A stretch of DNA of 64,000 bases from Trichosphaerium sp. ATCC 40318 (GCA_038496445.1 JALMLS010000159.1:1-64000); one strand, 5' to 3'. Shown: positions 1-64,000, counted from the stretch's first letter. Notes: a model not told the origin generated them from the letters alone. Made by a program: numbers and translations.

Positions 1-904
1 TTTTTGCTCCAAAATGCCTTATATTTGATGAAAAATGCTTGCATCTGGTACACAAGATTGCAATGGTTTTGCCTGCATATTTTAAGGAATTATACCTTCA
101 AATTAGGGCATAACTCATGCATCAATGCCTTATTTTGAAGGCAAAAAGTAAGCATTATCATAGTCTACAGTGCCTAATAAACCAGGGCATTTTCAGGTAA
201 TAACACAACTATTTATTTTATAATACAGTACACATACAATACACAAAACTCCTAAGTCCACATTTGAAAAAACCTTAAAGAAAATATGAGATGGTGTAGA
301 AAAAAAAAAAAAAAACTTACCTTGTAGTGTTAGAATTCCGCGGTCCTGGAAATATCGCGGAGTTCGCTCCTACTACTGTTGTAGGTGAAATAGGGTGCTG
401 CGGTTTGTTTGGCGGTGGTTTCGTCTAATTTCATGAATTACTAAGAGCGCTAGGTGCCTATCTATATAAAACGTCAGTAGGTGATGTGAAAAAAAAAGTG
501 AAAAGTTGTTTGACTGTTACTTACCTTAAACCACTTCCTTAATGTGATCAGTCCTATGATATAGTATAGGCAATGCCTTATATATGAATTAAAATACAAG
601 GCATATATTGCTTAAAAAAATAAGGCATAATAAAGGCATAAAGTACTTGCAATACAGGCATTACTTGATTTTATGCAATGCCAAAAAATGCAATACAAGG
701 CATTACCTGCTTTTATGCAATGCCAAAAGATGCCCAAAAATGCCTGGTATCAATGCCTTTTTGATGAAGGCATTGCCTTTTTGTAAAAATGCCTTATTTT
801 ATTGGGCATTGCCAAATGCAAATGCCTTGATTTTGCCATCTAATGCCAAATGTTAGGAATATGCATCATTTTTTTAGGCAATGCCTAGCTGAGTTTCAGC
901 CCTG
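1..904. mobile_element. Non-autonomous TIR DNA transposon (CAGGGCTGAAAC terminus), left end outside window
   Basis: Ends GAGTTTCAGCCCTG at 904, the same TIR as the element at 4123-5051. Dense GGCAWTGCC-type subterminal repeats. Internal 360-540 is homologous in reverse orientation to 4420-4590. Inserted in an intron of Roco copy 1. Confidence 0.8.
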
Positions 905-937
905 AAGAATAAGCGATTGTAATAATGTACAAAGATA

Positions 938-1966
938 CAGTGGTAAAATGAAAACGGGATTTTGGATATAAATCCCACTAAATTCCTTTGTTTTAGGGAT
1001 TTTTAAGGTAATTTGTGAAGAATTCTTATTTTTATTTTTTTTTATGGCAGGATTTTTGATAGAATTACCATATTCCCTTAAATATGGAATTTTCAGAATT
1101 ATTGAACAAAATCCACCAAATAATGTACTAATTTAGTTAGGGTTAGGGTTAGGGCTAGGGTTGAGGTTTATGAAAGTAGAAATTAAGTTAGGGTTAGGGT
1201 TTAGTTTTATATTTGCAAAAAACCATCGACACCTTAGGTACATAGGTTTTTCTAGCGAACAATATCCACGTGCTATTATTAAAGGTGAAAAAACCAATGG
1301 TACAGGTTAAAGTGCGTTAATCCAAAAAGTAACAGAGAATGCATTTTAGGTGGTTTGGAAAATCACTTAAACATAAATATCTCTTACTTATCTGTTTTAG
1401 GATGATTAAAGCATTGCAACAGCCTTATTACACCATTAAAGAATGTATTTAAAGCATTAACTCCAAGTACGTTGTTTTTAAAGCTTATTTCCACTTAATT
1501 TATCAAAAAACCCTACGCATTCTTAATTTAGCATTTACAAACGCATTAATTATTGTTCAGGCTCTCAAAACCAAATGCAATCAAATTATTTCTTTCGTTT
1601 ATGAAGACACGATGTATTTAACTTGTACGTATTATTTAGGATGTTTGTATTTTGTAATGATCAATAAATAAAATGACTTGGCATTAAATCTGAACCAAAG
1701 TATCGAATAATATTTTGTGTAATTTATAAAGTATTTTTTATTGAAATCTACAAAAAATACATTAAGAAATGCTATAAAGAATACATAGAGAATTCTATAT
1801 AAAATACATACACAATTCCAAAAGTAATACTCTAAGAATTCTATGAGTAATACTTATGGAATTTCATATAAATTCAATGGGAATTAAGGAAGAGTTTTTC
1901 CGTCTACTTTTCCCATAGGAAAACAGGGTGGATTATTTAAAAATTCCCATTTCTATTTTACTACTG
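938..1966. mobile_element. Tc1/mariner-type MITE with TA target-site duplication
   Basis: TA|CAGTGGTAAAATGAAAACGGGATTTTT ... AAAAATTCCCATTTCTATTTTACTACTG|TA, an imperfect TIR of about 27 bp. Removing it restores the intron sequence seen uninterrupted in Roco copies 2 (about 22770-22815) and 3 (about 49510-49555). Confidence 0.85.
1137..1199 (+). repeat. Short interstitial TTAGGG telomere-like repeats inside the MITE
   Basis: TTAGGG x3 plus CTAGGG at 1137-1160 and TTAGGG x2 at 1188-1199. Confidence 0.8.
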
Positions 1967-4122
1967 TAGTACCGTCTAAACACAAGTACTGTACTAGTGA
2001 TAGTTCAATAGGAAGCAATGCTTGTGTATTAGCGTTGATATCTCCTAAAAAGATATCTAATTTGGATCCAAATACAATCACTGAGTATAACTTTGGGTCT
2101 TGATCATGTAGTATCTCATTTAAAGCCCGACACCAATATTTGAGGTGCTCCTGTTGCTCTTTGATTGATGTTGACAAGTCAATCTAAAGTTGATGATAAG
2201 GAAACAGGTGTGATGTTGGTGCACTACAAACTTACAACAATGATGTAAATGGTAAAATACCTGCTCCTTCATGACCTACAACCATTATTTTGGCTTCTAA
2301 TTGCTCAACAAAATCGTAGTTGTTATGACTCACTCCATCAACAACATGATGTTTCATTGAATTACTGAGGTCACACCAATAAATGTGTTTAAACTGTTGT
2401 ATCATTTTGTCTGACATTTTGTCCTTTTTTATGGGTATCACACGTACTCCAGAAAGACCACGTGCCATAGTTGTTACTATTTAAATAATCAATAAGTATA
2501 AAGGTAGTGGTATAAAAGACACCGCACCTTCATGAAGTGATAACTCAGAATATTTTTTACAAAGGTCATAGATAAATACAAAATCACCAGAATAACCTAA
2601 TTCAAAGCTATCTTGGTGTTGCAAAATAATACTGGAACAGTGTTGGTAGTGTCTTTTAGAATAAAATTCAAATACCATTGTTCTTTTTCCATCTGATTTT
2701 TCACTACCTTTTACAGTTGGATCATTGATATCAAGGATAGTATTATCTGGATTCAGAAACAATTTCTTGAGATCTCTCTCTGAATTCTCATCTGTAATGT
2801 CATGAGAATACACAGTAACTGCCGTTATATCTTCCTGTATATCTTTGTTATGTAAAGCGATTTCGTTGTAGAATGTTTTATCCATATTGTTAGAAAAGGC
2901 AACCTGGTCTGGTTTTCCAGCAATACTTTTCTGTGTTTTACCTACTGCCTTAGCATTCTCAAATTTACCAATGTATTTACGACCATCAGCCCAATACTTC
3001 GCACCAATACCATGGAACTTATCGTTGTCAAATTGTCCAATGTACTTGGTACCATTTTGATAAAAATACACTCCACCGCCCTTCTGGTTGTTCTTAAATT
3101 GACCTTTGTATCATAGAGTACCATCTTTCCAATAAAGCTCACCATCACCATGAAACTTATTGCCCTTAAAGTTACCTTTGTATTCAAGAGTACCATCTGG
3201 GTGATAAAGCTCACCATCACCATGAAAGTTACCATATTTAAACTGACCTTTGTACTGTAGAGCACTATCTGGGTAATAAAGCTCACCACAATGAAAGCTG
3301 CCATATTTAAACTGACCTTTGTATTGTAGGGTACCATCTGTGCAATAAAGCTCACCATCACCATGAACTTCCCCCCCCTTAAACTGACCTTTGTATTGTA
3401 GAGCATCACGAACTTTTTTCCATACACCGTGCCTCTGTTCAAATGTTGATTTGTCCTTACGAAAACTGTGATGGTTACCTTTCGTTACCTTTTGAACCAT
3501 TATGGTATTACCTTTGTGAGTACAATTAGCATGAACAAATTAAGGGAGTACCAGAAGCACTGAAAAACATTCTGAATGCTTTGAATTTTTTTTTTGCAAT
3601 TTTATTTTTATTATATTTGGACTGTTTTTGCTTCAAATAGTTTTTGCCACATTGCTGTCAGTGAACGTATATGTATAATGCATTATTTTAGAGCTTGCAG
3701 TAAAATTTACAAAAAGTTAACGGAGCAGCAGCGCTTTTGAGACAGTTCCAAAAAATATGACTTATGTGATTTTGATATTTATGGGATTTCAAGAATCTTC
3801 GAGACGGTTTTTCTCACCTCAGAACCATCTTAAACGTCAATTGATATTTTTAATACGTAGCTAGGATGCTATACTTTTAGTTTTAAAACCATTTTGCGAT
3901 TTTTTTATTGAGGAAAAGTACCTACAGTCAAAGCAAATTTTTTTTTCAAACAAACTTTTTCAACAATTGTTGAACTCAAAAAATGGGACTGTGAAAACTA
4001 CCCAAGCCAAGTCGCCTATGCGTTTTACCCCAACTTACCAAATAAAATGATTATGTGATGATTGTTTTTGAAAACAAGTGATTATTTTGCGGATTTTGTG
4101 CTTCAAAATTGTTTTTGGACCA

Positions 4123-5051
4123 CAGGGCTGAAACTAAACAAGGCTTTGCCTTAAATATAAAGGCATTTTTTTAAAATCAGGCATTGATGGCAAAAATCAG
4201 GCATTCAAAAATGGCAATGCCTGATTTTGCAAAGGCAATGGCAACAAAGGCAAAAATCAGGCATTGAAATAAGGCTTTGTTGGGCAATGCCTTAATTGTT
4301 GCAATGCCTTGTTTTTTTTAGGCAATGCCTGCCCTAGTTTTTTTATGCATTGCCAGCCTTAAATTTACAGGCACCAATTAGGCATTGGTTGTGTACACAT
4401 TGTACATTAAGGATACATTGGTTTAAGGTAAGTCTCCACCACACCAACACTTCCTAAACATTTTTTTTCATTTACTACTGACGTTTTATATAGACGACGT
4501 CACCACGCGCTTAGTATTTTATGGATTCTAACGAAACCACCGCCATTCGAACCGCAGCACCCAAATACACCCACAACAGTAGTACAGATACTTTAAACCA
4601 TTTTTCCAGTCCGCGAAAATTATACCAATAATTTGTTAATTTTTTTTTCTAGCTAAAGGTTTTTTTTCACATGGAGGACATTGAAGTTTTTTGTGTTTTG
4701 TGTACTGTACTTTAATAAATGAATCACTATTGTATGCCTATATAAAGCCTTGTTTTATGAGTATATGATGCCTGGGTTATGCCCAAAAATTGAGGGCAAA
4801 AATGCCTCATTGTTGCACAAAAAATGAGGCATTATTGGACCAACAATGCAGGCTATTTTAAGGCTAATTAGTGAACCAGTTGCTTGCTATTTGGCCCAAA
4901 TATGAGGCTCCAAAGCCCAACATTACAAGGCAATGCCTCATATTTGCTCATTTTTTTTGGCAAAAACAAGGCAATTTGGTGAAAAATAAGGCTGTATTTG
5001 GTGGCAAAAAAAAGGCTTTTACAAAAAAAGCCTTATTTAGTTTCAGCCCTG
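4123..5051. mobile_element. Non-autonomous TIR DNA transposon (929 bp)
   Basis: TIR CAGGGCTGAAACTAAACAAGGC / GCCTTATTTAGTTTCAGCCCTG with many GGCAWTGCC-type subterminal repeats. No 8-bp TSD; only a possible 2-bp CA duplication, so the superfamily is unresolved. Confidence 0.85.
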
Positions 5052-5946
5052 CATCAGAGCTTCTACAGTTTTACGAAAAGGTAAACTAGAAAAGTGTAGC
5101 TAAATTCGCATTATTCGAAAATTTCAATTGTTTTCGTAACAAACACTATTCCTTACTCTGTAGGAGCAACACAACACTCCAAAACAAACATGCGCACATC
5201 GAGAGATACAAGAATAATGTCACGTGATCCAGCGCAGAAGAGAAAAAGGATGGAAGGCTTTAAAACAAAAGTGGTCCAATATTTGATGCACTACGTGAGT
5301 GCTAAGCGAAACAACAGTTAAAGAAAAATCTGAACTGGATCACACTCCAAAAAAAAGTGCACAAAAAAATCCTAAATTAAACATACCACGAAAATATATC
5401 ACATGGCAGCAAAAAAAAAAATTTTGTGTGGTAAAAAACAAGCTGAACCATTGAGCTTTGGATTTACACGTACTCAAGCGTTTGTATCATTATGAGCCAT
5501 ATTTAAACACAAGAACGGTAGATCCAATTTCGAATTATTTTAGACTAAACCAAAAAAGTTAGTACAAAGCAAGCTTAGAATGACATAAAAATATGAGAAA
5601 ATTACAGTAAGCGCACAGAAAGTGCTAATAAAAAAAAATTTACTGTACAGGTACAACAGCCAACAATCGTCTCTTTTTGTAGAATAGTCCAATAAAAATA
5701 GCGTATAGGAGTTAGTTACACTGTAAGCAGTGAACAAACAGGTCCTGAAACTGAGCCTGTGTTTATTTCGCTTGACTTTTTGGACTTTCTTTATTTGTGA
5801 AAGCAGTATGCTTTATTGGTTGTTTGCAGTTTAAGAACACTAGTTTCACAATCTAGTACCTGAAATGTATAAACGCTTAATACCCTGGCTGTTAAAGAAA
5901 ACTGTTTTTTTAGTAGGTGGTTGGGAAGTTTATTTGAGCGAACTTT

Positions 5947-7876
5947 TTACACGTGGTGTCTACGCTCCAAAAGTATCGATAAATTTGTTAATCTAGCCAT
6001 TGGCTTGTACACCTTTTTGACATCTTCAATGCGAGTTCCTGGGGCCATTGATACTTTGAAATTATAACAAAGAAGTGACAGAAATATGACGAGTTCTGTT
6101 ACAGCAAGATTTTTTCCAGTACAGCTTCGTCTGCCGTATCCAAAGATGAGCATTGTTGGTTCTAAAAAACATGTCATATTCTCTTTACTTTATCTACCAA
6201 CCCGCTAGAGTTACGTACCACCATTGTCAAACCGATCAGGATTAAACTTGGCTGGATCTTTGTATATTGAAGTTGCACGAGCAGTATCCAACAATAGTTT
6301 TGTTCCTTTCTTTAAGAAGACAGCTAAAGAACCAATTAGGGTTTGTTAGAAAAAAAGCACATGGTGAACTTACGTCCGTTTTTAAGCTCTATTGTTTGGT
6401 CTTTAAGAGATTTAGCGGTGTGGAATCCATTCTGGCGCATACGCAAGACTTCTTGGACAAAGTTCTGTACAAGTTTCAATTTTTTGAACTTCGCATAGCT
6501 AAGATCATTCTGTGCCATGGTTGGTGCTACTTCCTCGTAAATCATGTCTTGGTACTTTGGATATAAACAAATATGATATACTGTAGAAACGAGAGCTCCT
6601 GAAGTAGTTTCTGTTCCAGCCAAGTAGAAACCAAGAGAGTTTTGAAAAACTGTTTCTCTATCAAAACCATGTGAAATCATCACCTATGACAAGAACATCA
6701 ATTTACACGTCATAGTCATCTTATAAAGTACTTCAATCATATTTTCTGGTTCATGATCATCACGCGACATTGATTTTGTAGCAGCAGTAATAACATTATC
6801 AACAAATGGATAGACAAACTCCTTGAGTTCTTTTTCAATTTCTACTTCAGCCTTGAAAAAAATAAGCCTCTGACAAAGAACTAGATATCACGCACTTTTG
6901 GTTTGAGGAATGGAATATGCCAATATGGTATCGTACTAAAACCTCGCTTAACCATCATATTAAAAAGCTTGTTAATCATGAGAGACATGCGTGTTTCAAC
7001 TTGTTTGCTGTCTTAAACGATAGGTTAGAACCAGGTTGTAAACCGGTTGTTTTGTACCGTTGAAAGACTTTGGCGATCCCATAGCTGCACGTGTAACCAC
7101 ACGAAGTGTTGTACGTGTTGTGATAATGTCTATGTTATCTATAGGTGTTTTTGAATCAGCTTGTTGCCCGAGCTCGTCCATCAACTCAACAAACACATTC
7201 ACAATAACTGCGAACTGTTTTTGTATTGCATTGTTTGTAAACTTTGGTGCGATCACTTTCTTTAGGTCTTTGTACTTTTGCCCAGATAGCGTACCCATTC
7301 CTTTCGCCAATCTCAACTCCTAATACATAAGGTACATAGCACAATAAGTAGTAGGTTCAGGTTACCTCAATCGCTTTCATGTTGTCAAAAAGAAAATTAT
7401 CGAAAGCTGTGCTTGGTCGTTGGAGTGCCACTTTGCGAATATCTTCGTATTCAGTGAGGACAACAAACTCAGAACCGAATACAGACAAGCTGTAGACGCT
7501 ACCATACTTCTTCTTCCACTAAAGTAAAACAGTCAAAACCAGCAATAGGAGAGCACCAGAACTCGGTTACTAACACGTGAGGTAAATGCGCTTCAACGTC
7601 GTTTGTGATGTCACGTGACAATTGTTTTGGTCTTTTTGCGCGAAAATAATGAAAAAAAACTGAACAAACACGTCTTTCAAAAAAACAAAAAGCGTTGTGT
7701 ACCTCTTTCAATGTTTCCTTCTGGTTTTTTTTCATTTTCCTCATATCAAACAAATTACCAACAATAGGCAGCTTTGGAGGGCCAGGTAACTTTTCGGAGC
7801 TATTGTTTCTCCGCAATAGCCACGTTGCGGCTACTACCAACACCGTTATGAGTGCTACAATAAACCAAAGTGCCAT
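5947..7876 (-). CDS. Cytochrome P450 (multi-exon, ER-anchored)
   Basis: N-terminal TM anchor plus PGPPKLPIVGN hinge, I-helix LAGTETT, K-helix QEVLR, PDRF, and heme motif FGYGRRSCTG. Confidence 0.93.
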
Positions 7877-8787
7877 GTTGTTGACGCTAGCAAACAGTTA
7901 CGTTGGTTTGTTTTCAGGTGATTGTTTCATTGGTACTTGTTTCTTGTATCTGTTGTGATTACAATGTACGGTGTGTATAAATCACGTGAATAGAAACGAC
8001 TTTTTTTCCTAACCGACGAGAAGAAAACCAAAAGCCTTTTTACTCTTTAGAAACTTATTCTTTCTTTGGTAGCTCCTTGGGTTTGCGAAATGTAGGCGGC
8101 ATGTTCTATTTTCTTCTTTTTGCAGGTCTTTTGTACGACATTTTTGCAGAAAACAGCATTGTTTAGTCAATCGTGCTCTATTCAGCGCGTTTTTTAGTCA
8201 GTTGTGGCTAGCCTATTTCGCGAAAAGTAGTCCAAACCCCTTGTCTGTTACCTTGTGCATAAAACACTTGCATCAAGTCACCTTTATCCCATTCGTTGTA
8301 TCAAAATGTAGCTCTAGTAGAAGGTGAAGTAGATATGAACTGTTGTATTGGCTATAATAACAATAATAAGTAAAACTCACCTTGTATTCATTGCACTTGT
8401 GTTCGTACCTTGCGTATTGGTTTTGCTAGTATTGTTTTGTTAATATGTGGATTTACTAATTCTGACTCTTATTGGCAAGCTTGTAGAGAAAGCCAGTGAC
8501 AGATCTGCTTGAGATTTGACCAACCTTCAATTGTCCAACTTTTGACTTGCTCGCCTGGTCTTCAACTTACACTCTCACAAGACCAGACTTCGCAAACCTT
8601 ACCAACGCCTAGACACTACTAGGTTTCTAAGTAGCATTTGAGTGTTTCACATTGCGGTCAGTTATTTTTTCTATAGTTCAATGAATGCAATTATTAATAA
8701 CACAATATTCTGAAGATGAGAAACCATAAGTTAATTTCTCTTAACCAGCTTCCGTCAAAGCCAGTACCCAACTTCTAATTAACACCA

Positions 8788-8976
8788 ATGGTTCACTTTT
8801 TAAGGTATGGCCTCTCTAGAGCTGGCAAAGTAAAGCGTCAAACACCTATTGTTCAAAAGAAACAAAAAAGGCGTGGAAAGAACGGTAGAGCGAGTAAAAG
8901 GCGTCAGTACAATAAATTCCTTCTCGAAGAACGCAAAAGAGAGCGTGTAATGGCGGCATTGACTTTATGCGATTAA
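8788..8976 (+). CDS. Divergent ribosomal protein eS30-like peptide
   Basis: LSRAGKVKRQTPIVQKKQK..GRASKRRQYNK matches eS30 LARAGKVRGQTPKV..GRAKRRMQYNR. The KVHGS start and the C-terminus are altered. Confidence 0.8.
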   Translation: MVHFLRYGLSRAGKVKRQTPIVQKKQKRRGKNGRASKRRQYNKFLLEERKRERVMAALTLCD

Positions 8977-9132
8977 ATAGTATTCAAAACAATGAAAACA
9001 ATCACTACGACGCTGTGCGTGTACAATAGAGGAAAAACAAATGGCTGCTTTCCAAAAAGAAAACTAGTGGCTTAGTTCGCCATCGGAGACTGTAAAATAA
9101 CACCAAATACAATAAACAAGGCGCTTTAAGCG

Positions 9133-9810
9133 TTATTTATAACTTTTAGTCAACTTACAACATTTATTGTTCTTTCTTGCTGTTACGCTCACATTACCTT
9201 GCCACGCACCGTTTGGGAACGTCAATGGGACAGGATTCTTAAATGTAACCTTTTCAAAGTGGCAGCAAAAGTAAAGCAAGAATATTTTAAGTTCCAAGTT
9301 TGCAAGTTTGTAACCTACAGTTTTTTAGACATTACTCGTCATTACTTTCTTGAACTTACCTAAGCACATACGGTGACCTCCTTCAAAGGGACAGTAAATG
9401 TTGTTCTTAATTGACTTCCCATGAAGCGCTCTGGTTTAAACTATTTTTTTTTTCAACAGTTAGCTAGGATTATTTTTACTGGATTGTTTAGACACGTACG
9501 TCTCTTGGTTCTACCCATGTGTCAGGATTATTATGAATAAATTGCAATGGGAATAATACGCCCCACATCTTAGGTATAGTGTAGCCCTAATAAAGTAGGC
9601 TTTGTCACCTTTAAGAAAAATGTACCAAAGGTGATTTAGTTGTGCTTTGGGCTTGTCTTATCACAGCTGTCACTGGTGGCTTTATCCTCATTACCTAAAC
9701 CTTATCAATATATATAATTGTTGGTATAGAATAGACGAGTACCTCTTTTATTGTTTCTCTAGATATTTGAATGAAGAAATTGTGGCATAGTCTATCCACA
9801 AGAGTCTTCA
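9133..9810 (-). pseudogene. 3' fragment of a different cytochrome P450, frameshifted (not in ORF track)
   Basis: Spliced reading gives KE|VMRIKPPV..|GYTIPKMW..IHNNPDTWVEPRD|FKPERF..YCPFEGGHRMCLG|YKLANLELKIFL. Frameshifts occur before the ExxR and between PERF and the heme motif. The 5' half is absent. Confidence 0.85.
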
Positions 9811-9900
9811 AAATACTTCTTTCAATGAATTTTGGAACAAGTTATGATTTATTAAACAAGCTACTAACTAGCTCTAAAGAACGTGATTTGGTTACTAGCA

Positions 9901-10801
9901 TTAAAGGTAAGAAAATTGAATACCCATGGACTCAAAACCTTCTCTTGTTATAGCTGTACCTCCAGTGCACTTTACTACACGTTTTAGATTCTGCAGGTGC
10001 TTCAAGCAACCATTTGTAATCTGTGGGCAGTTGCTCAGGCTGAGTTGTTCCAGGTTGACCAATGTCTTAAAACCCAAGTCTGTTATCTGGGGGCAATTGT
10101 TAAGCTTAAGGTATTTGACATTGGTTAACGCTTTAATTCCATCATTCGTAGTAGAAAACCCCATAAGAATGTTTATAGTGTACATTGCATAGATGTTTAA
10201 GCCATGAGTCTTTTGGGAAAGAAAGACTAATCGCATGAACATCTTTGAGAGCTTTGATTCCTTCAACTGTAATAAAATAGCAACTATCAAGGGTAATTTT
10301 GTGTACGCCTACAAGACTTTGGAGTGCTTCATCTGTCACTGATGTGTGAGAAAGGTTAATAGTATGAACACCAGCAAGTGCTTTCACTCCTCTATCTGTT
10401 ATGGCGGTGCTACAAAGATCAATAGTATGAACACCTGCAAGAGATATAACACCTTCATCTGTAACTTTTAGGCAATGATTAAAGTCCATCGTATGAACTC
10501 CAGCAAATTGTTTAAGAATCTTGTCAGAAGGAAATCCGAAATCTCTTCCAGGTCTATCTAAGAAGATTTTTGTATGTTTAATGATTCCTTTGTGTTTTAC
10601 AACTTCTTTCACTTGTTTTTCTGCTATTATACTTATACTATGGTATCCAATAATGTCGTGAATGATAGAAGAAAGGATACGGCATGTTTGACAAGCTGCA
10701 AAGCGAGATTTGGTTAAGTGACTTAATATAATCGCTATAATCTCAGTAGGCATGTCCAGTAATGTTTTTTGAGTGCTGGAAATTATTTTAGAACTATACA
10801 T
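9901..10801 (-). pseudogene. Intronless F-box/LRR protein with a frameshift (or sequencing error) near 10180
   Basis: F-box LLDMPTEIIAIILSHL and LRRs LAGVHTIDL..ITDRGVKAL. The LRR register continues in another frame after GTA CAC TAT (expected GTA CAC ACT ATA, an apparent 2-nt loss). Confidence 0.75.
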
Positions 10802-11631
10802 TCAACAAAAACCGTCTACCTTTGATTTAATGTATAAGACGCCAAATCACACGGTTTATTACCTTCTGTGCAGTTCATAGCGAGAGCTTTCTAACGTTTA
10901 CGTATCACATGATATCTGTTGACTCCAAACTCAGAAAAAATAACAATGAAAAACCGAAGTTATGTGGCCAGCAACAGATGAACTTATTTTACCACAAGCG
11001 ATACAAGTAGTAACACCTATGCATACTAGTGCATTTATTGTTGCTACGCTGAAAGACATGTGCAGAAAAAGACATTAATTTCGTTCACCATTAGTAATTG
11101 CACGTGGCGAATGCAGGAGTTGGTTTGTATTTTTGAAGAGGTGTCACACTGATTTTTGAAGTCCTAACTGAGCTATAATACCCAAACTATAAAGTATCAT
11201 GTTAACACCAGTATTATGACTCATTCACCAATTTTCACCAACGCGATGTAGCGTACAGCTTGCTACAGGCTTTAATTGCAGCTCCAACATCAGTGAATTC
11301 GTGAGCAGAAAAGCCTGTGCTTCTCGTTAAGGAAGAATCCATGATTTTTATTGTGGTATCAGCATTATTCAATGAGTTGCCAGCAGTGTCCATTACAGTT
11401 ACTGTAAATGATAGGGCCTACTTACGTCAAGCAAGACTTAAGTAGCGAACTTAACTAGCACAAAAAAACGTTTAGAGACGCCAGCGTCAAATCATTAATT
11501 TGTTTTATTATACTTCAAATACGTAAGAACTACGCAGTACCAATACATTCAAAGGCAAAACCACTTACACAGACTTTAATTAGGCTTTTACATTTTGATT
11601 CTCGCTGGAACGTTATCTGTTGCTTTGTACA

Positions 11632-13360
11632 ATGGCTAAAACGGTCAAGAAACAGACTATTAATGTTTTTATTCATGGTCACGTTGATAACGGAACATCA
11701 ACCCTTCTGGGCCACTTGTTGTATAAATGTGGTATAATAAGGGAACAAACAATACAAAGGATGAGAAAGAGATCAACCAGACCAAGTTACCAGGAGTATG
11801 CTTCCGCATTGCTTTGTTTCAACACATTCGCAAATCCATTGCGAAACTGTTATTCACTTGCCACCAATAACTGTAACGTACGTCATTACAAAGCCCCAAC
11901 GTTTGTTCAAAAACCAAGAGAGGATCGACATTGTGATTTTTGATAGAAAGGCCGCCACTTACAAGTTGGGTGACAAGACAACATTTTAGTTGCCATAACC
12001 TAAGTTTATTTTTTGTCAAGGTGTCTATTACTGCAGATACATACACCGAACCATTGAGTACAACATTGGCTAAATCATGTGATTGCATTTTATTGGTTGT
12101 TTCTGCAGCTCAAGGAATGTTTGAATCATCAATAGCTCGTCCAAATGGTACAATAATACATTTTTTATCATCTGCCAAGATACTCAGATTTTCAAACATA
12201 ATTGTTGCTGTTACGCATATGGATAGTATTTGTACTGGTGTTAAATATGATAAAGGAAGGTACATTGAAGTGGTGTCAGGAATCCAAAAGATAATGAGAA
12301 AGTACGTCATTTACCCCTTTTGTTTATCAACTCGTAGGTCAAAAGTGACCTCTTGTTTTCTAGCATAAACTACAACATTGAAGATGTTTTGTTTATTCCA
12401 GTTTCTGGAGCCCTTGGAGATAATTTGGTGGATATATCAAGTAACATGCCATGGTGGAAAGGATACACATTACTTGAAGCATTTGATACTATTGGCGAGA
12501 AGCGTGAAGTAACAACATCATTGAAAATGCCCGTCACTTTCACAGTGACAGTTAAAGATGTAGGATTTGTTGTAGCAGGAACCGTTATGTCAGGGTGCTT
12601 GCGAGTAGGAGACAATGTTATAATCGCTCCTACTGGATTAAAAACGAAGGTTATGGACATGGAATATGAACATACCAAGCATAAAGAAGCGCATAAAGGT
12701 ACTCATGTTGCATGTTTGTTAGAAGGTGTATCAAGAAAAGATGTCAAACGTGGATATGTCGTTCTTGCATTAATCCCAAATAAGAAACCACAGATTTTAG
12801 TTTCTGAGTTTACAGCACATGTTATTAGCGCATCAAATCATATTTATGAGGGCAACATGTTTCGCTTCGGTACAAATCCTTCAAAAAAAAAAAATCAAAA
12901 AAAAAATCCAAAAGGTTAAGTCAACACATGATACTTATCAGCATTCATTACATTTCTTTTGAAAACTGGCATCTTCTCGTCGATGATTTTTCTACCACAC
13001 ATAAGTTTTGTGTACTCTAGTTTAACAAACTTTTGGTAGGGCACACAAAGTCTGCAAAGAAGAAATGTTCGGTAACTAAAGTTATTGGGTGTTTGAAAGT
13101 AGAAACACATGAAGTGGTTGAACCAAAGCAACCAAAAAAACTATCAAATGATGAAATTGGCATCATACGGATAAAGCCATCTTCTCCTATGTACTGTTGT
13201 ACAAAAAAGGAGTCAAATTACTACGGAAGTCTGTTTCTCAGAGTAGAAGGACAGCATCAGGTAATCCACAGTATTTCCTCCTTTTTTTTAGGCCAATCCT
13301 CATAGACTACAATAGATTATTGCAGTTGGTTCTATCGTATCTGTCTCATATGTTGAATAA
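11632..13360 (+). CDS. Divergent eEF1A/HBS1-like translation-factor paralog with degenerate GTPase motifs
   Basis: INVFIHGHVDNGTSTLLGHLLYKCGII, LLVVSAAQGMFE, IVAVTHMD, FIPVSGALGDNLV..NMPWWKGYTLLEAFD, and domain II GFVVAGTVMSGCLRVGD. Ends IIAVGSIV..*. Confidence 0.85.
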
Positions 13361-13458
13361 CATCATCTTCATCTCCTGAGCTGACTTTTGAGCTGTATTG
13401 CCTTGGCAGCATGACACAGGGCTTGAAATCAATTTTATCTTTGTTTTTTGTGATGTAC

Positions 13459-13547
13459 CACCATAAACACTGATGTTGCTGAAACAACTTGAGGTAATAT
13501 ATCTAGTTCAAGCATAAGTGGTGCTTGGATCATACCACCACCAATAC
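13459..13547 (-). pseudogene. Isolated exon of a TauE/SafE sulfite-exporter-family gene
   Basis: AG|GIGGGMIQAPLMLELDILPQVVSATSVFMV|GT, the characteristic TauE motif, bounded by splice sites. No other exons were recognised nearby. Confidence 0.7.
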
Positions 13548-13749
13548 CTAAACATATTAGAAGAGCTACAAAAAATAGAAAAAAACAAGAAAACAGCCAA
13601 ATTCTTTGCCTTGCATTTGCCGAATTGTGCAGCCTTTTGAATACAAAAAATTCTACATTTTATATTTACAAGTGTAAATAATGTGTGGAGGTGCCTTGTA
13701 AAAGCGTTGGAGCTTCTGTTTGATGCAGGCGTCTTTGGTGTAGTTTATT

Positions 13750-14370
13750 TACTTGAAGCCCAGCATCAGTTGTAGATGCATCTGTAGAGGGTACCTCAGC
13801 AGGTGATGAAGCACTTGAAGGTACTATTGTAGTTGCCTCCATAAATAAAGTTAGTTCTAGAAAGTAAAGTAGGAAGTACCATTTGTTGAGCCTTGTAGTT
13901 GGAGATTTAGTAGTAGCCTCAGTGGTTGGAGCATCTGTAGTTGAGCTTTAGTGGTTGGGGCTTCGGTGGTTGGAGCGTCTGTAGTCGGTGCCTCTGTCGT
14001 TGGTGCCTGTGGTTGGTGAAGCTGTTGTTGGCGGTTCTGTTGTTGGAGCATCCGTAGTTGGTGCTGCTGTAGTCGGTGCTTCAGTGGTTGGAGCACTTGT
14101 AGTAGGCGCATCGGTTGGTGGAGCGCCTGTGGTAGGGGGCTGCAGTTGTAGGTGCATCTGTAGTAGACACATCTACTGTAGTTAGGTGGAGAAAGGTAAA
14201 AATAATATCGATCAAGTACCAGTTGTCGGTGCATCTGTGGTTGAAGCTTTAGTGGTTGGAGCGTTTGTTGTTGGAGCAGCCGTTGTAGGAGCCTCTGTTG
14301 TTGGTGCACCTGTTGTAGGAGCAACAGTTGTATGTGTAGCAGTAGTTAGAGCCTCTGTAGTCGGCGCTAA
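13750..14370 (-). pseudogene. Mucin-like (A-P-T-T-E/D)n stalk, frameshifted remnant
   Basis: 15-bp repeats encoding APTTE/APTTD/APTTA, spread over several frames with an interruption at about 14185-14217. No intact signal peptide was found. Confidence 0.65.
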
Positions 14371-14759
14371 AGTTCACAACGAAAAATAGCTCGTATATTG
14401 ACAATGCGTTGAGTACAGCGATAAATATGAATGAAATAAAATCTATTAACAGCTGTTAGTAACATCTATGATATCACGTCACTTACCCGCCAAGGCTCTC
14501 GACCATAAGTTCTTGTAGCAAAAGGTGCCAGACAAGGAAACACAAAAAATGAAGAATAGTATAAAAGGCTCCGCAACCACAACTGTTTTCCTTGTGCAAA
14601 ACAGTCAACTTAAAAAGCACATTAATTTTTTGACATGTGCAAGCACGTGATTTTACATGTAAAGGTAAAAAATTCAAAAAAAAAAGATCACGTGATTTAT
14701 GTACACCGATAGATCGTACTTGTACTTGATGCAGAAGAATATTTTTACAGAAATTGCTG

Positions 14760-15125
14760 TGACTACGAAAAATACTGTCAAGTGAGTATAAACAGCTAAT
14801 AAGCTGCCAAGGAGCAAAACGGTTCTAAAGTGTCTTTAGCAAAACTTTCAGGCTTTCAAATAAGTATTGGTTTATAAGGTTGCTTCGTTTTGTGCGTACC
14901 AATAGTTTTTAGGGAGGATAGAGCGAATATTATTTCGCTAAGGCATAATACCCAATCTACAATCGATAAATACAATAGTAGACGCGTGGAAAAGTCTGTC
15001 ATGTCTCTGTAGAAGAATAGAATCAAGAACATCCATGTTGCCAGTATTAAGGCTACAAGACCAACTACCACCGTAGAAAATAGTAAAAACTGTTCTTCGC
15101 TGATAGCTACTAAGACTAACACCAT
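14760..15125 (-). pseudogene. N-terminal fragment of a cAMP-receptor-like/Git3-type GPCR
   Basis: TM1 followed by RLLLYLSIVDWVLCL (the TM2 pattern of cAR-like receptors). After an intron, FCSLAAY is followed by in-frame stops. Confidence 0.5.
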
Positions 15126-16249
15126 ATTGATGGGGCAACCTGCTGCAGAAATTTATTTCATGAATTTTCTAATGTGGTCAAACTTAGGTTCACAACTTTT
15201 TTGCGGATAGCGTGTGAGCACAGTATGGGCAACTTCAAATCTAAAAAAAAGCCTCTAAATCAAATACATCGTAAAGAGAAGCAGAAACATGTACTACTCG
15301 TAGGTATGACAGTGGTAACTATTTATAATGTCCACATAAAATATGCTTGCAAGTATTGAAACTGAGCATCGTTTGGCAATTCTAGAATACGTTAGATCCC
15401 TATTATCTATTGGCTCGTACACAAAACAACAACACAGATTGGAAGAGAACCTATCTCTTGGCTTGACCACTTGGGCACGAACCCTGCGATCCTTGTTTTA
15501 TTCAATGGTCTTGGTGCTTCAGTCTTTGCTCCTTGCTGGAACCGTGATATTGTACACAGAGGAAGATGTAGGAAAGCATACAACAAGGTTGCAGCTTAAG
15601 TAGTACATAGGCGTACCTTTGGAATCCGTTGAATACTTTTGCGGTCCTTAAACAATAAACCTCAAGTTTTCACCAGTGTTCCTCCTTCAGCGGCTCTTTT
15701 TTTTTTATCAGTGGAAAACGTCAAATGTGGTATCACGTGATTACACTTTTTTGTTGCTACCATAAACCAATACTTGGCTTATGTTTTGCAAACGTTTCTG
15801 CCTTCCTAGCTTCAAAAAAAGTGGAGTTGCGCAGACTGGAAAAGATAGAACATGTATTGCTACTCAATCCATCTTTACCAAAAGTGGAGCTATTTAAGTA
15901 TGGCTTTTTTGTACACAAGAAAGTATCCCTTGCAAGTGCACTTTAACAAAAGATGAAGTTGATTTTGTAGCTTGGATGATACAATACTAAGTCAGTATGA
16001 GGAAAATTCCAAGGCACATTCTGTAAGAAATACTGTTAGTATTGGGAATACTTAAACAAACTAAGTAAACTCCATGTATTCGAAGTGCTCAATATACAGC
16101 TTTCTCCATCTTCCTACCAAGTTATGCTAGTTCTAGCTAGTATTGATTACTTTAGTTACATGGATAGGTACATTTAACATGTATTAAAAGAATTTGGCTA
16201 TTTATTACTATCTCGATTGGTGTTGTTTCATTTTATAGTTTGTACTGTC

Positions 16250-17509
16250 TTATTTATATCCACACCAATATGATATGGAGAAATAAATACTGTTTGTGAA
16301 GTACCTGAACCAACCATATACAACTTTTTGAAGCATGTGCACAGGCAACAATAAGGTGCTAATTGATCGCATCATCAATGTGCTTTGATTTTCTTTGTTG
16401 GTTTTATCAAGTAGTCTCTTCATTCTCAGATCATTGTCTACGGCTTGTCCATCAACAAAAACACAGTGTATTGCAAGTCGTCCATTTTCATGCCACCTTT
16501 GGCATTCACCGTGTTGCTTACCAGCAACCCACATGGCCTTTGTCATGAGTTGTCCGTTTCCATACCATTCTTTGCATTCTCCATGTTTTTTATCATCAAC
16601 GTACATGTTATGTGACTTCAGTTGTCCATTTAAATACCATGACTTGAATTCACCATTCATTTTATCATCAACCATGTAACATAGTACCTCACGTTGTCCA
16701 TTTTCATACCAATATTGACATTGCCCATTTCTTTTATCATCAACACGCATTATCTGTACCCTAAGTTGTCCATTTTTATACCACTGTTTGTATTCACCAT
16801 TTCGTTTATCATCAGAAATGCCTTGGTCCTTAAGTTGTCCATTTTCATACCATGACTTGAATTCACCATTTATTTTATCATCAACATACACGCTATGTGA
16901 CTTCAGTTGTCCACTTTCATACCATGACTTGAATTCGCCATTTATTTTACCATCAACCATGTAACATAGTACCTCACATTGTCCATTTTTATACCACCTT
17001 ATGTATTCACCATGTTGTTTACCATCAACACACATGCTCTGTGTCATGAGTTGTCCGTTTTCAAACCACTTTCTGTATTCACCATGTTGTTTATCATCAA
17101 CATATGTGCCTTGTTCCTTAAGTTGTCCATTTTCATACCATGACTTTAATTCACCATTTATTTTACCATCAACCTTTGAGCATAGTACTTCCAGTTGTCC
17201 ATTTTTGTACCATCGTTTCTGTTCGCCATGTTGTTTACCATCAATCAGTATGTAGTCCATCTGAAGTTGGTTAGTCTCCTCATACCATACTTTAATAGAA
17301 CCACTCTTTACATATAGGTGAAGTTGTACTTTGCCACTTTTATACCATCTAATCCATGTTCCTTTCTTTTCTAGTGCTTCGTCAAAATGTGTATTGATTG
17401 CTGCTCTCTTTGATAGTGTATGAAATTTGGTGAACGCTTCAATATTGAAAGTGCAAATGTATTCTTGAATCTCACAAGGGAGATCCAACACACTCAAAGA
17501 ATGAGACAT
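16250..17509 (-). CDS. Intronless F-box-like plus MORN-variant (YwqK-like) repeat protein
   Basis: N-terminal VLDLPCEIQEYI, then about 12 repeats of 24 aa, WY(E/K)NGQL....Y.DGK.(H/N)GE. Confidence 0.85.
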   Translation of the reverse strand: MSHSLSVLDLPCEIQEYICTFNIEAFTKFHTLSKRAAINTHFDEALEKKGTWIRWYKSGKVQLHLYVKSGSIKVWYEETNQLQMDYILIDGKQHGEQKRWYKNGQLEVLCSKVDGKINGELKSWYENGQLKEQGTYVDDKQHGEYRKWFENGQLMTQSMCVDGKQHGEYIRWYKNGQCEVLCYMVDGKINGEFKSWYESGQLKSHSVYVDDKINGEFKSWYENGQLKDQGISDDKRNGEYKQWYKNGQLRVQIMRVDDKRNGQCQYWYENGQREVLCYMVDDKMNGEFKSWYLNGQLKSHNMYVDDKKHGECKEWYGNGQLMTKAMWVAGKQHGECQRWHENGRLAIHCVFVDGQAVDNDLRMKRLLDKTNKENQSTLMMRSISTLLLPVHMLQKVVYGWFRYFTNSIYFSISYWCGYK

Positions 17510-19319
17510 TTAAGTACAATCTACAAACCAAATATCAGTAACAGCCTTTCAAAAAAATCCTGAGGCTAGACGTTTAAAGCACCCCTGACGTTTTGATGGA
17601 TAGCGACAAAGGCGCAAATAACAAAGTTTTTAAAGTGGCTGCAGGTAACGCTCAAGCCCAACGACACGTGTAGATCAATATGTACTAGAATTTGTGCTTT
17701 CAATTTTGACGCAGCAAAAATACACGTGATATGGGCGTTTTTTAAAACCAGATATTAGCAAAGTTTCCTTGAAAATCAAACTAATTTTCGAAACTTGTCA
17801 AAAAATTCTGAGTTCAGTCCCGTTTTCTTAGCAGCAAGGTAAGACTTTTTTGTATATGGGCCGTACCAAAGCCTCTAATTATGGGCACCTCTCAAAACAT
17901 TGATTTATCAAGAAATGGACGTAGGAGGGCTTTAAAAGGGTTTTACAGTTTGCTTAACGCACCTTTGATTTATGAAATTATAACACCGTCTAAACGTGAT
18001 GCATGCGCAACGTAAACACTGCAGGAGCGATTTTTAGATAATGTAACTAAACAAGAAATAGTGAGTTTACAAACAAAAGGGTAAAGACTAAACGTACTAG
18101 TAACTAATACCTTAACCCTGGTTATGCTAGGGTAGGAAATCAGACACTCTTAAATACGGTTTTAGCAAAGTCAATGCTGAAGGATTTGGTCATTCTTTTT
18201 GATGTTAACCGAAAACGTAAACTCAGCTTTTTCATCAAAGTCGTTGATAGCTCCAACGCAAACACCTCACGAATTCACCATTCACCCCGAAGAAAACTAC
18301 TCTTATTGTGTACTTGACGCTTTAACTTTCGCCGTAGAGGTCCAATCTAATGAAAGATAAAAGAGCAACTGAGGTAAACACCTTTCCTTACCATTTCTTT
18401 AGCAAGGACCATTACTCTGTGGCGAATCACGTGATGAAAATGGATGTTGTCCTCCTGGTTGGAGAAGACTTGGTCGTGAAAGCGTGGTCAATGTACGTGA
18501 ACAATGAAAAAAGGTATCCCGAATGTTGGTTGTACTTACTTTTCGTTTTTTCAAGGCTCAACTGCATACTGCTACCCAGGATCTCCATTATGTTTCCGTA
18601 TCAGAAGTAGAAAATGATGTTGCTGGAACTAAGCTGTTTGTGGTCAAACTTGCTGATAACCAACTTCTCCCAACCCGTGCTTGTCACCCTTTTCATAAAA
18701 AACTTATTGAATACTTGCCTTGTCGCTTGTTTTAAAGTCTGTGAGTTATTTGCTGTAATGTCAGATAATGCCTGTTGTTAGTTTTAACGCTTGAGGTTTA
18801 TCATTGTCAATAAGAAAAACTCCATAATAGCACCTAAATAATTTCCATGATAAAATGGATGCTAGCAAGTGAATTTATTATTGCTTGCTTGTACAATGTA
18901 CTGCATGCTCATAGTGATGAACAGGTTATCTGAAAATCAGTTAGGCGAATACTATTTATCTGTTTTGGGACCACTCATTATTAAAGTTTTGGTTGTAGCT
19001 GCAGGTCAGTCTTATTAACATATTTGTGTTTGTTTTCTAATTTACTTGGTAGCACTGTTATTAGATGTGCTTTGAAACAACAAAGTAATCATATGTCGAA
19101 GCTCTATCGGTTCAGTAAAACAAATAATTAATAGGTTATATCAGATGTAATTTGCAGAGAACATTTTACTGATTGCATTATTCTAATTTTCAGGAGCCGT
19201 TAAGTGTAGATTCAATTCATATCGCTTTAGATAGTGTAGAGCTATTTTTAAAGCATATTCCTTTTATAGAAAATTCAGAGCACTAAGTCGCAAGCTATAG
19301 TGCTATCGTAACTACTAAG

Positions 19320-22300
19320 AAGCTAACTGGTTCCTTGTGCAAACAAAAGTAATTTATTGTAGCACTTATTACATTGTTGGTAGAAGCAAGGAGCAATGTC
19401 TGAACTACGTAACTTGCATAATAGTAAACTGTTAAGGAAAGATGTAAGCTATTCTTACATTCCTAAATCTCCAATACATCTTGAACTTTATTTGTGATGG
19501 ATACCTTCTTGTATTTTTTCTTGAGGTATTTTGCCTTTGACGTGTCTCCTAACAAACACTAAAAATCACGTGATTAATAAAAGGGGTAGTTGACATACCA
19601 CAAAAAACAAGAATAGGTGTTTTGGCACATGTTTTCATTTTTCTAATACTCTTGATCAACTTCTCTGCTGCTCGCTCATCTCCATCACCTTTTCGATATC
19701 TATTGGTGATGATACGTAACCTGTTGTTACAGAACCCTTTGAACTTATCAATCCATGCCAAAACCTCAGACGATGACTTCATTACCAATACCTTTGTATT
19801 TCTTAAGGAATGATGTATGTTATTTGTGTACCTCTGTCTTCTTTGGCCTGTTTTTAAGCATTTCCATAATCTTCTTGTTTTCAACTGATAGATTAGCGTC
19901 AACCCACAAAACAAGACATTTAGCATCCCTGTACTTGAGCTCATATGAATTGATATTGGCACTGTCTATTGCTTTATAGTACACAAGGTATCGTGGAAGA
20001 ATCTAAACCATGAAATAAGAACACGTGGTTGTTGAATAATGGCAGAAAGGCTAAGCGGTGATGTCTACATACTTGGTTTTTTGAAAATACAACGATCTCG
20101 TTTTGATCTATTTTATCATCAATGCCACATGGATTCCCAGTTTTTGATGAAGTGAGTACATAGTGAGAATCATAACCTTTCTGAAAACAATAAGAAGTCA
20201 AACAGAAAAAAAGAGTTGTACCTTGCATTCTTTTCCAAGAAGAGAGTTGGGATCACCTAGCACTGGTTGTTCTGTCGCTGGATAAGGATTTCCCATCATT
20301 ATCCATGATATCAACATGAGTGGATTTTTCTCTCCGTTCCATTCAGCATACTTTCTTCCTACCTCAATTGTTAATACAAGAATACAAAATTGGTTGAGTG
20401 AGAGCTTTGATTGTATTATGACTTACCACAATCGGGGTACTGAGTAAAGTAAATACCATCTCCTTTGTCAATTTTAGTTCATTAAACTAACTTGTTACTA
20501 AGCCATACCAAAGTATCCTGGATCTTTCTTTTTTGTATTCTCATGTGGCTCTCTAAAGTTGCTCCAAGCGATCTTAAAACTAGAATCCTACAATCTTAGG
20601 TTAACTATTTCTTGGTAGTAATGAGAATAAATGTGATATACCTCTGATGTACCGTGTAATCCAGGTATGAGGTTGATTTGCTCATTGCCTGAAACACGCA
20701 TCACATGGCTTTTCAAATGATTCAAAGTCCGTTCTTGTAATTTACGTGTATCTTCATCCACAGTGGAATTGTCATTCACATCTAAACTATTAGAAAAAGC
20801 TGACCAAGGGTGTGACTTGCCTGATTTTTTGGATTGAAGTACTTTCTTGACAAAAGTATTGTATTGCTCCTCGAATTTGTCTTCAAGTTTTGGATTGTTC
20901 AAGAATGCAATCTTCTCCAACTCATAAAATGAAGCACTGTCAGTCCCCATGAACTTATAAAACATGTTGCTAGCTCTCAAATACTCGTCATAACGTTCCT
21001 TATATCAATGCTTTAGTAAGAAAGTCATGGTATTCAAATGTGGTTTGTACCTTGCTTTTTTCATCTTTTGTGAGAAACGTGATTCGTAACCCAGGATACT
21101 TTTGAGGTGTTTCCCAGTCACCTATTTTCAGAAATCTTTCTCCATGCAAGCTACCCCACAGATTATATCTCGCATGTTTGAGTACAGGAAATCCTTCGTT
21201 TAAATGACTCTCAGTGACAACATGTTCTAAGAAATAATCAGTTTGTTAACTTGGAAATATGCCATCTGGTTGTATAATATATGACAACTACACGTGTATA
21301 AATGTATGCCTAATACACTCACTTGTCTTCTTGCACTCATATGAACTGTTTGTAACTTCAATAAACTCTCCAAATTGTATGCTGACTGGACATAGCGGAA
21401 CTGGAGTGATGTCCAAAGGTTTTAGGTATGTATCAAGAGATTCCTAAAAATGTCAATGTTTAAACTTCTAGTTCATGTTATTACCATCCATAGCCGTGGT
21501 GCTATGCCTCTAATTACAACTTTGATGCTGTGATCAATATAATATAATGTGATGATATTGCCATAGAAATCAGAGAGTACAATCAAGTTTGAAAACAAAC
21601 GAAACTCTTTGTTTTGGAACTCTATTTTTAGCATTTAGTATCTTACCATCATAACCGTTCTTGGCGTACTTCTCAATCTTCTCTGCAAGTCATTAAATAT
21701 GTCTATAGGTAGATCTTGCGAGTTAAAAGTGTATGCCAAGAACTTTGAAACATGTGGTATGACCTCATATTGATCAGGTAGTGACTAACACGTGATATTG
21801 TTAGTTTTGATTGTTATGGAATATGAAATACGCCATACTATTTTATTGGTTTCCTTGTTTATGGTGACTGTTTCTACCACTTTATGTTCAACTTTAGAGT
21901 CTGTTGTAGGTGTGTACGATAATATCTTCCACTTTGTTGGTGATTCATATAAAGAGAATATTTGTGGGTTCTTGTTCTTTGCCTGAACTAATGTAATACT
22001 TTGCTCCTTTTGGGTCAATGGAGGAAAGTAAAACATATCAGCTTTAGGTAATAGCGATACAATAAGGTATCCATCAGCGCCATACACAACCTGAATAAAT
22101 ACATTGACAATGAGTTGTAGAGTACATGCAATATCTGTTACCTTTTCTTCTTCTGTCAAGCGAACACAGAACGACATTTGTACCAAGAATTTCATCACCT
22201 GCTTCACTTCACGTTTATTGCATTTTGGAAATAGCTTTGAGATTCGAGATTTAGCTTCTGACTCAGTGAATACGGCACGATGATTGTGAGTGTTGTTTTT

Positions 22301-25140
22301 GATCAATCTATCAAGATGTTCTTTGGGTGCTAGAAATGCGCTCATGATATGAGATAGAATAGGAGGGTTCAAACATAGCATGTACGATGACTAAACACAG
22401 ACAAGTCAGTTGTTTAAGCAAGCATACTACTCATTTGAGAAGCACACACCTCGTCAAACATGATGCTACCAATGGAATGAAGGTAATTCAATGCTGCAAC
22501 CAATTCTATTGGAGACATTTTACATGTCTTGGGTATCACTTCTAATACTTTCCTCCTAATTAAATACTTGATCAGCAAAAGCAAGACCCACTACAGCTAA
22601 CACAACATACACTGATATGATGTTACCCTTTAGGGTATCCTTGTTTGTGATTGTATTCTCAAGTGCTTTTTTTATGTCCATGTAGATCAATGGTACTTTT
22701 GGATATTGGGTCTTCAAGTACTTGGCTTGCTGATCCAATAATTTGACAAGAGCACTTGTTCCTAAACAGTAAGGATAAGCGATTGTAAAAAAAGTTATAA
22801 AGGTGGTACCGTCTAAGCACAAGTACTGTACTAGTAATGGTCCAATAGGAAGCAATGATTGTTTATTGGCCTTGATATCACCTAAAAAGATATCTAATTT
22901 GGATCCAAATACAATCACTGAGTATAACTTTGGGTCTTGATCATGTAGTATCTCATTTAAAGCCCGACACCAATATTTGAGGTGTTCCTGTTGCTCTTTG
23001 ATTGATGTTGACAAGTCAATCTAAAGGTAATGAATGATAAGGAAACAAGTGTGATATTGGTGTACTATGAACTTACAACGATGATATAAATTGTGAGTTG
23101 CCTTGCTAAAAAGTACTTATGTAATCCTTTATATTCTGTCTGTCCAGCAAAGTCTAACACTGTGAATGATACGCCATGGAACCTAAAGCACATTAAAAAT
23201 TATGACACCACAACTTAGAACATACGAGAGATGTGATGTATCAAAACCAATTGTTGAATCCGCTATTCTATTTGTTTCCTTTGCCAATGTCCTCACAAGT
23301 GTTGTCTTGCCTAATTAATATTTAGTGTATCAGGCATCCTACTTTGATTAAATACCTGCTCCTTCATGACCTACAACCATTATTTTGGCTTCTAATTGCT
23401 CAACAAAATCGTAGTTGTTATGACTCACTCCATCAACAACATGATGTTTCATTAAACTAGCCTTTTTACTGAGGTCACTCCAATAAATGCGTTTAAACTG
23501 TTGTATCATTTTGTCTGATATTTTGTCCTTTTTTAAGGGTATCACACGTGCTCCAGAAAGACCACGTGCCATAGTTGTTACTATTTAAAGAATTAATTAG
23601 TAAGTATAAAGATAGTGGTATAAAAGACACCGCACCTTCATGAAGTGATATCTCAGTACCTTTTTTACAAAGGTCATAGATAAATACAATATCACCAGAA
23701 TGACCTGGTTCAGAGCTATCTTGGAGTTGCATAGTAACATTGTCACAGTTTTGGAGGCTTTTAAAATAAAATTCAAATACCACTCTTCTTTTTCTATCTT
23801 TTATACCTTTTACAGTTAGTTCATTGATATCAAGGATAGTATTATCTGGATTCGGAAACAATTTCTTGAGATCTCTCTCAGAATTCTCAACTGTAACGTT
23901 GTCAAAACACACAGTAACTGGTGTTATATCTTCTTGTGCATCATTGCTAGGGAAAAAGGATTCTTTGTAGAATGTTTTATCCATATTGTTAGAAAAGGCA
24001 ACCTGGTCTGGTTTTCCAGCAATACTTTTCTGTGTTTTACCTACTGCCTTAGCATTCTCAAATTTACCAATGTATTTACGACCGTCTGGCCAATACTTCT
24101 CACCAATACCATGGAACTTATCGTTGTCAAATTGTCCAATGTACTTGGTACCATTTTGATAAAAATACACTCCACCGCCCTTATACTGGTTGTTCTTAAA
24201 TTGACCTTTGTATTTGAGAGTACCATCTGGGTAATACTCCTCACCATCACCATGAAACTTATTGTCCTTAAACTGACCTTTGTATTCGAGAGTATCACCT
24301 TGATTGACTTTGATAATATCTTTTATATGATACAGCTCACCAAAACCGTCACGCTTACCATTCTTTACCTCTCCCCTATATCTTAGATGACCTCCTACCT
24401 CATGCTCTTCTTTTATATCCAAACCTTTGTGAGTACAATAAGCACAACAAAGTAAAGAAAAATCTTTTAGGCTTTGAAAATATCACGAAAAAGTATGAGT
24501 TTTCTTGCGATTCCCTCACTTTGTAAAAAAGTGAAATAATGCATAAGTAGCATCCCCTATGCACAGTGATGCCAAACAATGTTATTAATTGGTTTTTGAA
24601 GTGAGAGTAAACTTCTTTGGACTCTTTCACACAAAAAGATTTAATAATGTGTGGGTTGCCTTGACTATGTACGGACATACTAAACCAAACACTTTTGTTT
24701 GTTTTAGTGAAAGCGCCAAAATTGTGCGAAAAAAGCGCTCCAGCGAATTTTTCTCGCAAAAAAGTGTGGTCCTGGGCAACCCACGCCGGAAAGTGGAAAC
24801 GTTTCTCATAAAAATCGTAATATCACGTGACAAACAAAAAAAAATTGTAAAGCTGAAAATGGAGGAACTTCACTTACCATTGTCTGTACTATCAATGTTG
24901 GCCATATTTAAATGCAGAACAGTAGATTAAACCGAGTTCGAGATATTTTCGAACTAAAACAGAAAAGTTAAGCTTAAAACCACTGCAAGCGCAAAGAAAG
25001 TGCTATTAAATAACAATACCGGTACAATAGCCAATAATCGTCTCTTTTTTTGTAGAATAATCCAATAAGAATGTTGTACGAGACTTAGTTACACTGTAAA
25101 TAGTTCAACGAACAAGGTGAAACGAGAATATGATTATTTT
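19320..25140. repeat. Inverted segmental duplication, partner about 46700-53055
   Basis: Near-identical exons, introns and flanks on opposite strands, apart from the MORN array and a non-homologous stretch just 5' of the gene. The spacer 24900-25110 also matches 5500-5730. Confidence 0.9.
19463..24430 (-). CDS. Roco-family copy 2: MORN - Roc GTPase - COR - PARP-type ART - receiver-like (start codon unresolved)
   Basis: GHEGAG|KTT, STIG, DFAGQ, GSKLD; LCLNPPILSHIM (COR); LHGT, GYF|GDGIYFT, NEIVVF..Q|ILPRYLVYY (ART); VLWVD..IITN..PILVFC (receiver-like). TAG at 19463-19465. No in-frame ATG immediately 5' of the MORN exon. Confidence 0.85.
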
Positions 25141-25249
25141 TACGGTTGACTTTTATTTTTAGCGAAAGGAGAAGATATTTCGCTAAACTTTACTTTTCAA
25201 AACATAATTCATGTGACCTTGATCAATTAGTAGTACGTAAGGTGTATTT

Positions 25250-25600
25250 CAAAAAACAAAAGCGTTGTGTACCTCTGACGATTGTTTTCCTGTCTTTTTT
25301 CATTTTCATCAAACAATTGCCAACAATAGGCAGCTTTAGAGGGCCATGTAACTGTCTGGAGCTAATATTTCTCCGCAATAGCCACATTACAGACACCGTT
25401 GTGAGTACAGTAAACCAAAGTGCTATGTTGTTGACGCTAGCAAATATAAGGAAGTCTAGCTTACAGCTACACCAAAAAGGCGGTCAAGACCACTTCCTTA
25501 CACAAACAGTAACGTTTGTTTGTTTTCAGATGCTTGTTCCACTGTTATGTGTTTCTTGTATCTGTTGTGATCAGAATGTACCATGTCTATAAAGCACGTG
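25250..25600 (-). pseudogene. 5' remnant (exon 1 plus promoter) of the P450 family
   Basis: Aligns to 7675-7990. The start codon is mutated ATG>ATA at 25424-25426, and the rest of the gene is missing. Confidence 0.8.
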
Positions 25601-25964
25601 AAAAGACCTTTTTTGTAGTCCACACAAAACTTATCTTTTTCATCAAAGTCATTAATAGCAAATAGAATTCTTGGCGGTGTAGGTCACAAAGAAGCTTTTG
25701 TAAATGACCGATCTTTTAAGCTTCCCCTGTCACTAGAGTGGTTGTGGCAGTCGCTGGATTAAAAAAAAAGTCTTAGACGTTGTGAGGATGTAAAGAAATG
25801 GTTTTAGGACAGTAATAAGGATGTAATTTGTGCCGTTTTGTCTCACCACAAAAGCGATAAGAATGTATTCGAATAAACAAGAAAATTTTTTTCAAATACG
25901 AAATTTGCAATCAATCCGTTTGGAACATCGCTACTTCAATAGTGTAGAACCTGTGTGTGTACGA

Positions 25965-26830
25965 TGATAAATATTTTATACTTTCAGTGTGTCTATATTA
26001 AGCTCATGTAGCGGTACAGTTTATTTATTGTTCACACTATTTGTAGAAAAGAGCATGTGTACAAGTGACTACAAACACGCGCTGGAAATATTTACCCGAG
26101 CCTTCTAGTGATATAAAGTACATTTAACAACTGCTAATAATGCCATTGAAGGATGTTATAACGTTCAAAGTGATCAACATACAAATAGGGATGAACAACA
26201 AATATTTTAACGAAAACAAAACTGAAAAAAAAAGTACGTTTTGTTGTAATAATTTCTTTTCAATGGTCACGTGTGTAGGATCGTATTTGTGAAACTTAAA
26301 TCACGTGAAACGCAAAGGTGTTTTCAGATAATGCCAATCTCATATTTTCAAAAAAATAGGCCCAGCACCCACCACGTGACAATACCATCAATACACAAAA
26401 AGTTGAAAAAGTCATCAGAAAATTTCTGATAAAAACGTGATTGATTGAGACATTTTTGGAATTCTTAAAACCACTTTAAAACACCTCACATCATCATGGT
26501 TCGTAACACTGTACGCGAATTATCAGTATTTATGTGTTTCCGAATGAAACTCTTTAGTTTTTGTTAAATTTTTACAATTGAGCCTTAATTTATGCTTAAT
26601 CAGGGTCTTCGTGGTGTTTCCAAGCGTCAAAGGCAAAATAAAAAATGTAGAACCAATTTGAACAAAAGTTTATTAACTTTATGTTTTCCTTTCGGGTTTT
26701 GTGTTCGTTTCAAAAACATATTCATCATCCTGCACACACAACAACACCGCGTGACAAAATGGCTGACAGAAACAAGGCAAACCAATCAACTGAAGGCTCT
26801 AAAGTATCTATGGGCGGAGACACACAAAAC
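25965..26830. repeat. Duplicated upstream block; inverted copy about 62130-63150, partial direct copy about 55670-56000
   Basis: Near-identical non-coding sequence (e.g. CAGGGTCTTCGTGGTGTTTCCAAGCGTCAAAGGC) precedes all three members of the SMGGDT gene family. Confidence 0.85.
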
Positions 26831-28869
26831 GGTACTACATTTCACAGCGTGATGTTCTAATTAATGCTACTAGAACGTCAACCGGAACAAAGCCGTAGAA
26901 GAAACTACGACGAACAAGGCACTCAAAACACAAGAAGGCAGACATTTCGCGGCAACGATGAAAGATACCGAAAGTACGTTGACAGTGTGTAACTAGATAA
27001 AACACAAAGTAAAACTAAACACTGTAGCAACACATCACGACAATATGATAGAGGTACGGGTACATACCACATTGATTCTTATCTACATAGATGACTACAG
27101 AGGCAAAAGGTACCCTCGGGCGAAACCTGGAAAAAAACAGTCGGGATCAAGAACTGGTGAAGATCGAAGGTATGACAAGGCTAAACTAGTTAACTTAAAA
27201 AATGAACAATTTTGGGTGTTAGCTTACACTTATGATATTTAGGAACCATCCCTATAAGGATCCTCAAAACCGTCAGTGGGATACCAGGTAGGCGCTTACT
27301 ACTTGACTCCTAGCCGGCAACTTTTGATGGAACAATTGTCAAGTAAAGCTAACTAGCTTTGTTTAGGCGCTAAACCTCCCGAACGGGCAAACCAATCACG
27401 AGTGAATAGCACTCCGTACGTTTGATGACCTCTACTATTCTTACTTGTGCTGTAGAAAACACACGTGGGGAGCACATGATGAACCTGCTCATTATTGGTA
27501 CGTCAAAATTTGTAGCAACTTTTATTAAGCTTTGCGCAGCCAAGTAAATAATCCACAACCACGTGATAAGACGCCTCAAAGAAGGTACTCGTTGTTAACA
27601 ACTTGCGAACCAAAATAATCATGTTTATTTAGAAATGATAGCTCACAGACGACAGTACCTCGCAGAAACGAAAAGAATGTGTAAGTACCTAATTAAATTG
27701 AGAAAAAAGCAGTTCTTTACTCCGTTATTAAACTACACGTTATTCTGCTACCTCACACGTACTAAGAAAGTTTAGACGCTCTGACCACATAACACAACCT
27801 CAGCAATCGCTTGAGCATGCGCCACAAGTTCTGTACGCTTTTTTTTATTCGTTCTAAGTTCTTGGAAATCAATCAACAACAGTTGCATTTTTTTTTTTTT
27901 ATTCATTTCATCCTGACAACTCTAGGGTCGCTCAACCTGATCCCCCACGCAAAATAGATGCATCTTTGTACGTGTATTAAAACTTAAATTTAGTATTTAT
28001 TTTTGCTAACGTGTTTACGCCTTAGTAACTACGGTGTAATTGAGATGCCTCCTATGCTTGAGGCGAACGAACTTCTACATCATTTCTTCTACAAGAAAAC
28101 AGATTTGTCCAAACAAACACGGTTTTCTATTGAGACAAGCATCCTCGGTTCCGCGTGTTTGATGGCTTGCATGACCATGAATAGAGTATACTTACATGCT
28201 CTACACCAACGCGTGATAGAAACACCCCTACGAGGGTTAATCCATGATATATCAGCATGGAACACTAAACTTCTAAGACCAGGCAAGGGAAGACGAGATT
28301 GGGTACCCAAAGAACTTTGGAATAATATAGCCAAAGTACTGCCATACCCCAGAGATGCATTATATAACTTTAGCGAGCTTGTTAAATCGCGAAACGGATA
28401 CTATCACAACAATGCTGGAAGGTTCAGTCGCCCATCAAAAATAAACTCGGATCTTAAGGGGTTTGTTGAGGCTTGCGGTATAAGATGCAAGCCATTAGAA
28501 TACAACGGTACTTACCTTAGATTTTCTTCTTCCTCTCATTTATCACCCTAGTCATGCTCGAGACTTTTGTGAAAGAGAAAAACAGAGCGTGTGGAACCCA
28601 CGATGTAGTGCTAACCGGGTACTGTATTGTTTTGTGGCTTTCTCATGTATCTAACTTTTGTATCTAGTTTGGCTGTGCTTCAGAGAAAGAATAAGCAAGA
28701 ACAACTACAGAGGGACAAGAAGGTGATGCAAGATAGAATTGACAAGCTAGAAAAGCGACTTCCATGCGGAGGAACTGCAATTTATACTTTGAGGACAGAA
28801 AACAAGGCGTTGAAAGAGCAACTTAAACAAAAGGAGAAACTCAAAGATGAAGAAAACGAAAGCCGCTGA
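26759..28869 (+). CDS. Multi-exon protein: R/S/G-rich N-terminus, HEPN-like RNxxxH domain, coiled-coil C-terminus
   Basis: ATG at 26759 gives MADRNKANQSTEGSKVSMGGDTQN|. Exon 28026-28510 has HDISAW..LVKSRNGYYH. The paralog at 60390-62215 conserves the motif. Confidence 0.6.
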
Positions 28870-29146
28870 AAATGTTGGTAGATACCTACCAATTCTCGTT
28901 ATTTTCTCCTTTCTCCTTTTATTTGCCATTACTTTACCTGTCACTCTTGATGTATCAATCAAGTTCCCGTAGCCAATCGTTTCATTGTAATTTTCTGTAT
29001 ACAACAATTAAATAAGACGTTGGACAACCTGTATTGTATTTTTTTTTGGAGAGATTCCCACAAAAAGTCGCAAAAAGCCAAGTAATAAATCGATTTCTCT
29101 GAAACAGTAACATACAATCACGCTTGACAAATTGTAATAGCTTGAA

Positions 29147-30865
29147 ATGGCATGCTCGTTACAGAGATTTGCTTCGCAAACAGAAACATGGCAACCTATC
29201 CCAAAATCGCTTTATAAATGCGTCAGTAGACCTCATTGTATTCAAAACCACGAAATGTACAACATAACAGACAAACCAGCCAAATGGGAATGTCTTAAAT
29301 GCTCTAAGCCACTCAAAGAGTGTATAATATGCGTAAAATGCGATAATTGGACGTATTGCGTCCAATGTGTTAAAGAAATTGATAAACACAAACATCCGAC
29401 AATAAAAATAGCTTCAAACGCGTGGAACTGTAGTTGTTGTACAAATACGACAACTTTGAGTACGATTGGTTTTCATCAAACGCTAAACGTTATTTCATTT
29501 GTTTTTTCTTAGATCAGAGCAAACACACGCTTACGTTATTACCTAGGCCCGCGTTATTCTTGTGGAATATGCGAAGATGCTGATATTTGCCAAAAGTGCT
29601 GCTTCTTGCCTTACGACATGACAACAGACCCTTCAGAGCATAATAAACCAGCTAGGACCCACAAACATACGTTCAATCTGGTATCAAGCTTTAAAGGATG
29701 GGTTTGTAAAGAATGTAAAAAGAAAAGTGTTGACACAAACGAAGATCGTTTTCATTGTGGTATTTGTGATGATTATGATGTTTGTAGTAAGTGCTATTGG
29801 ACAGAAAAACTAGAACACGATCACGTGCTTAAATATGCAAATAGCATATCAAAGTGTAGGCAGTGTACTATGGCTCTAGGTACGGCTTTTCATCTTGAGA
29901 CTCGTCTACTTTTCATTGTTTCAATTGAAACTCTTTTTCTAGGTCCTGAAGATGAGAGATACCGTTGTAGTTCTTGCTGTAGCTATGATTTATGTACTAC
30001 ATGCTATGGAAAAAGAAATATATCCTCAAACAATGGAGCAAAGTGCTGTAGCATTGAACTTTTGAATGCATTTGAGGAATCAGCAATCAAAGATCCTGAT
30101 AAAAATCCTTACACTCATAGCCTCTCACAGATACCAAATGAGATTTTAGATAATATATTGGTATACCTTGGTGAAAGAGATATATGTATGTACACTATAA
30201 TATCAATAGAAGGATTATACGTATCAAAACAAATGTGGCTTCTTAGAATTTGGAAAATATATGGAACTATCCCTGATGACTTCCTTGATATCCCAGAACC
30301 TCTTCCACTCAAATATAAACGTATCAAACACCTTAAGGAACTTTTTAAGTATAAACTACATGAACCAAATGAAGAAGACCTAAGTTTTTGGAGGCGTATT
30401 CTTTCATCTGATGTAATCTTTAATAATGCCTATTATTTACAACAATTGGTTCGAAGCACTTCCAAGAAGATACTTTTTACAAAATGTAATCGTTACTTCT
30501 ATTTGAAACACTATAGAGCTTTACCTACACTATGCTTTCCAAAGAAGAGCAAGTTTGTAAGTGCAGTTTTTGTTCATAGAGAGAAAAGACCTCAATACAA
30601 GCGTCTTAATGCATTTGGTGTTTTTCTTCCAGAATCAGAACTTTGGTCACGTGACATGGCAACAATATTAACGTTGGAGAGAGATATTATACTTATTGAT
30701 GATAAAGGCGATAAATCAAGGCTTGTAGAGATGTACGAGTACAATCATGGGTTTTTTGAACGTCCTCATTTTCTGTTGATTGGAATATCACGGTTTGATC
30801 GCAGATCACCACGGACTCTACCTATGTGTCCACCCCGATACAGACGAAAACCAAAGGAATACTAA
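29147..30865 (+). CDS. ZZ/DC1-type zinc-finger repeat plus F-box protein
   Basis: About four CxxC..RF/YxCxxCxDYDxCxxC modules with HxH, followed by F-box SLSQIPNEILDNILVYL. About two short introns. Confidence 0.75.
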
Positions 30866-31078
30866 CGGTTAATCAAGCTTAGATCAATGCAAAGATAAAA
30901 ATAAATGTACATAACTATTATTTACCTTGCGTTGTTCCAAGATTCCACATTACTGTAAAATACTAAAAACGTGTCAACAATGTTCTAGTAAACAATGCAC
31001 CAAAAACATGTCGCACCAAGGACAAGACTTGCTTCGATAAATTCATCGACGTCAGAGCGATACATCTATTGATTTATC

Positions 31079-31300
31079 AATGTAACAGATGAGAGTATCA
31101 AGGTACTAGCAGGTGTCTATAAAATCAACTTGTACAGTTGTAAAGGAATCAGATGAGGGTGTACAAGGCATTGATGCTGGCAACAACGGATTGACGGCAT
31201 CAAAGCGCTATCTGGTGTGCACACCATTTGTCTAACCAAGACAAAAGTGACTGAAGAAGGTGTGAAGGTACTGGTGGGTGTGCAAAGAATAAATTGGTGA
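31079..31300 (+). pseudogene. Degenerate LRR fragment of the 9901-10801 family
   Basis: NVTDESIKVLAGVYKINL* ... DGIKALSGVHTICLTKTKVTEEGVKVLVGV, with stops and frameshifts. Confidence 0.7.
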
Positions 31301-32741
31301 TAAACGGTTATTTTAGACACCTACATACTTGTTACTGAATAGGAGAGGCTTTTGAAAATAGCTTTGCTAAATAAATCGTGTTTCACGTAGACTTATGGTG
31401 TCTGTATGAATTTGCGTGAATAATTTTGGCATGATCAAGTAGCAACGCATCACTATTTGGCTATACGTAGTACTTCTAGCTCTCCTTGTCTAACCATGAA
31501 CATAACGAGAGTATTCTTCTAACCTACTAGAACAGGGTATTCAGTCACGTGATCTTTTTTATTCTTTGTAGAGGCCGCGGAGGAATGTCACTTGATGTGG
31601 ATGGACGACAGCTAACAAAGTCAAATACCATTTTAAAGCATTAAATGTTCATGGTTTCCCTCCCAAAGCTGTCTATTGAAGTTGAATTGCGAAGTAGTAC
31701 GTTGAGAAAATGATGGTGAAAACAACTTGCCACCAACACAAGTACCACGTCGTAAGAAGTAACATGTATATTTTCATCAAACTGTTTTTTTAAGATCATG
31801 TGGTTTGTATTGCTACAACACTCGTCAAGAGCCTTTTGCTTGGATTTTACTACAAACATAAAAATATCCTCCGTACTCAACTGTTATTGAGGTATTGCTA
31901 GAGTACGGTTTGCTCGACTAAATACATTGATTTGGTAGGCTGTTGTAAGCACTTAGACAGCTTTAAAGCTACCAACCTATGTTGGTACACGTAAGCACAT
32001 AACAGTTGGACACTCAAATGTTGGCATTTTTTAATTAGATTCTGAAGGTATAGCAGAGGAAGTACAAGAAAAATGCTAATATTAGACTTGTTACTACCGC
32101 ACTTGAGTTTTACACCAAGAGATTAATCTCTTCCCTGCACTCTCAAAAAATAAACAAGATCAAAACAAATTGAAGTCGGAAGGTTCTAGTTTCTTGTTTG
32201 TTGTCTGGAAAACTTGAACTGAATTTGTTTTGAACAATTAAATAGTCGCTATAATAAAGAACATTTTGTTGACGTAAATGCAAGTTGTTTGAAGTTCGGG
32301 TAGTCAACCCCCAAAAGTTCCTTTTAGGAACACCAAAAATATTCCTTGTAGGAATCTTCGCTAAAACCACTCTACGTTGCTCTTATATAGTAGCAACGGT
32401 CATTAGTAAAACCTCCTCTTTTATCCCTTTTGTTATGTTTATCAAAACTATCAAAAAATTAGCGAAAATTGTTGTGACACGTGACAGTTCACTAGTTTCC
32501 AATCACGGCCAAAAAAAAACAATTTAAAAAGATCCTAATCCTCCGAATGATTTATTAACATAGCCATAGCAATGGTGCTAATTTCCGGGTTTGATGATGG
32601 TAAAAACTTAAGTCAACCAAAAACTGATTTAGGTTTAAGTGAATAAATATGACAACTTTTTGGAGAATCGTGGAGATTTTATATCCACGAAAACACGACC
32701 AAAAACTCACTTTTCCTTAACTTCATTGTCTCTTGCGTAAC

Positions 32742-33815
32742 ATGCAACAGCTCCCATTATTTCTACTACTCGTAATCTTCTGTACTACTACATTGTCTGC
32801 GCCTTTTCAAGCTGGCGTACAAGAGTGTCTACAATCACAAGACTTCTACCCAACAGGTATGCGCTATAGTTGTAAAATCAATTACTTCGCATTCTCCTGT
32901 GATCTCTATCTAACTTGAGTGTTCAAGGTGTTAACGCTACGTATGCTACTATATCAGAAAGCCCACCAACAGTTGATAAAAACTGGGTAATTTGCAATAG
33001 TACCAATCCTGGCTTTTCAAACTGCTTTGGGGCAGGTCCTCCGGACACTACCACTGGTTGTTGCCCAACGTTCACGACTGTGCCAGACCCAAGTTGGGTG
33101 CAAGGAGGAGAGCTGACGCCAGTACGTATTTAAATACAAGGCAACACTTGATCAGACTAACCGAAGACAAAAGGGATCATGGATTAATTGGAATAACAAC
33201 AATGCTTTGGGCGTCTTTACTTTTAGAACAACCTTCAAAACAGAATACAGTACGTTATCTCCAAAACTTCTAAATTTCGCTCTTTAACATGTGTACTATT
33301 TCGCTTTATAACTGATTTCTTTAGTGTGCTCTGTTGTTGGAAAGTGCTTTGTTGACAATGATATTTTTAATACAACACTTGATGGAGTTGAGGTGCCTTT
33401 TTCTTGGAACTACTTCAATGTTCCGTATCCTGACTCAGTGCCCTTTTCTCTAAATTCAACGGCTGGGAATCATACATTAGAAATTACTGTAAGTGATACT
33501 GGTGGCATTGGAGGTTTGCTATTTCTCTTTGATGAATGCTCGTGCCTGTTACCTCCTACCCAAACACCTACTACAGAACCACCAACTGAAGAGCCAACAG
33601 CAGAACCTACATCGGAACCTACATTGGAACCTACAGCGGCCGCTAGCAATACTACTGTACCACCAACAATGGAACCTACTGCAGAACCAACTGAAGAACC
33701 CACTGAAGAACCCTCCGAAGCGTCTCCAACCACCGAAGCACCAGTTAACGAATCTAACGCATCTACACAATGCGTATCAGTTTTTGTACTTGCATTGTGT
33801 GTCTTTTTGATGTAA
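32742..33815 (+). CDS. Secreted, probably GPI-anchored surface protein with Cys-rich/beta-sandwich head and EPT-repeat stalk
   Basis: Signal peptide MQQLPLFLLLVIFCTTTLSA, VDND..GNHTLEITVSDTGGIGGLLF, PTEEPT repeats, and a hydrophobic C-terminus after SNAS. Confidence 0.75.
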
Positions 33816-34120
33816 TAAAAGAAACCAATCTTTAGTGTTTTAGCCACAATCTCAATAAAACTGGAAAATAAGTGTTTTTATTCTTTATTTAAAAATTATC
33901 CTGTAAGAGGCTGCAACGACTATGGCTCGAAAATACTTCTAACAGCTAACATGAAATATGTAACTTCACATTTTCTTAGCCAATGGCTACCTTGGTGTCA
34001 GTCTTTGATGGAGGCGTAGCGGGACCGGATTGACTGCACCTATTTAACAAAACCTTTTGCGAACCTTCTCAATCACTTAAAAGTGACAGTTCTAAGTCAG
34101 TATTCTAAAAGTAGCACAAG

Positions 34121-34411
34121 ATGAGCGAAGACGATGCAGTATCAGTAAAAACAACATTCGATACAACGAGTGACGGATTCAAAGCGAATTGCACCGTTTG
34201 TGCTTTACAATCATGTTGTCCATACGACGTTGTATTAAACAAGAAGCATATGAAAAAAAAGCTAAAAATGAAAAGCCCAGAGAAAGTCTGCGATCTTTTA
34301 TTCAAATACCTCATAGAGCACCAAAAAAAGACTCTAGATGATATAGACGATGAAGTGGACGTATTAAAACTAGGATCAGAGTTCGAAAAATGGGTTAAAG
34401 GCAACAAATAA
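34121..34411 (+). CDS. Hypothetical 96-aa intronless protein
   Basis: ATG-initiated ORF with globular-protein composition, AATAAA shortly after the stop, lying between two genes. Confidence 0.55.
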   Translation: MSEDDAVSVKTTFDTTSDGFKANCTVCALQSCCPYDVVLNKKHMKKKLKMKSPEKVCDLLFKYLIEHQKKTLDDIDDEVDVLKLGSEFEKWVKGNK

Positions 34412-34570
34412 TAAAAAATGAAAATGTGGCGTCCAAAATTGCTAAAGTTGTATTTAAAGCATATAATACGCGTAAACATTAAATAAACAACGTTCTAAGC
34501 AACTTGTAGACTTTTTCATCAAGAAAAGGAGAAAGTTTTGTTGCACTACGCGTTGCGCGTAAACATGAGT

Positions 34571-36035
34571 TTATTTTGCTTTTGCTTGCTTTTGGAGATC
34601 CCATTTCCATAATTCTGGATGTTGACGGAAATCAGGTGTTAGAGGGAACGCTAAAGCTTGAATATGCATAAAAACGTTCATGTCCAAGAAACGGAGAATT
34701 AAACGGGTGACATAGGTGTACGCGCCAATATCACGCCATGCTACGCGTCCAATAGATTTAAGTAATTCACTAGCACAACCTTCTGGGTCAGATTCTAGTT
34801 GCTCTACAATTAAAACGTCAGCAATCGAAAACCTTTCATTCAAATAAAACCAAAAAAAACAATAAATTGTTCGCCCAATTTTTTTGTAGATGACGGGATG
34901 ATACTGGTTTTTTTTCGTTTGTTTACACTACACGTACGAAAGAACTTTACGAAATCGATTTGAGGAAGTTTAGAAGAGAAGCGAGTACGCATTGGTCCCA
35001 AAACACCAGCGAGTACATCAATGCCATAGACTAATTAGTAGAGGTGAGTAGTCATTTAAATGAAAAAAAAAAAACAGAAATGGTTTCGTACTTTTGCCTT
35101 CAACGAATAGACAAGCACCCATTGACATAAGGAATGCTTTCTCACTACTGTATAGAGCTGCGAAAGCAGCAGGGAAGAATCCTACTTGTGAGCTAGTAAT
35201 GCAAATACAACCTACGATTACAATCGTCAACACAACATAAAAAAGGAGAATTGTACCTTTCAGCTTTTTGGCAACCAATTTTTGCATGTACGCTCTGACG
35301 AAGCGTGAGTGACTGACTAGGTTACATTCAAGATTTCCATCAGCCTGTCTGGCGCTCATACATGGGAAAGCCTGAAAAAAACGGTTATTACCTTATTAAA
35401 AGCTTCCAACGCCAATGGTTGATTTAATTAAGGTACCTTGAGGCCTGCGAATCCAGCGTTTGAAAAAATGACTTGAATGTCAATGTCGTTTGTTGCCTCT
35501 TCGATAACTTGCATGTAATCATAGCATTCATCATGTTTAGTCATATCGACGCCTACCATACGAAACTCTAGTTCTGGGTACGTAGCAATCAATTCATCTC
35601 TTGTTTGAGTAAGCAAAGGGTCTTCTAAAGCCACGACAACTACATTGAGGCCCTTTTAACATGTTTGGTTAGTTTACAGTCAGCAGATTAGCCGTGCCTG
35701 TTTGCAGAGTTTATCAACAATGCTACGACCCAAGCCACTACTACCACCAGTGACAATAGCCCACTTGGCATTGTATTTTTTCTTTAGGTTTTGTTCAGCC
35801 ATAAGAGAGGTCAAAAGGTTTGGTACTAAGCATATTAGACAAGGAAGTGGCACTTGAGGAATAAAGCGAAAAAGATCGCCTCGTATTTACACATACCAAT
35901 GTACGAAACGACAGAAAACACAGTCAGTAGCGCGAGAAGCAATACAGACCATTCGTAAAGATCTGTAGGTGTTCGAATGAAAAGTGAGGTGACCACACAG
36001 ATAGGGGTAGTAATATAACCGAGAATTGATGCCAT
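34571..36035 (-). CDS. Short-chain dehydrogenase/reductase (3-ketoacyl-CoA reductase/HSD17B12-like), multi-exon
   Basis: N-terminal TM, WAIVTGGSSGLG, FSNAG, TSS, and catalytic YSSEK. Confidence 0.88.
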
Positions 36036-36329
36036 TGCGATAAAGTTACTCGGTTAAGCGCTTAAGCGAAGCAAATTTGGTAAAAACAGTGTGCAAGCTA
36101 ATAATTCCGCTTTGAGAGGATTGGAGGTTACTCGAGGGAGCGAAACGGTTAATTTAAGTGTCATATGCGTCAGTATTTTTTTCGACGCGCAATTATGTAG
36201 AGAGCTAAACAGTAGCGGCAAAATATTGTTCCCAACGTTTTGTAAAACAATGTTCTGTTTTCGGTACCTTACTTAATCTTATTGTCAAAACAACCCAACG
36301 TAACAAAAGCGATTGAATTATCGCTCAAT

Positions 36330-39300
36330 ATGGCAGACAAGGTACCGTTGCCTATTTTTGTACTAGATTTTCGCCCAACATCGAACTGCTTTCGCTAGAT
36401 ATGTTGTCTGTATCAGTATACCAGCTCTGTTACTACAGCTACGGTATAAGTAGCAGTACAAAAAGTTTGCGTTTCATTTTTCTTGCAAAAGTAGCTTCCA
36501 TTGAACCTGCACCACTAACAGTCATGTAAATCAAGTACTTACTGTTCATTTTAGTCGCCTAGCGAAGTAGACGGCTCAGGGGTTGAAATTGGGTCTGTAA
36601 ACCTCTCTCGCTTGGCCGTTTTCACAATCAGTCTTTTTGACGATGATAAAGGAGCTAAAGAAAGCGACATTAATGTCAACATACGCGGTGCGTCATATTA
36701 GACAGTAGGAAACATACCCACGCGTTAACGAGCGAACTGATTTTTTTGCTCAAAAAGTAGCAATAATACCACGCCCTCTCTTTCGCTGTATTATTGACTC
36801 TCTGTAAGGTCCCAAGGGATTCCTTAAAGCGGATGTGTACGACAACGAGGATGATTCTTTTGATGTACGATTTACGTACCATATAACGTACTCATCGCGT
36901 TAACTACAGGTTGAATGGACACCAAATGATCCTGGTAACTATAAAATGGAAGTAATAGTAAAAGGGCGTCCAGTCGTTGGTAGCCCATTCCACTTTGATC
37001 TCAGTGATGGCAATCGTGAGTACTTCTTCGTTTTTATACTTTAAATTGCCAAAATCAAGTAAACGTGTTTAACCTCCCTTAGCTGACGCTAACTCATCTG
37101 AAACTATCGGTCCTGGGAAGACAACTGCTCAAGGCCAGGGCCTAGATGCCTCAGAAGTAGGTAAAGTGGCTATATTCACTATTTACCCAAAGGTATGTGT
37201 ATTGATGTAGTAGCATAAGATTGTCTAAGCGTAATTATTAAAGGATGATTCTGGAGCTGAAATGAAGCTGAGATTAGATCAAGTCACCGCTGATATCATA
37301 GGCTCAAATGGTTCTGTTCCATGTGAGATTTTCGACAATGGAGATGGTACGTATTCACTTTTTATTACTGCTAGTTGAAATTTGTTCTTACTTTTCTTTT
37401 TTAGGTACCTTTGATGGTGAATGGTCCGCAAGTGAACCGGGAGAGTATAAAATTACTGTAAATATATGTGGGAAGCCTATTGAGGGCTCTCCAATCGTTG
37501 TAACACTAAAAGCTGGTACTTTACAAAAAAACCGTTTAAAGATACATAATTATTAACAACTCTTTTTAGCTGACTCAAAAAGTGCTACAAAGGCTGGAAA
37601 GAGCGAAGTTGCTGGGCCTGGTATTAGAGAAGCTGATATTATACTCAATGAAGTCAATGCTTTCACCATTTATTTGAAAGATGCTAATAACAAGGATATG
37701 CCTGTTGCAGAAGAAGATGTCGCTGTTAATATTACTGGACCGGTACGTCAGTTAAAAAAAAAAGCCGTTCCTGTTAAGTACGCAATCTGACATTTGTTAA
37801 GCCACAACAAAAAGAAATATTTCACAATCCTGCCGATCATAGTGTGGATGTAGAGTGGACACCTTCTGTAGCTGGTACATATGTTATAGATATTAAAATC
37901 AGAGGAGAACCCCTTGTTGTGCGTTTTTTTCAAGCGAATACAAAGTTAGTAACAGCTGTACTCAAAAACTGGTATTAGGGATCACCTTTCACAATAAATG
38001 CTACTGGAAATGGTTCAGGTGGCTTCAGTAAAACGGAATGCGAGGTATGTACACGTGAGCGATGGTGTTTGTTTAATTGTTTAAAGGGACCTGGCTTAGA
38101 GGGCAAGTCAATCGTATTGGATGCCATAAATCTCTTTACAATACACATAAAAGATGATGAAGGCAAAGAACAAAAAATTCGTGAATCAAGGCTTAAAGTA
38201 AAGCTAACTCGTATGTACCTTCTTATACGCACAAAATTGCACATAGTCTAAAACAATTTGTAGATAACGAAAAAGCACACAAAACCGTTGAAGTCTTCGA
38301 TAATGGTGACGGTATGTTGAACTTTTATGTTAAAATCTTTGATTCATTTACTAAATCTCGAAAACAGGGACTTTTGATGTGGAATGGAAGCCAACAGAAG
38401 AGGGACTATACTCAATAGATGTACTCATTGATGGAGAGTCATTAGAGTCATTCCCAAGGTCTCTTAATGTTGGCCAGAGTGATACACCTACTCTTGATAT
38501 CTCTGCTTGTAAATTAACTGGTGCTGGTGTATCTGAAGGACAGGAAGTTAGATTAGACGCAATAAATATCCTCACGTTGCGAGCAAAGGGCACAGACGGA
38601 GAACCTTTCAAAGTAAGTACATAGAACATTTTTTGAAAAAATTGTATTTCTCACTTGGTGCACTATTTTATAATTTTTTAGTTTGATCACGAATTAATAT
38701 CTGCCTCTATTACTGGTGCAGCAACATTAGCTGCAGAAATATATGATAATGGTAAACATACAAACAAAATGTAAATGTTTTTTGCTAATACGTTTTTTAA
38801 GAGGATGGCAGTTACGATATGGAGTGGGAGCCTAGGAAATCAGGCGAATACAATATTAGCGTTAGTATTGGTAGCGAAGATATTCCAGGAAGTCCATTTA
38901 CAGTTACTATAAAGGAAGCTCCAGGTAAAGCCATCGATTTGTTTAGGAATTTTTTTGACTTTGCTTTTAGAACGAGAAAAGATTACATTGAAAGGTGATG
39001 GACTCACCACTGGTACGACTAGAGGTGTCTCTCTATTCGCTATACAATCTTCAAAACGTATCGATCAATCACGTATTAAGGTATGAACAATGAACCAAAT
39101 TTTCTTCTTGTGTTTATTTTTTGATAAGTTCGTATAAAAAACTCACTTTATAATCTTAGATAAACATTTCTGGACCATCAAAGGTGACCCCAGCCTTGTT
39201 CCCTCTCGATGAAAAGAACATTGATGTTGAGTGGACAGCTGTAGTGCCTGGAAAGTACACAATTGTTGTTACTGTAGATGGTAAAGTAGTGAAGGATTGC

Positions 39301-42300
39301 CCATACGTTGCTACTGTAGAAGGAGGTATTGTATTAATGCTTAAAATAATTATAACTAACCAACCAATAATTAGAAATTCCAAAACTTTCAAAAGAAAAC
39401 ACAGGCACACTCACGAAATTCCATTCTCATTTTTTTCTCACTATGTAATTAAGGCGTTGTTGGTAAAGGTATACAAACTGGCGAAGTCATTGTTGGTACC
39501 ACCGCTGTATTTGGTGTTATCCCTAGAGATCAAAATGTGCGTTATCACGTGACCTTTTTTTTTGAGAGAAACACATTGTAAGTTTGTACCTTATGTTTTT
39601 ATTGTTAGAGTGACCCATTCTCTGTTGAAACGAAAGATATTGTTATCAAAATTACTGGTGGTGAAATAGAAGGTCCAGAAATCTTTGCTAATGAAGATGG
39701 TACTTTTGATATTGAGTGGATTGCACAGACTTCTGGTACATTCACTATTGCTACAACAATTTGTGGTGTTGAATTCGAAACACAAACTGTTGTTGTCGAA
39801 CCAGTATTTGATGTAAAAATGGTCTCAATTGAGTACGTCCAAGCAAAGAACTTTTTTTGGTTTTTATACTTTCTTTTTACAAGAAACTTTTGACTCCTGT
39901 ATAGGCGACCTTCTAATAGACCAATTGAAATTGGAGATACACAACACTTTATATTACATGGTGCAGGGTATGAACCTGAAGAAGTTGCAGTTGTTTTCAG
40001 AGTATGTTTTGTTTTGTTAAATTATTTTTTGTTGCAGCTGTTAACAGAGTCTAGGGCACTCCAATTGAGGTTAATACAAATGCAAAGCTTCCTGGTGAAT
40101 GTCGTGTTGAGTTTAGCTTTGAAAAAGCAGGAACTTATCCTCTTGATGTAACAATCAAAGGAAAGACTGTACCAGGTTCTCCTATCATTGTATGTTCTTA
40201 CAATTTTCTTTACCTTACGAGTTGTTTAAATTAAACGTTTCAACAGGTAATGGTAAAAGAAGAGAAGAAACCTACTGATCCTAAGAACTGCAAAGCTGAG
40301 GTAATAGCAAACTATAACCTTAAGCCTACAACTGCTTACTTTATCACAAGGGTCAAGGATTATCAATGGCGTTCAGCGGTAAACCTGCTGCTTTTGTTGT
40401 TCACTTGAAAGACGCAGAAGGTGAGTACTAATTAGTTTTTAGCTCGTCTGTAACGCTACTTTTTAGGTAAAGTTGCTACATCAGATAGTACTGTTACGTG
40501 CTTGGTAACATCTGAGAGTGGTCGTAAGACAAGCGGTGAAGTCAAAGTTGGTCTATCTGGTGTACAAAACGTTTCATACACACCAGAGAGCGACGTAATG
40601 CGTAACCTTGTTTATTGTCTTATACTTAAACTTCGTATAGGGCTATCATAGCATTGAAGTTAAAGTAGACGGCGTCAGAGTTCCTGGTGCACCTTTCAGA
40701 GCACTTGTTGTTCCAAGTAAGTAATTTCTTGTTTTTTATTTTGATTGTTTCACAATTATAACTTTGTTGAATAGGCCAAGCCTTAACTTGTGCATTGCGT
40801 GGTGATTGGCTAAAAGAATCTTACTTGGGTAAAGGAAGCTTTGTTGTATTCTTTACAGACGCATCAGGCAAGTTTACTAGTTGAATCTGTTGTATACTTT
40901 GTTGGGTTCTATGCAAATGATTACGATTTTCTTATTTTTTTCTTAGGTGATGCTTACACTATCAAGCCTGAGCATGTTAAAGTAACATTATCTGGACCAT
41001 CTAAAGTCCAAGCAGACCTACAAATTGGCACAGAACCAGCGTCTATCGATGCTGCGTTTAGTGTTGATACAGCTGGCTCGTACAAGTTAGATGTCACTTT
41101 ATTTGGTACGCTTTATGAAAAATCGATTAGACTAACGTTTGTAAGGCACTTCTGTACTTCCATCACCTGTAGATGTATCTATTGAAGCCAAACCTGAAGA
41201 GAAGGCTCCTGAACCTGAAGTTGCTGAACCGGTAAAAGAACCTGAACCTCAGCCAACAGAAGAGCCAACAGAACCAGAGAAAGTGGAGGAGCCAGTAAAA
41301 GAGCCAGAAGCTCAACCAACAGAAGAACCAGCTACAGAGCCAGTTAAAGAACCAGAGAAGGTAGAAGAGCCAGAAAAAGTACCTGAAGAAACAGCACCTG
41401 AACCTGAAGTTACTGAACCGGTGAAAGAACCAGAAACTCAGCCAACAGAAGAACCAGCTGCAGAGCCAGAACCAAAGAAGGTAGAAGAACCAGCTACAGA
41501 GGCCACAAAAGAACCTGAACCGGAGAAAGCAGAAGAACCTGAAGTTTCTGAGCCAGTACAAGAACCTGAGCCATCGAAGGAACCAGAAGCTCAACCTGAG
41601 CCAGTGAAAGAACCAACTGAGTCAGTGGAACCTGCTTTGCCATCAGAGCCTGTTGAGGCTGCGCCTGAACCATCTAAGGAACAAGAACCTGAACCTACCA
41701 CAGAGATTGCGCCTGAACCAGCAAAGGAAGCAGAACCAGAGCCAGCAAAGGAACCTGAGCCAGAACCTGTCAAGGAGCCCGAACCAGAACCAGTGAAGGA
41801 AACTGAACCAGAGCCAGCAAAGGAACCAGAACCTGTCAAGGAACCAGAGCCTGAACCAGCAAAGGAACCAGAACCGGAGCCAGCAAAGGAACCTGAGCCA
41901 GAACCTGTCAAGGAGGCTGAACCAGAACCAGTGAAGGAAGCTGAACCAGAGCCTGCGAAGGAGCCTGAACCAGAGCCTGTCAAGGAACCAGAACCAGAGC
42001 CTGCGAAGGAACCTGAACCAGCTGCTGAGGATGCAAGTACAACGCCAGCTCCTGAAGAAGAACTCAGTCCTGAAGACCTTGAGCGTCAAAGACGTCTTGA
42101 AAACAGAAGAAGCAGACGTGGTACTCCTCGTGAGATATTACCTATTGCTCCTCCTGTGTCTGCTACTGCAGAAGATAGCGTATTAGACTTTTCATCTCTT
42201 ATCAATCCTAAACACGTACGTCGGTTTTTATCTGTGCTAGTTAATGGTAATCTCACTATTATTAGAACCAAGAAGCATCATTTAAAATCGAAGCAAAAGG

Positions 42301-45300
42301 CGCTAATGGCGCAAAAGTCACAGATCCAGCAGATGCATTTGATGTCTGTATTACAGTACGTTTGATTTCTTTTATAACTTTGATTACAAGTACTCATTCC
42401 CACTAAAGGGTCCTGAAAACGCTCATGTAACCTGTGATATGACCAAGGATGCCGATGGTGTTTACAATGCATCATTTACACCAGCTGATCCAGGGTTGTT
42501 CTCTGTTGGTATGTGCTTCTAGTACCGAATGTGCTTCACAAGCTTACTTTGTTTGTTAGATGTTAAATGCGGTGGTAAGCATTTGAGTGGTAGTCCTCAT
42601 GAGGTCACTGTAAAGCCTGGTTCAGGATTGAAATGTAAATTACAAGGAGGAGGTTTAAAGGGTACTGTTGTAGGCAAAGAAACAACATTCTTGCTTCGTA
42701 CAACAGATACGTCTGGTTCTCCACTTGCTATTGACTTGCGTGTTATACAAGTAAATATTTCAGGACCAGGAGCTGCTACAGCGCGCATTGCAAAGGACGG
42801 AGGTATGTCTTTGTTTGGTTGTGTTTGAGGTTAACGTCTTCTTGCAGATAAGGGCGCATACGCCATTACTTATTCTGGACAAGCACCTGGTGCTCATGCT
42901 CTTAATATTTTAATGTATGGTAAGAACATACTTGGCAAGGCTATGAACGTAAGTTATCGGAGTTTTTTCTTATCGGATAAACAAGCGAAGGCTTCAATTG
43001 TAGTAACTTTATGTAGTTGAATATTGCTGGTGAGCCAACCAAAACACCAGAGCCTACTCCTGAACCTACACCTGAACAACCAAAGGTTGTTAGAGAGAAA
43101 CCAAAAGACCTTAAGTGCAAACTCGCAGGTACATTGTTGTAATTTGTAAAAACAACTTAAAAGTGGCCACGTGGTGTGACAGAAGAAACTCATTTTTTAT
43201 TTTAGGTATGGGCCTAAAGACAGGTGTTGCAGGAGGTGACTGTAAATTCCGTATAATAACGTTATCGAAGGTATGGCGTACCACACAGAAAATCGTTTTA
43301 ATTGAGGTTTTTTATAGGATAAACCAATTGCTTTATCACTTGAAGATATTGGTGTTACAGTAACTGGACCTTCTGAGGTTACACCTAGTATTACCACAAA
43401 GGATGCTGGTCACTATGAGGTGAACTACCGCTGTAGTGAAGCAGGTCAATACGAGCTATCTGTGAATCTATTTGCGAAGGTACTATATTTTTTTTGGGTT
43501 TGCTACAACCGGTAGTATATATTGCTTTTATTAACTTGCTTAGCCTATACTTCCAAAGCCAATAAAAGTCTCCATAACAGGAAGAATAATGGCAAGAGCT
43601 CAGTCTAAACGAGCTGAACCAGAAGCAATGAAGTACGTAGTTAGTTGACTGTCTAATTGATTAGAACTTTTGAGTACGTACTTGTGCTTACTTCTATTGT
43701 AGATTGAAATATTCTGGTCCTAGTAAAAGAGCTACTCCACAAAGTACACAAGTTCGTGCTAAGGTAAATCAAGAAGATAAAGAAAAAGCAGAAGGTGTCC
43801 AATACAAATGTAAATTAGATGTACGCAAACTCTTCTTTCTCTTTTGTCTTTTTTTTTCTTTCTCTTTATTGTCAATCCTCTATTACTCTTCCTTGTTGTA
43901 TGAGCTCACATATGATTCTTTAGGGAGTCGGTTTGAAACAGAGTACAGTTGGTGAAGCCAACACATTCACAGTTACTGCAACACAAGTAAGTCTTTAGTA
44001 GTTTATTTTGGGTTTTTGTCATGGTAAACTAACTTTTCTTGTTAGGGTGATGTTGAGGCACAACTATCTGATAATGATGTTACTGTGTCCATTACTGGAC
44101 CTTCTACTATTTCACCTACCATCACAAAGACAGGAAAGGGTACTTTCTCTGTTACCTATACAGCAGATACTGCTGGTAGCTATGAAATTTCTGTATCCTT
44201 GTTTGGTAAGCCAGTACTTGCCAAATCATTGGCTTTACGTATTCGTGAGAAACCAAAGGAGGCACCAGCAGGTACGTATTCATAAAGATACATTCTGAGG
44301 ACCACACAGCGTCCTGTTTGAGTTTTTTTGAAGAGAACTGTACTTACATTTTTTCGCAAAATAGGAAAAGGAAAAGCTCCAAATAAGAACTTGAAGATGT
44401 CTCTCAAGGGTCTTGGTTTAAAGAGTGGTAAAGTTGGAACACCTTCAACGTTTACGTTGTTCGTTTCAGATACGAATAGCGATCCTTACCATATTGATGT
44501 AAGCGAGCTTAAGGTTGAAGTTACAGGTATGTTTTCTTTCACTAAAATAGTTTTTTTGTTGTTTGCTCACTTGTGTTGACTAGGAGATTCTCCTATAACC
44601 GCTGATATTACTGATAATAATGATGGTTCTTACACAACTACATATATACCTGATACAGCAGGAACATATGGTGTAATGATATCCATGTTTGGCAAGCCAA
44701 TTTTAAGCAAACCGCTTCAAGTAACAATTTCAAATAGTACGGTTAATGTTTCTTATGTTTTTGTACTTACGTTTTTTTTAGCCATTTCTGCTGCTTCTTG
44801 CGAAGCTGAAGGACCTGGATTGAAGTCATTAGAGTTATATAAAGAGAATGTATTTACAATATACGCTAAGGACGCCCAAGGACGCCGACTTACAACAGGA
44901 AGAGATTCCTTCCAGGTTCGGGATTTTTTCTTATGTTCGAGTCCTTAACTTTTTTCCGCTTAGATTCGTGCAAGTGGTCCTACACAGGCAACTATTCAGA
45001 TGTCTGATAAACAAAATGGCACATATGGTGTTGTTTTTGTACCTAAAGCTACTGGATCGTACACTATCGATGTACTTTGTGGTGGTGTTAGCATTAAAGG
45101 ATCTCCATTCTCTGTTGTTTGTGGAGGAAATGGTAAGAAAATATTATTTGTTTTTTTTTTTTTTGTGTTTTGACTTGTAGCTGATTTCTTTGTCTTAGAA
45201 CGTGGTTCAGATATTTCTGCACATCCTAAAGCTCGTAAAGAGAATATTGAGGTTACAGCAAAAGATGCACGTGGTCGACGAAAATGGAAAGGAGGCGATA

Positions 45301-45652
45301 ACTTCGTCTGTGCTATTATTGTACGTGTTCGCTTTTGTTCTTCATTTTCCTCACTCTGTTTCCTTTTCAGGGACCAGATGGTGCTATTAATGTAGAAACT
45401 AAGGACCACGGTAATGGTAAATACACAGCAACATATTGTGTGCCTCCAGGAAGATATAGGTGCGCCTCAATGCTGGAAACCAGCCTAATCAACACCCGAA
45501 GAAGTAGACTGTTGTTTATTACGTTTTGAGATGCTCTAATATTCTTCTTTTTTGTACCCAAGTAACTTATCTCTCATAGGGTTAACATCCTTCTAAATGG
45601 AAGTCATGTAAACGGAAGTCCTTACACAGAAGATATAACAATGGCACAATAA
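36330..45652 (+). CDS. Large filamin (Ig-like) repeat protein, about 17 repeats, no CH actin-binding domain seen, central PEVK-like segment
   Basis: Recurrent C.AEGPGL..FTI..D.GDG.Y.V.W/Y.P...G.Y.I.V...G..I.GSPF units over dozens of short exons. ATG GCA GAC AAG|gt at 36330; TAA at 45650-45652. Confidence 0.88.
41190..42020 (+). repeat. Coding tandem repeat ([16 protein letters not shown], 24-bp units in the 3' half)
   Basis: About 275 codons composed almost entirely of E, P, K, V, A and T, within one long exon. Confidence 0.9.
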
Positions 45653-45930
45653 AACAAAAACCCCAAAAGGGTTTTGTAAAAAACTCGAAAAAAAATAAAA
45701 GAACTCGAATGAAGACGGAATTTGTTTGTTAAAAGAGCCAGTGTGGTAAGGTAGACAGTGAGTTTCCAACGTTAAACAAATTAATAAAGTTGTACCAAAG
45801 TATACACAAAGTACCTACAACACATTGGTAAACGTTTATAAAAAACAAATTTTTTTGGCAAACCCCAACAGCCTGTTTGGTTTTTTGTTAACAAAACTGG
45901 TGTTCTGGAAGTTCTATGTTACACAGTTGA

Positions 45931-45982
45931 TTGCTGTAACAGAACTCATCATATTTCTGTCACTTCTTTGTTATAAGTTCAA
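45931..45982 (+). pseudogene. 52-bp remnant of the P450 last exon
   Basis: TTGCTGTAACAGAACTCATCATATTTCTGTCACTTCTTTGTTATAAGTTCAA is almost identical to 55202-55253 (AVTELxIFLSLLCY). Confidence 0.75.
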
Positions 45983-47356
45983 CAATACGATCGCCGTATT
46001 TTACTTAGTGCGGTCTCATTGCTACTCACCAAGGAGCTATAAAATCGAGTACAAATTAATAATGATTTTTACATGCTAACTTACTAGCATCACGTGCGAA
46101 TGATGGCACGTTCATGCGTAAGAGGAGTATTAAACGTGAGATAACGTTAAAATCTTAAAGAAAATTCCAAGCGCTTCCAAAGTATCTTGCGCTGAGTGTA
46201 TGGTATTAACATGCACGTATAATCCGTTTTAGAGTATAACAGACAACTGTTGAACCTAGAGGTCATCAGAGACGCCAACAGAACTACATACGCTAATGTA
46301 CCAAATAAAACATAATTGGTTAAAAACACGTGGTCGCAATAATCTGTATGTGTTGTACAATCGTCATGTGGATTTTATTTTCTCCAGAACTGACAAGATC
46401 CATCAGATCTTATAGCTTTTGAGACAGATCTTGCAAGAACTAATAAGATCTTGTAAGAACTAACAGAAGTTGCAAGATCTGTCAGATCTGACTAAACACG
46501 AAAACCAAAAGTCACAAACAGCAAATAGTTGCACAGTTTTGCAAACCTGAATGATACGGACAATATCCAGTGAATCTATGATATTGGCGTGATGTGTATG
46601 TGATTGGTTTTCAGTAGCCTATTTATGGCTGTTCACTAGCCACTTTAAGTTGTGAAATAAAATAATGTGCAATAGTGAGAGTGACTAATTCTGATTTCTG
46701 GTCACCTTGTTCGTTGGACTATTTACAGAGTAACTAACTGTTATTCAACATTCTTGTTGGATTATTCTACAAAAAAAGAGACGATTATTGGCTATTGTAC
46801 TGGTATTGTTATTTAATAGCACTTTCTTTGCGCTTGCAGTGGTTTAAGCTTAACTTTTCTGTTTTAGTTCGAAAATATCTCTAACTCGGTTTAATCTACT
46901 GTTCTGCGTTTAAATATGGCCTACACTGATAGTCTAGACAAGGGTAAGTGAAGTTCCGCTCCACAAATTTCAGCTTGAAATTTTTTTTTTTGTTTGGCAC
47001 GTGACAATTTTCATGAGAAACGTTTCCACTTTTCGGTGCGGGTTGCCCAGGACCACTTTTTTGCAAGAAAAATTCGCTGGAGCTTTTTTTGCACAATTGT
47101 GGTGCTTTCACTAAAACAAACAAAAGTGTTTGGTTTAGTATGTCCGTGCGCATAGGCAAGGCAACCCACATTATTACATCTTTTTGTGTGTAAGACTTTT
47201 GATATCACTAAAAAAACCAATTAAAAACTCTGCCTCTGAATGTGTTTGAACCATTAGACTACGTGTAAAAATGCATACAAAGGTGGAATGGTTTAACTAA
47301 AAATCAACATATTTTCAACGCCATGAATTGCATGTTAAAACAAGATAGAACGTGGC

Positions 47357-50300
47357 ATGTTAACAATTCAAAGCCTAAAAGATTTTTCTTTACTTTGTTG
47401 TGCTTATTGTACTCACAAAAAGTATGAACTAGGAGGTCATCTCGCATATAGGGGAGAGGTAAAGAATGGTAAGCGTGACGGTTTTGGTGAGCTGTATCAT
47501 ATAAAAGATATTGTCGAAGTCAATCAAGGTGATACTCTCGAATACAAAGGTCAGTTTAAGGACGATAAGTTTTATTGTGATGGTGAGCTTTGTTACTTAT
47601 ATGGTACTCTCGAATACAAAGGTCAGTTTAAGAACAATAAGTTTCATGGTGATGGTGAGAAGTATTACCTAGATGGTACTCTCAAATACAAAGGTCAGTT
47701 TAAGAACAATAACTTTTGTGGTGATGGTGAGCTGTATCGCACAAATGGTACTCTACGATACAAAGGTCAGTTTAAGGACGACAAGTATCATGGTGATGGT
47801 GAGCTGTATCGCACAAATGGTACTTTCATGTACAAAGGTCAGTTTAAGGACGATAAGTATCATGGTGATGGTGAGCGGTATCGCACAGATGGTACTCTCA
47901 TGTACAAAGGTCAGTTTAAGGACGATAAGTTTCATGGTGATGGTAAGCGGTATTGGGAAGATGGTACTCTCATGTACAAAGGTCAGTTTAAGGATGATAA
48001 GTTTCATGGTGATGGTGAGGAGTATCATCTAGATGGTACTCTACGATACAAAGGTCAGTATAAAGACGATAAGTATCATGGTGATGGTGAGGAGTATTAC
48101 AATGGTACTCTCGAATACAAAGGTCAATTTAGGAACAACCAGTATACGGGTGTTGGAGTGTATTTTTATCGAAATGGTACCAAGTACATTGGACAATTTA
48201 TCAACAACAAGTTCCATGGTATTGGTGAGAAGTATTGGCCAGATGGTCGTAAATACATTGGTAAATTTGTGAATGATAAGGCAGTAGGTAAAACACAGAA
48301 AAGTATTGCTGGAAAACCAGACCAGGTTGCCTTTTCTAACAATATGGATAAAACATTCTATCAAGAATTCTTTTTCCCTAGCAATGATGTACAAGAAGAT
48401 ATAACACCAGTTACTGTGTGTTCTGACAATATTAAAGATGAGAATTCTGAGAGAGATCTCAAGAAATTGTTTCCGAATCCAGATAATACTATCCTTGATA
48501 TCAATGATCCAACTGGAAAAGGTAGACCAGATGGAAAAAGAAGAATGGTATTTGAATTTTATTCTAAAAGACTCTACCAAAACTGTAACAGTATTATTTC
48601 GCAACACCAAGATAGCTCTGAATCAGGTCGTTCTGGTGATATTGTATTTATCTATGACCTTTGTAAAAAAGATCCTGAGATATCACTTCATGAAGGTGCG
48701 GTGTCTTTTATACCACTATCTTTATACATGATTAATTCTTTAAATAGTAACAACTATGGCACGTGGTCTTCCTGGAGTACGTGTGATACCCTTAACAAAG
48801 GACAAAATATCAGACAAAATGATACGACAGTTTAAACACATTTATTGGAGTGACCTCAGTAAAAAGGCTAGTTTAATGAAACATCATGTTGTTGATGGAG
48901 TGAGTCATAACAACTACGATTTTGTTGAGCAATTAGAAGCCAAAATAATGGTTGTAGGACATGAAGGAGCAGGTATTTTGTCAAAGTTGGATGAGTGATA
49001 CACTAAATATTTATTAGGCAAGACAACACTTGTGAGGACATTGGCAAAGGAAACAAATAGAATAGCGGATTCAACAATTGGTTTTGATACATCACATCTC
49101 TCGTATGTTCTACACTTATAGAACCATAGGTTTAATGTGCTTTAGGTTCCGTGGCGTATCATTCACAGTGTTAGACTTTGCTGGACAGGTAGAATACAAA
49201 GGATTACACAAGTACTTTTTAGCAAAGCAACTTACCATTTACATCATCGTTGTAAGTTTGTAGTGCACCAACATCGCACTGTTTCCTTATCATTAACTTT
49301 AGATTGACTTGTCAACATCAATCAAAGAGCAACAGGAGCACCTCAAATATTGGTGTCGGGCTTTAAATGAGATACTACATGATCAAGACCCAAAGTTATA
49401 CTCAGTGATTGTATTTGGATCCAAATTAGATATCTTTTTAGGTGATATCAAGGCCAATAAACAATCATTCCGCCCTATTGGACTATCACTAGTACAGTAC
49501 CTGTGTTTAGACGGTACTGCCTTTATAACATTTTTACAATCGCTTATCCTTACTGTTTAGGAACAAGTGCTCTCGTCAAATTATTGGATCATCAAGCCAA
49601 GTACTTGAAGACCCAATATCCAAAAGTACCATTGATCTACATAAACGTAAAAAAAGCACTTGAGAATACAATCACAAACAAGGATACCCTAAAGGGTAAC
49701 ATCATATCAGTGTACGTTGTGTGTTAGCTGTAGTGGGTCTTGCTTTTGCTGATCAAGTATTTAATTAGGAGGAAAGTATTAGAAGTGATACCCAAGACGT
49801 GTACAATGTCTCCAATAGAATTGGTTGCAGCATTGAATTACCTTCATTCCATTGGTAGCATCATGTTTGACGAGGTGTGTGCTTCTCAAATGAGTAGTAT
49901 GCTTGCTTAAACAACTGACTTGTCTGTGTTTAGTCATCGTACATGCTATGTTTGGACCCTCCTATTCTATCTCATATCATGAGTGCTTTTCTAGCACCCA
50001 AAGAACATCTTGATAGATTGATCAAAAACAACAATCACAATCATCGTGCCGTATTCACTGACTCAGAAGCTAAATCTCGAATCTCAAAGCTATTTCCAAA
50101 ATGCAATAAACGTGAAGTGAAGCAGGTGATGAAATTCTTGGTACAAATGTCGTTCTGTGTTCGCTTGACAGAAGAAGAAAAGGTAACAGATAGTGTATGT
50201 ACTCTACAACTCATTGTCAATGTATTTATTCAGGTTGTGTATGGCGCTGATGGATACCTTATTATATCGCTATTACCTAAAGCTGATATGTTTTACTTTC

Positions 50301-52889
50301 CTCCATTGACCCAAAAGGAGCAAAATATCACATTAGTTCAGGCAAAGAACAAGAACCCACAAATATTCTCTTTATCTAAATCACCAACAAAGTGGAAGAT
50401 ATTATCGTACACACCTACAACAGACTCTAAAGTTGAACATAAAGTGGTAGAAACAGTCACCATAAACAAGGAAACCAATAAAATAGTACGGCGTATTTCA
50501 ACAATCAAAACTAACAATATCACGTGTTAGTCACTACCTGATCAATATGAGGTCATACCACATGTTTCAAAGTTCTTGGCATACACTTTTAACTCACAAG
50601 ATCTACCTATAGACATATTTAATGACTTGCAGAGAAGATTGAGAAGTACGCCAACATGAGCGGTTTATGATTATGATTAGATGCTAAACACTAAAATAGA
50701 GTTCCAAAACAAAGAGTTTCGTTTGTTTTCAAACTTGATTGTACTCTCTGATTTCTATGGCAATATCATCACATTATATTATATTGATCATAGCATCAAA
50801 GTTGTCATTAGAGGCATAGCACCACGGCTATGGATGGTAATAACATGAAATAGAAGTTTAAACATTGAAATTTTTAGGAATCTCTTGATACATACCTAAA
50901 ACCTTTGGACATCACTCCAGTTCCGCTATGTCCAGTCAGCATACAATTTGGAGAGTTTATTGAGGTTACAAACAATTCGTATGAGTGCAAAAAGACAAGT
51001 GAGTGTATTAGGCATACATTTATACACGTGTAGTTGTCATATATTATACAACCAGATGGCATATTTCCAAGTTAACAAACTGATTATTTCTTAGAACATG
51101 TTGTCACTGAGAGTCATTTAAAAGAAGGATTTCCTGTACTCAAACATGCGAGACATAATCTGTGGGGTAGCTTGCATGGAGAAAGATTTCTGAAAATAGG
51201 TGACTGGGAAACACCTCAAAAGTATCCTGGGTTACAAATCACGTTTCTCACAAAAGATGAAAAAAGCAAGGTACAAACCACATTTGAATACCATGACTTT
51301 CTTACTAAAGCATTGATATAAGGAACGTTATGATGAGTATCTGAGAGCTAGCAACATGTTTTATAAGTTCATGGGAACTGATAGTGCTTCATTTTATGAG
51401 TTGGAGAAGATTGCTTTCTTGAACAATCCAAAACTTGAAGACAAATTCGAGGAGCAATACAATACTTTTGTCAAGAAAGTACTTCAATCCAAAAAATCAG
51501 GCAAGTCACCTTCTTGGTCAGCTTTTTCTAATAGTTTAGATATGAATGATGATTCTACTGTGGATGAAGATACACGTAAATTACAAGAACGAACTTTGAA
51601 TCATTTGAAGAGCCATGTGATGTGTGTTTCAGGCAATGAGCAAATCAACCTCATACCTGGATTACACGGTACATCAGAGGTACATCACATTATTCTCATC
51701 AGAACCAAGAAATAGTTAACCTTAGATTTTATTTAGGATACTAGTTTTAAGATCGCTTGGAGCAACTTTAGAGAACCACACGAGAATACAAACAAGAAAG
51801 ATCCAGGATACTTTGGTATGGCTTAGTAACAAGTTAGTTTAATGAACTAAAATTGACAAAGGAGATGGGATTTACTTTACTCAGTACCCTGATTGTGGTA
51901 AGTTGACGACATAGCGTTATGTTGAGTAGTCCTGTATTAACAATTGAGGTAGGAAGGAAGTATGCTGAATGGGATAAAAAGGAGAAGAATCCGTGCATGT
52001 TGATATCATGGATAATGATGGGAAAACCTTATCCAGCAACAGAAAACCCTGTACCAGGTGATCCTAAAAGTCTTCTTGGAAAAGAATGCAAGGTACAACT
52101 CTTTTTTCATTGACAAGTACTTCTATTACGCCTGTCACTTCTTTTTATTGTTTTTTTCTCAGAAAGGTTATGATTCTCATTATGTACTCACTAAATCAAC
52201 ATCTGGGTTTCTGTGTGGCATTGATGACAAAATAGATCAAAACGAGATTGTTGTATTTTCAAAAAACCAAGTATGTAGACATCACCACACTTAGCCTTCT
52301 GCCATTATTCAACAGTGTTCTTATTTCATAATCTAGATTCTTCCACGATACCTTGTATACTACAAAGCAATAGACAGTACCAATATCGAGTCATATGAAC
52401 TCAAGCACAGGGATGCTAAATGTCTTGTTTTGTGGGTTGACGCTAATCTATCAGTTGAAAACAAGAAGATTATGGAAATGCTTCAAAAAAGGCCAAAGAA
52501 GACAGAGGTACACAAACCAAATAAAGCGATTCATCTAAGAACTACAAAGGTATTGGTAATGAAGTCATCATCTCAGGTTTTGGCATGGATTGATAAGTTC
52601 AAAGGGTTCTGTAACAACAGGTTACGTATCATCACAAATAGATATCGAAAAGGTGATGGAGATGAGCGAGCAGCAGAGAAGTTGATCAAGAGCATTAGAA
52701 AAATTAAAACATGTGCCAAAACACCTATTCTTGTTTTTTGTGGTATGTCAACTACCCCTTTTATTAATCACGTGATTTTTAGTTAACACATAGTGTTTGT
52801 TAGGAGACACGTCAAAGGCAAAATACCTCAAGAAAAAATACAAGAAGGTATCCATCACAAATAAAGTTCAAGATGTATTGGAGATTTAG
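47357..52889 (+). CDS. Roco-family copy 3 (apparently intact): MORN array - Roc - COR - PARP-type ART (H-Y-E) - pseudo-receiver
   Basis: Spliced ORF: KIMVVGHEGAG|KTTLVRTL..STIGFD..VLDFAGQVEYKGLHKYF..VIVFGSKLD (Roc); LCLDPPILSHIM, LPIDIFNDLQRRL (COR); LHGT / PGYF|GDGIYFT..KYA / YDSH / QNEIVVF..Q|ILPRYLVYY (ART); VLWVDAN..IITNRY..AAEKLIKSIR..PILVFC. TAG at 52887-52889. Confidence 0.9.
47543..48115 (+). repeat. Eight highly similar MORN units (7 x 72 bp plus 1 x 69 bp)
   Basis: YKGQFKxxKxHGDGExYxxxGTLx repeated eight times, with near-identical scaffold DNA. Confidence 0.92.
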
Positions 52890-53436
52890 GAATGTAAGAA
52901 TAGCTTACATCTTTCCTTAACAGTTTACTATTATGCAAGTTATGTAGTTCAGACATTGCTCCTTGCTTCTACCAACAATGTTATAAGTGCTACAATAAAG
53001 TCACAGAACTTGTGTTATTCTTTACTTTTGTTTGCACAAGGAACCAGTTAGCGTCTTCAAAGTTATGTTGGTCTTTACCTACATCTTTGCCCTGGTTATC
53101 ACAAAGGCTGTTTTGCATCAACGTTTAAGGACGCTATCAAGCCTATTTAAGGGGTTTTTGAAAAATAATAATCAGCATTGGAAAATCAATCTTCTTTGGG
53201 AACAGTTCTCATACAACAATGACTAAATATGGCTTGATTTACTCGCAATACTCATAAATAGCAAACCAATAACGGCTTTGAAAAAAAAAACACGTGGAAA
53301 AAAAAGTCTGTACACTTCAAGCAAGTGTTCCCAGATCACACGGGTCATACAGCACACCATAAAGAAAGCATTTAAGCAGAAAGAGGGTATGTATTTACTT
53401 CTACGGCAAACGTTAACTCTTGCGTAGATTAAAACA

Positions 53437-55362
53437 ATGACGTTTTGGCTAGTTGGAGCACTAACAGCGTTGGCAATCGGAGTGATTTTGATATTGCGGA
53501 GAAATAATAGCTCCGGACAGTTACCTGGCCCTCCGAAGCTGCCTATTATTGGTAATTTGTTTGATATGATGAAAATGAGCAAAGACAGGAAAAATATATT
53601 GAACAAGGCACATCATCAACGGTTTTTTTTCTAAATAATTTCGAAGGCAACTCGAATGCTATTTGTATTCAATTGTCCGTGACAAAAAAAAATCTTGTCA
53701 CGTGACATCGCAAAAATGACATTTGAACCTTGTTTGCGCAACGTGTTTTGTTAACTGATTCGAGCTACTATTTTATGATGTTTAATGCTTTGCTATAGTG
53801 GAAGAAGAAGTATGGCAGCGTCTACACCTTATCTGTGTTCCGTTCTGAATTCGTTGTTCTCACCGAATACGAAGACATTCGCAAAGTTACACTTCAGCGT
53901 CCTAATGCAGCTTTCAATAACTTTCTGTTTGACAACATGAAAGCGATTGAGGTAATCCGATACTTAGTGCGATGTATCTGATATGTTTATAGGAGCTTAG
54001 ATTGAATAAAGGACTTGGGACATCATCTGGGCAAGAGTACAAAGACCTAAAGAAAGTGATTGCGCCAAAGTTTACAAACAATGCAATACAAAAACAGTTT
54101 GCTGTTATTGTGAATGTGTTTGTAGAGTTGATGGAAGAACTCGGGCAACTAGCAGATTCAAAAACACCTGTAGATGACATAGACATTATTGCAACACGCA
54201 CAACACTTCGTGTGGTTACACGTGCAGCTCTGGGATCCCCAAAGTCTTTCAACGGTACAACGCAATACCAGATGTAAACTGATTTTGACATATTTATTAG
54301 ACAACAAACAAGCCGAGACACGAATGTGCCTTATGCTCTCCAAGTTAATGAATATGATGATAAAGAGAGCCAATAGTCCAATATCGTATTGGCACATTCC
54401 ATTTCTCAAACCAAAAGTGCGTGATGTCTAGTTTCTTGATTGTCAGAAACTTACTTTTTTTTTCAAGGCTGAAGTAGAAATTGAAAAAGAACTCAAGGAG
54501 TTTGTCTATCCCTTTATTGATAATGTTATTACTGCTGCTACAAAATCAATGTCACGTGATGATCATGAGCCAGAAAATATGATTGAGGTACGTTGTAAAG
54601 ATAGCAAGACGTGTATATTGATGTTCTTGTCTTAGGTGATGTTAGCACATGGTTTTGATAGAGAAACAGTTTTCCAAAATGGTCTTGGTTTGTACTTGGC
54701 TGGTACAGAAACTACTTCAGGAGCGCTATTATCTATTATATACACTCTTTGTTTATATCCAAAGTACCAAGACATGATTTACAAGGAAGTAGCACCAACC
54801 ATGGCACAGAACAATCTTGATTATGCTGATTTCAAAAAATCGACGCTTGTTGACAACTTTGTCCAAGAAGTCTTACGTATACACCACACTGCAATTCTTA
54901 CCTCCAGATCTCTTAAAGACCAAACGATAGAGCTTAAAAACGGACGTAAGTTCACCATGTACTGTTTTTCTAACAAACCCTAATTGGTTCTTTAGCTGTC
55001 TTCTTAAAGAAAGGAATAAAAATTTTATGTGACACGGGTAATCTCACCTCAATGTTCAAAGATGCTTCAAAATTTAATCCTGAACGCTTTGAAAATGGTG
55101 GTACGTAGCACTGTAGATTTAGATAAGTCATAATAGTATTTTCCTAGAACCAACAATGTTTACCTTTGGATTTGGAAAACGAAGCTGTACTGGAAAAAAC
55201 CTTGCTGTAACAGAACTCGTCATATTTCTGTCACTTCTTTGTTATAATTTCAAAGTATCAATGGCTCCAGGTACCCACATAAACGATGTTAAAAAAGTGA
55301 ACAAACCTATGCTTGGATATGAAAATCTCTCAATATTGCTGGAGCGTAGGCAGCACGTGTAA
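53437..55362 (+). CDS. Cytochrome P450, paralog of 5947-7876
   Basis: Same exon structure, with LAGTETT, QEVLR, PERF and FGFGKRSCTG. The first intron donor reads GC (AAG|gcacat). Confidence 0.88.
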
Positions 55363-55892
55363 AAAATGTTCCGGAAAAAAAAATAGCACATGGCATTTAC
55401 TTGTCTGTGGCCGATAATCGGTTATAGTTTGTTGTCACTGATTTTTTATGTTGAATAATCAGTTAGTTTACCTAAATTAATAAACAACTTTACTGGCTTC
55501 CGTTGTACCTTGTTGTTTTAATATTCTTATTGAACAATATAGAACAGCCGAAAAGTATGACTTCTAGGCACTCAGGCAGTATCATGTAAAGCGATAGCAG
55601 TAGGTTGGCGGTTAGAGAATACATTGAATTAGAGCATTCCGCTACAAAACTGAAAGTGAATTAGGTCAGGACCTACCACGTGACAATACCATCAATACAC
55701 TTTTGTACAATTGAGCCTTAATTTATGCTTATTCAGGGTCTTCGTGGTGTTTCCAAGCGTCAAAGGCAAAATAAAAAATGTAGAACCAATTTGAACAAAA
55801 GTTTATTAACTTTATGTTTTCCTTTTCGGGTTTTGTGTTCTTTTCAAAAACATATTCAACCTCCGCCCACGAAGCAAGCAACATGTGATCAA

Positions 55893-56230
55893 ATGTCTAA
55901 AAGAGATAATCAACCACACCACTCATTTTACAACTCAAAAAGCTCCGGAAAGTTTCCTAACGTTGCTGCTCCTTCAATGGGTGGAGATACAAATGGTATG
56001 GTACTTGAAAGCGTTCATTTTCTTATTCTAAGTAGAATCACCCGGCGCAAGAAGAATAAGAAGAACCCCAATCCATGGGCACGAACATCACCAAGCTCTT
56101 AATATAAAGCACGCCAAAAAGTACGCTGACAGTTTGGAACAAATAAAATAAAAAGTACAATAACACAACTTTAGGATATCACGACAGAAGAGACAGCGCA
56201 ATAAGAAGAGTTCAGTTGAAGGTACCTTAG
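55893..56230 (+). pseudogene. Truncated member of the SMGGDT/HEPN-like family (N-terminal exons only)
   Basis: MSKRDNQPHHSF..VAAPSMGGDTN| follows the shared upstream block. No RNxxxH exon is found before the Ras gene. Confidence 0.55.
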
Positions 56231-56571
56231 AAATACAAAGCCTCTTTTGAATTCCTACTAATGTGGAAGCTAGGAACATCACCCAAGCAGCAGTTAGCAA
56301 AAGGGGAAAAGCAATACAACAAAAACAAAAGACAATTGGTTTACACCTAATGAATGACAGTTTTGTATTGCAGTCGCCATCCACATATAAAAATATGAGG
56401 CTGTTTGGTGATAACACAAAAACAACGAAGTCACGTGTGTCAAAACGTTTTTCTTCCTAAATTATGACAGATACGTATGTTACTGGCGTTTGATAAGTGA
56501 GAGGTAGTTGTTTAAGTACCTTAAAATAGATTTCATTGAACCCACAATAATAACACGTTGTAAAACTTCAC

Positions 56572-57400
56572 ATGGAGGTTCTAGTACGCAAAAAAAGAGG
56601 CTGTAAAATTAAACAAACACTCATAAGTCTAGCCTGAAATAAATGAGTACAAACTCATGGTATTTGGCCCTGTAGGAGTTGGAAAATCAACAACAACAAT
56701 ACAGTTCGTTCAAAACTCATTTTTAGAAGAACCCAACGTAGAAGACTTGGAATTAACGTACGGGCGGAGTTTTTCTAAACCACTTTTAACGTTTTGAGTT
56801 TAAAACAACTCTAAAACGCTCACACAATAAGGTATCGTAAGCAAGTCACCATAGATGACGAAAATATCATGCTTGACATTCCTGATACATGGCCACGTAC
56901 TGAGTTTTCTAGTTTTATTGATGAACGAGTAAGTACATAACATTTAAGTTGCTGGCAATCTAACAGCAGGTTGTAGAGCGTTCGGTTTGGTCACGGTTTT
57001 ATTTTGATGTACAGTATAACAGACAGACAATCATTTGAAGAAATACAGAGGTTCTTTGACGAAATTTATGGGTAACAACAATAGACTTCAAAAACCACTT
57101 ATGAATGATCTTTAATGATCTATTTCGACATTCTCAAGGACTGAGTAACTTGTTTGTAGGTACAGTGAAGCACAAAACAAGCCAAGTGTACTTGTTGGAA
57201 ATAAAGTAGACTTGGAAGAAGACAGACAAGTAACCACAGAAGAAGGAAAGGAACTTGCACAAAAGAATGAATGTTTATTTTTTGAGGCATCTGCTAAAAC
57301 ACGTGTCAATGTTGATGAACAGTTTTATGAACTTGTAAGAGAAATTCGTAGACTTAAGGCACTCCATCCAGTAAAACAGCGTAGATGTATTGTAATGTGA
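56572..57400 (+). CDS. Atypical Ras-family small GTPase with CAAX (CIVM)
   Basis: EYKLMVFGPVGVGKSTTTIQFVQNSF, YRKQVTID, LDIPDTWPR, VLVGNKVDL, FFEASAK. Five exons. Confidence 0.9.
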
Positions 57401-57537
57401 CTAAAAGGCAAATCAGTTCTAAGTGATTTAGTGCTGAAATGCAACCAGCCCAAGAAAGAAAGTTTGGCTTGTTAGTGAATCCTTCATAAGTTCGTTAAAA
57501 TTGGTTAAGTGAACTTTAAACGGTAAGGCGAATACAA

Positions 57538-58594
57538 ATGACATCTGATACCCCCAGTGATATTAAGGTTGTGGCTTGTGGTGACCACGTAGGTAACACA
57601 TAAATAAACACGAAAACTATGCTATTAACTAACAAACTTAAGGCAAAACGCATCTGATATGGGGTATTGATATGGTATTTAATTATGGACAGGTTATTGG
57701 AGATATTTTACCTGATTACGTCCACACGGTTGTACCGTCATGTTATGATCCAATTACGATGCGCAAAGACCCGTTTGCTTTAGGTACCTATGCGGAGTGT
57801 ATTTTTAGATTTCTGGGTTTGTGTTTACACGTGGTCGTAACTGTGTTTTTTTTTTTTTTTCAATTAAAAATGATTATTGTATTGCAGAAATATGCGATAC
57901 ACATTGTTACCCAGAGATGGCTCCGATTAGAACTCCTACTTATCTCAGCACGGTAATTTTCTTTTTGATTGTTGTACAAGCTTAAAACGCTCTGTTTGGA
58001 TGACGGTTGTAAGCATAGGATGTTTTCTTAGTTTGCTTCTCCATTGATATCTATAAATCATATGAGAGTATTACATCTAGAGTGCGTACAATAACTGTCT
58101 ATATATTGGATTCTTTTATTTATGTGCTTATTTAATTGGGTAGTGGATACCAGAGTTATCTGATTGTGGACAACTTCTTGTGCCACGTATTCTTGTTGGC
58201 TTAAATCAAGATACAAGAGTTAGAGCTATTGTTGAGGTACATATTTAAATCACTTTGGTCCCCATGCAACTCGACAACCAAAACAATTTCGAAGAAGCTA
58301 AAAACAATAATAAGGGTAAGCCTCGTATAAGTTGGTCACAAGGTATTGATTTAGCAAAAAAAACTAAGGTACATTGACGAATAACATCAAATGTTTAGCT
58401 TACATCTTTTTTTTTTGGGATAGGCTTTTAGTTATGTTGAAGTTGATCTGGTTCGTGGTTGTGGTGTAACAGAACGTATTAAACTTTATCTCAATTTTTA
58501 ACCTTATTGACTTGGATTTATAGTTCTTGATGAGGTTTGCGCTGTACATCATTGTATTCACAAGCATGATCATAAGCGATGTACAATACAATAA
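57538..58594 (+). CDS. Degenerate Rho/Rac-like GTPase with CAAX (CTIQ)
   Basis: IKVVACGDHVG|KT, YVHTVV, ICDTHCYPEMAPIRTPTY, DVFLVCFSID..SYESI..WIPEL, PRILVGLNQD, ISWSQGIDLAKK..YVE. Confidence 0.78.
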
Positions 58595-60389
58595 AAAAGT
58601 GTTTTATTTTCTCATAATTTTCTTACTTGAGGCATTTGTTCCCAAGTTGATGGTTCAGAGTTTAAAGTGACTCTTTATTGTTGTAAGTAGATTATAGATT
58701 ATAAGATCAAATAATTATGTTCACGAAAAGAAGACAACACAAGAAAAGAATAGAGCGTCAGCTATTGGTGCGTCTACCGAAGGCAAAGAGTTGGAAAAAA
58801 GGCGAGTATTCTATTCAGTGCCACCAAATGCTGTTCTTAAATTCTACATATTTTAAACTCACTCACATAGTTTTGTTATTGACATGGAAGCCCACTATTT
58901 TGGAGTTTAGCAAGAACAAAAGTCAACATTTTATTGATGTAAAACTGCACAATGCGTATTGTGCGGTTCAACCAAAGTAGCCTTTATAAATAATTTATCA
59001 AAATAGATAAAGTGAGCAAATATGAGTTTCCTGTTGCTACAGCGGTTTCAAGAGTTTTGACTGATGAAAAGCCCTGACAAGCGGCTGTTGTAGAAACTAT
59101 TGGAACTGGTGCAAACTATTGTGTTATCAAAGTTATTTGGGTACTTTGGTTGTAACGCACAATAATTCAGGGTTGTACCCTCATACCATACTACGTAGCT
59201 GTAAGAACAACTGCCAAAAAAAGAGATTAACTTCTAGCAAAAATAACAACTTAGTTGGGTTTGCAGGAGCCACGTGGTTCTGTGTTGTTTTTCAATCACT
59301 GAGACGGTTGTCATTATTAACAACCTAAACTTAATTAAACATATTTAAGCCTTAGTAGTTCACTAACAATTGCATGTAAATTACGATTATGAGTGAAATG
59401 TTTTGAAACCAAAAAACTGAAAAACACATTCTTTTTTACGCTCAACTTTTTACAAGGTCGAAATTCCTCAATTTGCGTTTCGTCCAAAGGCGCAACATTT
59501 CATTCAATCATAGTCGTTTCGGAAGTTAAACCGGCTTTCAGAACCTAAACGGTTAACAGTTTGACACCGGAAAAGTAATACCTCCATTGACGGTATTGTT
59601 ACGATCTGAAGGCAGCGATTTAAGATTCGCAAATGAAATCGTAACGTAACCAGCTAACAACTTAAACGGTAAGAGCCACAGTAATCGGTATTGATGGAGA
59701 AAGAAAATGGCTTTAACAACACTATTTAACAAGTACATTAAATGCTAACAGCTTGACTGATGTACGTCAAGAGCAATTGTCACTGTAAAAAGGCCCGGAT
59801 TTAGATTCATATTACTTAATCCTGACTATAGTGTCCTAATCCACCTTTGGCTAATATTACTAAACATGTAATAGCATTACTTAATGTTAAATCAGACCTG
59901 TACCAATCAAACAGCGAAGACGATCTGGTAGGAGAGGAACAAATCTGTCCCTGACAGATAACTCTAGCGCAGAGCGAGCGCGTGTGGTTTATTTACAAAA
60001 TACACGTCGCGAAATGTAAAATAAAGTTTTCGAAAAAAAAAAATTTTTGTTTTTTTGAGAAAGGTTTTCCAAATTATTAAGGGTGCGGTGGGAGGGTGAT
60101 TTCTGCTTGCTATCCTGTGCTGTTGTCGTATGTCACGTTCTGATAGTCAATCTCGTTCTTATCAAACGCCTGAAATGTCTACATGTTCAGTCATGCTTTA
60201 AGGGTTTCATCCGTTATAATACTTCCTTTATAATATGTAATTGCCTTGTAATAAACTTACCTAATAAAGCATAGCTTTATACCTCACACAAGCGCAACGC
60301 CCATCTCTAATAACTCTCCTCTTACTCTTCAGGTACTTAACCTTCGGACACTTTTACAGCACAATACAAGAATATAACAAGAAAGAAGG

Positions 60390-62215
60390 TACATCGTAAA
60401 CACTTTCGCTTTCTTCCGTTTGTTCTGCGAGTTTGTATTTCTTCAATTGTTCCTGTTGTTCTCGGTTTGTAGTTTGCAGTTTGTTAATCACTCTTCTAGC
60501 TTGTTCAAGTTCTGCTTCAGTCTTTTGTTATCCACCAACAGTTTTTTAGTTTCGACATCTTGAGCATTTTTTTCTTTGCTATGTAAAAGATAAGAGATAA
60601 TGTCTATCATCATTAAAAAAAAAGCCATACGCAGTCAGTAGTATATCTTTAAAATGATGTTGTGCATTCTTCTCATCCACACACCTTTTGAGCATTCCTT
60701 GAGTTTATATTAGTACAAAATAATTGTAGCTTTCGCACCTTCACGAGTAATTTTTTGGCACCTCAACCCACATGACTCTGCAAAAAGTGCAAGAGCATTG
60801 GCAGACGATCCTGAACCTAAAGCTGCTCGCTTGTCATTATGACAATACGCGTTTCTTTGTAGCACTACAAAGCCCCATTGGGAAAATGCTTCAGCAGCAT
60901 TTGGTAATACTGTCGCAATTTCAAGCCAAAGTTGCGACGGATACCATTTTTTGTTTTTTCTATACATTAATGCATTGCTCCATTTGGTGATATCAAACGT
61001 CTTTGTATCGTTGGGAATAGGAGAACTTATCTTTTTGTGCTTAAGAGCATGTTGATACGCTTGATTGAGAGTCATACAAGCTAGCTCACCCACTGCGTCT
61101 ACTACTGCTTTATCGAAACATGTCCGTGAAGATGTGCCAATTTTTGATAACGCTATCATGTTATACCTACAATGGAATAAGCAATACAAGTACCTTGTAT
61201 ACGTACATATCAGGAGTTATCTTCGAACAGGGATCTGTTTGTGGCATATTTACCCTACGTCAAGTCAGGAGAAAAAAACCGATCTGATTGAAATGCAATT
61301 GTAAAAGCTAAAACAATAACTTACTGAGGACTACGCTCTGGACTACGATTTTGAAACCTATTACGACGCTCTTCAAAGTTGCCACTGCATATTTCGGGTT
61401 GGAGTCTTCTGTCGCTGCCGTTGTATTGTCCTCTAACTAGGCTGGTACTATAGCCTGAGGTACAACCTTCTAGCTGCCACCTAGCAGGACTTCTACTGCG
61501 GCGCTCGTGTGGCCGTCTAACCGGGCCACTACGCCTGTATTCAGGGCTTGTACGGCGTTTGTATTGCCCTCTATTTGGGCTTTTTCTGTGACTACTGTCA
61601 CGTTGTTTGCCACGTATTTTATCCTCGTGTCTAATACGAATTAAAGTGGGAAAATTGGTGTAAAATAGCAACGTACTCTACATAGTAATCATGTTGTATT
61701 GCGCTATACGGTGCTCGTTGATTCCTATCAATATCATCTACAGATATTACAATTAAAGTCCAAGTACCTTCGATCCTGCCTTCCACTGTTTTCTCTTCGT
61801 AAACCTTCGAAAAGTTAGAAAGCAACAGCTATGACCTATGTACTACCTCTACGATGTCTAGAAGTTCCGCTAGATTGTGTTAGTTTTAATCAGTTAAAAG
61901 TGTCAACCTACTTTCTGTGTTGCTGAAAATCTGCTTCCGTTCGCTCTACGTTTATGTCATCCTCACTTCCCCTCTGGCGTTCTGTAGAGATAAGCCAAAG
62001 TAATCTAGGAACACTGTACCTCTACTTGCTGTGTGTGGTCTATATGAGCTATCACAAGGCTCACGGGCGACTGCGTTGGTTGGAGTTTCTAAAGCAATAA
62101 GATAAAATGCGTAGGTTAATAGCATACCATTTGTATCTCCGCCCATCGAAGGAGCAACAGAAACAGGTGCGTCGATAATATGAGAACCAGGTTGAGTAGA
62201 ACGGCTTCTAGACAT
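60390..62215 (-). CDS. Paralog of 26759-28869: SR-rich N-terminus, HEPN-like RNxxxH domain, coiled coil (possible 3' frameshift; 3' end uncertain)
   Basis: MSRSRSTQPG..SMGGDTN|, RSRSP-rich exons, and LACMTLNQAY..FDITKW..VVLQRNAYCH. Confidence 0.6.
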
Positions 62216-63616
62216 TTTATCACGTGTTGCTTGCTTCGTGGGCGGAGGTTGAATATGTTTTTGAAAAGAACACAAAACCCGAAAAGGAAAACATAAAGTT
62301 AATAAACTTTTGTTCAAATTGGTTCTACATTTTTTATTTTGCCTTTGACGCTTGGAAACACCACGAAGACCCTGAATAAGCATAAATTAAGGCTCAATTG
62401 TAAAACTTTAACTAAAACTAAAGAGTTTCATTCGGAAACACATAAATACTGATAATTCGCGTACAATGTTACGAACCATGATGATGTGAGGTGTTTTAAA
62501 GCAGTTTTAAGAATTCCAAAAATGTGTCAATCAATCACGTTTTTATCAGAAATTTTCTGACGACTTTTTTTCAACTTTTTGTGTATTGACGGTATTGTCA
62601 CGTGGTAGGTGCTGGGCCTATTTTTTTGAAAATATGAGATTGGCATTGTCTGAAAACACCTCTGAAGGTGTTTCACGTGATTTAAGTTTCACAAATACGA
62701 TCCTACACACTTCTAGAACAACTCATGCTCAGTCGGTTATACCGGAGCTTTAAAATATCGGAATAACCTAATTCAGATATATACTGCATACTTTATGAAT
62801 TATCGGGTATGGTGAAACTCTCACAAACCTCACAATCACACGTGACCATTGAAAAGAAACTATTACAACAAAACGTACTTTTTTTTCAGTTTTGTTTTCG
62901 TTAAAATATTTGTTGTTCATCCCCATTTGTATGGTGTTCACTTTGAACGTTACAATACCCTTCAATGGCATTATTAGTAGTTTTTAATCGTACTTCATAT
63001 CACTAGAAGGCTCGGGTAAATATTTCCAGCGCGTATTTGAATACTCACTTTGTAGCACTTCTGAATTTCTAAAAATAGTGAACAATAAATGAACTGTACC
63101 GCTACATGTGCTGTATTATAGACACTCTGAAAGTATAAAATGTTTAACAACACAACGTATACGAGTATTCAGGCGTTCTAAACCAGTAACATGAAGTATT
63201 TGGGATCAACAATTTTGAGATGTTTGATGAATTAGTTTGCATGTTTCAAAAAGAAATTGAACACCCTGTCTACATTAGACGGTAGCTTGAGTAGTTACAA
63301 CCGATTCATAGGCTAGTAAAACAGTTTGAAATGTGACATCTTCATCCATAATTAAAGTGGTATAACTTGCTGATGCTCGTAGTACGCTTGTCTCCTATGC
63401 TTTCGTGTTCACTTTCGCGTTTTAGCTTTTTTCCAAACAATAGGATATTTATGCAGTTCACTATTTTGAGTCTTGTCACACCGTCAAAGTGATGTCGACC
63501 ACAAAGTCAGCTACCAAGTTCACCTTTATACTCTAACCAAACCAAACTTGCATGATACGGCTAATACTTCCGGCTTTTGAAGCGGACGAATTAAAAAAAT
63601 CATGACTGGCAAGATG

Positions 63617-63973
63617 TAGTGGTGTTAAAGAGTCGACTTTTGACTGACTCGACTCAGTCGCCCAAAAAAATCAAAATCGACTTACGACTGACTTGGGCGA
63701 CTTGAACGTCAAAAGGTACTCCCTTTGAGCCTTTCAGAAGCTTTCTGCATTCTAATTTTTCACAAAATGAGCTTTTTATGAGAATACGCTACAAGCGCCA
63801 CAGCACCAACATAGAGTGAACGGTAACTTGACACACCAATGTGATGCCACCAAAGTGCTTAGGCGCTGTATTTTTCCTAATTTTTTCTGAAATTGAGGCC
63901 ATTTCAAGTCGCCCAAGTCAGCCGATGCCAAAATTTTGAGTCGACTTGGTGAGTCAGTCGTTTAACATCACTA
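63617..63973. mobile_element. hAT-type MITE (357 bp) with perfect 8-bp TSD
   Basis: TIR TAGTGGTGTTAAA / TTTAACATCACTA. GCAAGATG is duplicated at 63609-63616 and 63974-63981. GTCGAC/GACT subterminal repeats. Confidence 0.92.
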
Positions 63974-64000
63974 GCAAGATGACTATACGAAAAGCACTTC

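Follow-up and report, generated by a model that had tools for sequence, protein, structure and literature searches.

The window analysed here, a 64,000-nucleotide stretch of Trichosphaerium sp. DNA, contains one intact, spliced gene (gene A) for a GTPase of the Roco (LRRK2) family that carries a PARP-type ADP-ribosyltransferase (ART). The domain order of the protein is MORN repeats, fast-evolving linker, Roc, COR, PARP-type ART and a CheY-like domain. The features of gene A and of its two paralogs in the window are as follows.

47357-52889, plus strand: complete coding sequence of gene A, with 20 exons and 19 GT-AG introns, 1,494 aa in one frame
48696-48747, 48973-49017, 49103-49145, 49252-49302, 49514-49560, 49712-49768, 49875-49933, plus strand: introns 1-7
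50183-50233, 50486-50530, 50646-50699, 50837-50877, 50999-51094, 51271-51322, 51680-51736, plus strand: introns 8-14
51816-51861, 51898-51952, 52093-52162, 52271-52336, 52743-52803, plus strand: introns 15-19
47429-48286, plus strand: MORN array, aa ~25-310, about 12 units of 24 aa, wholly in exon 1
48287-48923, plus strand: MORN-Roc linker, aa 311-505, without known domain, fast-evolving
48927-49640, plus strand: Roc GTPase, aa 507-682, exons 2-6
48957-49025, plus strand: Roc G1 GHEGAGKT, aa 517-524
49071-49082, plus strand: Roc switch I STIG, aa 540-543
49174-49188, plus strand: Roc G3 DFAGQ, aa 560-564
49417-49431, plus strand: Roc G4-like GSKLD, aa 624-628
49641-51135, plus strand: COR region, aa 683-1046, exons 6-13, directly C-terminal of Roc
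51095-51270, plus strand: exon 13, aa 1033-1091, end of COR and first ART strands (structural ranges of the relative P0004 mapped onto the model)
51154-52375, plus strand: PARP-type ART, aa ~1053-1344, exons 13-19
51665-51667, plus strand: ART H1206, within LHGTSE (1205-1210)
51873-51875, plus strand: ART Y1241, within GDGIYFT (1237-1243)
52244-52246, plus strand: ART E1323, within NEIVVF (1322-1327)
52415-52886, plus strand: CheY-like pseudo-receiver, aa 1358-1494, exons 19-20
52637-52639, plus strand: Asn1432, at the phospho-acceptor position
19466-24482, minus strand: paralog B, full-length copy, ~95% identical in exons and introns
1968-3395, minus strand: paralog C, a fragment with MORN, linker and part of Roc

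The boundaries given in the original prediction are exact: the gene starts with the ATG at 47357, the first in-frame start past a stop at 47336-47338, and its TAG stop ends at 52889. Removal of the 19 introns (41-96 nt, all GT-AG) brings every motif listed in that prediction into one frame, leaving 4,485 coding bases without premature stop or frameshift, with all splice-site pairs intact. Spliced contigs from one public run, X1, are 85-99% alike to gene A and have 9 of the 19 introns removed as predicted. Introns 7, 10, 11, 12 and 14 are spliced out exactly; for introns 3 and 19 the skipped length minus the inserted letters equals the intron length; and for introns 1 and 4 loose contig ends continue into the adjoining exon. 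Because they are only 85-99% alike, the contigs may derive from paralogs or from a sister strain. The single transcript that had been expected is thus seen as splicing at these nine introns and not as a single contig, none of those in X1 covering the entire gene. Support for the other 10 introns comes from the reading frame, from consensus splice sites, from paralog B (which keeps all 19 GT-AG pairs) and from a gap-free alignment of the ART to relatives over exon junctions.

The spliced protein matches independent database proteins by BLASTP at E 3e-74, and a profile made from the relatives only matches the gene A model at E 6e-90, so the match is far beyond chance. In the best of these relatives, P0004, colinearity begins at Roc and extends to the C-terminus, over model residues 507-847 and 931-1492 (E 3e-74); a Mastigamoeba balamuthi hypothetical protein, P0007, is colinear with residues 512-784 and 922-1486. 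P0004 reads as a single unbroken ORF, and its contig ends in an A-run (P0004 and P0038 are Logan contigs). In an environmental gene, L002, three called ORFs are joined via two GTAAAC...TTAG introns into a 2,329-aa Ank-Roc-COR-ART frame. The family is small and lineage-restricted, with relatives in amoeba-type organisms; it keeps a Roc-COR-ART-REC core and swaps its N-terminal repeats, MORN in gene A and ankyrin in L002. The architecture had been put forward as undescribed: none of the papers open to searching describes Roc-COR plus PARP, but the combination is not unique to this locus, being present in P0007, P0004, P0038 and L002. The same ART clade also occurs in chlamydial and gammaproteobacterial metagenome-assembled genomes.

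Exon 1 alone matches Pfam MORN at 5.2e-30 (nine stretches) and MORN_2 at 4.5e-08, and tandem MORN repeats are present; a Pfam scan of the linker gave no match. For Roc, G1, switch I and G3 are intact beside a G4-like motif, and exon 4 alone matches Pfam Roc at 0.0049. The Roc of P0004 aligns with that of gene A over the motifs (BLASTP 9e-27), matches Pfam Roc at 1.5e-12, and has LRRK2 Roc (5e-06) and the C. tepidum Roco as its closest PDB matches. The G4 motif of gene A is SKLD, against the canonical [NT]KxD.

The folds of COR, ART and receiver were judged on the predicted structure of P0004, which is about 25-31% identical to the gene A protein (mean pLDDT 71; 65-94 over residues 190-580). 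The COR of gene A is colinear with P0004 residues 336-683. The predicted structure over 135-683 aligns with LRRK2 1330-1860 (422 residues, Z 14.6), and the M. barkeri RocCOR aligns with model residues 136-507. Against the C. tepidum RocCOR crystal structure the Foldseek E-value is 2.9e-14 over 582 columns; across LRRK1/2 and bacterial RocCOR the matches span 580-750 columns, with E 6e-15 to 3e-14 and Z 14.6-14.9. Pfam COR-A (0.078 in P0004, 0.038 in P0010) and COR-B (0.16 in P0010) are sub-threshold, in the right position and order; the gene A COR exon alone had no match in the PDB. A COR domain directly C-terminal of Roc is recognised by predicted fold, in the relative P0004. Since exon 13, whose joint at intron 12 is seen in X1, codes for both the end of COR and the first ART strands, the COR/ART boundary lies inside one exon. 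Between COR and ART the relatives have a CxxC...CxxGH motif, of which the gene A protein has lost one Cys.

By its sequence the ART is a PARP-clade domain with a complete H-Y-E triad. The triad of the original prediction holds: through the family profile, H1206, Y1241 and E1323 align with the PARP4 motifs, HG, GIYF and DE(I/F)VV matching residue for residue between the relatives' profile and the human PARP4 ART (4.2e-10). PARP4 is the best sequence match of the family ART (1.8e-11 and 4.2e-10). Relatives exceed the Pfam PARP (PF00644) threshold, with P0009 at 6.4e-14, P0003 at 8.3e-13 and P0004 at 1.5e-12. The best fold match of P0004 model residues 712-968 is PARP10 (Z 16.0, rmsd 2.7, 176 residues), and the model also matches tankyrase, PARP13, PARP15, PARP3, PARP1 and PARP4. 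H, Y and E are kept in the gene A protein and in seven of the nine aligned relatives; P0014 is without the Glu motif and P0010 without Tyr and Glu. The argument of the original prediction that Cys at the PARP1 K903 position points to mono- rather than poly-ADP-ribosylation found no support.

At the C-terminus, P0004 model residues 1007-1131 form five beta/alpha units and match the PorX receiver (Z 13.8, rmsd 2.1, 113 residues); exon 19 folded alone, at a pLDDT of 44, was uninformative. Strand 3 ends in ITN in each of the four family members with the domain (the gene A protein, P0004, P0038 and P0007); strand 4 ends in Cys in the first three and in Asn in P0007, and the receiver Lys position is not conserved. 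Among exon pieces and relatives the region had no Pfam match, Response_reg included; the nearest Atlas feature clusters were OKR_DC_1_N and Response_reg. Given the Asn at the phospho-acceptor position, the unkept quintet residues and the lack of a Response_reg match, we place the domain outside true receivers, as a pseudo-receiver: the CheY fold of the predicted receiver-like domain stands in the P0004 model, with Asn in place of its phospho-acceptor Asp, which leaves the usual site unable to take a phosphate.

The three copies in the window are one intact (A), one damaged (B) and one fragment (C). Paralog B is without gene A's ATG, has seven MORN units fewer, its array being short by 72 and 429 nt, both in frame, and has lost 2 nt from exon 19; paralog C has no equivalent of 48980-49231 or of anything past exon 5. 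Comparison of gene A with paralog B shows purifying selection on Roc, COR and ART, with a dN/dS of 0.2 for Roc and of 0.20 for the ART (28 synonymous and 26 nonsynonymous changes). The linker has 33 nonsynonymous and 2 synonymous changes, a dN/dS of 4.2 (binomial p 0.006 for the excess over neutrality), a signal made up of 35 substitutions relative to a copy that is possibly a pseudogene.

A possible objection is that the single-gene model is an artefact in which over-eager intron calling has fused adjacent MORN, Roc-COR and ART-REC genes. With intron 1 retained, the exon 1 frame stays open for another 45 codons before the stop at 48833-48835; the exon 13/14 junction (51244-51333) is uncovered by X1 contigs; and P0004 and P0007 are without MORN. 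Yet in X1 a loose end passes from the last part of exon 1 straight into the first part of exon 2, the downstream exons have no in-frame start and need none, exon 13 is shared by COR and ART, paralog B keeps every splice site, and P0004 reads through its own Roc, COR and ART as one ORF. We consider such a fusion most improbable: the continuous frame, the splicing in X1, the colinear single proteins elsewhere and the span of exon 13 make this one gene, in the order MORN-Roc-COR-ART-receiver-like fold that had been predicted. It is also very unlikely that gene A is a recently dead copy that makes no protein, as its two damaged neighbours and the lack of an RNA run of the exact organism might suggest, since its ATG, open frame and splice-site pairs are all in place and one X1 contig is at least 99% alike to it. 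A further alternative concerns the ART, which could be a catalytically silent pseudo-PARP serving as a scaffold or a sensor of NAD or ADP-ribose, like PARP13 or TASOR. Both of these are among the structural matches of P0004 (Z 15.6 and 14.8), and P0010, the most distant relative, has lost the Tyr and Glu motifs. Silence nonetheless appears unlikely for gene A, where, as in most of the aligned relatives, the triad is kept together with the adjoining NAD-site motifs; the triad also aligns throughout with that of the active PARP4 ART, and the domain is under constraint.

We think it likely that the intact gene A works by the following mechanism. The MORN array and linker would provide localisation or ligand input. 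The Roc-COR tandem would act as a nucleotide-dependent conformational and dimerisation switch, by analogy with LRRK2, DAPK1 and bacterial Roco proteins, and would control an NAD+-consuming ART in place of a kinase. The pseudo-receiver would probably be an autoinhibitory or oligomerisation module acting on the ART. On this comparison we infer that ADP-ribosylation by the gene A protein may be GTP-gated.

What such a switch might serve can be read in two ways. Dictyostelium Roco kinases have roles in chemotaxis and development, and it is quite possible, if short of probable, that the same protein carries out ordinary membrane or cytoskeleton signalling, with MORN tethering it to membranes and ADP-ribosylation replacing phosphorylation as the output. 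MORN repeats serve generically to bind membranes or proteins (Pfam), known eukaryotic Roco proteins are signalling proteins (PMC6337361), and Roc, COR and ART are all conserved by selection. Tandem duplication with decay in the window, the high dN/dS of the linker and the varying N-terminal modules of the relatives instead form a pattern seen more typically in families of receptors that are under pressure to diversify. Signalling in conflict or defence would plausibly fit this evolution of the family, and the decaying tandem paralog cluster, the linker ratio above 1 and the swapped sensor repeats are circumstantial points for a part in defence or non-self recognition. Rather more doubtfully, gene A may belong to an amoeba-type family of innate immune receptors, in which a diversifying MORN/linker (or ankyrin, or small-GTPase-like) sensor would perceive an intracellular bacterium or giant virus, Roc-COR would become GTP-loaded and oligomerise, and the ART, once released, would ADP-ribosylate invader or host targets or drain NAD+. 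Legionella-like and chlamydial bacteria, as well as giant viruses, have amoebae as their natural hosts. If the immune-receptor reading were true, these proteins would be functional counterparts of NLR and TIR systems built on a GTPase, and the amoebae would have a class of immune receptor that is new for eukaryotes; the ART clade in chlamydial and gammaproteobacterial genomes would then reflect an arms race, or an exchange of genes, between host and symbiont.

Most work on Roco proteins is prompted by LRRK2 and Parkinson's disease, and one of its central open questions is by what means Roc-COR governs the enzyme joined to it. A Roco with a PARP-type ART for its kinase would offer an independent read-out of the same switch, through NAD+ use and ADP-ribose marks. 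To PARP research it brings an architecture coupled to a GTPase, and a pseudo-receiver as partner, neither of which appears in the papers searched.

Like LRRK2, LRRK1 and the Dictyostelium Roco kinases (Roco group 2), the gene A protein joins repeats, Roc-COR and a C-terminal enzyme in one polypeptide; unlike them, it has a PARP-type ART rather than a protein kinase as its output, MORN rather than ARM/ANK/LRR repeats, and a pseudo-receiver rather than WD40 at its end. None of the three Roco groups of PMC6337361 has an ART or MORN. With PARP4 and the mono-ART PARPs (PARP10, PARP14, PARP15) it shares the catalytic fold and the H-Y-E triad, whereas in this family Roc-COR and a short Cys/His motif lie ahead of the ART; Pfam found no BRCT, vWA, macro, WWE or PARP regulatory (helical) domain in P0004 and P0007, the two relatives with both Roc and PARP. 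The likeness to NLR/STAND receptors is one of analogy only, in that one chain combines sensor repeats with an NTP switch and an effector and the genes are locally duplicated and decaying; the switch here is a Ras-like Roc GTPase, Pfam found neither NACHT nor NB-ARC in gene A exon pieces, P0004 and P0007, and we claim no membership. Kaur et al. (2021, PMC8195603) interpret the LRR-Roc(AP-GTPase)-COR proteins of bacteria, whose C-terminal effectors vary, as counter-invader conflict systems; the effector domains number at least 24, and those named in the passage used here are TIR, DRHyd, caspase, trypsin, FGS and GT4, without PARP. Gene A differs from these prokaryotic systems in being eukaryotic and spliced and in having MORN and a pseudo-receiver, and it resembles them in its variable repeat sensor, Roc-COR switch and exchangeable effector; in eukaryotes too, as in bacteria, Roc-COR would thus drive interchangeable effectors.

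Gene A lies in eukaryotic DNA of ~36% G+C in which coding stretches change frame every 100-400 bases. Two further copies were found in the window:

47357-52889, forward strand: gene A, encoding MORN, linker, Roc, COR, PARP-type ADP-ribosyltransferase (ART) and CheY-like regions
19466-24482, reverse strand: paralog B, a full-length copy ~95% identical to gene A in exons and introns
1968-3395, reverse strand: paralog C, a fragment restricted to MORN, the linker and part of Roc

Introns were called by a dynamic-programming search for GT-AG introns followed by hand curation, and the calls were checked against relatives. The final model divides gene A into 20 exons separated by 19 introns of 41-96 nt, and the spliced protein is 1,494 residues long. 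The reading frame opens with the ATG at 47357, the earliest start downstream of an in-frame stop, and finishes with the TAG ending at 52889; these limits coincide exactly with those of the original prediction, and all of the motifs quoted there (GHEGAGKT, STIG, DFAGQ, GSKLD, LHGTSE, GDGIYFT, NEIVVF) are in frame in the spliced model.

A single public sequencing run, X1, contains gene A sequence (5% of sampled words); it consists of contigs, which carry no transcript ends, strand or expression level. Its contigs on gene A are spliced and 85-99% alike. Introns 7, 10, 11, 12 and 14 are skipped exactly, with GT..AG ends. Two joints match intron lengths: that from 49090 to 49157 (23 letters between) differs from the window by 43 bases, the length of intron 3, and that from 52743 to 52812 (7 letters between) by 61 bases, the length of intron 19. 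One loose end, at 48694, continues into sequence that matches the beginning of exon 2; upstream of another, at 49303, lies the end of exon 4. Taken together, the skips, joints and loose ends mean that nine of the 19 introns have been seen removed, in transcripts from gene A or from a close paralog or sister strain. Intron 8 (50183-50233, forward strand), 51 nt long, contains no stop codon and keeps the frame, and its splice signals are good in gene A and paralog B alike; judging from its sequence, its retention would add 17 residues to COR with the frame kept, a possible alternative isoform.

A possible objection to the model is that Roc-COR and the ART are the products of separate genes: the exon 13/14 junction lies outside all X1 contigs, and no single contig extends over the whole gene. 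Exon 14, searched exhaustively with HMMER against 1.84 billion cluster representatives, matched just 17 clusters; since the top identity was 42%, the source organism's own proteins are absent from the searched collection. Two relatives, P0004 (1,131 aa, from a Logan contig) and P0007 (1,065 aa, a Mastigamoeba balamuthi hypothetical protein from EukProt), both pass Pfam for Roc and PARP. Word-based searches added P0037 and P0038, and precomputed Pfam results give P0038 the Roc and PARP pair too. The profile search of proteins returned Roc-only proteins alone, because its words were taken from the first 500 residues. By BLASTP the spliced model matches P0004 over residues 507-847 (9e-27) and 931-1492 (3e-74), with the alignment running as far as residue 1125 of 1131 in P0004, and matches P0007 over residues 512-784 and 922-1486; both relatives are thus colinear with gene A from Roc through the C-terminal residues. 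The P0004 reading frame is uninterrupted on a single contig of 3,856 nt with an A-run at its end. When the structural limits of P0004 are mapped to gene A, COR ends near residue 1046 and the ART starts at residue 1053-1078. Exon 13 (residues 1033-1091) contains both of these limits, and therefore Roc-COR and the ART cannot be separate genes. Exon junctions within the ART align to the relatives without gaps.

The MORN array is significant from exon 1 alone (Pfam, 5.2e-30). Pfam searches with single exons gave nothing beyond MORN and a weak Roc match, the remaining pieces being too short. The Roc motifs of gene A align to those of P0004, P0038 and P0007, and the best solved relatives of the P0004 G domain are LRRK2 Roc (5e-06), C. 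tepidum Roco and M. barkeri Roco. In the relatives, Pfam did not recognise COR at significance, its COR matches (0.038-0.16) falling below threshold though at the right place and in the right order, and a phmmer search of PDB with the COR exon of gene A gave no match. Because COR lacked a significant Pfam match, we predicted the full-length structure of P0004 (19-row alignment, mean pLDDT 70.9), and the fold comparisons for COR, the ART and the C-terminal domain were made on this predicted structure of a relative. Foldseek ranked the LRRK1, LRRK2, C. tepidum LRR-Roc-COR and RocCOR crystal structures at the top (E 6e-15 to 3e-14, 580-750 aligned columns), with PARP catalytic domains next. A second, independent structure search over 48,161 representative chains equated LRRK2 1330-1860 with residues 135-683 of the P0004 model. 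Between COR-B and the ART the relatives share a CPxC ... CxxGH motif, which from its sequence may bind zinc; the corresponding region of gene A (50920-51153, forward strand) has Ser for the second Cys (CPVS).

Residues 712-968 of the P0004 model align with PARP10, tankyrase, PARP13, PARP15, PARP3, PARP1 and PARP4, with Z 14-16 and an rmsd of 2.5-3.9 for the top PARP10, tankyrase, PARP13, PARP15 and PARP3 rows. Human PARP4 is matched at 4.2e-10 by a profile built from A4, our alignment of the ART regions of the relatives, with HG paired to HG, GxGvYF to GSGIYF and DEIVVF to DEFVVY. The same profile matches the spliced gene A model at 6e-90, and these two matches together place the full triad in gene A at H1206, Y1241 and E1323. 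By sequence the ART may yield mono-ADP-ribose, poly-ADP-ribose or plain NAD+ hydrolysis, and the argument for a mono-ADP-ribosylating enzyme from the PARP1 K903 position was set aside as unsupported. The spliced model, colinear relatives, profiles and P0004 fold thus confirm the one-frame MORN-Roc-COR-ART gene of the original prediction and its domain reading.

The receiver-like fold that had also been proposed was borne out as a fold, but not as a canonical receiver. The C-terminal domain is of the CheY fold (P0004 model 1007-1131 against the PorX receiver: Z 13.8, rmsd 2.1, 113 residues). Pfam gave it no Response_reg match, and the phospho-acceptor Asp position at the end of strand 3 is Asn, within an ITN motif, in the gene A protein and in all three relatives with the domain. 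The receiver Thr/Ser position is Cys in the gene A protein, and the Lys position is unconserved. We accordingly call this domain a pseudo-receiver. Exon 19 folded by itself was unusable (pLDDT 44). As a lead only, a language-model feature search placed nearest to the C-terminal domain the CheY-like wing domain of Orn/Lys/Arg decarboxylases and response regulators.

Paralog B keeps all 19 splice-site pairs of gene A. It has no ATG at gene A's start, its MORN array has lost seven units through in-frame deletions of 72 and 429 nt, and in exon 19 a 2-nt deletion brings in a premature stop; unless that exon 19 deletion is an assembly error, paralog B is probably a pseudogene of recent origin. Paralog C lacks any counterpart of 48980-49231 and of everything beyond exon 5. 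Nei-Gojobori comparison of A with B, which involves small numbers and one pair of copies, gave dN/dS values of 0.42 for COR and 0.87 for MORN; Roc and the ART each stood at 0.20, the ART with 28 synonymous and 26 nonsynonymous changes. For the linker (residues 311-505; 48287-48923, forward strand) the ratio was 4.2, with 33 nonsynonymous and 2 synonymous changes (binomial p 0.006 against neutrality). Within this one pair and its small numbers, the enzymatic core is under constraint and the input region at the N-terminus is diversifying. Patchy gene conversion is suggested by the synonymous divergence between A and B, which ranges from 0.018 to 0.216 along the gene, a more than 10-fold variation.

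Further genes in the window lie at 16250-17509 (reverse), 10142-10801 (reverse), 12353-12919 (forward) and 29606-30865 (forward); they include a MORN_2-repeat protein (1e-46, separate from gene A), an F-box/LRR protein, an EF-Tu domain-2 exon and a ZZ-finger protein. By eye, an ORF from 53437 (forward), shortly after the end of gene A, resembles cytochrome P450 at its N-terminus.

The family extends to other sensor combinations. On metagenome contig L002 (2472-9625; GC 54%), three adjacent, separately called ORFs encode Ank repeats, Roc and PARP; introns at 4677-4776 and 6886-6949 (both GTAAAC...TTAG) join them into one Ank-Roc-COR-ART frame of 2,329 residues. P0010, a distant relative directly behind an LRR ORF on contigs L003-L005, has a COR-like region and an ART without the Tyr and Glu motifs. 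Genes are dense on these contigs, which carry a P450, a kinase and many short ORFs without annotation; a giant virus origin for them was considered and dropped, as the viral contigs searched gave no relative of the family.

The ART clade alone is also found at the C-terminal end of long proteins from environmental sequences, which carry extracellular-type domains such as LRR, EGF, CUB and WSC. Loci L011, L013, L026, L066, L048 and others carry it, 25-33% identical, at the C-terminus of very long contig-filling ORFs, with LRR and EGF repeats in L011, L013 and L026, EGF in L066, and PARP as the sole Pfam match in L048. The ART query also matched L027 and L038 (CUB, EGF, fibronectin type II) and L070 (WSC, thrombospondin type 1) by tblastn; these three had no Pfam PARP match at 1e-4. 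The long proteins look like receptor-type proteins of protists with the ART as intracellular output. Bacterial MAGs contribute further members, from Gammaproteobacteria (L086, L087, L090) and Chlamydiae/Parachlamydiaceae (L088, L089, L091), fused to eukaryote-like Tyr/Ser-Thr kinase, TPR, ankyrin, Sel1 and SidM-like domains. Such eukaryote-like fusions are typical for effectors of amoeba-associated intracellular bacteria, and the bacterial members point to host-symbiont gene exchange, in either direction.

We conclude that the architecture of gene A is real, conserved and under selection. Full-text searches for Roco, Roc or COR with PARP or ADP-ribosyltransferase found no paper describing such a fusion, and neither PARP nor MORN appears in the standard Roco review, whose three groups are LRR-only, kinase-bearing and DAPK (PMC6337361). 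The eukaryotic Roc-COR-PARP-pseudo-receiver family thus appears undescribed, its public members being nameless or labelled hypothetical. By analogy with the kinase-bearing Rocos, GTP-gated ADP-ribosylation would be the most likely mechanism. The defence role originally proposed is plausible, and we hold it only tentatively. For the ROCOs of brown algae, a candidate role as immune receptors has been put forward (PMC11378527). The closest concept is that of the bacterial LRR-AP-GTPase-COR proteins, which one study credits with at least 24 alternative C-terminal effector domains and interprets as counter-invader systems (PMC8195603). Given this bacterial effector swapping and the brown-algal proposals, the general logic was anticipated, and gene A stands as a variant within the Roco family with a new output, not as a new kind of system.
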